Origin: an uncultured Methanomethylovorans sp.
GTDB lineage: Archaea > Halobacteriota > Methanosarcinia > Methanosarcinales > Methanosarcinaceae
Direction of reading: 5' to 3'
Length of the DNA stretch: 40,000 bases
NCBI RefSeq assembly: GCF_963678545.2
Contig: NZ_OY782867.2
Location: forward strand, 2,368,913-2,408,912
The translations under genes and the position numbers were made by a program. Positions 1-40,000 of the stretch are shown piece by piece. How positions within the stretch are numbered: the stretch's first letter is position 1; each line of letters begins with the position of its first letter. The notes under the pieces are model-generated. The model was not told where the DNA came from. It saw nothing but the letters and a program-made list of their open reading frames with translations, and made no database searches.

Positions 1-488
1 TTGGAAAGGGTGTATCTACCAGTAGGGATGTGATGTTGTTCGACCTGAGTAGCTACAAACCAACGGATACTGTATCCAAGGCAACCCTATCGCTCTACTG
101 GTATTACCCAGCAGGTGCTACCCGCACTTCTGATACTGTAGTAGATATCTATAGGCCAGCAGTTGAATGGGATCCAAAGTATGTGAGTTGGAACAATTAT
201 GCATCCGGTAAGCTGTGGACTACAGCCGGAGGCGATTGGTTCGATAAGAATGGAGTTCCCCAGGGCAGCACACCGTATGCCTCTGTGACTTTCCTGAAGG
301 GCACTGTGCCTGACAACAGATACTATGAGTTTGATGTCACAAAGCTTGTGCAGGAATATATAAAGGGTACGTACAAGAACACCGGTTTCTTCATCAAGGC
401 AAGAGATGAGAGTGGCAATTACATTGCTTTCTATAGCTCGGACTATTCAAATACTGCCATGAGACCGAAACTAACCGTAACTCGATGA
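1..488 (+). CDS. C-terminal part of a DNRLRE-domain (disaggregatase-related, surface/carbohydrate-binding type) protein; the 5' end lies outside the window
   Basis: The frame is open from nt 3 to the TGA at 486-488. The pattern ...RDVMLFDLSSY...ATLSLYWYY...WNNY...GGDW...FDVTKLVQEY...GFFIKA resembles DNRLRE domains as I recall them from Methanosarcinales surface proteins. A hairpin plus T9 follows. Confidence 0.55.
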   Translation, partial: GKGVSTSRDVMLFDLSSYKPTDTVSKATLSLYWYYPAGATRTSDTVVDIYRPAVEWDPKYVSWNNYASGKLWTTAGGDWFDKNGVPQGSTPYASVTFLKGTVPDNRYYEFDVTKLVQEYIKGTYKNTGFFIKARDESGNYIAFYSSDYSNTAMRPKLTVTR

Positions 489-524
489 CAAGAAAATATG
501 ACCTTAAGTAGGCAGAAGATATTT

Positions 525-553
525 TGAGCGATTAAAATCGCTCATTTTTTTTT
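525..553 (+). terminator. Hairpin (tgagcgatt/aatcgctca) followed by a T9 tract
   Basis: A 9-bp perfect stem at 525-533/536-544 is followed directly by nine T at 545-553, 37 nt after the stop of the upstream CDS. Confidence 0.6.
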
Positions 554-597
554 ATTCATATGTTTTTAGTGATATTATATATATTTTATTAACAACT

Positions 598-726
598 GCT
601 ATGTAGAAAACATATTAAATCAACATCATTAGCCTGAAATACCTGTTATGGAACGATATATACAGACACATTTCGTAAAAATGTCAATTTGATTAGTTCC
701 TCGAAAAGAAAGGATTTCTACAGAGC
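598..726. mobile_element. MITE-like, non-coding relic with termini matching the ISH1-type IS at 17061-18060
   Basis: gctatgtagaaa (598-609) and tttctacagagc (715-726) are inverted repeats matching 11 of 12 positions. The right end shares the 13-mer atttctacagagc with the IS right end at 18047-18059. There is no ORF inside and no clear TSD. Confidence 0.4.
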
Positions 727-1449
727 TTTGCTGAAATCAGCGAGGCTTTCTTAGACAGTGACTATTACTTACAGGATAGAATTTAATTCATATCCTTGTA
801 CATGTAGATACCTTAGGTTAATCATAATACAAGAAAAAACGTATCATAAGGACGTGTGACTTGTGGTGGGGTGCCCGTCACCCACCACGTATGGCTCTAT
901 TTCCCATAGGGTGTGAACCAGAACGGTGTGTACCTCCATTCCAGTTCTATTGGAAAGAAGATTCAGGCAGATAAAAGCATTTGGATGCTGTTCAATGCTC
1001 TGGTTTCGATATGCAGCGAACTCTTAGTAAAGTCGCTTTCTCTTTCATTGGCAGGCAGGAAAATCTCAGGTATGTTACTATGGGTATGAGGGAGAAAACC
1101 TTGCCAAAGGGCTGTATAACAATGCTGGCATGGTTTATGTGGGTCAAATGACAACTGGCTTATAGCAGTGTACCAGACAACTTCATATGCTCCAAATAGA
1201 TGACCAATTCATTCAGCAGTGGGCTTCACGATACTGTGACATAATATCGGTGACGATGAGGAAGAGTACAATCTGATTCTGAGTAAAGTCAGTGACGAAA
1301 TATCACACATGACACCCTCTCACAAGAGACGTTCGAACGAATAGCTGATTGGAAGTCGTCCCACGTCATACACAAGGTAAAGTGGGAAGACTTTGGGCTA
1401 TACAAGACTGCCATAAAGTATTCATTGGAAGTACCCGGTCATATGAATC

Positions 1450-2229
1450 ATGGTCCTGTACCTTCCTAGTTATTTCCAAGATTCTACTAAGGTACAGGAC
1501 TATCATATTTCTTTGGGAGAATATAAGGAAGCGTTGCAAGCGTACGATAAAGCTATTGAACTTGATCCGCAGTATGCCTCTGCTTGGAACAACAAAGCTT
1601 ATACTCTCCATGAGTTGGGAAGAGATGAAGAAGCACAAAAGGCATTTGATAAAGCCAAGGAACTTGATTCACGGTTGGGCCTAGCTGGAAATAATAATTC
1701 TTTGTTTGATTCTGGCACATGGTATGACAAAGCGACGGTCCTTCTTGATACGGGTAAATATGAAGAAGCGCTACAAGCTTTTAATAAAGCCATAGAAATG
1801 GATGCAGATGATGCATATACATGGGCTGGTAAAAGTAAGTCTCTTTGGGCTATGGGTAGATATGAAGAAGCAATGCAAGCCTATGATAAAGCAGAGGAAC
1901 TTGATTCAGTGATACTCGTGTATTTCACACCATACACACCAAATTACAATGGTGGATCGGATCTAAAAATAGAAAACAGTCCAGAGTGCCCCATCCAAGT
2001 ATTCTGGCTCAGGCAGGGTTCAAATAATCCAGTTTTCCTTGTTTATGTCAAAAGCGGAGAAACGTGTAATGTTAAAATTCCCGCTGGCACCTATGAGGAA
2101 CACATCGCAGCATATTGCTCTACTGGAATAATGAAAAGTATAGAGTCTGGTACTGCTATTCGATCAAATTCCGAGTATAGTGTTGAGTACTATATCAAAA
2201 CTACAACAATGCCTGGATTGCTTGGATAA
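1450..2229 (+). CDS. TPR-repeat protein with a non-TPR beta-rich C-terminal domain; the N-terminus is uncertain and may be truncated
   Basis: At least four 34-residue TPR-like units are present, each of the form (G.YEEALQAYDKAIELDP...W..KA..L). The region upstream (1150-1450) is broken in all frames. Confidence 0.6.
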   Translation: MVLYLPSYFQDSTKVQDYHISLGEYKEALQAYDKAIELDPQYASAWNNKAYTLHELGRDEEAQKAFDKAKELDSRLGLAGNNNSLFDSGTWYDKATVLLDTGKYEEALQAFNKAIEMDADDAYTWAGKSKSLWAMGRYEEAMQAYDKAEELDSVILVYFTPYTPNYNGGSDLKIENSPECPIQVFWLRQGSNNPVFLVYVKSGETCNVKIPAGTYEEHIAAYCSTGIMKSIESGTAIRSNSEYSVEYYIKTTTMPGLLG

Positions 2230-2234
2230 ACAAT

Positions 2235-3114
2235 GAGCCTGTATCAAAACTATAAATACTATTTCTCTGAATGTTATTGTGGGGATATGAATGGAATTCA
2301 GAGAACTCTCTGATGATCAATGGAAGTTTATAAAGCCACACTTGCCACCACAACCAATTACCGGAAGAAAGAGAGCTGATGACCGTAAGGTCATCAATGG
2401 TATTCTCTTTGTTCTGATAACAGGTTGCAGATGGGGAGATATGCCAGCTATTTATGATTCCCAGGCAACTGCCTGGAGAAGGCTGAAAAGGTGGTCAGAG
2501 GAAGGTATATGGAACGAGATAATGGAATCCCTTCGGGATTCCGCTTACCAGAAAGGTAAGTTCTCATTGGATACAGTGTGTATCGATAGCAGTTTCATCG
2601 AAACTAAAAAAGGGGAGATGACTCCTCGTACAACGGTCACAAGAAAAGAAAAGGCATAAAGATCCATGCATGTGTAAGTTGTGAAGGTTTTCCACTTACA
2701 ATCCAAATATCTTCTGGAAAAGAGCACGATAGACAGCACTTCATTGAAGTTATGGAGGATATTAAGGTTAAGACCGATGGAAGACCAAGGACAAGACCTC
2801 TTGAAGTTCTGGCAGACGCTGCGTACGACGATACAGAAATCAGGCAGTACTTAAGGTCCAGAGCTATCAAAAGCAACATACCGATCAATACAAGGAACAG
2901 TAAAAGAAAGAAAAGAGGAAGACCTACTCGATTTGATGAAGAAACATATCATTACAGAGGAACTATAGAACGATTCTTTGCATGGTTGAAGATGGGATTT
3001 AGAAAATTAGCAAGTAGATATGAACGTCTTAATGTGGTTTTCAAAGGATTGTTAGATATTGCATGTTTCCTGTTGTGTTGGAAAAAGGTGTGAGTGAAGT
3101 TTTGAAATAGGCTC
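2235..3114 (+). mobile_element. IS5-family insertion sequence (IS427/IS1031-like group), 880 bp
   Basis: The 17-bp terminal IRs are gagcctgtatcaaaact (2235-2251) and agttttgaaataggctc (3098-3114), matching 15 of 17. Flanking aat/aat is a possible 3-bp TSD. The element encodes a two-frame DDE transposase. Confidence 0.8.
2291..3093 (+). CDS. IS5-family transposase OrfAB, joined by a programmed -1 frameshift at the A6G run (2606-2612)
   Basis: OrfA (2291-2659) ends ...DSSFIETKKG. The -1 frame is open from 2608 and reads KRGDDSSYNGHKKRKGIKIHACV...ADAAYD...RGTIERFFAWLK, which continues into the tracked ORF 2752-3093. This is the typical split transposase of the DUF4096 + DDE_Tnp_1 type. Confidence 0.8.
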
Positions 3115-3326
3115 AATAAAAGATGATAGAAAAGCCATCGACTTGATTCATAATCTGTTTTATATTGTGTAACAAAACCTACAATCTTGAAGAACTTGAC
3201 AAGATTTAAAAACTCATGCATGTTTTGATAAGGCTAAGGAACTGGGATATAATGAGTAAATATCCCATATCAATTTTATAATAATCCTTCACCTAACCAC
3301 ACCAATGCAATTACCATCGAGCCACT

Positions 3327-3492
3327 GTGTGTTCCAATGTTACTATTGACTGGACTGTTCGTAATAATGTCCGTGTAGAGATGCGTGTGCTTGTGAAGCG
3401 CATACAGTATCACTGGACAGCAGGAGAAGGCTACTCAGGCTGTCTTGACGCAGGTAGAAGTGCTGTCACAGGAATGGGCAGCAGTAACTTGA
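3327..3492 (+). pseudogene. hsdR: Relic of the extreme C-terminus of a type I restriction enzyme R subunit (HsdR), frameshifted
   Basis: Frame 0 reads ...TIDWTVRNNVRVEMRVLVKRI. After a +1 shift near 3400 the next frame reads YSITGQQEKATQAVLTQVEVLSQEWAAVT*. Together these match the conserved HsdR C-terminal tail pattern (IDWT.R..VRA.LR..VKR.L.KY.YPPD..E.A...VL.QAE). No upstream HsdR body is present. Confidence 0.55.
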
Positions 3493-3609
3493 AAGGAATT
3501 TACAGCAAAATAGAAATACACAGCAAACTGATGGTAAACTGAGTTTTGAATCCACTTCAATAAGAATATAATATATACAGCATCTCTGGAAAACTGTATA
3601 TGGTTGGCC

Positions 3610-3879
3610 TTAAAGCTCAAAGTCATCTATAATTTTTAATATAACTTTATATTGTTTGAGGTATTCAAAACCTTTCTTTTTTAGCCTATAGTGTTGCTTG
3701 CAATCTATTGTATGAATTTCAACGAATCCTTTCTCTATTAATTCTGTTATATAGTAATCAAATTGACTTGATGACAAATTGGACTTACGAAGAAGAGGAG
3801 TTGGCCTAATGAGATTCTCATTTTTACTAATTAGAGACAAAATATCATATATTATCTCTAATCGTTCTCTTCTTTTCAT
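3610..3879 (-). CDS. Small winged-helix DNA-binding protein
   Basis: MKRRERLEIIYDILSLI...LLRKSNLSSSQFDYYITELIEKGFVE...YRLKKKGFEYL is a wHTH-like pattern. I chose the ATG at 3879, which overlaps the stop of the upstream membrane ORF (TAATG), rather than the tracked start at 3939. Confidence 0.55.
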   Translation of the reverse strand: MKRRERLEIIYDILSLISKNENLIRPTPLLRKSNLSSSQFDYYITELIEKGFVEIHTIDCKQHYRLKKKGFEYLKQYKVILKIIDDFEL

Positions 3880-4547
3880 TAAGTTTTGACCTCTTTCCAA
3901 ATAATTAAAAATAGTGCAATTTGAAAAAGAAACACACAAAGATCAATGAAAAGACTATGGTAAATAGGGTATCCAATCAATTGAATCAAGTTTATTGTGT
4001 AGGATAAAATGAGCAAATTGTAAACAATAAAATAGCTGAATACTTTAGAACTCTGCTTTGTTTTCTTATACATTGTGTAGAAGAAAAGTAGAGGAACAAA
4101 TAGAATAGGAAATGAAATGAAAGGGAATAGTATTAGCCCAAATATCACTATTAAGGGTATGGCTCTTTTATCATTTGCTAATATTCTATAAATCTTGGTG
4201 TGCTTTCTTTTGATATCTTCAAAGAAGAAAGTCATAATATAATTATATAAAAATAAAACTAAAACCACTACTAGAAAATGTAATATTATAATTTCTATTA
4301 TGTGTGGAAGATATAAGCTTTTAATATCATCAATTTGTACACTTTTTATTTGGTCAATTCTCAACAAATAGATAAAGAAAAATGAAAATATAAGAGACAT
4401 AAAAGAATTCTTGAAATATTTCAATCCTTCATATCCCGTTAATTCATAATATTTATTGAGTTGCCAGTATATAGAACCTAAAATAATCTCGATAACTAAT
4501 AGGAAAAAAGATGTGGCTAAAATGGTAATTTCTGGAGTGAAATACAT
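3879..4547 (-). CDS. Polytopic membrane protein of unknown function
   Basis: This 222-aa ORF has about 6 hydrophobic segments and is very AT-rich. It appears translationally coupled to the wHTH gene. Confidence 0.45.
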   Translation of the reverse strand: MYFTPEITILATSFFLLVIEIILGSIYWQLNKYYELTGYEGLKYFKNSFMSLIFSFFFIYLLRIDQIKSVQIDDIKSLYLPHIIEIIILHFLVVVLVLFLYNYIMTFFFEDIKRKHTKIYRILANDKRAIPLIVIFGLILFPFISFPILFVPLLFFYTMYKKTKQSSKVFSYFIVYNLLILSYTINLIQLIGYPIYHSLFIDLCVFLFQIALFLIIWKEVKT

Positions 4548-4653
4548 AATTATCTTTTTGTATAGTGTTCTACATTAGTTATCTAGCTTGAAATATATAG
4601 TTAGAGGTTTTGAGCATACATACACAAAACCTCAATCGTTCTTAAGGAAACTT

Positions 4654-5865
4654 TCACTCATACCTCAAAGCGTCTACGGGTTTCATCTTTGATGCATTGT
4701 AAGCAGGGATTATACCTGATACTACACCTATTAAGACAGCTAAAGATATCCCTTCTACCGCTAGAGAAGGTGCAATTGACATACTAAGTCCTAGCAGCGG
4801 CCCCATTATGTATGTAAGAATCACACTTAATATTATGCCGATAAGTCCTCCTACAAAACCTACCATTCCTGAATTGAATACGAATATCATCAATATATCC
4901 TTATTCGTAGCTCCAATTGCTTTCATGGTACCGATTTCCTTTGTCTTTTCCATCACAGAAGTAAACATCGTATTAGCAATACCAACTGAACCTACTACTA
5001 AGGATACTCCAGCTATAGCTCCGAGGAAGAGGCTTATAGATGACAGCATCTCGGTTACAGTATCCGCCATTGATAATGAATCTGATACCGTAAAATCTCT
5101 GTCGTTCTCGTTCATTACATTTCTTGAGATCATGAGTTTAGTTTCAATTTCTTCTTTTGTTGCTTTTACATTATTTACATCGTTTACCTGCACAACAATT
5201 GAGTCATAAACTTCATTCTCTGCATCTGTTATTATACCAACAGCTGCATCTATAGGCATATAAACAGCATTATCATCTTCTCCGTCTTCAAGTATGCCTA
5301 CTATTCGAACGGATTTTCCATTAATTTTAACTATTCTATTCACACTGATCTGATTATCAAAAATTTCATGGGCAACACTATAACCTATGACTGCAACATT
5401 ATTGTCCGCTGGATCAAGCATCCTTCCAGATTCCAGATTATATGTGGACATATACTGCCATACCTGTGGATCAACACCGGTTATGGAGAGACTTGCAGAT
5501 TCACCCATAAAGGAAACAGTATTGTCACTTCCCGATATACGCCCATCGATATAGGAAATATTGCCTATCAGCTTAATAGCTCTTATATCCTTTTTAGTAA
5601 GTTCAGCATCTGTAAAGGAACCACCACCCATCCCCGGTGGTCCCATTACTGAAGACGCCTTGCTATATCCAGGTGTGATCGTAATTACGGTTAGGTCGAA
5701 TTCCGACATACGCTCTTTCATGTCTGCAGACATACTATCGCTAATAGAAAGTATAGTTACGACCGAAGCTATGCCTATCACTATTCCTATAATTGTGAGC
5801 CAGCTGCGGATCTTACTATGATACAGAATGCTTAAAGCCATCTTCAGATAGCCGCTGCTCTTCAT
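4654..5865 (-). CDS. ABC transporter permease, FtsX/MacB-like
   Basis: Architecture is an N-terminal TM helix, a large extracytoplasmic domain (MacB_PCD-like), and a C-terminal 3-TM FtsX-type region ending ...PAYNASKMKPVDALRYE. Confidence 0.85.
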   Translation of the reverse strand: MKSSGYLKMALSILYHSKIRSWLTIIGIVIGIASVVTILSISDSMSADMKERMSEFDLTVITITPGYSKASSVMGPPGMGGGSFTDAELTKKDIRAIKLIGNISYIDGRISGSDNTVSFMGESASLSITGVDPQVWQYMSTYNLESGRMLDPADNNVAVIGYSVAHEIFDNQISVNRIVKINGKSVRIVGILEDGEDDNAVYMPIDAAVGIITDAENEVYDSIVVQVNDVNNVKATKEEIETKLMISRNVMNENDRDFTVSDSLSMADTVTEMLSSISLFLGAIAGVSLVVGSVGIANTMFTSVMEKTKEIGTMKAIGATNKDILMIFVFNSGMVGFVGGLIGIILSVILTYIMGPLLGLSMSIAPSLAVEGISLAVLIGVVSGIIPAYNASKMKPVDALRYE

Positions 5866-5867
5866 TG

Positions 5868-7175
5868 TTAATTACCTTCTTTCTTTTTTCCATGTTGTAA
5901 AAGTGATCTCAGCTTTTGAACTGCAGCAGGATTTTCACCATGCTTTTTTCTGTAATACATGACATATCCTGCAAGAGCTACTGCTATCACAATGATGTAT
6001 ACGATTGAGCTTGAGCTTGCTGAATTATTTTGTAGATTAGAATTTGCTGAGGTTGTATTCCCTGAGACCTGAACTGATTTTTCTACTGTATTCCTCTGAC
6101 CTGCAGAGTCTGTGTATTCTATCAAAACATTTAGTTCATTGCTGGTTTCTGACGTATTTATGCTTGATTTCCCATTAGAAGTGCTTTGAGTATCTCCTTC
6201 CTTTGCTATTGCAAAAGAGGCAATTGTATAGTCGCCTTTTTCCAGATTACCTACAATTGAAGAAGAACTGCCTGATACAGTATAACCATCCTGTTCAGGG
6301 ATAGATACTTTGACTGAATAAGCCTCATTATTGCCTATATTAGCAACTGAGAAAGACATCTCTCCATCGGAATTATCTGAGAATGCAACATCGAAATCCG
6401 TCCCGCCTCCTACAAATAATCCAGCTTTCGTTGAAATTGTACTGATATCCGAGTTATAGTCCTCTACCTGAAGAGTAACATTCAATTGATAAAGACCAGG
6501 ATTGGCATTCACATCAGCCATTACTATATAACTAACAGTTACAGATTGATTGGCAGCAAGATAGCTAATGTATTTGGTATTCGATGAATATACAGGTAAA
6601 ATCGTTCCTGTGGAATCATCCCAGGATATCTGCATATTCTTCAAAGGTGAACTTCCGGTGTTTGTAACTACAAAATCAAGTTGCTCCTCGGTTGCAAAGT
6701 CTATATTGGATTTGCTAATTGTCACAATCTGAGCGTATTCCTTACCTCTTACTTCAATATTCAGTGTAGTTGTTTTAGTTGAACCACTTGAATCAGTACT
6801 AACAACGTCCAACTTATATGTGCCTGGTGGCACGTCAGCGTCTACCTTCAGCTTCAATTTTACTGTTGCAGCTTCATCGTCATCCTGTCTGGCATTGAGG
6901 TAAGGTATTGTTTTAGTCAATGATTCGCCATTTACCTGTGAGAATGGATATTCCGGTTGTGCAGTTAGGACGATGTTTTTAAGATTCTCATTTCCAAAGT
7001 TCTGTACACTAAGAGTAAGTTCAACTGTTTCACCTGGTCTTGCAGGGTTTGGAGTTTGGCTCATTATCGATACACTTACTCCCGAAGCATCCACAGAACT
7101 ACTTGCAGCAGCAACAGTTGAGATGCTGAATAACATCAAAAGTATGAATATAAACAGTTTTTTCATTCTAGTCAC
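5868..7175 (-). CDS. Secreted, repetitive beta-rich surface protein (COG1361/S-layer-domain-like) with a C-terminal TM anchor
   Basis: A signal peptide (MKKLFIFILLMLFSISTVAAA) is followed by repeated ...PG.Y.L.V... beta-sandwich-like modules, a Ser/Asn-rich linker and a C-terminal TM helix with a basic tail. It sits between the ABC ATPase and permease, as in the known archaeal operon arrangement. Confidence 0.7.
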   Translation of the reverse strand: MTRMKKLFIFILLMLFSISTVAAASSSVDASGVSVSIMSQTPNPARPGETVELTLSVQNFGNENLKNIVLTAQPEYPFSQVNGESLTKTIPYLNARQDDDEAATVKLKLKVDADVPPGTYKLDVVSTDSSGSTKTTTLNIEVRGKEYAQIVTISKSNIDFATEEQLDFVVTNTGSSPLKNMQISWDDSTGTILPVYSSNTKYISYLAANQSVTVSYIVMADVNANPGLYQLNVTLQVEDYNSDISTISTKAGLFVGGGTDFDVAFSDNSDGEMSFSVANIGNNEAYSVKVSIPEQDGYTVSGSSSSIVGNLEKGDYTIASFAIAKEGDTQSTSNGKSSINTSETSNELNVLIEYTDSAGQRNTVEKSVQVSGNTTSANSNLQNNSASSSSIVYIIVIAVALAGYVMYYRKKHGENPAAVQKLRSLLQHGKKKEGN

Positions 7176-7176
7176 C

Positions 7177-7914
7177 TTAATTGTTTTTTCTTTCCTCTAT
7201 TGATTCTACTACTCCATCCTTGATGTGAAAGACTCGTTCGGCGTATCTGACAAGACTCACATCGTGTGTTACAATGATAATCGTCTTTCCTTCTTTCCTA
7301 TGTAAGTCACTTAAGAAATCAAGAATGTATGTTCCTGTTTTGCTATCGAGGTTACCTGTGGGTTCATCAGCCAGTATAATCTCGGGATCAACAGCTAGGG
7401 ATCTAGCAATTGCAACTCTCTGTCTCTGGCCACCAGACAATTGTGATGGTAGATTACGCGCTTTCTGTTCCAAGCCTACCATTTCTAATAGTTTAGTGGC
7501 TTTCTCAGTAGCAAAAGAAGAATTCGCTTCCTGGAATTCTAAAGGAAGCATTACATTTTCGAGTGTGTTTAAAGTGGGTAGCAGGTTGAACTGCTGGAAA
7601 ATGAAACCTATCATTTTACCTCTAATGATCGCAAGTTCAGATTCACCAAGCTGTGAGATATCTTTTCCATTGAGAAAAACAGTGCCTTTACTTGGTATAT
7701 CAAGGCAGCCTAGCAAGTTCATCAAAGTACTTTTACCACTACCGCTTGGACCCAGTATGATCACAAACTCGCCTTTAGATATAGTTAGATCGATGCCCTT
7801 CAAAGCAGCGAATTCAGTTTCTCCCATCTGGTAGATCTTCCAAACATCCTCCAGTTTAAGGAGTGTAGAAGAATTAGTATTGTTATTCACATCTTCATCT
7901 AAATTATCAACCAT
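7177..7914 (-). CDS. ABC transporter ATP-binding protein (MacB/LolD-like)
   Basis: Motifs seen: Walker A GPSGSGKST, Q-loop FQQFNL, signature LSGGQRQRVAIAR, Walker B ILADEPTGNLD, and H-loop VTHD. Confidence 0.95.
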   Translation of the reverse strand: MVDNLDEDVNNNTNSSTLLKLEDVWKIYQMGETEFAALKGIDLTISKGEFVIILGPSGSGKSTLMNLLGCLDIPSKGTVFLNGKDISQLGESELAIIRGKMIGFIFQQFNLLPTLNTLENVMLPLEFQEANSSFATEKATKLLEMVGLEQKARNLPSQLSGGQRQRVAIARSLAVDPEIILADEPTGNLDSKTGTYILDFLSDLHRKEGKTIIIVTHDVSLVRYAERVFHIKDGVVESIEERKNN

Positions 7915-8797
7915 AAGGAAATCTCCTTATTTTAGATTCTGGAAGAAACAGATGGAGATGGAACCTGCTCTGTACTATTGAACCAGCTTTTTGCCATATT
8001 CCATACTAACAGATTGAATCGCCTTTTATCAAGGACAGTATAATTCTTTAACCTGTAACTTTTTTTCACAATATCTCTCCATTATATACCACTAATCTAC
8101 TTTTTAGTCAATCTCCTCAAAGGAGGCATCCACAGGAGAGTGAAATGCCTCCTATTCCCTCCTTTTGTGGTGCCACTCATAGGAGTTTGGGATGGCTGTG
8201 TTGGGTGGTACCTCACATCTGTTTTGATGAAAGGCAATCTATACATTGTTAAAATGATTATAAATAAAAAGTGGAGATTAGCTCCACATTGACATAATTA
8301 TGGGACTGTGGGAGTATTGAGTCAATAGATACCTTTTTTACTACTTGTGGTGATGCGAATATTTACAAATCGATATCCATAATTGGTCTTACAAGTAACT
8401 TATTTGTACTTTGAATCAATGAAAAATAGATTGATCTTGAACATTCACTTTTATTGCATAATTTACTGTTTTTTCTGTTTTCTCACATCAATAAGCAGTA
8501 TTATAATAATATCAAATTTAATAGGTGCTTTTTTCGTGTTAAATTAATTTCTGTTATATACGAATAATCATTGCATTTTAGTATCATACGAAACTAATAT
8601 ATACTTATGATGCTAGTAGGTAGTTATTAGTCTCCTATGGAACGATCTATCTACGTAGATATCAGCTTATTGAAAGTTATTTCGGAATACTGAGTGACAA
8701 ATAATAATATTGCACAAAATCATTTCAGTTTCATATGTTACTATCTATTTAATATACCCAATTTCAACAAAAACCAGTCAGATTCTGAAAGTGAAGG

Positions 8798-9262
8798 ATG
8801 AATATGGATGATGCAATAATGCTACTAGGTCCGATTGCTCATATCTATCGAAGCAATTTAGCCTATATGACAAAAGAACTCGAAACTTATCAAATTGGAA
8901 GCGGTCAATTTGAGTTTTTACTGGTTTTATATCACCAAGATGGTATCTCCCAAGAAGCCATTGCAAAACTCCTGAAAGTGAGCAAAGCAACAAGTGCTAG
9001 ATCAATCCAAAGTCTTGAACAAGAAGGTTATGTTTACAGGCAAAGGGATGAAAATGATCTTCGGGCTTACAAGGTTTATCTTACTGAAAAAGGTAAGGGA
9101 ATAAGGAATGTAATTTTGCAAAAACAAGCCTCTTTAATTAACATTCTGTTTTCGGATTTTTCGTATGAAGAAAAAGAAATATTTAAACTACTTATCCACA
9201 AAGCTGCTATTAAACTTTTTGAGCCTGGCTTCGAGCCTCCATCTGATAAGCGAGTGGGATGA
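8798..9262 (+). CDS. MarR-family transcriptional regulator
   Basis: LG.TQFEFLLVLY..DGISQEAIAKLLKVSKATSARSIQSLEQEGYVYRQRDENDLRAYKVYLTEKG is a typical MarR wHTH. It lies immediately upstream of an efflux pump. Confidence 0.85.
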   Translation: MNMDDAIMLLGPIAHIYRSNLAYMTKELETYQIGSGQFEFLLVLYHQDGISQEAIAKLLKVSKATSARSIQSLEQEGYVYRQRDENDLRAYKVYLTEKGKGIRNVILQKQASLINILFSDFSYEEKEIFKLLIHKAAIKLFEPGFEPPSDKRVG

Positions 9263-9292
9263 AATTAACTGAAAAACTGCAGAGATGACAAA

Positions 9293-10657
9293 ATGGATGA
9301 AAAAAGTGATTTTCTGGGTAAAGATAATGTAAGAAAGCTCCTGTTTAAGCTTTCAACTCCTATAATCATTGGAATGCTTGTGCAGGCGCTTTATAATGTC
9401 GTGGACACGTTTTTCGTGGGAATGGCTTATGGAGAAAATAGTGTCCAGGCAATAGGCGGGCTTTCAATAGCTTTTCCAGTCCAGATGATTATAATGGCAT
9501 TTGGAATTGTTCTTGGAACAGGGGGATCTTCCATAATCTCCCGGGCTCTTGGAGCACGAAATAATGAAAAAGCAGAAAGGGTTCTGGGAAACGTTTTTTC
9601 CCTTAGTTTACTTTTAAGTGTGCTTATAGCTGTTCCTTGTCTTCTTTACCTTGAACCTATTTTAAAGTTATTCGGGGCAACTGCTGGAATCCTGCCTTAT
9701 GCCAGAGATTATCTGAAGTATATAATTTTAGGAGGTATTTTCTTTGTCTTTGGGGTGGCTGTTCAGAATATTGTCAGATCTGAAGGGAACTCCCGCCTTG
9801 CAATGAATGCTATGCTTGTAGGAGGTGGCCTCAATATATTGCTTGATCCGATTTTCATGTTTGGTTTCGGAATGGGTGTTGAAGGAGCTGCAATTGCAAC
9901 CGTACTGTCACAAGCTGTAGGTTCGATCTGGCTCCTACTATATTATCTTAAAGGAAAAGGAACTATTCATTTCAAATCACAAAATTTAAAACCAGATCCT
10001 GAAATCATCAAGGAAATTGGAGCCATTGGTACTGGTTCTTTTATAATGGAATGTTCAAACAGTTTGATGATGATTGTAGTGTATAACATCCTCGCAATTT
10101 ATGGAGGAGACGTTGCAATTGCTGTCTTAGGTATAGTAATGAAGATTAATTCCTTTATCTTCCTGCCTCTTCTGGGTATGGGCTTTGGATTACAACCGAT
10201 TGTAGGGTTTAACTACGGGGCAAAGAAGTATGATAGAATAGTAGAAGCTGTAAAAATGGCTCTGGTGGTAGTAACAGCCTTTGGATTGTTTGGTTTACTC
10301 ATAATTTATATCTTCGCTGAAAAACTTCTTATTATTTTCAGTGCAGATCCAGCATATCTGGAAATGGGGAAGAATGCTTTAATAATCATGGTTCTGGGAA
10401 CGCCTTTGATTGGTTTGACCGTAGTTGCATCGATCTTTTTCCAGGCATTAGGGAGAGCCAAACCTGCTTTTATTCTTTCTATTAGCAGGCAGCTACTGTT
10501 CCTTATTCCCGCAGTTGTGCTGCTTCCCCGTTTTTATGGCCTGAATGGAGCTTGGGTGGCTTTTCCTGTCTCGGATCTCTTGGCATTTATGCTCTCCGGG
10601 TTTATGCTTTTCAGGGCATATAGGGTATTCGAGAAGAGTAAAAAGTCCATCGCGTGA
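9293..10657 (+). CDS. MATE-family multidrug efflux transporter
   Basis: 454 aa with about 12 TM segments. The N-terminal ...LLFKLSTPIIIGMLVQALYNVVDTFFVG and the repeated halves are typical of MATE/NorM proteins. Confidence 0.9.
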   Translation: MDEKSDFLGKDNVRKLLFKLSTPIIIGMLVQALYNVVDTFFVGMAYGENSVQAIGGLSIAFPVQMIIMAFGIVLGTGGSSIISRALGARNNEKAERVLGNVFSLSLLLSVLIAVPCLLYLEPILKLFGATAGILPYARDYLKYIILGGIFFVFGVAVQNIVRSEGNSRLAMNAMLVGGGLNILLDPIFMFGFGMGVEGAAIATVLSQAVGSIWLLLYYLKGKGTIHFKSQNLKPDPEIIKEIGAIGTGSFIMECSNSLMMIVVYNILAIYGGDVAIAVLGIVMKINSFIFLPLLGMGFGLQPIVGFNYGAKKYDRIVEAVKMALVVVTAFGLFGLLIIYIFAEKLLIIFSADPAYLEMGKNALIIMVLGTPLIGLTVVASIFFQALGRAKPAFILSISRQLLFLIPAVVLLPRFYGLNGAWVAFPVSDLLAFMLSGFMLFRAYRVFEKSKKSIA

Positions 10658-10766
10658 AATATAGGACCAAAACTATCCGAAATAATTTCCTTTTTTATTG
10701 TTGTTTTAATATGAAAGCATTTAGATTACATTTGATGGAAAAATATAAGAGGATTCTGATTATAAG

Positions 10767-11975
10767 CAACTACAAAGCAGAGCACAGGCTATCAAAATCC
10801 TGGTAAATGCTACCAGTTACGGAATATTCATTGAACTTATCCCAGAAGATAAGACCAGTGACATACAGGTTTATGGCCTTGATTCTTTCAATACTTCAGA
10901 AAACAGGTTTGAAAAACCAGGAAACTATTATCATCCTCTGCTTGCTGTAATGATAACAGCAGCTTCCAGGCTGTTCCTTGCTATGGCTGAAACCAAATTA
11001 AAGGAACAGGGTGGGATTCATGCTTACATGGATACAGATAGTATCTTTGTTCCTCCTGAATATGCCCAGGATATGATAGATTATTTCCAACCACTTAATC
11101 CCTATAGCCTTGATATTCCATTGCTGAAGGCTGAAAAAGTGGATATGTGGTTTTATGGTATTTCCTCAAAACGCTATGCTCTGTACACTTATGAAAAAGA
11201 ACAGACTAAATTTATAGAAGGGGAAAGGTCTTTCAAATTACATGGTTTAGGGCATCTTACTAATCCATTCCCTAAGAATATACAGGACTGGCAGGCCCAG
11301 GTATGGGAAGATATACTAAGATTACACTACAAAACCATAAGTTCTGTAGATATTGAGGCTAAGTATTCTGGGGTATATGCTATTTCGAAGCTTACTGTTT
11401 CTACCCCCAGGGTGTTGGCCAGGTTTAAGAAACTTAATGAAAACAAAACCTGGGATCAACAAATAAAACCCTTCAACTTTTACATCCTAGGGTTCCAAAC
11501 CATAAAAGAAAATGGTAAATCTGTGAAACCCTTAGCCCCTTTCTCTACTAATCCCCAGGAAATAGTGTATGAGCCTTTCATTGATTATGAAACAGGAGAG
11601 ATTAAGCAAGGATCACATTACTTCAAACCACTAAGTAAAATCATAATGCAATATGTAGATCATCCAGAGAGTAAATTTGATGGTGATATTGGTATTCTGG
11701 AAAGAAAACATGTGCATGCTGACGGTATTATCTACATTGGGAAGGAAGCGAACAATATTGATGAACAGGCTCTTGATGTTAAGAAGGCTCAAGAATTTGT
11801 GAATAAAGAAGAGATAATGCAAATGATACTCGATTTATCACAAAAAGAAGCCGAAGTAAGAGGAGTATCAAGGTGTGTGTTTCAGGGGATTAAGCAAAGG
11901 ATAAGGGAAACGGGGGATGTGAATTTAGATACTCCTGCTGTGAGGAGATTGATGGGTAAAATATCATCAGTTTAA
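10767..11975 (+). pseudogene. polB: Family-B DNA polymerase fragment (motif B KILVNATSYG and motif C YMDTDS to the C-terminus); lacks the exonuclease domain and motif A
   Basis: Colinear nucleotide and protein similarity to the intact polB starts near 10767 (compare 20865). About 80% of residues are identical by eye over the 341-aa tracked ORF. The frame remains open but has no N-terminal two-thirds. Confidence 0.9.
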
Positions 11976-12284
11976 TGTTAGAACTTTATCTCGAATAAAA
12001 GATAAAAAATCTTTTACTTCAATAGAAGATACTCGATAAAATTTGTCATCGCCATGTGCAGCCCATGTTCCAATTTCATAATTTGCTCGTAGGCTATTTT
12101 CTAGAGGTTTATGAATCAAACCATTTTGGCGAAGAGTGATTATAATCTGATCAAACCTTTGGTTTGTGTCTATATTATTTTTTTTTGCAAATTCTTTGAT
12201 AGTGGCTTATATAATAACTCTTCCATACATTACTGCTGCTAAATCCAATTTCTGACTTAAAAATTCAAAAGCCTGATCCAGCAT
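11967..12284 (-). pseudogene. HEPN/DUF4145-like small gene interrupted by an in-frame TAA
   Basis: The minus strand reads MLDQAFEFLSQKLDLAAVMYGRVII*ATIKEF...FDQIIITLRQNGLIHKPLENSLRANYEIGTWAAHGDDKFYRVSSIEVKDFL...LN*. It is absent from the ORF track because the part after the stop has no start codon. Confidence 0.45.
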
Positions 12285-12308
12285 ATCACTAAAAACTAAT
12301 AGTTCTCT

Positions 12309-12683
12309 TTAATAAAAAAGGTCATCAGTCAAACTATTTTCGAGGGCATATGAAACAGCTTCTAATATACCGATCTGTATTTCAACTTGAGTTTTGTAGT
12401 AAGAGGTAGTAGTAGTTGTAGATTCTGAATATTTTCGCTCGTATGTTTTAATGAATTTTTTATAATATTCAGAATTTTCTCCAAATCTTAAACGCAAAAT
12501 GTTTTCGGCACTTGTTTGAAATTTTGTAATACTCCTGTACGGGGAAAATTCAACCTTATAAATAGAATTGAATGATTTAGATATGACACCCTCTATATCA
12601 TTTCCTGGTGTCATAGTTCTGATTATTGATTTTCCTTCTAGAATAATTTGCGATAATCCATTAGCTATGATTTTATCATTCAT
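12309..12683 (-). CDS. Hypothetical protein (cargo of the casposon remnant)
   Basis: This is a 124-aa ORF on the same strand as its neighbours. I recognise no motif in it. Confidence 0.35.
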   Translation of the reverse strand: MNDKIIANGLSQIILEGKSIIRTMTPGNDIEGVISKSFNSIYKVEFSPYRSITKFQTSAENILRLRFGENSEYYKKFIKTYERKYSESTTTTTSYYKTQVEIQIGILEAVSYALENSLTDDLFY

Positions 12684-12797
12684 GTTTATCTGTTAATACA
12701 AGTTTTGCATATAAAAAGTAATTGAGTTTCAATTTAAAAATTATTTCAAGATTTACGTCTCACGACTTTATTATACAATATCTAATGAATATTTAAA

Positions 12798-13505
12798 TTA
12801 TATTTTACTGAGTTGAGATGTGAGAGTAATCACATCATCTAGAAGTTGTTTTGCTTTATCTTCATCCAGTTTTAGATTGTATGTTCCATGTGCCACTTGA
12901 TTTTTTAAATTTCGTACCTCTTCAATTAATGCTTTTTCGGTAGCATTTATTAGTTTTTGCTGTTCTGCAAACTTGATTAAACGAGAAAAAGATATAGATC
13001 TATTATTTTCAATTGAGTCTGTTGTTGCTAATTTAGCATATAACGATTTTTCAATTGCATTATTAAGTTCGATAAGCATATAATCATAATATCCGCTTTT
13101 ATATACTCTTTTTGCATTTAAAAGTGAAATGGATTCAGAGTCTCTTGCTCTTTCTATAGCATCTCGATATCTTTCCATGTATGCCTTTAAAGTAATCTTC
13201 ATTGGAATATAAGCAAAAAGTGTGGAAAGCAATGATGTTATTATTTGAATTGCTATTTCGCCCGTATATCCGTTAAAATTCGTACTTTCAATATATGCAA
13301 CAATACTAGAGGAAATATATAGTAATAGAATAACTATTGGAAAAACAAAAATTGCAGTGGTATATAGTAAATCTGCTATTAAACTTGTATGAGAGAATAT
13401 GGACATTTTGACAAGCTTAAATGAACAATATTTCATATTATCTATTGCATAGAAATAAACAGATAAGAATAAAATAAAACCCATAGTTAAAAAGAGGGTA
13501 TACAA
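12798..13505 (-). CDS. Membrane-anchored protein with a C-terminal HEPN/DUF4145-like domain; possibly N-terminally frameshifted
   Basis: About 3 N-terminal TM segments are followed by a C-terminal ...LIKFAEQQKLINATEKALIEEVRNLKNQVAHGTYNL..DEDKAKQLL. The R198-x7-H206 motif lies at nt 12888-12914. A 49-codon TM-like ORF (13487-13636, GTG start) overlaps its TTG start in another frame, which hints at a frameshift. Confidence 0.5.
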   Translation of the reverse strand: MYTLFLTMGFILFLSVYFYAIDNMKYCSFKLVKMSIFSHTSLIADLLYTTAIFVFPIVILLLYISSSIVAYIESTNFNGYTGEIAIQIITSLLSTLFAYIPMKITLKAYMERYRDAIERARDSESISLLNAKRVYKSGYYDYMLIELNNAIEKSLYAKLATTDSIENNRSISFSRLIKFAEQQKLINATEKALIEEVRNLKNQVAHGTYNLKLDEDKAKQLLDDVITLTSQLSKI

Positions 13506-13845
13506 AGAGGTACTATAGGAAAAAAGTGAAATCTTAATGGGTATAAATAATCTTTATAATTTGGGAGAGCAAAGAGCAAAGCTAAAAAGCTGATAATAAA
13601 AATTACTTTCTCATTAGATTTCTTATCATCATCCACACATTCCTGTAAAATATAAACTTATATATACTTTTCTAAAAATAGGTATATGTCTTTAAGGGAA
13701 CTTTTTTCTATTTAGTAGTGTTTTTTAATTATTGGAACATTTCTAAAAGATTATTTTAACTCAAGTAACAAAAAAGCATGTTTAAAACAAATTGTAGGAG
13801 TATTGTTTTTTCGATAGAGAAGGGAATACAGTTTGTATTAATAAG

Positions 13846-13878
13846 AAGAGTATTGTTTTTTCACGTTACCTATATCCC
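13846..13878. repeat. Right terminal inverted repeat of the decayed casposon
   Basis: The reverse complement gggatataggtaacgtgaaaaaacaatactctt matches the left TIR of the intact element at 28 of 33 positions. Confidence 0.85.
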
Positions 13879-13892
13879 TTAAAATTTATGCG
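13879..13892. repeat. Target-site duplication copy (ttaaaatttatgcg), shared junction between the two casposons
   Basis: It is identical at 14 of 14 positions to 23810-23823 and is flanked on both sides by outward-facing TIR ends (...tatatccc | TSD | gggatata...). Confidence 0.9.
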
Positions 13893-13925
13893 GGGATATA
13901 GGTAACTCTAAAAAACAGAACTCTT
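13893..13925. repeat. Left TIR of the intact casposon
   Basis: The sequence gggatataggtaactctaaaaaacagaactctt pairs with the reverse complement of 23777-23809. Confidence 0.9.
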
Positions 13926-14022
13926 CTAAATAATTAAGACTGATGGCCAAGTCAATTTACAGATACTTTTAAATAATTGTACTACTTTTTTTAAATAAAC
14001 GTTAATATATTGTAAGTATAAT

Positions 14023-14496
14023 ATGAGTCAAAAGGTAATTACACTAGAGGAACGAGTTAAACATATAGAAAAAGCTTTGTTGTCTTTTATTTTCTTTACC
14101 TTATCTTGGATTCCATTATCAGATACAAGTAGCACTCTCTCTTTATATGGTGGATATGGAATTATCTTTTTTTTAGCATTTTTTATTGTATTCTCTTCTT
14201 TAACTACTTATTATTCTTCCCTCTTAGCTTTTTCAGTATTTTCAGATACTCCAAATAAAGTTGCTAGAATTATTATAAAATATAAAGAAAAAGTTTCAAT
14301 GACATTTGTATTTTTCATAATAATTAGTGCTATAATAGTTCTAAAATATTTGAGTTTTGATTTGAAAGAAATTGCTGGTAGCATAGTTCTTGTAGGGCTT
14401 GCATCTGTTATCTATAATTTCAAAAAAATCTGTAGCCGAATCTGTGAGCGTATTTCAAAAATCGATGAATATGCAGAAAAGAAAAATCTCAAATAA
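14023..14496 (+). CDS. Small 4-TM membrane protein (left-arm cargo of the casposon)
   Basis: 157 aa with four hydrophobic segments and a charged C-terminal tail. I recognise no family. Confidence 0.45.
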   Translation: MSQKVITLEERVKHIEKALLSFIFFTLSWIPLSDTSSTLSLYGGYGIIFFLAFFIVFSSLTTYYSSLLAFSVFSDTPNKVARIIIKYKEKVSMTFVFFIIISAIIVLKYLSFDLKEIAGSIVLVGLASVIYNFKKICSRICERISKIDEYAEKKNLK

Positions 14497-14684
14497 GCAT
14501 TTTTAATTTAACAGCTGAATCATTAATTCTGGAAGTATTAACACATACTGATTCTTAATTTCCAAGCACTTAACTCTTATTTTTTTCCTATGAATTAAAC
14601 AAGCATTATTGGGGATTATCATACCATGAAAACTTTTCATAGAAAGTATTATCTTTGCTATTTAAAGGAAATTACAAAAACTTG

Positions 14685-15614
14685 TTACGTGAATATGGAA
14701 ATCGGAATTACTTGAATGGCAGGTTTTTTAATTTCTGTAACCATTTCGGGAATCTCAACCCCTTGTTCTTGTATGCCTTCAAGTATCTTGCAAAATTCAT
14801 CAATAAACTGTTTATTTAATAATCCTAAACTTGTTTTTCTAAGCAGATTTATAGAAACTGTTGACTCTAACGGTATAGTGCGTATTACTTTTCCAAAAAT
14901 TCTGTATTCTCCGTCGATTAATTCTTCCATATTTTGGTTGATAAAAAAATCGGATTTGGCAGACAAAACTGCACTTATCTTTGTTCCACCTACAATTTGG
15001 CCAATAATTTCTGTTGATTTTGAGTTGTTAAGTTCAGTTGATAGTCCTTTTATTTTGCTTAATAGAATTTCATTTTCATTTTTATTTTGACTTGTGTTTT
15101 CTTTTCTTTTTCCTTTGATTGATGGGTGTGTTTCCTCTTCTATAAGTGGTAAAGCCATTTCCATTAATTGTGTAATTCTTTCAATACTATCAATTAATGG
15201 GTTTCGAGTAAGAATTGCTTTAAATTCTACAAACATTCCACTTTCTAATTTATTAAAATCTTCAATTGATAATAATTCGTGTACTAAACCTTTTTCTTTT
15301 AAACATATTCTTAATTTAGAAAACAATGATGATGGCGTATGGATCTTTTTCTTTGATAATTCTGTTTGCTCATCTGTATCTCTTTCTTGATTTAAACTCC
15401 CACTAAATGAAACACCGAACAAACTCAATAAATTACTTAGTCCAATTGTTGATCCTGCTGAAGCACTTTTTCTCTCCGAATCTATAATTGATGTTTTGAT
15501 TGTAGTTACATCTGACAATCCATCTTCAATTATTGCAAGTAAATCAAAAACAATCTGTTGATTCAAATAAATAGGAATACATAGATCAAGTGAATCCTCA
15601 ATAAGTTTTTCCAC
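14685..15614 (-). CDS. Hypothetical 309-aa soluble protein (left-arm cargo of the casposon)
   Basis: A long uninterrupted ORF lying convergent with 14023-14496. No catalytic motif is recognisable by eye. It has a central Lys/Glu/Asn-rich linker (...KGKRKENTSQNKNENE...). Confidence 0.5.
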   Translation of the reverse strand: MEKLIEDSLDLCIPIYLNQQIVFDLLAIIEDGLSDVTTIKTSIIDSERKSASAGSTIGLSNLLSLFGVSFSGSLNQERDTDEQTELSKKKIHTPSSLFSKLRICLKEKGLVHELLSIEDFNKLESGMFVEFKAILTRNPLIDSIERITQLMEMALPLIEEETHPSIKGKRKENTSQNKNENEILLSKIKGLSTELNNSKSTEIIGQIVGGTKISAVLSAKSDFFINQNMEELIDGEYRIFGKVIRTIPLESTVSINLLRKTSLGLLNKQFIDEFCKILEGIQEQGVEIPEMVTEIKKPAIQVIPISIFT

Positions 15615-15792
15615 CTTCTTTTTCCTCCATTAGTACTGAAAAATCCCTTTCAGTTGCTGTGTTAATTTACGTTTCAATAGTATTATACATCAATACATAG
15701 AGATTTTTAACATTAATGGTTAAGAGTACACGATATTAAGTATAAATTATGACAGTTACTTATAATAAGTAAGTTTTGTTCGACAGAAAAAA

Positions 15793-16992
15793 CTACCCTC
15801 TCCATACCTCCAACCTCTCCCTTACATGAGCATTCAAAGTAAATGGCTTATCAGCCTTTGCATTTTGTTTCATATAATGCAATGTGCCTTTTGAGAATCC
15901 CATGTTCTTCCATTCAGTATAGGAAATATTCAGTATCTTTTGTCTAATATCATCTGAATCCTGTCTATCAATAGTAAATTCAGGCTTACTGAAATCTATA
16001 GCCTTCCTTTTCTCAACAAGGTATTGAACTAGCTCTCTAGTTTTCAACAACAAAGCATAATTCCAGGTTACTGAGTTCTTATGATACGGAACTTTCTTAT
16101 TCATCCAATTCTGGAACTCTTCAGTTACTTTCTTTGCACCTGAAGGTTTTAGCCTGAGGGAATAGCTTTCTGTCCTGATAAAATCCTTATCTTCCATTTT
16201 CTTAGATTCAATAAGGCTGATTACTGCAAGATCAACAAGGAATCTGAAAGGCTCTTGAAGATCATAGGCTAAACTGTTCTTACTTGGATTCATTTCGTGT
16301 AAGAAACCTACATGAGCATCCAAACCAACTGTATTAATGGCTCTCAAACATTCAGCTTCGAGTAAAGCATAACCATAATTGAGCATAACATTAACCATAT
16401 CACCTGCTGTTACTGGCCTTCTATACTGGTCTATCCTGGAACAGAAATCATATTTATCAGGAATAGCTTTTGAAAATTCATTCCAGTATTTCCAGGCAAC
16501 ACCACCCTCAATACCCATTATTTCCCTTATGGTTTTAGCCTTCTTTAACTTCTCATTATCCTCAGAGAAATCATAAGCAATCTCAGGATACCTTTGTTTT
16601 AGGTAATCCAGAACCACCTGGGATTTATCAAACTTGGCTTCAATGAATTTCCTTGCTATGCTGATTCTGGTTTCTTCATCCTCAAAAGCATGGTATTGAG
16701 CAAACTTTGTTTTTACATTGGTACTTTCAGGAGGAAGCATTGTTGTTAAGAGCTTACCATCCCAATTAAGGATAGAAACCTGTACATTGTGTTTCATTAA
16801 CCATTTAACAGCATCCAGAGTAAGGTTTCCATTCCTGCCATAGATAACAATGTTATCCAAATCCATTCTTCTTGGAGAGAATACATATTCTTGTGGTTCT
16901 TCAGTGGTTGAAGTTCTCCCGTCTTTGATATGGAGTTTTGCACTATTAACCCTCATATCAATTCCATGACCACTAAGAAGCAATAATTTCAT
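15793..16992 (-). CDS. cas1: Casposase (solo Cas1-family integrase with a C-terminal HTH)
   Basis: The Cas1 core is NVMLNYGYALLEAECLRAINTVGLDAHVGFLHEMNPSKNSLAYDLQEPFRFLVD, containing the catalytic E...H...E/D triad pattern. A C-terminal extension ...ILNISYTEWKNMGFSKGTLHYMKQ has an HTH pattern. I chose the start at MKLLLLSGHG (ATG 16992, GGGGTG 7 nt upstream) over the tracked 17016. No cas2 or CRISPR array is nearby. Confidence 0.9.
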   Translation of the reverse strand: MKLLLLSGHGIDMRVNSAKLHIKDGRTSTTEEPQEYVFSPRRMDLDNIVIYGRNGNLTLDAVKWLMKHNVQVSILNWDGKLLTTMLPPESTNVKTKFAQYHAFEDEETRISIARKFIEAKFDKSQVVLDYLKQRYPEIAYDFSEDNEKLKKAKTIREIMGIEGGVAWKYWNEFSKAIPDKYDFCSRIDQYRRPVTAGDMVNVMLNYGYALLEAECLRAINTVGLDAHVGFLHEMNPSKNSLAYDLQEPFRFLVDLAVISLIESKKMEDKDFIRTESYSLRLKPSGAKKVTEEFQNWMNKKVPYHKNSVTWNYALLLKTRELVQYLVEKRKAIDFSKPEFTIDRQDSDDIRQKILNISYTEWKNMGFSKGTLHYMKQNAKADKPFTLNAHVRERLEVWRG

Positions 16993-17047
16993 AATTAGCA
17001 CCCCTACTGTACACAAAAATTGTTTAATTTTACAATGCTGTTAAGCG

Positions 17048-17953
17048 TTAAAGCTTTTTTGGCTTTGTAGAAATGCTCATTTGAACAATATATGTAACCT
17101 TGACATACCTGTCAAGGTTATGCACTAATAGTTTCAATTTAACCTCTTTTGCTTGATTCCAATACTTTTTTGCCTTCACTTCTTCCCCGTATTTCCTTTT
17201 CAGAACAGAGAACATCGTTTCTACAAGATTTCTGCAATGGTACAATATTTCCTCAAACTCATCGATCATTTTTCTACGATACTTACCCTTGATCTTCTTC
17301 CTTTTCCTTTCTCTCAAAGGAATCATAGCTACTGCGTCTAGTTCTTCCCTTACTAGAGAATGTATAGCTTCAGAATCGTAACCTTTGTCCATAAGGTAAA
17401 ACTTTGATTGGCGATTTTTATGACATTGCCGTAGCAATGTCATCGCATGCTTTGCATCATGGATAGGCTTACCAGATATCTTAAAACCAGTGATAATAAA
17501 CTTCTTTGTATCAATGGAAATACTCACTTTTAGGAATGATCTACGTTTCTTTCCAGTCCTAAAAGAGTAATAGTAGCTACAGTGACCACTCGTAAATCCA
17601 CTCGAATCAATGGCAATTATCTCTATTTTTTCGCCATATGAATAGAACAGTTTTAGTGTTTGCTGTAACAACGATCTGAAAAGAATTGACCTAAGTCTAG
17701 TTATAAACTTGTGAAGTGTGGTATAATGTGGAACCTCTTTTAAACCAATTCTTAACTTCAAACTCTCCATTAATTCAACAAGTTCAACAATACTTCTGTA
17801 ATCTACATTAAGATATTCTTTTAACAAAATCAAGGTCAATAGCTGGTGTTGTGTATATTTCCTTTTCGAATATTTGCAACTATAGATCGGCAGGTGTGAT
17901 TTTCCTGATACAGCTAAAGCTGTATCAACAAACTTTAAGTACTTATTTGACAA
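17048..17953 (-). CDS. IS4/IS5-superfamily DDE transposase
   Basis: 301 aa with ...AIDSSGF...[12 protein letters not shown]...[19 protein letters not shown].... The ORF reads through the IR, and its stop lies in the flanking DNA. Confidence 0.85.
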
Positions 17954-18060
17954 AACACAATCATCCCCTTTGTGTTTCAGTGGAAAGTAATACTCAGGGG
18001 ATTTATTCTTTTTAAATTATTAGGTCAAAATAAAAGCAAAAGTAGCATTTCTACAGAGCC
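17061..18060 (-). mobile_element. IS5-family (ISH1-group-like) insertion sequence, 1000 bp, nested in the casposon
   Basis: The terminal IRs are ggctttgtagaaatgct (17061-17077) and agcatttctacagagcc (18044-18060), matching 16 of 17. The 8-bp direct repeat gctttttt occurs at 17053-17060 and 18061-18068. Confidence 0.85.
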
Positions 18061-18266
18061 GCTTTTTTGGTGATTATTATAAGTAAAGATTAACAGCAAA
18101 AGTTGGTTTAGTATATAAATCATCTCATTTAATAATGCCAATAGATACTGTTTTTTGAGATTACTTTCGCCGTGCTATACTGTCTCTATTTATATTAAAA
18201 CAGTTTATTTGCTATCTACTACGCCACCCGTAATGATAGCAACCCTGGCGTTGGAGATAGAAAAAC

Positions 18267-18416
18267 ATGAAACAAAAAACAGAATATGGACGTTTTGTCC
18301 TGACATTACGCCCTTTCATAAAGGGAAAATTGGAACAATTATCAGAAAAGTTTGGATGCTCTCAGGCTGAAGTAGTCAGAATAGCATTAGTGAAACTCTG
18401 GGAGGAAGAGAAATGA
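18267..18416 (+). CDS. Ribbon-helix-helix (CopG/Arc-like) small DNA-binding protein, 49 aa; not in the ORF track
   Basis: MKQKTEYGRFVLTLRPFIKGKLEQLSEKFGCSQAEVVRIALVKLWEEEK has a beta-strand followed by two helices, the RHH pattern. Its TGA overlaps the ATG of the next gene (ATGA at 18413-18416). Confidence 0.6.
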   Translation: MKQKTEYGRFVLTLRPFIKGKLEQLSEKFGCSQAEVVRIALVKLWEEEK

Positions 18417-19054
18417 GCAGACCTGTTTTCTCCAAAGACCACCGAACTTATGGTGAATGGCTCAAAGCTCAACCCAGGGATAGCAGATATGCAAAAGAGA
18501 TCATCAAGAAACATAACCTGTTTCCAGATAAGAGCCTGAATCAGCTTAGAAACCTCAGAATAGCTGATTATGATAACAGTAAGATGGCCTGGAAAAGCCT
18601 TACCTCTCAACAGAAAAGTGATAGGAAACGATCACTTGAAATTCTGAGAAATATGAGAAAGGGAGGAAATCTTACTGAGATAACTGAAAAATTAGGAGTA
18701 AACAGACAATTTGCACTCAAAAACCTGGGGAACTATCTCTACAAGGATAAAGGCAAATGGACTGTTACAGCTACAGATAAGATTGAAACTCAGATGCTAT
18801 TCTATAGCAGGGATAAAGGCCACATATCCATAGTGACTGCAAGCTCAAAAGACAGGTCATTGATCGGAAAATACATGGCTTATGTGAACAAAGCCCTGAA
18901 ACACAATGATCCTTCTGTACTTGATGAGTTCAGGAATCTCAAAATAATAGATGCTGAAGGAAAAGAGCATCATTTTGAAACCGATCTTGATAAACTGTAT
19001 GAGATAGAGGAAGCGCAGGAAGAACCAGAGTTCTTGGAGATATACCAGAGTTAA
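18413..19054 (+). CDS. Casposon-associated basic protein with a putative central HTH
   Basis: 213 aa. The segment ...RKRSLEILRNMRKGGNLTEITEKLGVNRQFALKNLG... is HTH-like. It lies in an operon with the HNH and polB genes. Confidence 0.5.
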   Translation: MSRPVFSKDHRTYGEWLKAQPRDSRYAKEIIKKHNLFPDKSLNQLRNLRIADYDNSKMAWKSLTSQQKSDRKRSLEILRNMRKGGNLTEITEKLGVNRQFALKNLGNYLYKDKGKWTVTATDKIETQMLFYSRDKGHISIVTASSKDRSLIGKYMAYVNKALKHNDPSVLDEFRNLKIIDAEGKEHHFETDLDKLYEIEEAQEEPEFLEIYQS

Positions 19055-19066
19055 GGAGTTGATGCT

Positions 19067-19396
19067 ATGGACAAAAACGAATATCAAAAAAGTATCAAGA
19101 AACAGCAGAGAGAAGGAAAAACAACTATTTGTTGTTCAACATGTGGAGTAACAGATTCTTCAATTATTGAAATGCATCATATCTTTGGTCGGAACAATTC
19201 TGAGAAAACAGTTCCTTTATGCAAGAATTGTCATGCTAAAATTACATATCAACAGAATAAGCTTGCACCCAAAATAAGATCTGTTAATGCATCCAGTGAG
19301 GAAAAGAGAAGATTCCTGTTTGTTTCTATGGGCGGCATTTTAAGGGTTATTTCAGACCAACTGCTTACATTTGGTTTTGAAGGTGATTTTTCATGA
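19067..19396 (+). CDS. HNH endonuclease
   Basis: CCSTCGV...EMHHIFGRNN...PLCKNCHAKI shows the CxxC...HH...N...CxxCH zinc-finger HNH signature. Its stop overlaps the polB start (ATGA). Confidence 0.8.
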   Translation: MDKNEYQKSIKKQQREGKTTICCSTCGVTDSSIIEMHHIFGRNNSEKTVPLCKNCHAKITYQQNKLAPKIRSVNASSEEKRRFLFVSMGGILRVISDQLLTFGFEGDFS

Positions 19397-22059
19397 GTAA
19401 GATTGCTGTTAGAGGATATACTCAGAAGGTAACGGGGCCTTCTATTAAGGCCCCTTTTAAGGCCCTAAAACACCCTTTAAGGTTTAGCAGGGTATTAGTT
19501 TTTGATACTGAAACCACCATTAATCATTATCAGAATCTTAAAATAGGGTACTTTAAGATTTATCAAAAAGGGTATATTCAGCATGAGGGTTTAGTTTATA
19601 CCCCTAATACCTTAACAGAAAAGGAAATTAAGGCCCTTCAGGATTATTCAAATAAGACTAATATTGCCCTTTATACTCATGATGAGTTCATTGATGATGT
19701 ATTTTATCCTGAAGTGTTTAAACTAAAAACCCTTTGTATAGGGTTTAATCTTCCCTTTGACATCAGCAGGATAGCAAAGGATACAGGAATATCCAGAGGC
19801 AAGAATAAAGGAGGGTTTACTTTTACCCTTTCAGAAAACAGGTTTAACCCTCCTGTTATTGTAAAAAAGCTAGGTAATGCTTACAGTTTCAAGTTTACCA
19901 CTACTAAAGAGAATAAAGGAAAAGAGTATTTCCAAGGGTATTTCCTTGATGCTCAAACTTTAGCTAAAGTGCTCTTACAATCAAACCATATTTCACTTGC
20001 AAAAGCAGGAGAGAAGCTCAATACTAAAAACAGAAAAATGAAAGATATAGAACATGGAAGGGTAACTAAGAGGTATATTGATTACTTGATCCAGGATGTA
20101 GCCACTACTTACGAAGTGTATCAGAAGTTAATCGAAGAGCTTGATTTATATCAAATAGATATCTCACCAACACAAATATACAGCGCCGCTTCACTTGGAA
20201 AACATACTTTAAAGCAATTAGGAATCAAGCCATTCAAAGAGCAAGTACCTGAGTTTCCCGATTCCTTGATCGGCAACATTATGACTGCTTATTATGGTGG
20301 TAGGTGTGAATGTAAAATTAGGAAAGTTCCAACAAAAGTTACTACTCTTGATTTTATCAGTATGTATCCTACTGTTACCATGCTACTTGATTTTTGGAAA
20401 TTTATTATTGCAGAGGATATTGAAACAAAAGAAGTAACTGAAGAAATTAAGGTTCTGCTAAATAACATAAACCTATCTTATCTGCAAAATAAGGACAACT
20501 GGAAAGACTTTATTGTTATGGTTAAGCTAAGACCTGATGAGGATATTTTACCCACCAGGATGAATTACAAAGGTGATGGATCGGCTTTCAATGTGGGTAT
20601 TAATTACCTTACCTCAAACAGTGAATTGTGGTATTCATTACCTGATGTTATAGCTTCAGTTATCTTAAATGGAAAAGTACCTGAGATTGTAGAAGCTGTA
20701 AGATTTATTCCTATAGGTATTCAGAAAGGATTAAGGAAAACTAAGGTTTTAGGAATTGATATTGATCCATCAAAGGATAATTTAATTCAGCTCTTAGTTG
20801 AGGAAAGGCAGAAGATAAAGCAAGGTTTGAAAAGCAAAAGCAGAGACGATCCAGAATATCAGCATTTACAAAGCAGAGCACAGGCTATAAAAATCCTGGT
20901 AAATGCTACCAGTTACGGAATATTCATTGAACTTATCCCAGAAGATAAGACCAGTGATATACAAGTTTTTGGCCTTGATTCTTTCAATACTTCAGAGAAC
21001 AGGTTTGAGAAACCAGGAAATTATTATCATCCTCTGCTTGCTGTAATGATAACAGCAGCTTCCAGGCTGTTCCTTGCTATGGCTGAAGCCAAATTAAAAG
21101 AACTGGGTGGGATTCATGCTTACATGGATACAGATAGTATCTTTGTTCCTCCTAAACATGCTCAGGATATAATAGATTATTTCCAACCCCTTAACCCCTA
21201 TAGCCTTGATATTCCATTACTCAAAGCTGAAAAAGTGGATGTGTGGTTTTATGGTATAGCCTCAAAACGCTATGCTCTGTATAATCTTAAGGATAATAAA
21301 ATTGAGTTTATGGAAGATGAGAGATCTTTCAAACTGCATGGATTAGGCCATCTTACAAATCCATTCCCAAAGGATATAGAAGATTGGCAGGCTCAGATAT
21401 GGGAAGATATACTAAGTTTACACTATGGGTACATTACAGAACTTGATATTGAAGATAAGTATTCTAATCTATATGCAATTTCAAGACTAACTGTTTCAAC
21501 CTCTAATGTATTAAGCAGATTCAAAAAGGTTAATCAGGGAAAAACCTGGGATCAGCAAATCAAACCATTCAACTTTTTCTTAGTAGGATTCCAGAGCATA
21601 GAAGAGAATGATAAGGCTGTAAAACCCTTATTACCTCACTCCAATAACCCTCAGAGTGTTGTTTATGAGCCTTTCATTGATTATGAAACAGGAGAGATAA
21701 AGCAAGGATCACATTACTTTAAACCATTAAGTAAGACCATTATGCAATATGTGGATCATCCAGAAAGCAAGTTTGATGGTGATATAGGTATTCTGGAAAG
21801 AAAGCATGTGTATGTTGATGGTGTAATCTACATAGGAAAGGAAGCAAATAATATTGATGAACAAGCTCTTGATGTTAAGAAGGCTCAGGAGTTTGTGAAT
21901 AAAGAAGATATCATGCAGGTGGTACTTGCTATACCACAAAAAGAAGCTGAAGCAAGAGGAGTTTCAAGGAGTGTGTTTCAGGGAATTAAGAAGAGGATAA
22001 GGGAAAGTGGGGATGTGAATTTGGATACTCCTGGGGTGAGGAGATTGATAAATAAGTAA
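19393..22059 (+). CDS. polB: Family-B DNA polymerase (casposon PolB)
   Basis: Motifs seen: Exo I VFDTETT, Exo II GFNLPFDISRI, Exo III YLIQDVATTYEVY, motif A TLDFISMYPT, motif B KILVNATSYGIF, motif C YMDTDSIF, and KRYALY. Confidence 0.95.
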   Translation: MSKIAVRGYTQKVTGPSIKAPFKALKHPLRFSRVLVFDTETTINHYQNLKIGYFKIYQKGYIQHEGLVYTPNTLTEKEIKALQDYSNKTNIALYTHDEFIDDVFYPEVFKLKTLCIGFNLPFDISRIAKDTGISRGKNKGGFTFTLSENRFNPPVIVKKLGNAYSFKFTTTKENKGKEYFQGYFLDAQTLAKVLLQSNHISLAKAGEKLNTKNRKMKDIEHGRVTKRYIDYLIQDVATTYEVYQKLIEELDLYQIDISPTQIYSAASLGKHTLKQLGIKPFKEQVPEFPDSLIGNIMTAYYGGRCECKIRKVPTKVTTLDFISMYPTVTMLLDFWKFIIAEDIETKEVTEEIKVLLNNINLSYLQNKDNWKDFIVMVKLRPDEDILPTRMNYKGDGSAFNVGINYLTSNSELWYSLPDVIASVILNGKVPEIVEAVRFIPIGIQKGLRKTKVLGIDIDPSKDNLIQLLVEERQKIKQGLKSKSRDDPEYQHLQSRAQAIKILVNATSYGIFIELIPEDKTSDIQVFGLDSFNTSENRFEKPGNYYHPLLAVMITAASRLFLAMAEAKLKELGGIHAYMDTDSIFVPPKHAQDIIDYFQPLNPYSLDIPLLKAEKVDVWFYGIASKRYALYNLKDNKIEFMEDERSFKLHGLGHLTNPFPKDIEDWQAQIWEDILSLHYGYITELDIEDKYSNLYAISRLTVSTSNVLSRFKKVNQGKTWDQQIKPFNFFLVGFQSIEENDKAVKPLLPHSNNPQSVVYEPFIDYETGEIKQGSHYFKPLSKTIMQYVDHPESKFDGDIGILERKHVYVDGVIYIGKEANNIDEQALDVKKAQEFVNKEDIMQVVLAIPQKEAEARGVSRSVFQGIKKRIRESGDVNLDTPGVRRLINK

Positions 22060-22186
22060 CATAAAAAAAGCCTTCTCTTTGAATGCTTATCTTAAATAAA
22101 CTCAATCTTTTACAACAATATTGATACTAACTATTATATATTATAAAACTTCTACTAATTATACAACTTAATAATGTGGGATTATT

Positions 22187-23584
22187 ATGAGTACTACTGA
22201 AATTATTCCTTCAGGCCAGAATAAAATAGGTGCAGATGTTGATGGTTTTTCAAAATCACTGGAATCTTACCTAAAGTCTCTTGGTTTACCTGCAAAAAAT
22301 GTGCTTGTAGAAATAAAGGAACGACAGATAGTTATTGCAAATATGCCTTTCATTATTGAATCTTTAGACCCTTCAATTATGGAAGAAGCCTATTATATTT
22401 CAAAATTCATTGCATCATGTGGTGTAGGCTTATTTGATGCTGCTTTGAATTATCTTTGGAATGAAACAATTGTAAATTTAAGACAAAAAATAGTTCTTTT
22501 TGATTTAGATTACTTTTTTAATGTTTTAAACAAGGAAACCTACAATAGTGAAGAAGACTTACAGAAAATTGAAGATTGGGAGTTAATAAAAGGCTGCCTT
22601 AAAGTAGGCATACTTTCTGATATTGGGTTCAAACATTTAGATTACATAAGAGATATGAGGAATTTTGCAAGTGCAGCCCATCCAAATAACACTGAATTGA
22701 CAGGCTTAATGTTGGCTAATTGGTTACAAACCTGTATCAATGAAGTACTTTCAAAGGAACCGTCTAGTTCCGCTCTACAAATTAAAAAATTATTACCTAG
22801 TGTTAGACAAGAAACATTGACAGAATCAGATTCCAGGCCGATTATTTCAAATATTGAACGTCTACCACAAGATCTTGCAAATTCGTTATTGCTTGCATTA
22901 TTTGGAATGTATACAAATGAAGACATCTTACCCGTTGTCAGAAATAATATACAATATCTTGCAAAAGCGACTTGGTTGAAATCCGATACAAAAACAAAAA
23001 AAGCTATAGGACTAAGATATTCTAATTTTTCTGCAAATGCACAAGTTGTGAGAAAAAAGTTTGCAAGAGATTTTTTAATTCTTGTTGAGGGATTAGCTTA
23101 TTTGACAGAAGATCAAAGAAGCATAGAATTAAGAGAATGTTTAGAAGCACTTATTAATGCACATTATGGACATAATAATTTCTATAACGAAGAACCACAT
23201 GCGAAAATAATCTATAACTATATACGTGACAATTATAATATACCCGAAAATGTCCGACCATTATATGTATCATCCATTTTAACTTGCAAATTAGGTAATT
23301 CGTATGGACCTTCATATTCTGCTGAACCTTATTATGATCAAATGATTGATAGGTTTGATGAGACCGAAATTAGGGAATTATTAAGGCTATTAAAAGACAA
23401 AGAATTTACTGTTATATTCCAAGATAACTCAAGAGCATTTAGATTTAAAAATGTAGTCTCTAAATTAGCAGATAATTTGTCCAATGCTATATTGAAACAA
23501 GCACTTGAAAAATTAAAGGAAAGCTCAAATACTGAGTTACAAAATGGACGAGCATATCTTAATATAAAGAATTTGATTGAATAA
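22187..23584 (+). CDS. Hypothetical 465-aa protein with a HEPN-like Rx6H motif (right-arm cargo of the casposon)
   Basis: ...LIKGCLKVGILSDIGFKHLDYIRDMRNFASAAHPNNTEL... contains R158-N-x5-H165 at nt 22658-22681. It sits between polB and the right TIR, the same position as the unrelated cargo of the decayed copy. Confidence 0.5.
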   Translation: MSTTEIIPSGQNKIGADVDGFSKSLESYLKSLGLPAKNVLVEIKERQIVIANMPFIIESLDPSIMEEAYYISKFIASCGVGLFDAALNYLWNETIVNLRQKIVLFDLDYFFNVLNKETYNSEEDLQKIEDWELIKGCLKVGILSDIGFKHLDYIRDMRNFASAAHPNNTELTGLMLANWLQTCINEVLSKEPSSSALQIKKLLPSVRQETLTESDSRPIISNIERLPQDLANSLLLALFGMYTNEDILPVVRNNIQYLAKATWLKSDTKTKKAIGLRYSNFSANAQVVRKKFARDFLILVEGLAYLTEDQRSIELRECLEALINAHYGHNNFYNEEPHAKIIYNYIRDNYNIPENVRPLYVSSILTCKLGNSYGPSYSAEPYYDQMIDRFDETEIRELLRLLKDKEFTVIFQDNSRAFRFKNVVSKLADNLSNAILKQALEKLKESSNTELQNGRAYLNIKNLIE

Positions 23585-23776
23585 TACGTCTTTATCTTGA
23601 GGACTGTATTATTCTTTATATTTTTTCATTTCTTCGATTTGTCGTATAATCAAAAATTTGTTATGGAAAGATGAAATGTTTAAAAATGGTGACTAATATA
23701 AATAAATAGCATAAGTTATGTTTTTCGTTTTTCTATTTGAGAGTAAAGGTAACAAAACATAGAATTAAAAAAGTTT

Positions 23777-23809
23777 AACAGTTCTGTTTTTTCTCGTTAA
23801 CTATATCCC
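23777..23809. repeat. Right TIR of the intact casposon
   Basis: The reverse complement gggatatagttaacgagaaaaaacagaactgtt matches the left TIR at 28 of 33 positions. Confidence 0.9.
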
Positions 23810-23823
23810 TTAAAATTTATGCG
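23810..23823. repeat. Target-site duplication copy overlapping the tRNA-Leu 3' end
   Basis: ttaaaatttatgcg is identical to 13879-13892. Its last 4 nt are the final acceptor-stem bases plus the discriminator of the tRNA. Confidence 0.9.
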
Positions 23824-23903
23824 AGGGGTGGGATTTGAACCCACGAAATCCTTCGATACCAGATCTTAAGTCTGGCGCCTTTGACCAGCTGGGCAACCCT
23901 CGC
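23820..23903 (-). tRNA. tRNA-Leu(UAA): tRNA-Leu, anticodon UAA (class II, long variable arm)
   Basis: The minus strand reads GCGAGGG-TT-GCC-CAGCTGGTCAAA-GGC-G-CCAGA-CTTAAGA-TCTGG-TATCGAAGGATTTC-GTGGG-TTCAAAT-CCCAC-CCCTCGC-A. The cloverleaf is complete, the T-loop is canonical, and no CCA is encoded. Confidence 0.9.
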
Positions 23904-23988
23904 ATGAAGAATAGTTGTTGTGGATTTATCCCAGTATGGACCTACCCCATAATTAAAGTTAAGTTACTTAAGCCTTATTCTTCTATCT

Positions 23989-24747
23989 ATGAAGATCACG
24001 TTCTTAGGCACAGGGACAGGCATCCCACAGGCAAGGGCACAGTCCGGGCTTATCATGGAAGTAATGGTTGGCGGGAAGAAAAAACCACTGCTCTTTGACT
24101 GCGGATGCGGTATACTGCAACGGATTTACGAAAGCGGATATGACCACCGGGATATAGACACTATCTTCCTGACACATCTGCACCTGGATCATGTCTCCGA
24201 TCTTCTAGGGCTTATCAAGGCCAACTGGCTCGTAGGGCTCACGCAGGTGCACATCTACGGTCCTGTTGGGACAGTGGAATGGTTCAGCAAGCTCATGGCA
24301 CTTTACCCATACCTTCAGGGCAAGCTTCAGGTAGAGATCACCGAACTTTCAGGGAGCGATGTTGTAAATGTGGCAGACTGCACCATACGCACCGCACACG
24401 GGTGCCATAGTGTGACAACAATTGGTTACAGAGTAGAACACGCTGACAGGATCGCCGTGTACACTGGCGACACAGAACCCTGTGACAGCCTTACCCAGCT
24501 TGCTCAGGGAGCGCATGTCCTGGTATACGAATGCTCCTTCCCCCTGGGATTTGAAGTAGACAACCACACCACCCCGGATATGCTCACAGCCCACATCTCA
24601 AAACACCCCCTGAATGTGGACAGGCTTTATCTGACACATCTATACCCGCACATGCAGGGACATGAGCAGGAAGCAATAGATCACATACGCACTGTCTTCC
24701 CCGCAGAAGTGCACATCGCAGAAGACCTTATGCAGGTCGACGCATGA
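23989..24747 (+). CDS. MBL-fold metallo-hydrolase (RNase Z/ElaC-like small form)
   Basis: It begins MKITFLGTGTG.P and has the HxHxDH motif LTHLHLDHVSDL, with downstream D/H metal ligands. Confidence 0.8.
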   Translation: MKITFLGTGTGIPQARAQSGLIMEVMVGGKKKPLLFDCGCGILQRIYESGYDHRDIDTIFLTHLHLDHVSDLLGLIKANWLVGLTQVHIYGPVGTVEWFSKLMALYPYLQGKLQVEITELSGSDVVNVADCTIRTAHGCHSVTTIGYRVEHADRIAVYTGDTEPCDSLTQLAQGAHVLVYECSFPLGFEVDNHTTPDMLTAHISKHPLNVDRLYLTHLYPHMQGHEQEAIDHIRTVFPAEVHIAEDLMQVDA

Positions 24748-24859
24748 GTGTTGTAACTAAACTATATTACAGGCTGAATATAAATGCTAAATGAACACTA
24801 ATTAAAGAAAGAAAAATGGCAAATAAATATTAATAATAGGTAATCAAAAATGATTACCT

Positions 24860-25402
24860 TCATTCTTCTGCTGCAAGCAGGTCTACAATTGCATGTCCGA
24901 ACTTTTCGGCAGCCTTCGGGTCTCTTGCGGTAACAATGTTCCCGTCCACCACTATATCCTTATCCATGTAAAGGCCACCATACTTCTCGATCTCTGCAAT
25001 GCATTCCTTATCCTTGAAAACCGTACAATCCCTGTCTTCCAGGACCTTCGCCCTTGCAAGTACCACAGGTGACACGCATATAGCGGCTAGTACCTTATCC
25101 TGATCGAAAGCATCCTTTACAAGCCTTTGTAAATCTTTGCTAGGCCAGAGGTGTTCCCTTGAACCGCCGCCACCTGCAATGACGAGCCCGTCAAATTCAG
25201 CCATGATGGCATCTTTTATGGTGATATCTGGTTTAATTTTGCCTCCAAGCGCGCCGTGAGCCTCCTTTGTGCTGTTGCTGGCAACCGTAATACTCACCCC
25301 TGCGTCTTCCAGGACATCTCTTGGTTCAAAGTACTCTTCATCTCTGAAGTTATCCTGGGCAACTACCATCAGTATTTTTTTATCTTCAAGTTCTGAACTC
25401 AT
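24860..25402 (-). CDS. DJ-1/PfpI-family protein (class I glutamine amidotransferase-like)
   Basis: 180 aa with the nucleophile elbow LAAICVSPVVLA and GLVIAGGGG, the typical PfpI/DJ-1 layout. Confidence 0.85.
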   Translation of the reverse strand: MSSELEDKKILMVVAQDNFRDEEYFEPRDVLEDAGVSITVASNSTKEAHGALGGKIKPDITIKDAIMAEFDGLVIAGGGGSREHLWPSKDLQRLVKDAFDQDKVLAAICVSPVVLARAKVLEDRDCTVFKDKECIAEIEKYGGLYMDKDIVVDGNIVTARDPKAAEKFGHAIVDLLAAEE

Positions 25403-25676
25403 ATGATCACTGTTATGAAGTTTTAATGTTGTGCAAATCTGTTATCTGCATGCTGTACCATGGACGGATAAGTATACGCCACAGTCAAATGTATGCGTCC
25501 ATCTCGTCCTCACACGCAGACATGCAGGTAAATATTAGTATTAAACACTAGCATCATCAGTACCTGCACATAAGGCATGTATTATGTCCCTAAAACCCTA
25601 TGTTCAAATTAAGGAATAAATATTTATCGCAGGGAGCCAGCCTATTATAGACTAAGAATAGTGGAGGGGGAATTTC

Positions 25677-28091
25677 ATGAATATGAAGTCTAGTGTAAGA
25701 TACATTCGCTGGTTTGAGGAAATAAGGATACAGGATATACCGTCTGTCGGAGGCAAAAATGCCTCAATAGGAGAAATGTATAGGGAATTGCAAAGCTCAG
25801 GAATCAAAGTTCCAAACGGTTTCGCCATTACCGCAGATGCGTACTGGTATATGCTACAGGCCGCAGGCGCTGTCGATGCCCTGAAAAATACCATGAAAGG
25901 GCTCGATACTTCTAACGTAAAGGACTTGTCCATAAGAGGCCGCAAAGCAAGGGATATTATTTTAGAAGCTGGGCTTCCTGATGACCTCTGGGCAGAAATT
26001 AAATCATCCTACGACAAGCTTTGCCAAGAGTATGGTCCTGATACAGATGTTGCAGTCCGCAGTTCAGCCACTGCCGAAGACCTTCCCTTTGCTTCTTTCG
26101 CCGGTCAGCAGGAAACATATCTTAATGTGCATGGCTATCCAGCCCTGAAGATCGCATGTATCCGCTGTTTTGCTTCCCTGTTCACCGACCGGGCCATATC
26201 TTACCGCGTCACAAATAACTTTGATCATTTCAAGGTTGGCCTTTCCATTGGTGTTATGAAGATGGTACGCTCGGACCTTGCTTCCAGTGGCGTGATATTC
26301 ACTCTTGATACGGAGAGCGGTTTTAATGATGTGGTTTTCATTACAGGTGCTTATGGCCTGGGTGAGAATATTGTTCAAGGAGCCGTTAATCCCGATGAGT
26401 TCTACGTATTCAAGCCCACGCTTAAAGCAGGTTACAAGCCCATTGTCCAGAAAAAGCTGGGCAGCAAGGACATAAAAATGATCTATGGTGTTGGGGATTC
26501 CAAAATCCAGACTCGCAATATAGATGTCCCTGAATCAGACAGGCGCAGGTATTGCATAAACAATGAGGAAATACTAACCCTGGCCAAGTATGCTGTCACT
26601 ATAGAAGACTATTATTCAGACAAATCAGGCAAGCTCATTCCTATGGATATAGAATGGGCCAAGGATGGTATGACAGGTGAGTTATTCATAGTACAAGCCA
26701 GACCGGAAACGGTACAGGCTCATAGGTTACGGGACGTCTTGGAAACCTATTATCTGGACCAGCACAGCACAGTACTTGCTGAAGGCAGGAGCGTGGGAAG
26801 CAAGATAGCATCCGGCAAAGCCCATGTCATCACTGAGGTCTCCCAGCTTCCCAATTTCCATCCAGGTGAGATACTTGTAGCCGATACCACCACTCCTGAC
26901 TGGGAACCGGTCATGAAGACAGCAGCTGCCATAGTCACTAATAAAGGTGGCAGAACATGCCATGCAGCCATTGTGAGCCGAGAGTTAGGTATCCCTGCAG
27001 TGGTTGGTACGGAAAATGCAACTGAAAAACTCAGTACAAGTACAGAAGCAACCGTAAGCTGTGCAGAAGGAGATGTGGGCAGGGTATACGAAGGCATTCT
27101 GCCTTTCCATGTAGAAACAGTGGATCTAAAAGGTCTCAAGCGTCCCAAAACCGAAATAATGATGAACCTCGGTAATCCTGAAGAAGCCTTTTCCCTTTCC
27201 ATGATCCCAAACGATGGTATAGGACTGGCACGGCTGGAGTTTATAATCACCAGCTACATCAAGGTTCACCCCATGGCTCTGGTACATCCCGAAAAAGTAA
27301 AGGACGAAACTACACTTTCCAATATCAAGCAACTGACCCGGGGCTATGGCAGTATGACAGATTATTTTGTTGAAAAGCTGGCCCAGGGAGTGGGCACGAT
27401 CGCTGCGGCCTTTTATCCGAAGCCAGTGATAGTGCGCATGAGTGACTTCAAGTCCAACGAATACGCGAGTCTACTGGGAGGTAAGTACTTCGAGATAGAA
27501 GAAAACAACCCCATGCTGGGATTTAGGGGCGCTTCCCGATACTATGACGACAGGTACCGTGAAGGCTTTGCTCTGGAATGTCAGGCGATGAAGAAAGTAC
27601 GGGATGAAATGGGTCTTAAGAACCTCATCCTGATGATACCCTTCTGCCGCCGGGTTGAAGAGGCAAAGAAAGTTATCGCAGAGATGGAAAAGAATGGACT
27701 TAAGAGAGGAGAGAATGACCTACGGGTCTATGTGATGTGTGAGATCCCGAACAACGTCCTCCTTGTGGACGAGTTCAGCAAGTATTTTGACGGTTTTTCA
27801 ATAGGCTCCAATGATCTCACACAGCTTACCCTGGGAGTGGATAGGGATTCGGAGATCCTCGCATCCTCCTTCGATGAACGAGATCCAGGTGTTATGAAAA
27901 TAGTATCCATGGCGATAGAGGGGGCTAAACGCAATGGTAAGCACAGCGGCCTCTGCGGCCAGGCACCTAGTGATTATCCTGAATTTGCCGAGTTCCTTGT
28001 AAGGGAAGGCATAGATTCTATTTCCCTTAATCCAGATTCCATCATGAATATCACCATGAAAGTGCTGGAAACAGAAGAAAAAAGCAAATAA
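25677..28091 (+). CDS. ppsA: Phosphoenolpyruvate synthase (pyruvate, water dikinase)
   Basis: N-terminal ...VGGKNASIGEMY; phosphohistidine site GGRTCHAAIVSRELGIPAVVG; C-terminal PEP-utilising TIM barrel ...FFSIGSNDLTQLTLG.DR. Confidence 0.95.
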   Translation: MNMKSSVRYIRWFEEIRIQDIPSVGGKNASIGEMYRELQSSGIKVPNGFAITADAYWYMLQAAGAVDALKNTMKGLDTSNVKDLSIRGRKARDIILEAGLPDDLWAEIKSSYDKLCQEYGPDTDVAVRSSATAEDLPFASFAGQQETYLNVHGYPALKIACIRCFASLFTDRAISYRVTNNFDHFKVGLSIGVMKMVRSDLASSGVIFTLDTESGFNDVVFITGAYGLGENIVQGAVNPDEFYVFKPTLKAGYKPIVQKKLGSKDIKMIYGVGDSKIQTRNIDVPESDRRRYCINNEEILTLAKYAVTIEDYYSDKSGKLIPMDIEWAKDGMTGELFIVQARPETVQAHRLRDVLETYYLDQHSTVLAEGRSVGSKIASGKAHVITEVSQLPNFHPGEILVADTTTPDWEPVMKTAAAIVTNKGGRTCHAAIVSRELGIPAVVGTENATEKLSTSTEATVSCAEGDVGRVYEGILPFHVETVDLKGLKRPKTEIMMNLGNPEEAFSLSMIPNDGIGLARLEFIITSYIKVHPMALVHPEKVKDETTLSNIKQLTRGYGSMTDYFVEKLAQGVGTIAAAFYPKPVIVRMSDFKSNEYASLLGGKYFEIEENNPMLGFRGASRYYDDRYREGFALECQAMKKVRDEMGLKNLILMIPFCRRVEEAKKVIAEMEKNGLKRGENDLRVYVMCEIPNNVLLVDEFSKYFDGFSIGSNDLTQLTLGVDRDSEILASSFDERDPGVMKIVSMAIEGAKRNGKHSGLCGQAPSDYPEFAEFLVREGIDSISLNPDSIMNITMKVLETEEKSK

Positions 28092-28215
28092 ATACCATTT
28101 ATCGGGAGTAGCAGAGCTTCTGCATTCCCGTGTTCTATTATGTCCCAAAGGATCTAAGTCAAATTATTTAAGATCAACTGTTACTAATTTATACTATTGA
28201 TGCATAATATCAACT

Positions 28216-29250
28216 ATGGAACGCTCCTTTAAGATGGCAATGGCACTTTTGTTACTGGTTGTGCTTGCAGCCGTGCTTACAGATGCTCTCTTGCCATACA
28301 TCAATGCATTACTGGGAGCATTCATCCTTTACGTCATCCTGCGTCCCACATATCAGTTCATGGTCAGAAGGGGCCATTTACCAAAAGGCATTTCTGCCCT
28401 TATGACTATTGCCCTCTCTTTCCTTCTCATATTGGTACCTTTGTATTTCCTGATCTCGACTATAGCCACGGAACTACAGAATTCCTTGCAATATATTAAC
28501 AACATTCCCATCTATGCCGGAGTTGTGAACACTTTCCTGGAGAACCTGCATCTGGAACAATTGCCAATAAACATTGATATAAAGACAAAAGTTGTAGAGA
28601 TGGCTTCTTATATTGCCAATTACAGTAGTATGGTGTTGCTTAGTGCAGTACAAAGTCTGGGCCAGCGTTTTCTGGAATTTACTATAATGTATTTTCTGTT
28701 ATACTACTTATTAACTGGAGAAGATTCGGATTTTGCGAAGAGTCTATATTTAGCTATTCCCTTCAACAAGGAAAATTCCGACAAACTGCTGCAAGAGTTC
28801 AGGTCAATAGTCAAAACCACCCTTGTTTCATCTCTTATCATGGGTATTATGCAGGGAGGGCTGCTCGCTGTAGCCTTTTTCCTGTTGGGTATACAGGGTG
28901 CCATTCTCTGGGGTGCGGTTGCTGCAATTCTCTCCTTCGTTCCCATAGTAGGCGCAACTGTCGTATGGGCTCCTGCGGCCATCATCCAGCTGATACAGCA
29001 AGATTACTTTGCTGCGGTGGGCATCCTCGTTGCAGGAATCTTCATAAGTTCCATAGACAACGTCGTAAGACCTTTTGTCCAGAAAAAACTTGGCTCCCTG
29101 CATCCTCTGACTTCCTTACTGGGAATTATTATCGGGATCAATCTATTCGGTCTTATAGGGTTAGTAGTGGGACCGCTTTTACTATCATATTTCCTGCTGA
29201 TTGTGAGGATGTTCCATGAAGAGTACATCGAAACTTATCAAAAAATGTAA
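28216..29250 (+). CDS. AI-2E family (PerM/UPF0118) transporter
   Basis: 344 aa with about 8 TM segments. The conserved C-terminal region is ...FVPIVGATVVWAPAAII...IDNVVRPFV.... Confidence 0.8.
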   Translation: MERSFKMAMALLLLVVLAAVLTDALLPYINALLGAFILYVILRPTYQFMVRRGHLPKGISALMTIALSFLLILVPLYFLISTIATELQNSLQYINNIPIYAGVVNTFLENLHLEQLPINIDIKTKVVEMASYIANYSSMVLLSAVQSLGQRFLEFTIMYFLLYYLLTGEDSDFAKSLYLAIPFNKENSDKLLQEFRSIVKTTLVSSLIMGIMQGGLLAVAFFLLGIQGAILWGAVAAILSFVPIVGATVVWAPAAIIQLIQQDYFAAVGILVAGIFISSIDNVVRPFVQKKLGSLHPLTSLLGIIIGINLFGLIGLVVGPLLLSYFLLIVRMFHEEYIETYQKM

Positions 29251-29536
29251 TAATTGAGCAATCATTCATTTTTTAATCAGAAGTAGTCCTTTATAGAGTT
29301 AGTTTACTGCATTATATGGATTTTGTATTTTCTTCATTTTTTTGTGGTATAAACTTCACTCTGCACATATGAATTTCAAAGTAATTTTAAAGCTTATTTT
29401 GGCAAAATAAAGTAAAATTAACCTTTTAATTCCATTTGTGTAAAGTAAATATAGTAATAAAGTAAAGTATCTATTTATTTGAATATGCTTACAAGATGTT
29501 TGACGAAAAGCGTCTAGTAAAAAGGAGAGATACAAA

Positions 29537-29800
29537 ATGAAAAATATACGAAAAATTGCTTATGTTTCTATAGCAGTCCTTGTAGTAAGTATATTGGCAA
29601 TAGGAGCAGTATCTGCAAAGGCTGAAGAAGGAAACGGAAAGATGTTCAAAAACAATGAGGACTGTATCTGTATTGGAGATTGTTTCAATACTGAAGTTTG
29701 TCCATATGACGGAAACTGTCTGCATGATGGTCAGTGTGTAAATGCAAAAGAATGCATACCTAAAGACTATGACTACAACTATCTCAGTGGCAAAAACTAA
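29537..29800 (+). CDS. Small secreted cysteine-rich protein
   Basis: A signal peptide (MKNIRKIAYVSIAVLVVSILAIGAVSA) is followed by a mature part with 7 Cys, including four consecutive C-x5-C units. AGGAG lies upstream of the ATG. Confidence 0.55.
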   Translation: MKNIRKIAYVSIAVLVVSILAIGAVSAKAEEGNGKMFKNNEDCICIGDCFNTEVCPYDGNCLHDGQCVNAKECIPKDYDYNYLSGKN

Positions 29801-29956
29801 TCATTAAAGAACTTAGAATGCAGTTATTTTTGCTCTGTATAAAGTTTTTACCAAATTTGATTTCTACATAGCCACTATTTATAAATCGTTTAAATACCAA
29901 ATATAATATTGTATAATATAATTCTACATGTACAGGAAGGGATAAAAACGAAGATC

Positions 29957-31258
29957 ATGAAACTAGTTACTTATATCGCTATTGTGCTGATGTTGACAAG
30001 TCTTGTCTCAACCAGTGCCTTTGCTGCAAATTCGAAAGATGTTGATGATAAAAATAAAGCTACCACAAGCTTGTTGAAAGAATCAAAAAATCAAGATCAA
30101 GAAGAAGAACAAAACCAAGTATCACTGAGTGGCAATAATAGCACAGGTGGCAGATTCACTGTACAATTGAGAGAAACAAAGGAAGAGTATTTTGCTGCAA
30201 AGGATAAACTGCAGCAGATCAATGCCAACATAAACAGTGGCAAGATCAATGGTTCTTCAAAGGAAGTATTTGAAGTAAAACAGGAATACTTGCTTGAAAC
30301 TGTTAATTATACTATATCCAATTTAGAAGATCTGAAAGAAAATGTCGATGCCTTTGAAAGAGTAGATGCGGATGAGGTCATTGCCGATATAGATGGATAC
30401 ATCTTTAAATTAAATGCTGAAAAAGATAATATAGGGAATGCTACAACAACAAAGGAACTTGCGGAGTCTGCCAGAACTATTCGTGATATCTGGAAAGATG
30501 CAGTAAAAGATGCCTACAAAACCAGAACAAAATTTGTAGATGATAAGGTAGTTCTCTATTTGAATAAATCTGTGTTCCTTTCAGAACGTCTTTCAAATGA
30601 GGTAGCAACACTCCGGAAACAGGGTGAAAATACAACAGAACTTGAAGCAATGCTTCAGGAATACAATGGTTTTATAGAACAAGCCCAGCAAAATAGGGAA
30701 CGTGCAAGAGAAACATATCAGAATGGTGATGAGAATGCACATGAATACTGGAGTGCCTCAGCAGAAAATTTGAAAGATGCAAATTCTGTGCTTGCTGAGA
30801 TTTCTCAAATGCTTAAAACATACAGACATGGATTAGTTTCCCTTAATGGAAGTGACGTACTTCTTGCTAAAGGTAATGGTACTGCTGTGCTTTCAGGCAA
30901 TTTGGACGCAGAGATGACAATAACTGATTCACAGCTTGTGATCAAAGATCTTGCAGGCGATGCAAAAATAACTATCACTAACGATGAATCTGCAATTGTG
31001 CTCAAATTGGATAATTCTCTGGCTGATGAACCTAAAAGAGCACTTGTATATTCTGATCTTACCGGTAAGGTCAGTATATCAGGTAGCAGGCTTACGATCA
31101 TGGTAAGAGGGAATGATCTTGATCTGGAAGTAAAAGGCACCGGAAATGCAGTACTTTCAGGAAAGGGTACATATACTGCAGGTATGGATGAAGTGAGTAA
31201 GCAATGGACTTCTCAATTTGATACTCTTTCCGAAGAAGATAATTCACAGGAGGATTAA
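29957..31258 (+). CDS. Secreted protein with a coiled-coil N-terminal half and a beta-rich C-terminal half; function unknown
   Basis: I chose the start at MKLVTYIAIVLMLTSLVSTSAFA (signal peptide) rather than the tracked TTG at 29909. The rest is a long uninterrupted ORF. Confidence 0.6.
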   Translation: MKLVTYIAIVLMLTSLVSTSAFAANSKDVDDKNKATTSLLKESKNQDQEEEQNQVSLSGNNSTGGRFTVQLRETKEEYFAAKDKLQQINANINSGKINGSSKEVFEVKQEYLLETVNYTISNLEDLKENVDAFERVDADEVIADIDGYIFKLNAEKDNIGNATTTKELAESARTIRDIWKDAVKDAYKTRTKFVDDKVVLYLNKSVFLSERLSNEVATLRKQGENTTELEAMLQEYNGFIEQAQQNRERARETYQNGDENAHEYWSASAENLKDANSVLAEISQMLKTYRHGLVSLNGSDVLLAKGNGTAVLSGNLDAEMTITDSQLVIKDLAGDAKITITNDESAIVLKLDNSLADEPKRALVYSDLTGKVSISGSRLTIMVRGNDLDLEVKGTGNAVLSGKGTYTAGMDEVSKQWTSQFDTLSEEDNSQED

Positions 31259-31261
31259 GAG

Positions 31262-31525
31262 ATGAAGTATTCCAATATTTGTGTTTTGGCTATAGTCATC
31301 TGTGGCCTTGTACTTTCCGGGTGTACCGATAAAAAGGATACTTCCTCTGAACTTACGTCAGAGATATCGCCTGCTAATGACACTGCAACTGCTGATGCAA
31401 TACTGGCAGAAGGTAATGCAAGTATAACTGATACTGAGATACAGGATATGGATAAGGAAATGAAGGAATTAGAAGTTCTTATTGTTGAGATGGAAAAAGA
31501 GAACATTACTATCGAAGAGATTTGA
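31262..31525 (+). CDS. Small acidic lipoprotein
   Basis: A signal peptide with the lipobox-like LVLSGC is followed by an acidic mature part. It starts 4 nt after the previous stop, so the two genes are likely co-transcribed. Confidence 0.55.
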   Translation: MKYSNICVLAIVICGLVLSGCTDKKDTSSELTSEISPANDTATADAILAEGNASITDTEIQDMDKEMKELEVLIVEMEKENITIEEI

Positions 31526-31534
31526 TTTCAGCTA

Positions 31535-31560
31535 CCTACGGCTAATGCCGTGGGTTTTCT
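31535..31560 (+). terminator. Hairpin plus T-tract after the secreted-protein operon
   Basis: cctacggc-taat-gccgtggg forms an 8-bp stem (one G-U pair) followed by ttttcttcc, 10 nt after the stop at 31525. Confidence 0.55.
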
Positions 31561-31864
31561 TCCTTAAGCAGTTGTGATTCCAACGATATGATTTTTGGAT
31601 AATTCTAGATTTTATTTTAAATTTTATTATGGCATATTTCTATTAATGTGTTTCATCTTTTTTTGTCCCCCATAGGGGGGCAAATTATTTACTATATATA
31701 TTTTTTGCCCTTGCATATTTATCACTCATGTTAGAATAATATAAAGAGGCTTATTGTTATTGATTTATGTATTAACGGTGTGAATTAGCTAATGGAAAAA
31801 TACATATACTATGTTTTTACAACACTCTGACAAATCACCTATATAATCAAAGGAGTTTGCAAAA

Positions 31865-33799
31865 ATGAGTTATAGCCTTGGTATAGATGCAGGAGGAACG
31901 TATACTGATGCGGTTCTTCTAAGGGATGAAGACAATATCATTATACAATCAAATAAAGCATTAACAAGCTACCCGGACCCGCTAGACGGGATTAAACAAT
32001 CAATTGACGGATTGGACCCTACATATCTTAAAAATGTAAAAATTGTGTCAGTATCCACAACTCTTTCTACAAACAGTATATTGGAAGGCACTGGTTTCCC
32101 TGTTGCCTTAATACTTATTGGGAAATATGAGGTCAAACAAGAACTTCCAACTAAACATTTCATACAGGTCAGTGGTGGTCATGATCACAATGGTGTTGAA
32201 ACTAACAGCCTGGATATTGATTCCATCAGTGAATTTGCCCAGCAGGTAAAAGATCAGGTATCAGCTTTTGCTATATCTTCATACTTCAGTATCAGGAACC
32301 ACGAACATGAATTGATGGCAAAGGAAATCATCAGGGAACTTACAGGTCTACCTGTGGTTTGTAGTCATGAACTTTCCCAGGATCTTGGAGCTTTTGAAAG
32401 AGCAGTGACAGCATTTCTTAATGCACAATTGATACCTGTAACAGAAAGATTCATGAAAAACGTTGAAGCAGAAATAAAGTCAAGGAGCATTGATGCAAAA
32501 ATATTTATGCTAAAATGTGACGGATCTGTTATAGGCATTCAGAGCGCACTAAAAAAACCTATTGAGTCAATCTTTTCAGGTCCTGCCGGAAGTCTTGTAG
32601 GAGCTTCATTCCTTGCGAAAAAGGAAACCTGTGCCGTCATAGATGTAGGGGGGACCAGCACAGACATTTCAGTTACATACAACGGTGTTCCCGATATGAG
32701 TGATTCAGGTGCTGTTGTAGGCGGATGGAAAACCAGGGTCAAAGCAATAAAGATGGAAACATCTGCAATGGGAGGAGACAGCCATGTATGGGTCAAAGGA
32801 AGCGATATCCACATAGGTCCCAGAAGGGTTATCCCACTGTGTCGGGCTGCTGTACTCTATCCTGATTTTATTGAGCTGCTCAAAACAAACCCAATTCCCA
32901 CAAAAATACAGCTAGGGGCTAACTATCAGCCTACAAAATTCTACCTGAGAACAGACTATGAAGTAATGAATATCAGTGAAGAGGAAAAAAAGGTACTCGA
33001 TGCTATAAAAAAGCATCCCACGTCGATAACGGAAATATTCAACCGCATCAAAAAATATCCTTCCAGCAGTGTACTGGATAGTCTTATTCAAAAGAGACTC
33101 ATACAGCCAATTGGTTTTACACTCACAGATGCTTTGCATGTGTTGGGAGAGTACACGGAAAGAAATGTTGAAGCTGCAAATATCGGGGCTAACCTGCTTG
33201 GTTCATTAGTGGACATGGACAGATATGAATTTGCAAGGTATATTAAGGTAGAATTTGCAAAGAATATGGCATGTGACCTCATATCATTCTTCCTTGAAGG
33301 AATAGAGAAAAAAGAAATAAGAAAAATATTTGATATTCACTCCCCTGCAAAGTTCAAAGTAGAGGTTCCTGTTGTATTGATAGGAGGACCTGTATCTGCT
33401 TTTGTAGAGAATATGAAAGAAATACTGGATGCCGAAATTATCCTTCCGGAGTATTCAAACGTAGGGAATGCTGCCGGTGCACTGGCTGCAAAAGGAATCC
33501 GAAGATTCGAAGTGCTTATAAGACCCGCATCTATGGCTGCTCCTGATTGGGAATTCTTTGTGTTTTCAGAGCATGGTAAAACTAACTTTTATGAATACAA
33601 GGATGCGCTTAACTATGCAGTTACTCTGGGGGAAACTACAGTTCACAGTTATATGAAAGAAGCCGGGCTTGATTCAAGCCATATCAAAATAGATGTTCAA
33701 AAAGAGGAAATTATCCCCGTGGGATGGAAAACACCAATGGAAACAAAAATTGTTGTACTTGGTGTTGGCAACAGAAAAACTGAGCAGGATTGTTGTTAA
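31865..33799 (+). CDS. Hydantoinase/oxoprolinase-family protein (HyuA-like)
   Basis: The N-terminal LGIDAGGTYTDAVLL and the second ATPase-fold motif VIDVGGTSTDIS are typical of the hydantoinase_A / ASKHA fold. Confidence 0.8.
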   Translation: MSYSLGIDAGGTYTDAVLLRDEDNIIIQSNKALTSYPDPLDGIKQSIDGLDPTYLKNVKIVSVSTTLSTNSILEGTGFPVALILIGKYEVKQELPTKHFIQVSGGHDHNGVETNSLDIDSISEFAQQVKDQVSAFAISSYFSIRNHEHELMAKEIIRELTGLPVVCSHELSQDLGAFERAVTAFLNAQLIPVTERFMKNVEAEIKSRSIDAKIFMLKCDGSVIGIQSALKKPIESIFSGPAGSLVGASFLAKKETCAVIDVGGTSTDISVTYNGVPDMSDSGAVVGGWKTRVKAIKMETSAMGGDSHVWVKGSDIHIGPRRVIPLCRAAVLYPDFIELLKTNPIPTKIQLGANYQPTKFYLRTDYEVMNISEEEKKVLDAIKKHPTSITEIFNRIKKYPSSSVLDSLIQKRLIQPIGFTLTDALHVLGEYTERNVEAANIGANLLGSLVDMDRYEFARYIKVEFAKNMACDLISFFLEGIEKKEIRKIFDIHSPAKFKVEVPVVLIGGPVSAFVENMKEILDAEIILPEYSNVGNAAGALAAKGIRRFEVLIRPASMAAPDWEFFVFSEHGKTNFYEYKDALNYAVTLGETTVHSYMKEAGLDSSHIKIDVQKEEIIPVGWKTPMETKIVVLGVGNRKTEQDCC

Positions 33800-33969
33800 G
33801 AACCTGGCTTCTTTATAAGAAAAGAAATAGCTTTGAGGACATTCGGTCCTCTCCAATTACCATGTGAATTTAGACTTTATGGGAATGAGACTCCTTCATT
33901 TCTTACAAGATGATTCTCAAATGCCGAGGGTTTGCCTACCGTTATCTCATCCAGATTTTGAGCAATATA

Positions 33970-34860
33970 TTACATATTTTCATTTGCTGCCAAGGGTAAA
34001 TTCCTGACAGACGCCAATGCAGCTCCCAACAGAATAAACAAACACCCAGTCATTGTATTAAAGAAGATAGGAGTATGCAAAAGTACATGGTCGAAGAAAA
34101 TAACGCTTACTGGTTCCATAAGGGCAATTATGCTGCTTGTCTGGGCTGGCAGTTTGGATATCCCCTTGATATATAGTATCGAAGCAACTGCTGTGTTTAC
34201 AAATGCAAAAAGCACTATCACGGTCATATTTTCTACAAGTGTAGGCAGAGTAACATCAAATGCAGCAGGAGCAAGCATCAATATACCAATGAAAGTTGAC
34301 CAGAATAACTGTGCAGGGCCTGTATAATCATCCTTTAGGTACCTTACAGTAATGATAACTCCCGCAAAACACATGCCAGAAACAATGCCTGCAATGATTC
34401 CTATGAAGTTTTTTCCTCCAAAATTCAGTTGTGATGCCATGCCAGCAGGATCAACTATGAACAGAATGCCTGTCAAAGATAACAATAATGCAACTATTCC
34501 TTCTATTCTGACCTTTTCCTTTAGGAACGCTGGCGAAAGCAATGTTACGTACATGGGAGCTGTGTAAAGCAGAAGTATTGCAACAGATAAAGTAGTGTAC
34601 TGAATGCATATAAAATACGCAAAGATAGTGAATGTGTTGAACAGTCCCAGCAGCAATAGGTAACTTTTTCTCTTTGTCGGCCGAAGTAGTTTTATACCGC
34701 CAGTCATCAAAAAATAAATAGCAAGGAAAATGATCCCTGCAAAATGCTTGTAGAAAATAATACTGCCTGTGGACATCCCATGTATGTTTGCAAGGAATAT
34801 GCCCACCATTCCAAAGAGAATGCTGCCACTGATCAGTTCAAGATATGCTTTTTGGGACAT
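33970..34860 (-). CDS. EamA/DMT-superfamily transporter
   Basis: 296 aa with 10 predicted TM segments arranged as two 5-TM halves. Confidence 0.8.
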   Translation of the reverse strand: MSQKAYLELISGSILFGMVGIFLANIHGMSTGSIIFYKHFAGIIFLAIYFLMTGGIKLLRPTKRKSYLLLLGLFNTFTIFAYFICIQYTTLSVAILLLYTAPMYVTLLSPAFLKEKVRIEGIVALLLSLTGILFIVDPAGMASQLNFGGKNFIGIIAGIVSGMCFAGVIITVRYLKDDYTGPAQLFWSTFIGILMLAPAAFDVTLPTLVENMTVIVLFAFVNTAVASILYIKGISKLPAQTSSIIALMEPVSVIFFDHVLLHTPIFFNTMTGCLFILLGAALASVRNLPLAANENM

Positions 34861-34899
34861 GTTTATATATACATCGAACTCGGTTTGATGTGTAGCCAG

Positions 34900-36528
34900 T
34901 TATCCCTTCCTGTTTTCCCTTACATTACTGTTCATTGCTAGCTCCACAAAGGGCCGGTTCCTTTTTCTCATATCTGCAAATCTTTTAAGCAGCATATCAG
35001 CTTGATTTTGGGAAACTGTGATAAAAGAGAACTTTGAAAAAACTTCAATGGTCTCAAGTTCCAGATCATTTATCCCGGATTCCCTGCTGAGGAAATCTGG
35101 CATTTTCTCAGGAGTCATGCCTTCATACCCTCCTATGGCTACAAAAAGCCGTACCTTTCCCAGATCATTTTTAGAAATACCGGCATCTAATTCAGGATAA
35201 TGCTCTTCCTTCAAAGTGTCCTGGAAATAATATTTAAGGAGGGATGCGACCACAGCATTTGCTTGTTGTCTGTCCATCAATTCATTTGCCATCTTCAAGA
35301 AATCCTGGTATTCCCCAGATCTGATTATTTGCCCTACATCCCTTTTAAAATTTTTAGTACGGGCAGTAACAACCTCTTTTGCAGATGGTATTTTTTCCTG
35401 CCTGACCTCAGCATTTGCAGCCCTTACGAACGATTCAAACCTTCTTGAATCAGCCGGAGTAATAAAAGTGATTGCAGTACCCTGTTTTCCTGCTCTTCCT
35501 GTACGTCCTATCCTGTGAATATACGATTCTGCATCCTGCGGTAATGAATAATTAATCACATGTGTAAGTTCTACAACATCGATTCCCCTTGCAGCTACAT
35601 CTGTGGCCACAAGAATATTGAGTCCCTTATTTCTGAATTTTTTAAGGATATTTTCTCTTTGGTCCTGAGTAAGGTCCCCATTGAGAGCGTCAGCGGCATA
35701 GCCTCTTTCACCAAGCTTCTGTGAGATCTCAAGGGTATCGCTTTTGGTATTACAGAAAATAAGTCCGTAAAAACCATCATTGATATCTATCAGTCTGCAC
35801 AGAGCTTCGAATTTTTGATTCTCTGCAAGCTCATAATAAACTTGATCAGTGAACTCCGCAATAAGGTCTTCCTGAGACACTGAAACATAATCATGGTTTC
35901 GCATGTGCTTTTTAGCGAGTTTGAGGATGGGCGTGGGCATAGTTGCTGAGAACAGCAGCATTTGCTTGTTCTCATTTGTACTCTTGAAGATCTCCTTCAC
36001 ATCTTCTATGAAACCCATGTTAAGCATCTCATCGGCTTCGTCAAGTACAAGATAGGAGATAGAGTTCAGTTTTACGTTCTCTTTTTGCAGGTGATCGATG
36101 ATTCTTCCCGGAGTACCTACTATTATGTCGGTACCGGATGTTAATGTCTTCAGCTGCTGTTTGATTGGTTGGCCACCGTACAAAGCCACGATGGTTATGT
36201 TTTTATCTCCTTTGAGAGACTCAAGTTCTTCAGATACCTGAAGTGCCAGCTCTCTTGTGGGTGTCAAGACTAAAACCTGTATGGAGCCTTTATTCTCAGT
36301 CAATTTCTCAATGATGGGAATGCCGAATGCAGCGGTTTTTCCGGTGCCGGTTTGCGCTTGGCCGATGATATCACGGTCTCCCTTCATAAGGAGGGGAATC
36401 ACTTGTACCTGGATAGGAGTGGGTTTGAAGAAACCTTTTTTTTCCAGAACATCTAACATGCCCTGGGATATATTGAATGCTTTGAAATTTTCAAATTTTG
36501 TCATATACTCACTTTGATCCTGCAACAT
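34900..36528 (-). CDS. deaD: DEAD-box ATP-dependent RNA helicase (DeaD/CsdA-like, with a DbpA-type C-terminal extension)
   Basis: Motifs seen: Q-motif F..F.L......GF..PTPIQ, motif I AQTGTGKT, Ia PTRELA, II VLDEADEML, III SAT, and VI HRIGRTGRAG. Confidence 0.95.
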   Translation of the reverse strand: MLQDQSEYMTKFENFKAFNISQGMLDVLEKKGFFKPTPIQVQVIPLLMKGDRDIIGQAQTGTGKTAAFGIPIIEKLTENKGSIQVLVLTPTRELALQVSEELESLKGDKNITIVALYGGQPIKQQLKTLTSGTDIIVGTPGRIIDHLQKENVKLNSISYLVLDEADEMLNMGFIEDVKEIFKSTNENKQMLLFSATMPTPILKLAKKHMRNHDYVSVSQEDLIAEFTDQVYYELAENQKFEALCRLIDINDGFYGLIFCNTKSDTLEISQKLGERGYAADALNGDLTQDQRENILKKFRNKGLNILVATDVAARGIDVVELTHVINYSLPQDAESYIHRIGRTGRAGKQGTAITFITPADSRRFESFVRAANAEVRQEKIPSAKEVVTARTKNFKRDVGQIIRSGEYQDFLKMANELMDRQQANAVVASLLKYYFQDTLKEEHYPELDAGISKNDLGKVRLFVAIGGYEGMTPEKMPDFLSRESGINDLELETIEVFSKFSFITVSQNQADMLLKRFADMRKRNRPFVELAMNSNVRENRKG

Positions 36529-36706
36529 TTCTCGAATGCAAACCCACTGCTATGTAATAGATAAGGGGATAAGCAAAACTACGTTATTGATTTAGATGTG
36601 TAGAATAACAGAACTCATGTATATAAAGTAGCCTCGAAAAATGCATGAACAAAAAACAAAATGAGGAGGTTTTACCCCCTTATAAAAAACAGATTATTGA
36701 ATCTAC

Positions 36707-36802
36707 TTATTTCTTTTTCTGGCCTTTAGCAGGTGCCTTTGCAGCTCCTTTTGCTGGTTCAGGTGCTTTTGCTCCCTTCTTCTGCTCTTCTTTCTTTGCC
36801 AT
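36707..36802 (-). CDS. Putative 31-aa Lys/Ala/Pro-rich basic micro-protein; not in the ORF track
   Basis: MAKKEEQKKGAKAPEPAKGAAKAPAKGQKKK*. The strong SD GGAGGTGA ends 5 nt upstream of the ATG. It lies on the same strand as deaD, 178 nt upstream. Confidence 0.4.
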   Translation of the reverse strand: MAKKEEQKKGAKAPEPAKGAAKAPAKGQKKK

Positions 36803-37194
36803 TCATCTCACCTCCAACTGGAGAAATACCATTTTGCCCATTACATGATATTTTGAGGCAATTCAACAGGCTGTACAAGGCTTTTAGCAGAATTCATACT
36901 GCATTCAGCATTTAAAGCCATTAGCAGACTTTATAGATTGATATAACTTATATTTGATTCTAGTTACCCAATCTATAATCTTGTGTACTTTCAATATATA
37001 TAAAACTACCGTAGTATTCCTATTTTCAATATCTAAGTTTCCTTTGACTTTAAAATGCACTTAAAAATAAGAGTTCAAAGTATTATCTACTTTAAATAAT
37101 TTTTACTCTTTCCAAGTAACCTAAAATTGGACAATTAAAAAAAATCGATAGGAATTACCATCTTCTCAAGAACTGAGAAATCAGATAAGTTCCG

Positions 37195-38445
37195 TCATTT
37201 TACAAGAGGCACTGTAAGGCTACCCTGTGGCAGAATTACAACATAAGGCTCTTTACCTGCAGCGCGGGTGGCAGCTATAGCCTTGTCGAAAGTTTCCTGC
37301 AGGTCCGTGTGCGGCTTAAGTCTTGCCTTTTTTAAGGTATCAGTGTCAAGGTCCGAAACAGCCCACATCTGTGCATGCATTCCTATCTGTACCATCTTTG
37401 CAGCTTTATGGTAACCAAGCTTATAGCCTTCAGATATTTTCTGCATCACATCTTCGGAAGTCTGGGCACAGCAAAGCAGTTTAAGGAAAGTGTCATCCCC
37501 TATTCCATCTCTGCATTTGGAAACAAGTATTATTATACCACCGTGTTCTAGTGCAAGCTTGCCGTTTTCCAAAGCTTTCTGGGACTGGTATAGATCAATG
37601 TCCATGGGATATGGAGCTACGGTGAGCACAATGTTTCCTCTTCTGTTACACGATGGACAGAAAACCTCATTTGCTTTTTTCACTGCCAATTCAAACGATA
37701 GTTTGAGATCTCCAGCAATCATTGCATATAATCCATGATCTGCTGTAAGGACGGTTTGTATGGAAAATACATGTAAGTCCTTCAACACTTTCATAGCGTC
37801 TTCCATATCCTCTGCTACCGGATTTCCCTGCAGTGCAAGTGGTGCGGCCATATCGGAAAGAGCATGCATATGATTCATTTCGATGGTTCTGTAGGCAGCA
37901 ACCCCCGGAAGGAAAGATTTTCTACCACCGGTATAGCCTGCAAAATAGTGTGGTTCCACACTTCCTATTACCAGGATATTTTTCGTTTCTGTGACAAGTT
38001 TATTTAGATGCATCTCGGTCCCATTGCTTGATTCTCCGAGGTATGTCATATCTTCATCCATGCGTGCATCATGCACGTGTATCTTGCTACGGAATTCGTC
38101 AAGGAACTCAGCAAAAATATATCTCAGTTCTTCTTCTGTGGGCCCTCTGTGTGCTCCGGTGGCTATTAGGAATTTTACGTCTGGATGACCCTTTAAAAGA
38201 GGATAGAGTTCTTTCAGCACCTTTGAGGTAGGGGTAGGCCTAGTAGCATCGTTCACAAGGATCAGTAATTTATTGCTCTTGCGTGCGAAAATGGCAAAAG
38301 AGTCCATTCCTATGGGCTCTTCCAGAGCCTGTTTTATAATTTCGGATTCATTACCGACCTTTACATTTTTCGGAACAATGATTTCATGAGGAACGGTAAC
38401 ATCCAGGTCAACATATTCCTGGCCATAAGGTATCTTTATTTTAAT
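37195..38445 (-). CDS. LarA-like (lactate racemase / DUF2088) nickel-pincer-cofactor family protein; the N-terminus is extended to a non-canonical ATT
   Basis: ...LILVNDATRPTP...ATGAHR...VEPHYFAGYTGGRKS..PG... is the LarA core. The in-frame 46 codons upstream of the tracked ATG (IKIKIPYGQEYVDLDV...EIIKQALEEPIG) look like the conserved LarA N-terminus. They contain no ATG, GTG or TTG. GGAGAGGT lies 4 nt before the ATT at 38445. Confidence 0.7.
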   Translation of the reverse strand: MKIKIPYGQEYVDLDVTVPHEIIVPKNVKVGNESEIIKQALEEPIGMDSFAIFARKSNKLLILVNDATRPTPTSKVLKELYPLLKGHPDVKFLIATGAHRGPTEEELRYIFAEFLDEFRSKIHVHDARMDEDMTYLGESSNGTEMHLNKLVTETKNILVIGSVEPHYFAGYTGGRKSFLPGVAAYRTIEMNHMHALSDMAAPLALQGNPVAEDMEDAMKVLKDLHVFSIQTVLTADHGLYAMIAGDLKLSFELAVKKANEVFCPSCNRRGNIVLTVAPYPMDIDLYQSQKALENGKLALEHGGIIILVSKCRDGIGDDTFLKLLCCAQTSEDVMQKISEGYKLGYHKAAKMVQIGMHAQMWAVSDLDTDTLKKARLKPHTDLQETFDKAIAATRAAGKEPYVVILPQGSLTVPLVK

Positions 38446-38817
38446 GAGGACCTCTCCTTGGTTGCTATATATGGATATATAGATATTGTTCTTGAAATAG
38501 TGGTTTTTAATTAGATGACAGAATAAGCTTTCATGTCGATAAGCAAGAGGGCTTATTTAACTATTGCCAGCCTGCTTATGCGTTCAACTTATATAGTTTA
38601 GTCCACTATATATAAGAGCAGAGTAAAGTTGTATAATTATCATTGAAGATTTACTTTTTCTAAATGTAATGTATGGTTTTGTTCTGAAGGCGACTAAGCT
38701 CAGAAGTTTTTATAGGCAATGTTTTTGAAGTATTTTTGACAGGCCTGTAACCCTTCTTACTTTATTAAGTAGAGTGTAGTGCTATTCGATATAAATGTAA
38801 AAAAAGGTGGAATTAGT

Positions 38818-39156
38818 TTGGCAAATTATAGAAGCAATACTAGGAAGAAAAATTCGCAAAGTGGAAGTAGCAGTCCAGACCAGGTCTTCAAAGTGCGCAC
38901 CCCTCGCGAACGAGATAATGAAGTATTTGCTACAGTTTCCAGCTTGCTTGGAGCTAACCGGGTAAGACTGCAATGTATGGATGGAATTGTACGCATGGGG
39001 AGAATCCCAGGATCAAAGAAAAAAAGTATGTGGGTAAAAGAAGGAGATCTGGTCATTGCTACTCCATGGGAAATACAGAATTCAAAAGCCGATGTTATCT
39101 GGAAATACACAAGGCCACAGGTAGACTGGCTTTCACGTAAAGGCTTCCTAAAATAA
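38818..39156 (+). CDS. eif1A: Translation initiation factor aIF-1A
   Basis: The S1/OB-fold core is ...[61 protein letters not shown] prefer the TTG at 38818 (AGGTGG 8 nt upstream). The tracked GTG at 38779 is the alternative. Confidence 0.85.
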
Positions 39157-39271
39157 CACTGAGCAAATGCTCAGGTTACACTTACAATTATTTTTTGTTA
39201 TTCTTGTTTTAATCAAGCGCATCATCTCTATCTATAATATTAAAATTAATGTATAGATTAAGATGGTTTTC

Positions 39272-39367
39272 ATGTCCAAAGAAAAGGTTCAGAAAAGTGC
39301 AGGAAGGTTAACTATAACTCTTCCTAAAAGTATTGTAGATATGAAAGGCTGGAAGAAAGGAACCTAA
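39272..39367 (+). CDS. AbrB/SpoVT-like (antitoxin-type) stub, 31 aa
   Basis: MSKEKVQKSAGRLTITLPKSIVDMKGWKKGT* contains the looped-hinge-helix core pattern (..l.ItLPK.iv..mGwk.G). It is too short for a full domain and lies next to an IS relic. Confidence 0.35.
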   Translation: MSKEKVQKSAGRLTITLPKSIVDMKGWKKGT

Positions 39368-39430
39368 TTAATAGATAAAGCCTTAGTTTCTTAGTTATTG
39401 AATGCTAGAAGGTGTAAATCATCAAAACGT

Positions 39431-40000
39431 TTAACCAATAGTACAATCAATTGCAGTTTTAATTTTATTGTTCAATCCCTCTGCAACTCCATTGTTGGGA
39501 TCATTCTTCATCGCTTCAAGAATTCCCTGCGCATGTTTTTTGATTACTTTTGTCACTGAATCTTTTCCATTTTCAATATATATGACTCTTGCTTCATCCA
39601 TGCCATAAATCAAAGTGATGTAGTTATGACCTTTTTTTACAGTAATCTCGTCTACTCCAATTATTTTAAGGTCTGAGATACCTCTTTTCTCTTTTGCTTT
39701 GTATACATAATGGCTAAGTATTCTCCAGACAGAATCCTCATGAGAACAAGGTAAATCCCAGGTGGAGTAGGGATAGTTGAGGGGTCGATGGCCGCACATT
39801 ATAACGTCATAGGAGTGCCAATTCCTATCACAGTAGTGGTGATATTGATCTACCGTATTGTATCTTTCTGGGTACCCAGTATCCTGGGATTTCCAGTGGA
39901 CTTTTATCTACAACAATTGTCGTTGCCAAACTTCCCTTCAATTATACAGCACATATATAGTATTTTAGTACGCTGCCAGTTTCTATTTTCTTCACACATA
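39431..40000 (-). pseudogene. ISL3-family transposase relic (internally deleted; runs off the window)
   Basis: ...LKIIGVDEITVKKGHNYITLIYGMDEARVIYIENGKD... (the ISL3 DDE N-terminal part) is joined directly to ...NNGVAEGLNNKIKTA... (the ISL3 C-terminal tail). The frame stays open upstream of the tracked ATG, to about 39900. Confidence 0.55.

Follow-up and report, generated by a model that had tools for sequence, protein, structure and literature searches.

A probable array of two casposons at the 3′ end of a tRNA-Leu(UAA) gene in Methanomethylovorans

Results

We analyzed a 40-kb stretch, referred to here as the window, of the chromosome of a methanogen, an uncultured Methanomethylovorans sp. 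A tRNA-Leu(UAA) gene (23819–23904, minus strand; identified with ARAGORN) is the integration target, and two casposons in the same orientation lie in tandem at its 3′ end. Casposons are transposons that replicate themselves and rely on a Cas1 enzyme. PolB is on the plus strand in both, and one TSD lies between them. The tRNA-proximal, or inner, element occupies 13893–23809 (9,917 bp, of which an IS element makes up 1 kb). The outer element is a truncated remnant of ~3.1 kb at 10748–13878, containing the C-terminal half of PolB, two cargo genes, and a right TIR. The remnant is bordered on its left by a MarR-MATE block.

Like family-2 casposons, the inner element has TIRs; they lie at 13893–13925 and 23777–23809, with 33-nt arms that are complementary at 28 of 33 positions. 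Its TSD is 14 bp long, has CGCA at the tRNA 3′ end, and overlaps the tRNA-Leu(UAA) gene, which also agrees with this family. The casposase, a Cas1 homologue (15793–17016, minus strand; Pfam Cas_Cas1, 1.3e-70), probably starts at the ATG at 16992. It aligns to the Methanosarcina mazei enzyme (PDB 6OPM) over residues 8–406 of 407 with an E value of 3.7e-198, and like other family-2 casposases it is a Cas1-family protein with a C-terminal extension. The full-length PolB (19393–22059, plus strand; 888 aa) is a family B polymerase of the protein-primed type (Pfam DNA_pol_B_2, PF03175, 5.7e-15), with motif B (KILVNATSYG) and motif C (YMDTDS). Just upstream of PolB is an HNH-like gene (19067–19396, plus strand) encoding a 109-aa ORF with CxxC...HH...CxxC motifs. 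Its sole Pfam match is a weak, sub-threshold one of HNH type (RecA_dep_nuc, 2.5e-4), and homologues occupy the same position in four related loci (L009, L010, L012, and L014). The cargo includes a DUF6414 gene (14685–15614, minus strand; Pfam 2.5e-35), and a homologue with 64% identity adjoins a casposon TIR at tRNA-Leu(UAG) in L072. An IS element with 22-nt TIRs (17061–18060, minus strand; DDE transposase ORF 17048–17953) is flanked by an 8-bp TSD, GCTTTTTT, at 17053–17060 and 18061–18068. It was inserted ~40–70 bp upstream of cas1. Every gene of the inner casposon is open and, judged by its sequence, the element is an otherwise complete family-2 casposon.

Next to the inner element, the junction at 13846–13925 reads ...gttacctatatccc, ttaaaatttatgcg, gggatataggtaac..., in which the right TIR of the truncated casposon (13846–13878), the 14-bp TSD (13879–13892), and the left TIR of the inner casposon directly abut. 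Across the window there are exactly two copies of the 14-mer TTAAAATTTATGCG, this middle, shared TSD and the tRNA-proximal TSD (23810–23823), and they are identical at 14 of 14 positions. About 0.0015 further exact copies would be expected from base composition. The tRNA-proximal copy ends in TGCG, which read on the tRNA strand is CGCA, the 3′ terminus of tRNA-Leu. The three TIRs are identical at 28 of 33 positions in each pairwise comparison. Furthermore, the TIR-TSD-TIR junction forms a palindrome whose arms reach 50 nt at 80% complementarity. As single-stranded DNA, it folds with an energy of −24.2 kcal/mol compared to −6.5 ± 2.0 for shuffled sequences (z = −8.8). The tandem array with a common middle TSD and abutted TIRs and the ~80-bp palindrome, both proposed in a preliminary description of this DNA, are thus borne out. 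The copies have the same orientation and the TSD is their sole separator, as in published tandem casposons (PMC4779613). A third, distal TSD copy that would bound the array was not found in the 40-kb window with up to two mismatches allowed, and the distal end is lost at 10746/10748.

The PolB fragment of the outer remnant (10749–11975, plus strand) is annotated in RefSeq as a hypothetical protein (WP_321418416.1). It corresponds to about residues 485–888, starting just before motif B and reaching the C-terminus with motif C and the C-terminal extension. Alignment of the remnant with the inner element paired the two PolB genes (10748–11953 to 20844–22049) at 85.1% nucleotide and 82% amino acid identity, close to the ~80% estimated previously. 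The remnant cargo (11954–13845) had no similarity to that of the inner copy. The overall dS between the PolB copies is 0.54 and dN/dS is 0.18. These values support the earlier suggestion that the remnant PolB represents a separate, diverged lineage and no recent duplicate. The fragment has no stop in 408 codons, where 5% of single-nucleotide changes would make one, so the truncation need not be ancient.

Both cargo genes of the remnant are, by comparison with their homologues, pseudogenes. The first (11967–12683, minus strand; 238 codons) has a DUF4145-like C-terminus and two in-frame TAA codons (12309–12311 and 12207–12209). It is colinear with homologues of 225–226 aa (P0280 and P0281), in which the stops align to Q and E, and the DUF4145 match runs across one TAA. 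The preliminary description had noted a TAA in a gene at 11967–12284; the stop is real, but this ORF and that at 12309–12683 are one gene with two such stops. The second (12798–13636, minus strand) encodes a membrane-anchored HEPN protein with a weak Pfam match and a probable GTG start at 13636. A 1-nt frameshift lies near 13526–13545, as had been suspected at the start of this gene: its homologues are 275–280 aa (P0123–P0125), and the window encodes the counterpart of their first ~45 residues in a different frame. PADLOC gave only marginal matches to the cargo genes.

The cas1 gene, HNH gene, PolB N-terminus, and further TIR of the outer element, described earlier as lost, are absent from the whole 40 kb. 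With no casposase and one TIR, the remnant is a truncated derivative and no functional family-2 member. Its distal TSD and left TIR are absent from the window, and it was presumably complete at one time. It is unlikely that the remnant TIR and PolB belong to another class of element lacking Cas1, given 82% amino acid identity to a casposon PolB.

The left breakpoint of the truncated casposon (10746–10749) lies 91 bp past the stop codon of the MATE gene, within the ~100 bp estimated before. Homology to the spacer between two MATE genes, MATE1 and MATE2, in related loci (L071 and L161) ends at 10746, and from 10748 onward the sequence is homologous to the intact PolB, with at most 2–3 nt of microhomology. 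The adjoining block, from ~8555 to 10746, is 87.5% identical to L161/L071 and contains a MarR regulator (8798–9262, plus strand; Pfam MarR, 6.9e-15) and the MATE efflux gene (9293–10657, plus strand; Pfam MatE, 2.4e-58). In close relatives, the same block is followed by a second MATE gene and then by tRNA-Leu(UAG), a further casposon site. Beside the remnant, the MarR-MATE block is not in its normal surroundings. Synteny also breaks at 3561, 8345, and ~8555, and the window is a mosaic of blocks.

We found no left TIR or third TSD, with mismatches allowed, across the window or in the orphan stretch at 8346–8554. No other assembly showed the MATE-PolB junction. Exact-protein queries with the MATE and MBL-fold hydrolase proteins of the window, and with P0022 and P0121, matched no recorded entry. 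A metagenome scan with MATE1 found no relative above 81%, and the loci recovered have the MarR-MATE-ABC order of other genera. An original flank downstream of the tRNA, which had been proposed as a means to define the deletion, was not shared among relatives: the left flanks of tRNA-Leu(UAA) in L001, L004, and L006 are unlike each other and the window, so the extent of any deletion is not definable that way. An IS-mediated deletion was rejected as there is no IS sequence at 10746/10748. We also rejected MarR-MATE as casposon cargo, as it has no TIR on its left and is chromosomal in all relatives.

The tRNA-Leu(UAA) locus, beside an MBL-fold hydrolase gene (23989–24747), is a casposon hot spot in Methanomethylovorans, Methanolobus, and Methanohalophilus. 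Among ~15 related genomes, the tRNA-Leu locus carries zero, one, two, or fragmentary casposons (the latter in L011, L015, L016, L018, and L019), which includes every occupancy state raised in the preliminary description. Independent arrays are present at the orthologous locus: in L009, GAAAACAAAGTGCG lies between two TIRs and the same 14-mer occurs again at the tRNA, and in L002, a 13-nt TIR stub lies between two TSD copies. Of the members in L002, the one nearer the tRNA is more degraded.

Discussion

The anatomy of this locus, its homologies and pseudogenes, and the sharp left junction very probably reflect a two-member casposon array at the tRNA-Leu(UAA) 3′ end that was built and truncated as follows. 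A family-2 casposon would first have entered the end of the tRNA gene, with the casposase making a staggered 14-bp cut. Repair would have turned these 14 bp into a duplication and restored the 3′ end of the tRNA. The full target would then have been only the TSD copy still adjoining the tRNA body. A casposon of a different lineage would later have integrated there, pushing the first element outward and placing TIR, TSD, and TIR back to back. One illegitimate-recombination event would then have removed all sequence left of PolB codon ~485 and joined the remainder to the MarR-MATE block, and the outer cargo genes would have gained two nonsense mutations and one frameshift. The inner element, although complete, has gained an IS insertion close upstream of cas1.

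Either a deletion or a relocation within the genome could account for the missing left half of the outer casposon. A credible account, if not the one we favor, is that an inversion or translocation, with breakpoints in PolB and in the MATE1-MATE2 spacer next to the tRNA-Leu(UAG) site, split this half off the element. The reciprocal junction, MATE2 joined to the PolB N-terminus, cas1, and left TIR, would then lie elsewhere in the 2.93-Mb chromosome. The mosaic structure of the window is consistent with such an event. Furthermore, the closest relatives have MATE1, then MATE2 and a tRNA-Leu(UAG) that carries casposon TIRs or remnants (L072 and L161). In the genome that holds L001 and L161, the two loci are on different contigs (167,096 and 166,685 bp), far from the ends, and a plain deletion between the two loci would be very large and remove a tRNA. 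However, our genome has a second MATE1 copy (WP_321420928.1); the block here may therefore be a duplicate, in which case downstream loss would be harmless. Additionally, another MAG appears to have the order ABC-MarR-MATE, as judged only from consecutive accessions (MGD9780208-210).

A broader and rather speculative reading is that the UAA gene (by the MBL-fold hydrolase gene) and the UAG gene (by MATE2) are paired casposon landing sites. Recombination between casposons at the two sites would rearrange the chromosome, and the MarR-MATE block beside PolB would be its scar. If so, casposons, together with the IS recurrent in their remnants, would drive genome rearrangement in Methanosarcinaceae.

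As for the integration order and relative age of the two copies in the stepwise scheme, we infer that the newer element is the one next to the tRNA because of published casposase biochemistry. The target of the M. mazei casposase is the TSD plus 30 bp of tRNA-Leu, and the TSD alone or with 15 bp is a poor target (PMC6977970). Of the 30 nt adjoining the middle TSD, only 8 agree with the sequence on the tRNA side. The earlier proposal of repeated target use with the newer copy beside the tRNA is supported by these data; the left side of the outer copy, however, shows a single sharp junction and no gradual erosion. The identity of the TSDs cannot order the two insertions, and degradation state is an unreliable clock, since in L002 it is the member beside the tRNA that is degraded further. 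It is improbable that the truncated copy is the younger, having entered the distal TSD of a resident complete casposon and been truncated afterwards. Both orders of insertion would leave identical TSD copies and the PolB fragment is stop-free, but this insertion would have used a TSD flanked by a TIR in place of the ~30 bp of tRNA that the related enzyme needs. Additionally, three mutations disrupt cargo genes of the truncated copy, whereas every gene in the other copy is open. An assembly mis-join at ~10.75 kb through repeated PolB sequence is very improbable: the two PolB copies lie 10 kb apart and are up to 94% identical over 300 bp, and casposons are known to break assemblies (PMC4779613), but the junction is at the repeat edge and not within the repeat (at most 3 nt in common), the fragment is a diverged copy and not a collapsed one, the remnant ends on its right in a proper TIR-TSD junction, and the source is a single 2.93-Mb contig.

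The arrangement itself was already published in 2016, and the Methanomethylovorans array is a new instance of it. Tandem family-2 casposons (Met2HT1A3-C1/C2) at tRNA-Leu in Methanosarcina sp. 2.H.T.1A.3/.6/.8/.15 have a TSD in common and one inactivated copy, and were interpreted as the product of one target used repeatedly (Krupovic et al. 2016, PMC4779613). The Methanosarcina copies are close relatives of each other, and the inactive one retains its full length but has stop codons in PolB. In contrast, the Methanomethylovorans copies are distinct lineages (85% nucleotide identity in PolB), and the inactive one is cut at PolB codon ~485, joined to chromosomal DNA, and open in its PolB remnant. 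In M. mazei, solo-TIRs are casposon decay products at target sites (PMC4779613); unlike these, the Methanomethylovorans remnant retains 3.1 kb, including cargo and part of PolB. A mini-casposon entered a resident casposon TSD in vivo in M. mazei, giving a tandem (Gehlert et al. 2023, PMC10359463).

The inner element resembles M. mazei MetMaz1FA1A3-C2 (PDB 6OPM; Hickman et al. 2020, PMC6977970) in its 14-bp TSD whose last 4 bp are CGCA, followed by AT-rich sequence, in its TIRs of ~31–33 bp, and in a casposase that aligns over its full length. It differs in host genus and cargo genes. Our analysis leaves knowledge of the mechanism unchanged. It extends the phenomenon to Methanomethylovorans and adds a clean, fully bounded case in which casposons have stacked in a polarised manner at a “leader-like” tRNA target, a layout used in the argument that CRISPR arrays descend from casposon integration. 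The tRNA-Leu(UAA) loci are also natural material for the study of casposon decay and the frequency of target re-use. A similar layout is seen in Tn7 attTn7 islands, where a site-specific transposon re-uses a conserved target by an essential gene and intact and decayed elements pile up (analogy drawn in PMC4779613). Unlike casposons, Tn7 has an unrelated transposase chemistry, and target immunity limits Tn7 tandems.

The junction of two casposons

At 13846-13925, the right TIR of a truncated outer casposon remnant (10748-13878), a 14-bp TSD and the left TIR of the complete family-2 casposon beside it directly abut (...GTTACCTATATCCC, TTAAAATTTATGCG and GGGATATAGGTAAC..., respectively), as quoted in the preliminary description. 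The TSD 14-mer occurs exactly twice in the 40 kb, at 13879-13892 and 23810-23823, with ~0.0015 further exact copies expected from base composition. The latter copy extends into the 3' end of tRNA-Leu(UAA) (23819-23904, minus strand), the sole tRNA of the window. Read by acceptor-stem pairing, the mature tRNA would end in CGCA (23820-23823), so that tRNA and TSD share their last 4 bp. An inverted-repeat search returned 33-nt arms at 13893-13925 and 23777-23809, as well as 50-nt arms at 13829-13878 and 13893-13942 that are 80% complementary across a 14-nt gap. The three 33-nt TIRs are identical at 28/33 positions in each pairing. Folded as single-stranded DNA, the 114-nt junction reaches -24.2 kcal/mol vs -6.5 +/- 2.0 for shuffles (z = -8.8). 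The shared TSD and the palindrome are genuine, and chance is excluded. A 15-nt direct repeat, GAGTATTGTTTTTTC, was also observed at 13848-13862, inside the remnant right TIR, and at 13798-13812, 50 bp further inward; it could serve as a sub-terminal repeat for casposase binding, or be what remains of another TIR.

The inner element (13893-23809; 9,917 bp) has Pfam matches for a DUF6414 gene (14685-15614, minus strand), Cas1 (15793-17016, minus; 1.3e-70), an HNH-type ORF (19067-19396, plus; weak match) and an 888 aa PolB (19393-22059, plus), as well as for a DDE transposase (17048-17953, minus). All of its genes are open. Cas1 aligns over residues 8-406 with the M. mazei casposase (PDB 6OPM; E value 3.7e-198), and its translation probably begins at the ATG at 16992. 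The transposase gene is part of a 1,000-bp IS (17061-18060) with 22-nt TIRs and an intact 8-bp duplication, GCTTTTTT, on both sides. Since this IS lies ~40-70 bp from cas1 on its upstream side, the label "intact" needs qualifying for the inner element.

The outer remnant

BLASTN aligned 10748-11953 to 20844-22049 with 85.1% identity over 1,208 columns, and found no other similarity between remnant and inner element except the TIR and TSD. The PolB fragment begins just 5' of motif B and reaches the C-terminus, with 408 codons without a stop. Its protein is 82% identical to the intact PolB, in line with the earlier by-eye estimate of ~80% and its reading as a diverged lineage. An overall dS of 0.54 and dN/dS of 0.18 indicate two separate lineages that diverged under purifying selection, and exclude a recent duplication. 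Synonymous divergence is uneven, with a dS of 0.14-0.19 in the first ~125 codons (10749-11120) vs 0.8-1.6 in the middle (11124-11570), and the lowest stretch starts exactly at the truncation point. Such a mosaic suggests that casposon lineages have exchanged sequence in the past, by recombination or gene conversion. Genomes of Methanosarcina, Methanolobus and Methanococcoides contain many C-terminal pieces of PolB, 250-550 aa long and annotated as hypothetical proteins; unexpectedly, the list of matches did not include the intact PolB of the window itself (82% identical).

The preliminary description reported an in-frame TAA in a gene at 11967-12284. The stop is present, but the gene is not a separate one: alignment with a homologue (P0281) joins 12309-12683 and 11967-12284 into a single 238-codon gene interrupted twice by an in-frame TAA, at 12309-12311 where homologues have Q and at 12207-12209 where they have E. 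Beyond the TAA first reported lie 79 residues that align with the C-terminal third of ~225-aa proteins, and a sub-threshold DUF4145 match runs across one TAA. The frameshift suspected at the start of the HEPN gene (12798-13505) was confirmed against full-length homologues (275-280 aa), whose ~45 N-terminal residues correspond to another frame of the window (DDDKKSNEKVIFIISFLALLFALPNYKDYL). The reading frame is thus shifted by 1 nt near 13526-13545, and the start is probably a GTG at 13636. These homologues lie within defence-type islands or next to a Cas1 fragment. Judged from sequence, the remnant cargo is decayed beyond what was first described.

The tRNA-Leu(UAA) locus in related genomes

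We scanned with the MBL-fold hydrolase encoded next to the tRNA (23989-24747) and retrieved orthologous tRNA-Leu(UAA) loci from ~20 Methanosarcinaceae genomes. Most have a casposon TIR 14 bp from the tRNA end, and zero, one and two casposons were all found. Loci L001 and L006 have neither TIR nor casposon gene; L003 (short flank) and L004 have a TIR alone; L007 has a TIR and Cas1 with no PolB match; L010, L012 and L014 carry a single, apparently complete gene set; and L011, L015, L016, L018 and L019 hold only fragments. L009 has two elements, with a TIR, GAAAACAAAGTGCG and a TIR in succession and the identical 14-mer repeated at the tRNA. The elements do not all face the tRNA in the same direction; L009, for one, is reversed compared with the window. 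In L002 (~3754-3835), from a Methanomethylovorans MAG, a stub is flanked by two TSD copies: a TIR is followed by CATAAAAAAATGCG, a 13-nt TIR stub, the same TSD and the tRNA. This stub looks like the footprint of a proximal casposon, almost wholly deleted or excised. The TIR outside the two TSD copies of L002 is accompanied by a Cas1 fragment.

Probable order of insertion

The closely related M. mazei casposase integrates site-specifically and needs ~30 bp of tRNA-Leu beside the TSD; the TSD by itself, or with only 15 bp added, is a poor target (PMC6977970). After a first insertion, the required tRNA context would be kept only at the tRNA-adjacent TSD copy; the flank of the middle TSD matches the tRNA side at 8/30 nt. 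A second casposon should thus insert on the tRNA side of the resident element, making the tRNA-proximal copy the newer one, and we infer this order for the window. In vivo, a mini-casposon entered a TSD of a resident casposon, giving a tandem (PMC10359463). The pseudogenised outer cargo vs the open inner genes agrees with a newer inner element. L002 makes degradation state an unsafe clock for this order. The tandem itself is confirmed, and the proposed repeated use of the target, with the newer element beside the tRNA, is supported with these caveats.

Krupovic et al. 2016 described tandem casposons with a common TSD at tRNA-Leu, one copy being inactivated, as well as two non-orthologous tRNA-Leu targets and solo-TIR remnants, and likened such accumulation to Tn7 (PMC4779613). 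Compared with those arrays, ours differs in host genus, in the divergence between the two copies, in inactivation by truncation at a chromosomal-DNA junction together with cargo pseudogenes, and in the IS within the complete copy. These four differences are variations within an already described phenomenon.

The left breakpoint and tRNA-Leu(UAG)

Homology to the intact PolB begins at 10748, and homology to the chromosomal spacer that lies 3' of MATE1 in relatives L071 and L161 stops at 10746 (MATE1 of the window is at 9293-10657). The junction is single and sharp, lies 91 bp past the MATE stop (within ~100 bp, as first estimated) and has microhomology of <=2-3 nt, with no IS at 10746/10748. 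As noted earlier, the remnant lacks cas1, the PolB N-terminus and the left TIR; none of these was found for it elsewhere within the 40-kb window, nor was a third TSD. Gene order in Methanomethylovorans relatives is photolyase, MarR, MATE1, MATE2 and tRNA-Leu(UAG), while in other genera an ABC-transporter operon comes after MarR-MATE1. In the window this operon is inverted, on the opposite side of MarR, and 3561-10746 forms a three-part mosaic that comprises an ABC-transporter block (3561-8345; 93% identity to an L164-type locus), ~210 bp of orphan sequence (8346-8554) and the MarR-MATE block from near 8555. The source genome, that of an uncultured Methanomethylovorans sp. with a 2.93-Mb contig, has a second MATE1 copy (WP_321420928.1) that is 95% identical over the aligned part and lacks 44 aa internally. 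Given this copy and the mosaic context, the block joined to the remnant was itself displaced or duplicated. The remnant's left end reflects either a deletion or an inversion or translocation. A second, unrelated IS4/IS5-type transposase at 2291-3093 is divided between two ORFs, one with DUF4096 and the other with a DDE domain, probably by a frameshift or through programmed frameshifting.

In Methanomethylovorans relatives, tRNA-Leu(UAG), just 3' of MATE2, bears casposon ends. In L072 a TIR lies there together with a DUF6414 gene and Cas1 fragments; in L161 a TIR stub precedes a fragment of the IS seen in the window's complete casposon. In both (L072 13047-13180, L161 13058-13170), CGCA and ~10 nt precede the TIR (GGGATGTAGGTAAT). 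Methanomethylovorans casposons thus have a second attachment site at tRNA-Leu(UAG). The most unusual reading considered, in which casposons at both tRNA-Leu sites mediate chromosomal rearrangement, seems improbable. Fragments of the same IS family adjoin casposon remnants in three other genomes (L161 13158-13559, directly after the TIR stub; L011 8018-8450; L072 15950-16053), another of them abutting a Cas1 fragment; the IS could move together with casposons or contribute to their erosion.

Follow-up and report, generated by a model that had tools for sequence, protein, structure and literature searches.

The locus studied here raises the question of what casposons carry in the arm between the gene for their DNA polymerase (polB) and their right TIR, and whether this arm is reserved for HEPN-type toxins or open to cargo of many kinds. 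The window (the whole stretch of 40,000 nucleotides that was analysed, from an uncultured Methanomethylovorans sp.) holds two casposons, A and B, which lie in tandem, have one 14-bp TSD in common and abut a tRNA-Leu(taa) gene:

10748-13878, + strand: casposon A, a truncated relic of which the last ~400 polB codons, the right arm and the right TIR are all that is left
13829-13878, + strand: right TIR of casposon A, found as an inverted and direct repeat match
13879-13892: first copy of the TSD, TTAAAATTTATGCG, between casposons A and B
13893-23809, + strand: casposon B, family 2, TIR to TIR, with intact core genes
13893-13942: left TIR of casposon B, which pairs with the right TIR
23777-23809: right TIR of casposon B, with 85% complementarity to the left TIR at 13893-13942
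23810-23823: second copy of the TSD, TTAAAATTTATGCG, overlapping the 3' end of tRNA-Leu
23819-23904, - strand: tRNA-Leu(taa), the integration target, predicted by ARAGORN

The TIRs measure 33-50 nt and show 80-85% complementarity. Casposon A is 85.5% identical to casposon B over the stretch that both retain (10748-11953 against 20844-22049, blastn), and upstream of it a host MATE-like gene ends at 10657. The best explanation for this arrangement is that two casposons inserted successively at the same tRNA-Leu site, A being the older one. The core genes are the following:

10950-11975, + strand: C-terminal fragment of polB in casposon A, a 341-aa ORF
15793-17016, - strand: Cas1 (casposase) of casposon B (PF01867, E 1.3e-70)
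19393-22059, + strand: family B DNA polymerase (polB) of casposon B (DNA_pol_B_2, E 5.7e-15)

PolB of casposon B shares 63-70% identity with PolB of Methanolobus and Methanosarcina casposons. The HNH-type matches in the element were weak (RecA_dep_nuc, E 2.5e-4). Apart from an IS insertion, the set of core genes is intact. With Cas1, a family B polymerase and HNH enclosed by TIRs, and with a 14-bp TSD that has a CGCA end and targets the 3' end of tRNA-Leu, casposon B has the makeup of family 2. The reverse complement of the TSD, CGCATAAATTTTAA, agrees with the CGCA...AT-rich rule given for such elements (PMC4779613).

The locus closely resembles the family-2 casposons described from Methanosarcinales (Krupovic et al. 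2014; PMC4779613), which also have a core of Cas1, HTH, HNH and protein-primed PolB, TIRs of ~50 bp, a 14-bp TSD with the CGCA motif and the tRNA-Leu 3' end as target. Tandem arrays at tRNA-Leu, sitting on one shared TSD and with one copy inactivated, have likewise been reported (PMC4779613). It differs from them in the host genus, here Methanomethylovorans, in the manner of inactivation, by truncating deletion here but by stop codons in polB only in the published copy, and in the cargo, which here comprises a membrane-anchored HEPN gene (TM-HEPN), a DUF4145 protein and an unnamed family of 465-aa proteins, none of them a family listed for the published elements.

An initial annotation of this DNA had placed three HEPN-like ORFs downstream of polB and beside the right TIR. 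All three do lie between the polB stop codon and the right TIR, the ORF at 22187-23584 on the + strand and the other two on the - strand, and the three peptides quoted for them are all present at their coordinates. Casposon A carries two of these genes:

11967-12683, - strand: DUF4145 (HEPN-clan) pseudogene, broken in frame by TAA at 12309-12311 and again at 12207-12209, with the motif SLRANYEIGTWAAHG
12798-13636, - strand: TM-HEPN, with a GTG start at 13636, called as ORF 12798-13505

The first had been described as a pseudogene at 11967-12284; it is indeed a pseudogene, but this interval is only the C-terminal part of a single gene, 11967-12683, which also includes the ORF 12309-12683. Its coding sequence is broken by two nonsense TAA codons, at whose positions the intact homologues (208-251 aa) have Q and E. 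Pyrrolysine read-through of these stops was rejected, because both are TAA and not TAG. The pseudogene itself scores 19.0 bits (E 1.5e-3) on DUF4145 (PF13643), under the cut-off of 23.1, whereas homologues score 24.3, 27.3 and 25.3 bits, and a precomputed PF13643 annotation was found in 8 of 49 homologues. The motif of the family is R-x10-H (SLRANYEIGxWAAHG), with R199 and H210 invariant in the homologues. Judging from these profile scores, the family belongs to DUF4145 (PF13643) of the HEPN clan.

The N-terminal ~35 codons of TM-HEPN are in another frame, separated from the rest by a 1-nt frameshift at a C-run, which could be an assembly error. The copy in the window reaches 20.2 bits on PF05168, just under the cut-off of 22, and four homologues score 23.8, 25.3, 27.4 and 33.3 bits, which makes the family a member of PF05168. 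Homologues also match the Swt1, RiboL-PSP, MAE_28990 and DUF4145 HEPN models below threshold, and the NCBI name of the 202-aa product is 'HEPN domain-containing protein'. As to the transmembrane helices noticed at the outset, hydropathy gives three to four hydrophobic segments in ORF 12798-13505, and the frameshifted N-terminal part adds another. The R-x7-H motif proposed for this ORF has to be abandoned, as its Arg was mis-assigned and is replaced by Gly in one homologue; the homologues instead have R-N-Q-V/I-A-H-G (Rx4H). In the window copy a Lys replaces the motif Arg, the catalytic position (LKNQVAHG), and the frame is not intact. In Methanococcoides sp. FTZ1 a homologue adjoins a fragment of a casposase. 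The PADLOC matches of the two casposon A genes were weak and confined to candidate 'PDC' models (E 0.01 and 1.4e-4). As read from their sequences, both cargo genes of casposon A are best explained as dead or dying.

The cargo of casposon B is of a different kind:

22187-23584, + strand: 465-aa all-alpha protein, intact and without annotated domain, the sole gene of the right arm of casposon B
22370-22756, + strand: HEPN-like helical-bundle domain of this protein (residues ~62-190), predicted from a model
22658-22681, + strand: codons of the invariant RNxxSAAH motif, R158-N-F-A-S-A-A-H165

The protein gave no match in Pfam, NCBIfam or PADLOC, and PADLOC-DB v2 had none for six relatives either. 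Its gene has an AT-rich upstream region of its own. The initial annotation had made its assignment depend on the conservation of R and H, and both R158 and H165 turned out to be invariant in the family: RNxxSAAHPN is unchanged across 111 homologues, and when 22 more distant members, 23-43% identical, are compared, the only invariant residues are G81, D84, W91, R158, N159 and H165. The spacing R158-x6-H165 (RNFASAAH) falls within the conserved Rx4-6H motif expected of HEPN domains. A second strongly conserved region contains NNFYNE and GNxxG, and the C-terminal alpha-helical domain (197-465) is also conserved, with N331 invariant and E335 and G374 near-invariant. The gene in the window keeps every family-invariant residue.

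The pattern R..N...AH, which the three ORFs had been said to share, is a poorer guide. The stop-free segments of the window contain R.{4,7}H at a rate of 2.9 per 1000 aa, so that chance alone would account for the bare pattern; RN.{3,6}H, of which 11,209 aa contain 3 instances, is rare, and two of the three are cargo ORFs under study. What survives of that observation is the invariance in homologues, and it is from this, as far as sequence comparison tells, that the motif takes its meaning, not from its presence.

The model of the whole protein (AF2, pLDDT 90) retrieved only generic ARM/HEAT solenoids from the PDB with Foldseek, and a domain-only model (residues 59-196, pLDDT 85.7) was therefore used instead; both models are confident. 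The best matches of the domain were HepT/HEPN toxins, HI0074, AF_0298, SsR10 and MtlR, with TM of 0.35-0.56 and non-significant E of 0.6-5. About two-thirds of the top 37 matches, all at E >= 0.58, are HEPN-superfamily chains from roughly nine distinct proteins, including 5yep, 7bxo, 7ae6, 1wwp, 1jog, 2hsb (TM 0.52/0.56), 2jpu/2q00, MtlR and YggD. The motif occupies domain positions 100-107, the linear position of R102/H107 named in the 7ae6/7ae2 entries. Structure prediction, one of the checks proposed in the initial annotation, thus points to HEPN toxins as the nearest solved folds, but through matches that are statistically weak.

Profile searches, the other check, uphold in part the claim that both casposons carry different HEPN-like genes: two families are HEPN-clan by Pfam, their homologues passing the cut-offs, but the 465-aa protein has no significant HEPN profile match, and both genes of casposon A are decayed. 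HEPN-clan Pfam models gave nothing significant against 52 members of the 465-aa family (two sets), with a stray Abi_C match at E 0.039 and E 0.24. A phmmer search with the domain against 1.84 billion representatives returned the family itself, in one architecture, and no bridge to annotated HEPN families. PDB-sequence profile searches found no HEPN entry for the family and likewise none for the two true HEPN families of this locus (TM-HEPN and DUF4145), and hhalign against these two gave probabilities below 2%, with the control between them also failing. Since the positive controls fail equally, the hhalign and PDB-profile negatives weigh little. Taken as a whole, there is moderate support for a HEPN fold in the 465-aa protein.

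Such results leave some room for the protein to be no HEPN nuclease at all, but another all-alpha protein (a regulator, a scaffold or an anti-defence protein) that uses Arg-Asn...His for ligand binding or other chemistry, in which case the true HEPN genes would be those of casposon A, both dead. The missing profile match in 52 members and the ARM/HEAT-like repeats agree with this alternative, although sequence methods fail on TM-HEPN and DUF4145, the two genuine HEPN families that served as controls, too. The domain-level fold matches are all non-significant, yet the nearest solved folds are overwhelmingly HEPN and not other helical bundles. While the conservation of NNFYNE and GNxxG suggests a key function outside the putative bundle, R158, N159 and H165 make up three of the six family-invariant residues, as is usual for catalytic positions, and HEPN proteins have RN...H as their signature. 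We consider this alternative unlikely, if the most serious one.

If the HEPN reading is right, the 465-aa protein would act as a stand-alone HEPN-type RNase. The helical bundle (~62-190) would provide the catalytic motif R158-N159...H165, and the active site would form by dimerisation, as it does in other HEPN nucleases. The C-terminal domain (197-465, with N331, E335 and G374) may hold the protein inactive until some trigger, for instance infection, whereupon RNA cleavage would lead to cell arrest. A defence role of this sort would give the host a reason to keep the casposon.

Two kinds of known HEPN systems can be compared with this scheme. The domain of the 465-aa protein finds its closest fold matches in the HEPN-MNT (HepT-MntA) toxins (5YEP, 7BXO, 7AE6; PF05168), with which it would share, according to the model, a helical bundle and an Arg...His near the start of the last helix, and the TM-HEPN family passes the PF05168 cut-off. 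Unlike those systems, the locus has no MNT antitoxin gene, TM-HEPN is fused to 4-5 membrane helices, and the 465-aa protein is three times longer than the toxin, carries a large C-terminal domain that is conserved, spaces its motif as Rx6H, and shows no sequence-level match to PF05168. Abi_2 (AbiD/AbiF) and Abi_C (AbiJ-type) are reportedly HEPN families as well (Pfam HEPN clan; Anantharaman et al. 2013). Like the 465-aa gene, these single-gene Abi proteins stand alone, have several hundred residues, combine a HEPN module, putative in the 465-aa protein, with extra helical domains, and are carried by plasmids, prophages and islands. One casposon is already known to encode an AbiF-like protein (PMC4779613), but the sole link of the 465-aa family to Abi proteins is the sub-threshold Abi_C match, with no PADLOC match.

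Homologues of the 465-aa protein, of which at least 1974 were found (~366 clusters at 50% identity), occur on mobile elements and in conflict contexts. The family is present on 91 plasmids, 50 of them conjugative, and one identical copy (WP_001460374.1) has spread over plasmids of E. coli, Shigella, Klebsiella and Enterobacter; we found no published literature on this E. coli accession. Other homologues lie in a prophage beside ThsB_TIR, between IS, in an RM island, in a CTD8/MC4/AAA_23 island and in a region of Methanococcoides vulcani that bears casposase fragments. None was found in 50,697 phage records. The ~470-aa genes next to homologues from Methanolacinia, Methanoregula and Pseudomonas might have been paralogues or conserved partners; this was rejected, since blastp shows them to be unrelated to the 465-aa protein. 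The newer part of our results is that the intact gene of casposon B belongs, by homology, to a widespread unnamed family that E. coli and Klebsiella plasmids carry as well and that Pfam, NCBIfam and PADLOC lack. We tentatively suggest, as a possibility and somewhat short of an even chance, that this family is new and that its widespread members are single-gene RNase effectors of HEPN type (for abortive infection or inter-element conflict), which may pass between archaea and bacteria by way of casposons, prophages, IS composites and conjugative plasmids.

The arm itself can be judged from related casposons. In a tblastx comparison with five of them, casposon B has homology only at 15791-17014 (cas1), at 18291-22056 (HTH-HNH-polB) and in the TIR, which supports the initial proposal that cargo is exchanged while the core is conserved. 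The right arms of related casposons contain genes for PIN-TPR-GreABC, TPR, DndB-like, reverse transcriptase, RES, SEC-C and unknown proteins, and the L007 casposon occupies the same tRNA-Leu site with a PIN-TPR cargo instead. Among ten right-arm proteins scanned, from eight related casposons, none matched the HEPN clan; HEPN is therefore no rule of the arm, and the idea of a HEPN slot cannot be kept. Such a variety indicates a general, not a HEPN-specific, cargo slot. The left arm is equally variable among the casposons compared. HEPN, AbiF-like and RES proteins were previously listed among the non-conserved genes of Methanosarcina casposons (Krupovic et al. 2016; PMC4779613). A similar organisation is known from pipolins, which place a conserved replication and integration module beside an exchangeable, defence-rich one (PMC11551731). 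The fraction of PADLOC-annotated defence genes is lower in casposons than in pipolins (PMC11551731), and most of the cargo seen here is not recognised by PADLOC.

Such a mixture might mean that the right arm follows no functional theme and gathers any captured DNA, three HEPN-type genes in two neighbouring elements having come together by coincidence, as the HEPN domain is among the commonest in mobile and defence DNA. The scan of ten proteins, with its mixed and partly unknown functions, is compatible with chance capture, as is the equally non-conserved left arm; nevertheless, the identifiable cargo across relatives is mostly of conflict type (PIN, RES, reverse transcriptase, DndB/GmrSD-like and HEPN). 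Two of the three cargo genes are decaying and are thus not under selection, but the intact 465-aa gene retains all family-invariant residues, and HEPN and AbiF-like proteins were found in another tandem casposon pair (Krupovic et al., PMC4779613). Pure coincidence seems to us rather improbable. The reading we prefer, as somewhat likelier than not, is that horizontal transfer refills the slot that separates polB from the right TIR while the core is kept, that this slot holds here HEPN-superfamily cargo of three unrelated families, and that the 465-aa protein works as a stand-alone RNase; toxicity and abortive infection would follow from it.

Very unlikely is an addiction function, in which toxin-antitoxin-like modules would stabilise the casposon against loss without benefit in host defence. 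The HEPN domains would fit HEPN-MNT toxins, the best fold matches being such toxins, members of the 465-aa family on plasmids have RelB and Phd/YefM antitoxin genes and resolvases in their vicinity (maintenance or accessory regions), and ancestral casposons have been proposed to carry TA modules (PMC9939771); yet there is no antitoxin candidate, with no MNT/nucleotidyltransferase ORF of a type II/VII HEPN-MNT pair in either right arm, no second gene in that of casposon B, no tandem repeats indicative of an RNA antitoxin in the flanks of the 465-aa gene, and no partner ORF >=25 aa there except one TTG ORF of 25 aa (23597-23674), all contexts inspected show the homologues as single genes, and a chromosomally integrated transposon is presumably not lost by segregation, which weakens a post-segregational logic.

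The carriage of HEPN, Abi and RES genes by casposons was already published, and what we add is incremental. The locus is a clean natural example of the same tRNA-Leu site and core in two genera with wholly different cargo, and it brings three distinct HEPN-type genes (the assignment of the 465-aa protein being predicted) into two adjacent elements. What it offers in practice is a lead on a family that lacks annotation, has an invariant RN...H, is present on clinically common enterobacterial plasmids and is directly testable in E. coli. The CRISPR adaptation module is presumed to descend from casposons. If they ferry toxin-type genes, this would bear on how Cas2, HEPN proteins and other effector or accessory nucleases joined CRISPR loci.

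The window carries two casposons in tandem at tRNA-Leu(taa), as revealed by repeat analysis and ORF calls, that is, casposon A (10748-13878) and the intact family-2 element casposon B (13893-23809). Casposon A is a relic, whose match to B begins abruptly at 10748, within polB, with 85.5% nucleotide identity over 1.2 kb.

Features of the tandem casposons (terminal inverted repeats, TIRs, of casposon B from repeat analysis; strand where assigned)
13829-13878: right TIR of casposon A
13893-13942: left TIR of casposon B
14023-14496, plus strand: small multi-pass membrane protein, left arm of casposon B
14685-15614, minus strand: DUF6414 protein, left arm of casposon B (E 2.5e-35)
15793-17016, minus strand: casposase Cas1 of casposon B (PF01867, E 1.3e-70)
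17048-17953: DDE transposase gene of an IS inserted in casposon B (DDE_Tnp_1, E 4.4e-21)
17061-17082 and 18039-18060: inverted repeats of the IS, 22 nt each
18413-19054: HTH-type gene of casposon B
19067-19396: HNH gene of casposon B
19393-22059: PolB of casposon B (DNA_pol_B_2, E 5.7e-15)
22187-23584: gene of the 465-aa protein, last gene of casposon B
ending at 23809: right TIR of casposon B

The 14-nt sequence separating the two elements, TTAAAATTTATGCG (13879-13892), is found again at 23810-23823, where it overlaps the 3' end of the tRNA-Leu(taa) gene (23819-23904). The same arrangement was described for Methanosarcina casposons, which target tRNA-Leu with a 14-bp TSD starting with CGCA and which, when in tandem, have one TSD common to both copies and one copy inactivated (Krupovic et al., PMC4779613). 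In casposon B the IS (17048-18060) has cas1 on one side and the HTH gene on the other; related casposons lack it, and it may cut cas1 off from the region that regulates it. A short plus-strand ORF upstream of the casposons (2752-3093) resembles, as judged from its translation, an IS-type DDE transposase in its C-terminal part, which suggests a further IS fragment.

The exchange of cargo around a conserved core, proposed in the initial annotation, was borne out by the related casposons, for which PolB retrieved eleven loci in Methanolobus and Methanosarcina. Compared by tblastx with five relatives, casposon B showed homology solely in cas1 (15791-17014), HTH-HNH-polB (18291-22056) and the TIR; its two arms and the IS are unique to it. 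In the relatives, the interval from polB to the right TIR codes for a 1208-aa TPR-GreA/B-C-PIN protein, a TPR protein, a DndB/GmrSD-like protein together with an unknown, a reverse transcriptase, RES-domain and SEC-C proteins and two unknowns. Scans of 10 such right-arm proteins from eight relatives gave no HEPN-clan match, and HEPN genes are thus not a fixed feature of the arm. That cargo is exchanged while the chassis stays conserved is seen most clearly in Methanolobus vulcani B1d (locus L007, 3942-16563), in which a complete related casposon at the orthologous tRNA-Leu(taa), adjoining the MBL-fold hydrolase gene that also neighbours the site in the window, has the 1208-aa PIN-TPR gene in its right arm instead. 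The left arm of casposon B showed no homology to related casposons and is therefore also a cargo region. It encodes a DUF6414 protein; this domain is that of one of the proteins making up the Dodola defence system (bioRxiv 10.1101/2024.10.26.620412). No ClpB-like partner is present here, and PADLOC gave no match.

Three HEPN-like genes, members of a toxin-like RNase superfamily with an Arg...His motif, had been proposed for the right arms. The three peptides quoted in their support all occur in the window, and each of the genes falls in the interval from polB to a right TIR. HEPN membership stands for two of the families, which exceed Pfam cut-offs, but not so clearly for the 465-aa protein. 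A bare R.{4,7}H is expected by chance, since it occurs 2.9 times per 1000 aa in the window; RN.{3,6}H is rare (three in 11,209 aa), and two of these three fall within the right-arm ORFs.

Both casposon A genes belong to the better supported families. The pseudogene annotated at 11967-12284 is indeed a broken gene, but represents only the tail of a single gene at 11967-12683 (minus strand), with two in-frame TAA codons at positions where intact homologues (208-251 aa) have Gln and Glu. This copy is dead. It scores 19.0 bits on DUF4145 and its homologues 24.3-27.3 bits, against a cut-off of 23.1, and these profile scores establish the family as DUF4145; Arg199 and His210 do not vary among its members and have an unusual Rx10H spacing. 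The TM-HEPN gene (12798-13636), whose product is named HEPN domain-containing protein by NCBI, falls narrowly below the PF05168 cut-off of 22 (20.2 bits), while its four homologues reach 23.8-33.3 bits and have secondary matches to four other HEPN-clan models, and HEPN membership of this family is likewise established from profiles. The R-x7-H reading of 12798-13505 has to be abandoned: the family motif is R-N-Q-V/I-A-H-G (Rx4H), and the Arg of that reading is Gly in one homologue. In the window copy, Lys replaces the motif Arg. Its true N-terminus lies upstream in another frame, starting with GTG at 13636, and the frame switches at 'tta ta ccc' (13536-13550, minus strand) by a 1-nt loss in the C-run. 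One extra C in 'tta ta ccc att' would give a frame matching the homologues (DYLYPIKISLF...), and the frameshift may be a homopolymer assembly error, not a true mutation. The copy looks inactivated, and the genes of casposon A are decaying together with their host element.

Another TM-HEPN family member adjoins a casposase fragment in Methanococcoides sp. FTZ1. In this locus (L019, 9127-17538), the homologue lies immediately upstream of the C-terminal fragment of a casposase, which has 69% identity to the Cas1 of the window. The island around them contains genes for AbiJ_NTD5, DUF4062 and SIR2, and there is a TIR-like sequence at 17515-17538. The region looks like a decayed casposon absorbed into a defence island.

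For the intact 465-aa protein, which is 100% identical to an uncultured Methanomethylovorans sp. protein, the evidence on HEPN identity is mixed. Searches of Pfam, NCBIfam and PADLOC returned no match of any kind for it. A scan of 52 family members for HEPN-clan profiles gave just stray Abi_C matches (E 0.039 and 0.24), the family matched no PDB sequence, and hhalign against the TM-HEPN and DUF4145 families gave probabilities below 2%. Such negatives are weak, because the same sequence methods fail between these two genuine HEPN families and between them and PDB. RNxxSAAHPN is invariant in 111 homologues (43-67% identity), and across 22 divergent members (23-43% identity) the only invariant residues are G81, D84, W91, R158, N159 and H165. 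The full-length AF2 model is all-alpha (pLDDT 90). Structure prediction favored the proposal in part: the nearest PDB folds of the model of residues 59-196 (pLDDT 85.7) are mainly HEPN proteins, including HepT of Shewanella, the Aphanizomenon HEPN toxin, HI0074, AF_0298, SsR10, 1wwp and MtlR/YggD, but all matches have E 0.58-5 (TM 0.35-0.56). Within the domain, the motif falls at positions 100-107, which agrees in linear position with the R102/H107 given for 7AE6/7AE2. We consider a genuine HEPN fold reasonably probable.

A phmmer search with the domain of the 465-aa protein against 1.84 billion cluster representatives returned 366 proteins, 232 of them at E <= 1e-10. The domain is always found at about residues 60-200 of a protein of about 470 aa, and the family therefore has a single architecture. 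Wherever the context of a homologue was examined, the gene stands singly, in mobile or conflict-rich surroundings: in a prophage of Metabacillus close to a ThsB-TIR gene, between flanking IS copies, adjoining an RM system in Methanoregula, in Pseudomonas otitidis alongside a CTD8/MC4/AAA_23 cluster, truncated in a region of Methanococcoides vulcani with casposase fragments, and on 91 plasmids (50/91 conjugative). An identical copy is common to E. coli, Shigella, Klebsiella and Enterobacter plasmids, many of which gave identical tblastn matches (35.3% identity to the query, residues 1-395); the plasmid copies are all annotated 'hypothetical protein', and the E. coli homologue retains MRNDIGASHPN. 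On the E. coli plasmid NZ_CP025845.1, the one such context examined, the 476-aa homologue WP_001460374.1 (L024, 6001-7431; 35% identical, RN...H kept) belongs to an accessory region, with an integrase, recombinases and IS26 close by. None of six relatives (0/6) matched PADLOC, and no homologue was found in phage genomes (50,697 records). In Methanolacinia petrolearia (L001, 9725-15403), four adjacent unannotated genes (451-477 aa) stand beside a homologue; they are mutual paralogues (51-89% identity), and were ruled out as relatives, being unrelated to the 465-aa gene.

The anatomy of the locus, two of the family memberships, the invariance of the motif, the turnover of cargo and the presence on mobile elements are shown directly. 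We infer that the 465-aa protein is a stand-alone HEPN RNase. Its conserved C-terminal helical domain would serve as a sensor or auto-inhibitor, and once activated the protein would cleave RNA, in the manner of abortive infection or of conflict between elements. That the gene serves addiction is less likely, because no antitoxin candidate accompanies it: there is no MNT gene, there are no tandem repeats, and the flanks hold a single 25-aa ORF.

Casposons with HEPN, AbiF-like and RES proteins, as well as tandem arrays at tRNA-Leu, have already been published (PMC4779613). That ancestral casposons carried TA modules has been a matter of speculation in reviews (PMC9939771), and a PADLOC survey found casposons comparatively poor in defence genes (PMC11551731). 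What is new here are the particular families of cargo, the direct comparison of one and the same site in two genera, and the recognition that the intact 465-aa gene is part of a family that is widespread, lacks annotation and has an invariant RN...H motif.

Follow-up and report, generated by a model that had tools for sequence, protein, structure and literature searches.

In an uncultured Methanomethylovorans sp., the segment from 13893 to 23809 of the window (the whole 40-kb stretch of DNA that was analysed) is almost certainly a family-2 casposon that has inserted at the 3' end of tRNA-Leu(UAA). The casposon is genuine and structurally complete, and its integrase is a relative of Cas1. The initial annotation had proposed a complete casposon with a Cas1 integrase and its own PolB, and all of these parts were found where it had placed them; no evidence contradicting the identification was found. 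All elements of the 9.9-kb casposon are present, but it is not a simple unit, as it carries a nested 1000-bp insertion sequence (IS) and adjoins a truncated second casposon. The earlier interpretation was thus supported but incomplete, having overlooked both the IS5-family insertion at 17061-18060 and a second copy of the right end at 13846-13878. As had also been claimed, the element is AT-richer than its surroundings, with a GC content of 0.331 against 0.414 in the right flank and 0.380 in the left flank; the lowest values (0.28-0.29) are found at its cargo ends.

The ends of the casposon are defined by terminal inverted repeats (TIRs) and a target-site duplication (TSD), which were observed directly:

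13879-13892, no strand: left 14-bp TSD, also the point at which the truncated older casposon meets the intact one
13893-13925, plus strand: left TIR, GGGATATAGGTAACTCTAAAAAACAGAACTCTT, from an inverted-repeat search with a recount of 28/33
23777-23809, minus strand: right TIR, read on the minus strand as GGGATATAGTTAACGAGAAAAAACAGAACTGTT
23810-23823, no strand: right 14-bp TSD, whose last 4 nt are the tRNA 3' end
23820-23903, minus strand: tRNA-Leu(UAA), intact, the integration target (ARAGORN and Rfam RF00005)

The recount of the 33-bp TIR arms agreed with the 28 matched positions reported earlier (85% complementary), and the match survives formal alignment. The chance of a match of at least 28/33 is about 4e-12 (binomial, at this base composition). 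About 20 related loci share the conserved 14-nt TIR terminus GGGATATAGGTAAC, and the identical 33-mer of the right TIR was found in the related locus L044, at a tandem casposon junction. The direct repeat TTAAAATTTATGCG occurs exactly twice in the window, with both copies abutting the TIRs and identical at 14/14 positions. Read along the tRNA strand, the TSD is CGCATAAATTTTAA, starting with CGCA and continuing AT-rich. ARAGORN called tRNA-Leu(taa) at 23819-23904 on the minus strand, and Rfam RF00005 placed the tRNA at 23820-23903 (full model positions 1-71, 56.5 bits). By the Rfam coordinates, therefore, the overlap between the right TSD and the tRNA is exactly 4 nt (CGCA on the tRNA strand), and the right TSD does supply the last 4 nt of an intact tRNA-Leu(UAA).

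The same arrangement is found in related genomes. Eleven complete relatives in Methanolobus, Methanosarcina and Methanomethylovorans have the same TIR terminus and a perfect 14-bp TSD, and the CGCA motif is present in most of them. Among related loci, the tRNA is tRNA-Leu(UAA) in six and tRNA-Leu(UAG) in one, and it directly abuts the TSD in L002, L005, L008 and L039. The site is unoccupied in two related genomes, both of strains other than that of the window, and the 14-mer is not naturally duplicated. The sister genome (L031) has a single copy, TTTAAAATTATGCG, beside the same tRNA-Leu(UAA), with no TIR and with a UDG gene upstream; its flank protein is 92% identical to that of the window. 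The second genome (L028) is also without a TIR and without a casposon.

The core of the element consists of the casposase gene and a divergent operon of four genes:

15793-16992, minus strand: casposase of 399 aa, a Cas1-family integrase extended by a C-terminal HTH (PF01867, 6OPM)
18267-18416, plus strand: 49-aa RHH-like ORF, the first gene of the divergent operon (translation)
18413-19054, plus strand: 213-aa conserved casposon protein (counterpart in L039, nucleotide homology)
19067-19396, plus strand: HNH endonuclease, 109 aa (CxxC...HH...CxxCH pattern in the translation)
19393-22059, plus strand: PolB, an uninterrupted family B DNA polymerase of 888 aa (PF03175, E=5.7e-15)

The Cas1 ORF matches PF01867 at E=1.3e-70. 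In a phmmer search of the PDB it aligned to 6OPM, the crystallised casposase of M. mazei, over residues 1-398 of 399 (E=1.3e-197, 660 bits), whereas the best match to a CRISPR Cas1 reached 129 bits (E=1e-36) over residues 37-331 only. The E/H/E active site noted earlier is present as E162/H232/E247, and the DNA-contacting residues R191/R192 are conserved; the roles of these residues have been described for the casposase (PMC6977970). An extra C-terminal HTH of about 60-70 residues is expected of family-2 casposases, and the one that had been recognised in this protein is included in the full-length 6OPM alignment. The ORF list contained a TTG-started version of 407 aa; the 399-aa version, starting from the ATG at 16992, aligns with 6OPM from residue 1.

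Pfam and NCBIfam both name this protein 'CRISPR-associated Cas1', which would fit a reading of the gene as the leftover of a decayed CRISPR-cas adaptation module beside coincidental repeats. The probability of this reading is close to nil. Among NCBIfam models the protein passed the generic cas1 model only and failed every CRISPR-subtype cut-off by far (score/cut-off: I-B 148/304, I-C 158/385, I-D 161/385, I-E 50/216, II 76/120). By these failed cut-offs and by its 6OPM score, it groups with the casposases rather than with CRISPR Cas1. The absence of cas2 and of a CRISPR array from the 40 kb, as previously claimed, was upheld by repeat search, Rfam and Pfam: no CRISPR-like repeat array and no CRISPR-DR Rfam family was found in the 40-kb window, and no cas2 among the window ORFs submitted to Pfam. 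Five further right-flank ORFs were judged by their counterparts in L028, which is co-linear with this part of the window; these carry non-cas Pfam families. The TIR/TSD architecture is moreover kept in the 11 complete relatives. A decayed CRISPR-cas module is refuted by the 6OPM match including the C-terminal HTH, the subtype cut-offs and the TIR/TSD in relatives.

The divergent operon had been described as an RHH-HTH-HNH-PolB module. Its divergent orientation and its intact ORFs stand, but neither the HTH of the 213-aa protein nor the RHH of the 49-aa protein was confirmed by any profile. The 49-aa ORF matches Pfam RHH_3 only at E=0.11 and is conserved at the same position in the related casposon L039. 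The 213-aa ORF has no significant match in Pfam, NCBIfam or PADLOC; it has the same size and position in L039, and nucleotide homology to at least 10 related casposons. Weak matches were obtained for the HNH ORF, to RecA_dep_nuc in Pfam (E=2.5e-4) and to the ZorE HNH in PADLOC (E=1.3e-4). All exonuclease and polymerase motifs attributed to PolB are present. Five were located by script (ExoI FDTET, ExoIII YLIQD, motif A DFISMYP, motif C YMDTDS and the KxY motif KRY), and two, ExoII NLPFD and motif B KILVNATSYG, were missed by strict patterns and are readable in the translation. Translational coupling was likewise borne out, as stop and start codons overlap between the RHH gene and the 213-aa ORF that follows it (ATGA, 18413-18416) and again between HNH and PolB (19393-19396).

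A tRNA target, a PolB and variable cargo are also traits common to pipolins (PMC11551731), and the block could in principle be another PolB-encoding integrative element that carries cas1 by chance, either pipolin-like or a provirus with a tRNA att site. This is very improbable. Pfam, NCBIfam and PADLOC searches of 13893-23809 gave neither a tyrosine or serine recombinase nor any capsid or packaging gene. In place of long direct att repeats, the ends have inverted repeats flanked by a duplication of only 14 bp, and together with the TSD they fit the biochemically defined substrates of a casposase (PMC6977970).

The cargo of the casposon lies on both sides of its core:

14023-14496, plus strand: 157-aa ORF with long hydrophobic stretches
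14685-15614, minus strand: 309-aa ORF of the DUF6414 family (PF19952, E=2.5e-35, full length)
22187-23584, plus strand: 465-aa ORF of a widespread uncharacterised all-alpha family (homologue listing, AF2)

These genes are uncharacterised, a point that the initial annotation had missed. The 157-aa ORF gave no significant family in family searches and is probably a membrane protein, given its long hydrophobic stretches. The DUF6414 ORF has no PADLOC match. The 465-aa protein has 1974 homologues in archaea and bacteria, which are without precomputed Pfam annotation, and no sequence match in the PDB. Its AF2 model (pLDDT 87.1) retrieved nothing below E=0.1 in Foldseek searches of PDB and BFVD.

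The nested IS is located between cas1 and the divergent operon, 61 bp upstream of the cas1 start codon:

17061-18060, minus strand: IS5-family IS of 1000 bp nested in the casposon (NF033579, PF01609, repeats)
17048-17953, minus strand: IS transposase ORF, 301 aa from TTG in the ORF list and 304 aa in RefSeq
17061-17082 and 18039-18060: 22-nt terminal inverted repeats of the IS, 19/22 matched
17053-17060 and 18061-18068: 8-bp target duplication of the IS, GCTTTTTT (direct-repeat search)

The transposase matches the IS5 model NF033579 at E=1.7e-70 (238 bits, cut-off 140) as well as PF01609. The uninterrupted target is seen in the related casposon L039, which is co-linear on both sides of the IS site and has a single GCTTTTTTGG, and likewise in L002. 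The IS is multicopy, with at least eight variant copies on the same 2.93-Mb contig.

The insertion may disturb the promoters of cas1 or of the operon. On a rival reading the element, though structurally complete, would be a fossil that no longer moves, silenced by the IS5 insertion and by the five TIR mismatches and carried only as a passenger at tRNA-Leu. In favour of this, the core genes have a single intergenic promoter region and the IS lies within it, no more than 28/33 positions of the TIRs match, the adjoining casposon copy is clearly dead, and excision of MetMaz-C1 in M. mazei has been measured as very rare, at 1e-5 to 1e-9 per genome (PMC10359463). The core ORFs, however, are all full length with intact catalytic residues, and the TSD copies are still identical at 14/14 positions. 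The IS also left in place 68 bp in front of cas1 and some 200 bp in front of the RHH gene, and this DNA includes a block conserved with L002, TTAATTTTAyAATG. The mismatches in the TIRs fall mostly where the ends also differ in relatives with perfect TSDs; positions 15-17 differ between the ends in several such complete relatives. Silencing is a serious possibility that we are inclined to doubt. The structurally complete casposon may still be active and mobile.

A second right-TIR copy and a PolB C-terminal fragment mark an older truncated casposon in tandem with the intact one:

10748-13878, plus strand: older 5'-truncated casposon remnant, in tandem (direct and inverted repeats, PolB fragment)
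12309-12683, minus strand: remnant cargo ORF
12798-13505, minus strand: remnant cargo ORF, weakly HEPN-like
13846-13878: right TIR of the remnant (inverted repeat)

The remnant follows the host MatE gene, which ends at 10657, and it shares the left TSD of the intact casposon. Its PolB consists of the C-terminal 408 codons or so (10749-11975), in frame and without stops, with 85% nucleotide identity to 20844-22049. A left TIR, cas1 and a left TSD of its own are absent from 10748-13878. Tandem casposons are also found among the related loci (L002/L015, L003, L009, L014 and L044). The order of events at the locus can be proposed as follows. An earlier casposon, roughly 85% related, would have been inserted at the same site. 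The present element would then have entered the tRNA-proximal TSD copy, the one copy that still adjoined the tRNA recognition sequence, giving a head-to-tail tandem with a shared TSD. The left part of the older, distal copy was presumably deleted thereafter, and the multicopy IS5-family IS would have landed later in the intergenic region between cas1 and the RHH operon.

By analogy, the mechanism of integration can be read from the system characterised in M. mazei. The Cas1-type casposase would bind the TIR ends as a tetramer, and the terminal 3'-OH groups would attack the two target strands 14 bp apart. The target site would extend from the tRNA-ending CGCA into AT-rich downstream DNA, and about 30 bp of the tRNA sequence would be recognised along with it. 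Repair of the gaps would then yield the 14-bp TSD and a regenerated tRNA 3' end. PolB presumably replicates the element; for the HNH and the small DNA-binding proteins, an accessory or regulatory role is presumed.

The closest known systems are the M. mazei family-2 tRNA-Leu casposons such as MetMaz1FA1A3-C2 (Krupovic et al. 2016, PMC4779613; Hickman et al. 2020, PMC6977970). They share with the element the C-terminal HTH of the casposase, identical numbering of E162/H232/E247, HNH and PolB in the core, and TIRs of about 31-33 bp. In M. mazei, the 14-bp TSD has been shown to contain an invariant CGCA, an AT-rich remainder and the last 4 bp of tRNA-Leu (PMC4779613, PMC6977970), and exactly this pattern is found in the window. 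The element differs in its host genus, Methanomethylovorans, which was not found as a casposon host in the literature searched. It also differs in its cargo (DUF6414, the putative 157-aa membrane protein and the 465-aa unknown family), in the nested IS5-family IS in the core intergenic region, and in the TIR interior. Tandem casposons with one copy inactivated or degraded have been described in Methanosarcina sp. 2.H.T.1A.3/.6/.8/.15 and 2.H.A.1B.4 (Krupovic et al. 2016, Fig. 2, PMC4779613), and L009, from strain 2.H.T.1A.6, shows the same junction as the window. The PolB of the dead copy in those tandems has internal stops (PMC4779613), whereas the dead copy in the window is cleanly 5'-truncated, with a PolB frame that is still open. 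In this remnant cas1 and the left TIR of the intact casposon have been lost, and PolB is without its N-terminal half.

AciBoo-C1 of Aciduliprofundum boonei is, by description, likewise a family-2 casposon that integrates site-specifically at a tRNA 3' end with TSDs of 14-15 bp. Work on it is reportedly due to Hickman and Dyda in 2015 and to Beguin and colleagues in 2016 and 2019. Unlike the present element, it is described as targeting tRNA-Pro and as needing a shorter flanking tRNA sequence (TSD plus 15 bp; PMC6977970). The CRISPR Cas1-Cas2 spacer integrase has a homologous Cas1 fold and catalytic triad, and its staggered integration also leads to a duplicated repeat. It differs from the element in the window, which is without Cas2 or an array and has a 14-bp duplication as opposed to 25-50 bp in CRISPR. 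Similarity of CRISPR Cas1 to the Cas1 of the window is only E=1e-36 or weaker, and the subtype models all fail. For Methanosarcina, earlier publications already describe the 14-bp TSD, the CGCA motif, the overlap of 4 nt with tRNA-Leu and the occurrence of tandem arrays (PMC4779613, PMC6977970). The core features of the element are all as in the published M. mazei casposons, and since casposons of Methanosarcina mazei that closely match it were already described and tested, the element makes a good example of the family rather than a discovery.

The presence of a family-2 casposon at tRNA-Leu(UAA) (positions 13893-23809) was confirmed and its interpretation supported. The element carries the defining features of the Methanosarcinales family-2 casposons, the RHH and HTH identity of its small accessory proteins being putative. 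The initial annotation had described a complete casposon, and the anatomy of that description held; an insertion sequence (IS) nested within the element and a tandem remnant beside it had been overlooked. The features of the element and its target are listed below.

Features of the intact casposon and its target site (TIR, terminal inverted repeat; TSD, target-site duplication)
13879-13892 and 23810-23823: 14-nt TSD TTAAAATTTATGCG, immediately outside both TIRs
13893-13925: left TIR, GGGATATAGGTAACTCTAAAAAACAGAACTCTT
left of cas1: hydrophobic ORF, 157 aa
left of cas1: DUF6414 protein (E=2.5e-35)
15793-16992, minus strand: Cas1 casposase, 399 aa from ATG (PF01867, 1.3e-70)
17061-18060: IS5-family IS, between cas1 and the divergent operon
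17048-17953, minus strand: IS5-family transposase ORF (NF033579, E=1.7e-70, 238 bits, cut-off 140)
17061-17082 and 18039-18060: inverted repeats of the IS, 22 nt, 19/22 matching
17053-17060 and 18061-18068: 8-bp direct repeat of the IS, GCTTTTTT
18267-18416, strand opposite cas1: RHH-like ORF, 49 aa
18413-19054, strand opposite cas1: conserved ORF, 213 aa
19067-19396, strand opposite cas1: HNH nuclease
19393-22059, strand opposite cas1: family B polymerase (PolB), 888 aa
22187-23584, right of PolB: cargo ORF, 465 aa
23777-23809: right TIR, reverse complement matching the left TIR at 28/33 positions
23820-23903, minus strand: tRNA-Leu(UAA) (Rfam, full model)

The ends of the element were as first described. 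The chance of 28/33 complementarity between TIRs at two predetermined positions is ~4e-12, and the perfect 14-bp TSD occurs in exactly two copies in the whole 40-kb window, each abutting a TIR. The tRNA-Leu(UAA) gene is the only tRNA found in the window by ARAGORN. Read on its own strand, its 3' end is ...CCCTCGCA and the TSD is CGCATAAATTTTAA; thus, the final four nucleotides of the gene come from the tRNA-proximal TSD copy, in agreement with the Rfam boundary and with the initial annotation. The AT-richness noted for the block was also borne out, with a GC content of 0.33 in the element against 0.41 in the right flank and 0.38 in the left flank.

The integrase could in principle belong to a CRISPR-cas system, and the generic cas1 model was indeed passed in NCBIfam. 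It was the sole model accepted, and every CRISPR-subtype Cas1 model fell far below its cut-off. The top match among all PDB sequences is the crystallised Methanosarcina mazei casposase 6OPM (E=1.3e-197, 660 bits, residues 1-398), and this alignment takes in the C-terminal extension absent from CRISPR Cas1 proteins. The highest-scoring CRISPR Cas1 in the PDB, that of A. fulgidus (4N06), reaches only 129 bits and ends at residue 331. These comparisons place the protein with the casposases. The published catalytic residues E162, H232 and E247 of the M. mazei enzyme and its DNA-contacting R191/R192 (PMC6977970) are all kept with identical numbering, in line with the E/H/E active site and extra C-terminal HTH that had been claimed. 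The reported absence of CRISPR-cas components also stood: neither a CRISPR array nor the CRISPR-DR Rfam family was found in the window, and no cas2 was found among the ORFs scanned there. Five right-flank ORFs were covered through their counterparts in L028, a co-linear contig of a sister genome, which belong to non-cas families.

The divergent operon was described initially as a translationally coupled RHH-HTH-HNH-PolB module. Its divergence and coupling were upheld, with ATGA overlaps joining ORFs 1 and 2 and ORFs 3 and 4. In PolB, ExoI, ExoIII, motif A, motif C and KxY were detected by script, and ExoII (NLPFD) and motif B (KILVNATSYG) are visible in the translation. The RHH and HTH labels, however, were confirmed by none of the profiles searched, including those of NCBIfam. 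Self-synthesis by PolB and the role of HNH are presumed in the literature.

The nested IS was supported by comparison with L039, a closely related casposon (88-91% nucleotide identity) whose co-linearity with the window breaks off after 17062 and resumes at 18061. At the IS site, L039 has a single GCTTTTTTGG, as does the related locus L002. Clustering at 90% identity groups the transposase into a set of 71 proteins, at least eight of them variants encoded on the 2.93-Mb contig that contains the window, indicating a multicopy IS. The insertion lies 61 bp upstream of the cas1 start codon and leaves every reading frame intact. A sigma-70 promoter and terminator scan of this region is uninformative for an archaeon. 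As a natural experiment, the nested IS could show whether a casposon can withstand disruption of the region that holds its divergent promoters.

Other candidate mobile DNA was observed elsewhere in the window. At 2291-3093, an IS4/IS5-type transposase is divided between two adjacent ORFs, DUF4096 (E=1e-25) followed by the C-terminal part of DDE_Tnp_1; the pair, which has no sequence relation to the nested IS, may represent an IS that is expressed by frameshifting or has decayed. A 122-aa fragment of an ISL3-family transposase lies near the right edge (39431-39799). A possible further foreign insert is the block at 3000-4600, which has a GC content of 0.30-0.33 and is flanked by an IS fragment and an ABC-transporter operon. 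Its genes are a 222-aa ORF of no assigned family and, at 3610-3939 on the minus strand, a winged-helix HTH_45 protein.

The 465-aa cargo protein belongs to a widespread family. No family was assigned to it in Pfam, NCBIfam or PADLOC, or by profile search of PDB sequences. Homologues nevertheless number 1974 at E<=1e-3 in archaea and bacteria, some of them ~45-49% identical in Acinetobacter, Paenibacillus, Metabacillus and Methanoregula. The gene stands alone among housekeeping genes in both genomes examined (Acinetobacter and Methanolacinia). Its AF2 model is confident (pLDDT 87.1, pTM 0.79) and all-alpha, and Foldseek against the PDB and BFVD returned generic helical-repeat noise with no meaningful neighbour. 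The family has an invariant RNxxSAAHPN motif at residues 158-167. A link to HEPN, prompted by RNxxSAAH, was rejected when hhalign found the protein unrelated to a weakly HEPN-like ORF of the neighbouring remnant. Abi_C was touched by only one of 26 family members (E=0.04). A role in defence is only a guess. If the cargo did serve anti-virus defence, casposons would carry new defence genes.

The remnant lies to the left of the intact element, at 10748-13878. A second right TIR (13846-13878) sits immediately left of the left TSD copy and shares 28/33 positions with each of the two TIRs of the intact element. Farther left, 10748-11953 is 85% identical to 20844-22049 and encodes the C-terminal ~408 codons of PolB, in frame and stop-free; the host MatE gene ends at 10657. 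Two cargo ORFs lie between the remnant PolB and its TIR, one of them weakly HEPN-like (PF05168, E=7e-4, below cut-off), and cas1 is absent. A second complete element was considered and rejected, since neither a left TIR nor a third TSD copy was found among 14-mers with up to three mismatches; the remnant is therefore truncated. Taken together, the TIR, PolB and TSD layout gives the locus the order [truncated casposon]-TSD-[intact casposon]-TSD/tRNA. At the tandem junction (13829-13942), the remnant right TIR and the intact left TIR form a 50-nt palindrome, 80% complementary and centred on the shared 14-bp TSD, with the potential to form a cruciform or hairpin.

The order of insertion may be read from how the target is recognized. 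The M. mazei casposase tetramer has been shown to join TIR 3'-OH ends to target strands 14 bp apart and to recognize a target made up of the TSD (CGCA followed by AT-rich sequence) together with ~30 bp of tRNA-Leu upstream (PMC6977970). With a casposon in residence, the tRNA-proximal TSD copy alone would still adjoin the recognized tRNA sequence. A second insertion would thus be expected there, which would make the tRNA-proximal element younger than the distal copy. This order agrees with the proximal copy being intact and the distal one truncated, an arrangement that fits the casposase's need for ~30 bp of tRNA beside the TSD. The locus is a natural record of one target used repeatedly.

If the 14-mer were naturally duplicated, the TSD would have another explanation. 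Contigs with a candidate empty site were chosen by a flanking MBL-fold hydrolase 92% identical to that of the window. In the relative L031, the tRNA is followed by a single TTTAAAATTATGCG (12/14 against the window TSD), with a UDG gene upstream and no TIR at the tRNA-Leu site. This single copy shows that the 14-mer is not naturally duplicated, and the empty tRNA-Leu(UAA) site predicted in a relative was thereby found. No TIR was present at the L028 site either. Upstream in L028, a sister Methanomethylovorans MAG, positions 1725-9400 hold a TerB_N/BrxD-like/helicase gene cluster instead of a casposon (HFX_2341_N/HTH, TerB_N+TerB_C, a BrxC/BrxD-like ATPase and a ResIII/DEAD helicase) that looks like a defence island. 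The cluster suggests that this tRNA flank is a hot spot for foreign DNA in general, and the left flank of tRNA-Leu(UAA) is hypervariable among sister genomes.

A different arrangement was observed in Methanomethylovorans MAG 282 and three independent ENA assemblies (L035, L036/L013, L037, L038). At 1160-1240 of L035, it reads right TIR / CATAAAAAAATGCG / GGGATATATACAA / CATAAAAAAATGCG / tRNA-Leu(UAA), in which two copies of the TSD enclose GGGATATATACAA, a solo-TIR stub of 13 nt. This stub is identical to the initial 13 nt of a TIR variant from Methanolobus (L015, L019) and could be an excision or deletion footprint. Excision of MetMaz-C1, a casposon of M. mazei, was shown to be rare in vivo and to leave a single clean site (PMC10359463). 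The stub bears on a model of persistent duplication plus footprint versus that clean empty site and, if a true natural footprint, would be relevant to the debated mechanism of casposon excision.

When one genome per species was scanned with the Cas1 protein, 27 loci were recovered, mainly from Methanolobus, Methanosarcina and Methanomethylovorans. The TIR proved conserved on comparison, with GGGATATAGGTAAC, or a sequence close to it, as the common terminus in related loci. Most of them have a flanking 14-mer whose last four nucleotides are TGCG, read as CGCA on the tRNA strand; L004 is an exception. A tRNA-Leu(UAA) is present in six loci and a tRNA-Leu(UAG) in one, and any tRNA abutting a TSD is of one of these two kinds. 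Perfect 14-bp TSDs flank another eleven complete elements, 7.5-16 kb long, and head-to-tail junctions (TIR-14 bp-TIR) were found in L002/L015, L003, L009, L014 and L044. In an uncultured Methanolobus sp. (NZ_CAXXKW010000002.1; L015 and L002), at least three head-to-tail casposons lie beside one tRNA-Leu(UAA) and all share the TSD GAAAACAAAGTGCG, an array longer than the two-element tandems of the 2016 paper. The closest relatives of the window casposon are L039 (AMWB02003596.1) and L044 (AMWB02123877.1), both from assembly GCA_000315315.2. The L039 element is complete (8390 bp), lies at the same tRNA-Leu and has the TSD AATTTTTCGATGCG; two ORFs, of 147 aa and 677 aa, make up its split PolB. 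L044 has an identical right TIR (33/33), and its Cas1 N-terminal region is 94.8% identical in nucleotides. L044 was also the one contig returned by a metagenome TIR scan for other insertion sites, and was rejected as a new site, since the contig spans a junction between tandem casposons at the corresponding tRNA-Leu TSD in another Methanomethylovorans.

A broader and rather unlikely reading is that the tRNA-Leu(UAA) 3' flank in Methanomethylovorans and Methanolobus serves as a casposon "landing pad", where elements would accumulate, turn over and ferry widely exchanged accessory genes. The arrays of at least three casposons, solo-TIR stubs and shortened copies of relatives at this site fit such a role, as does the uncharacterised cargo (the 465-aa family, DUF6414 and the weakly HEPN-like ORF of the remnant).

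No casposon report for Methanomethylovorans was found in the literature searched, and the known tRNA-Leu-targeting family-2 casposons are here extended to this genus. The conservation is very clean, covering catalytic and DNA-contact residues, the TIR terminus, CGCA and the 14-bp spacing. The locus challenges no current model and is of use as a well-annotated example that also draws attention to unexplored cargo. The combination of the 14-bp TSD, CGCA, an overlap of 4 bp with tRNA-Leu and tandem arrays in which one copy is dead has been published (PMC4779613). Compared with the published Methanosarcinales casposons, the present element differs in its host genus, its cargo set and its nested IS5 element, and the presumably older copy has decayed by truncation, whereas the published tandem carries stop codons (PMC4779613).
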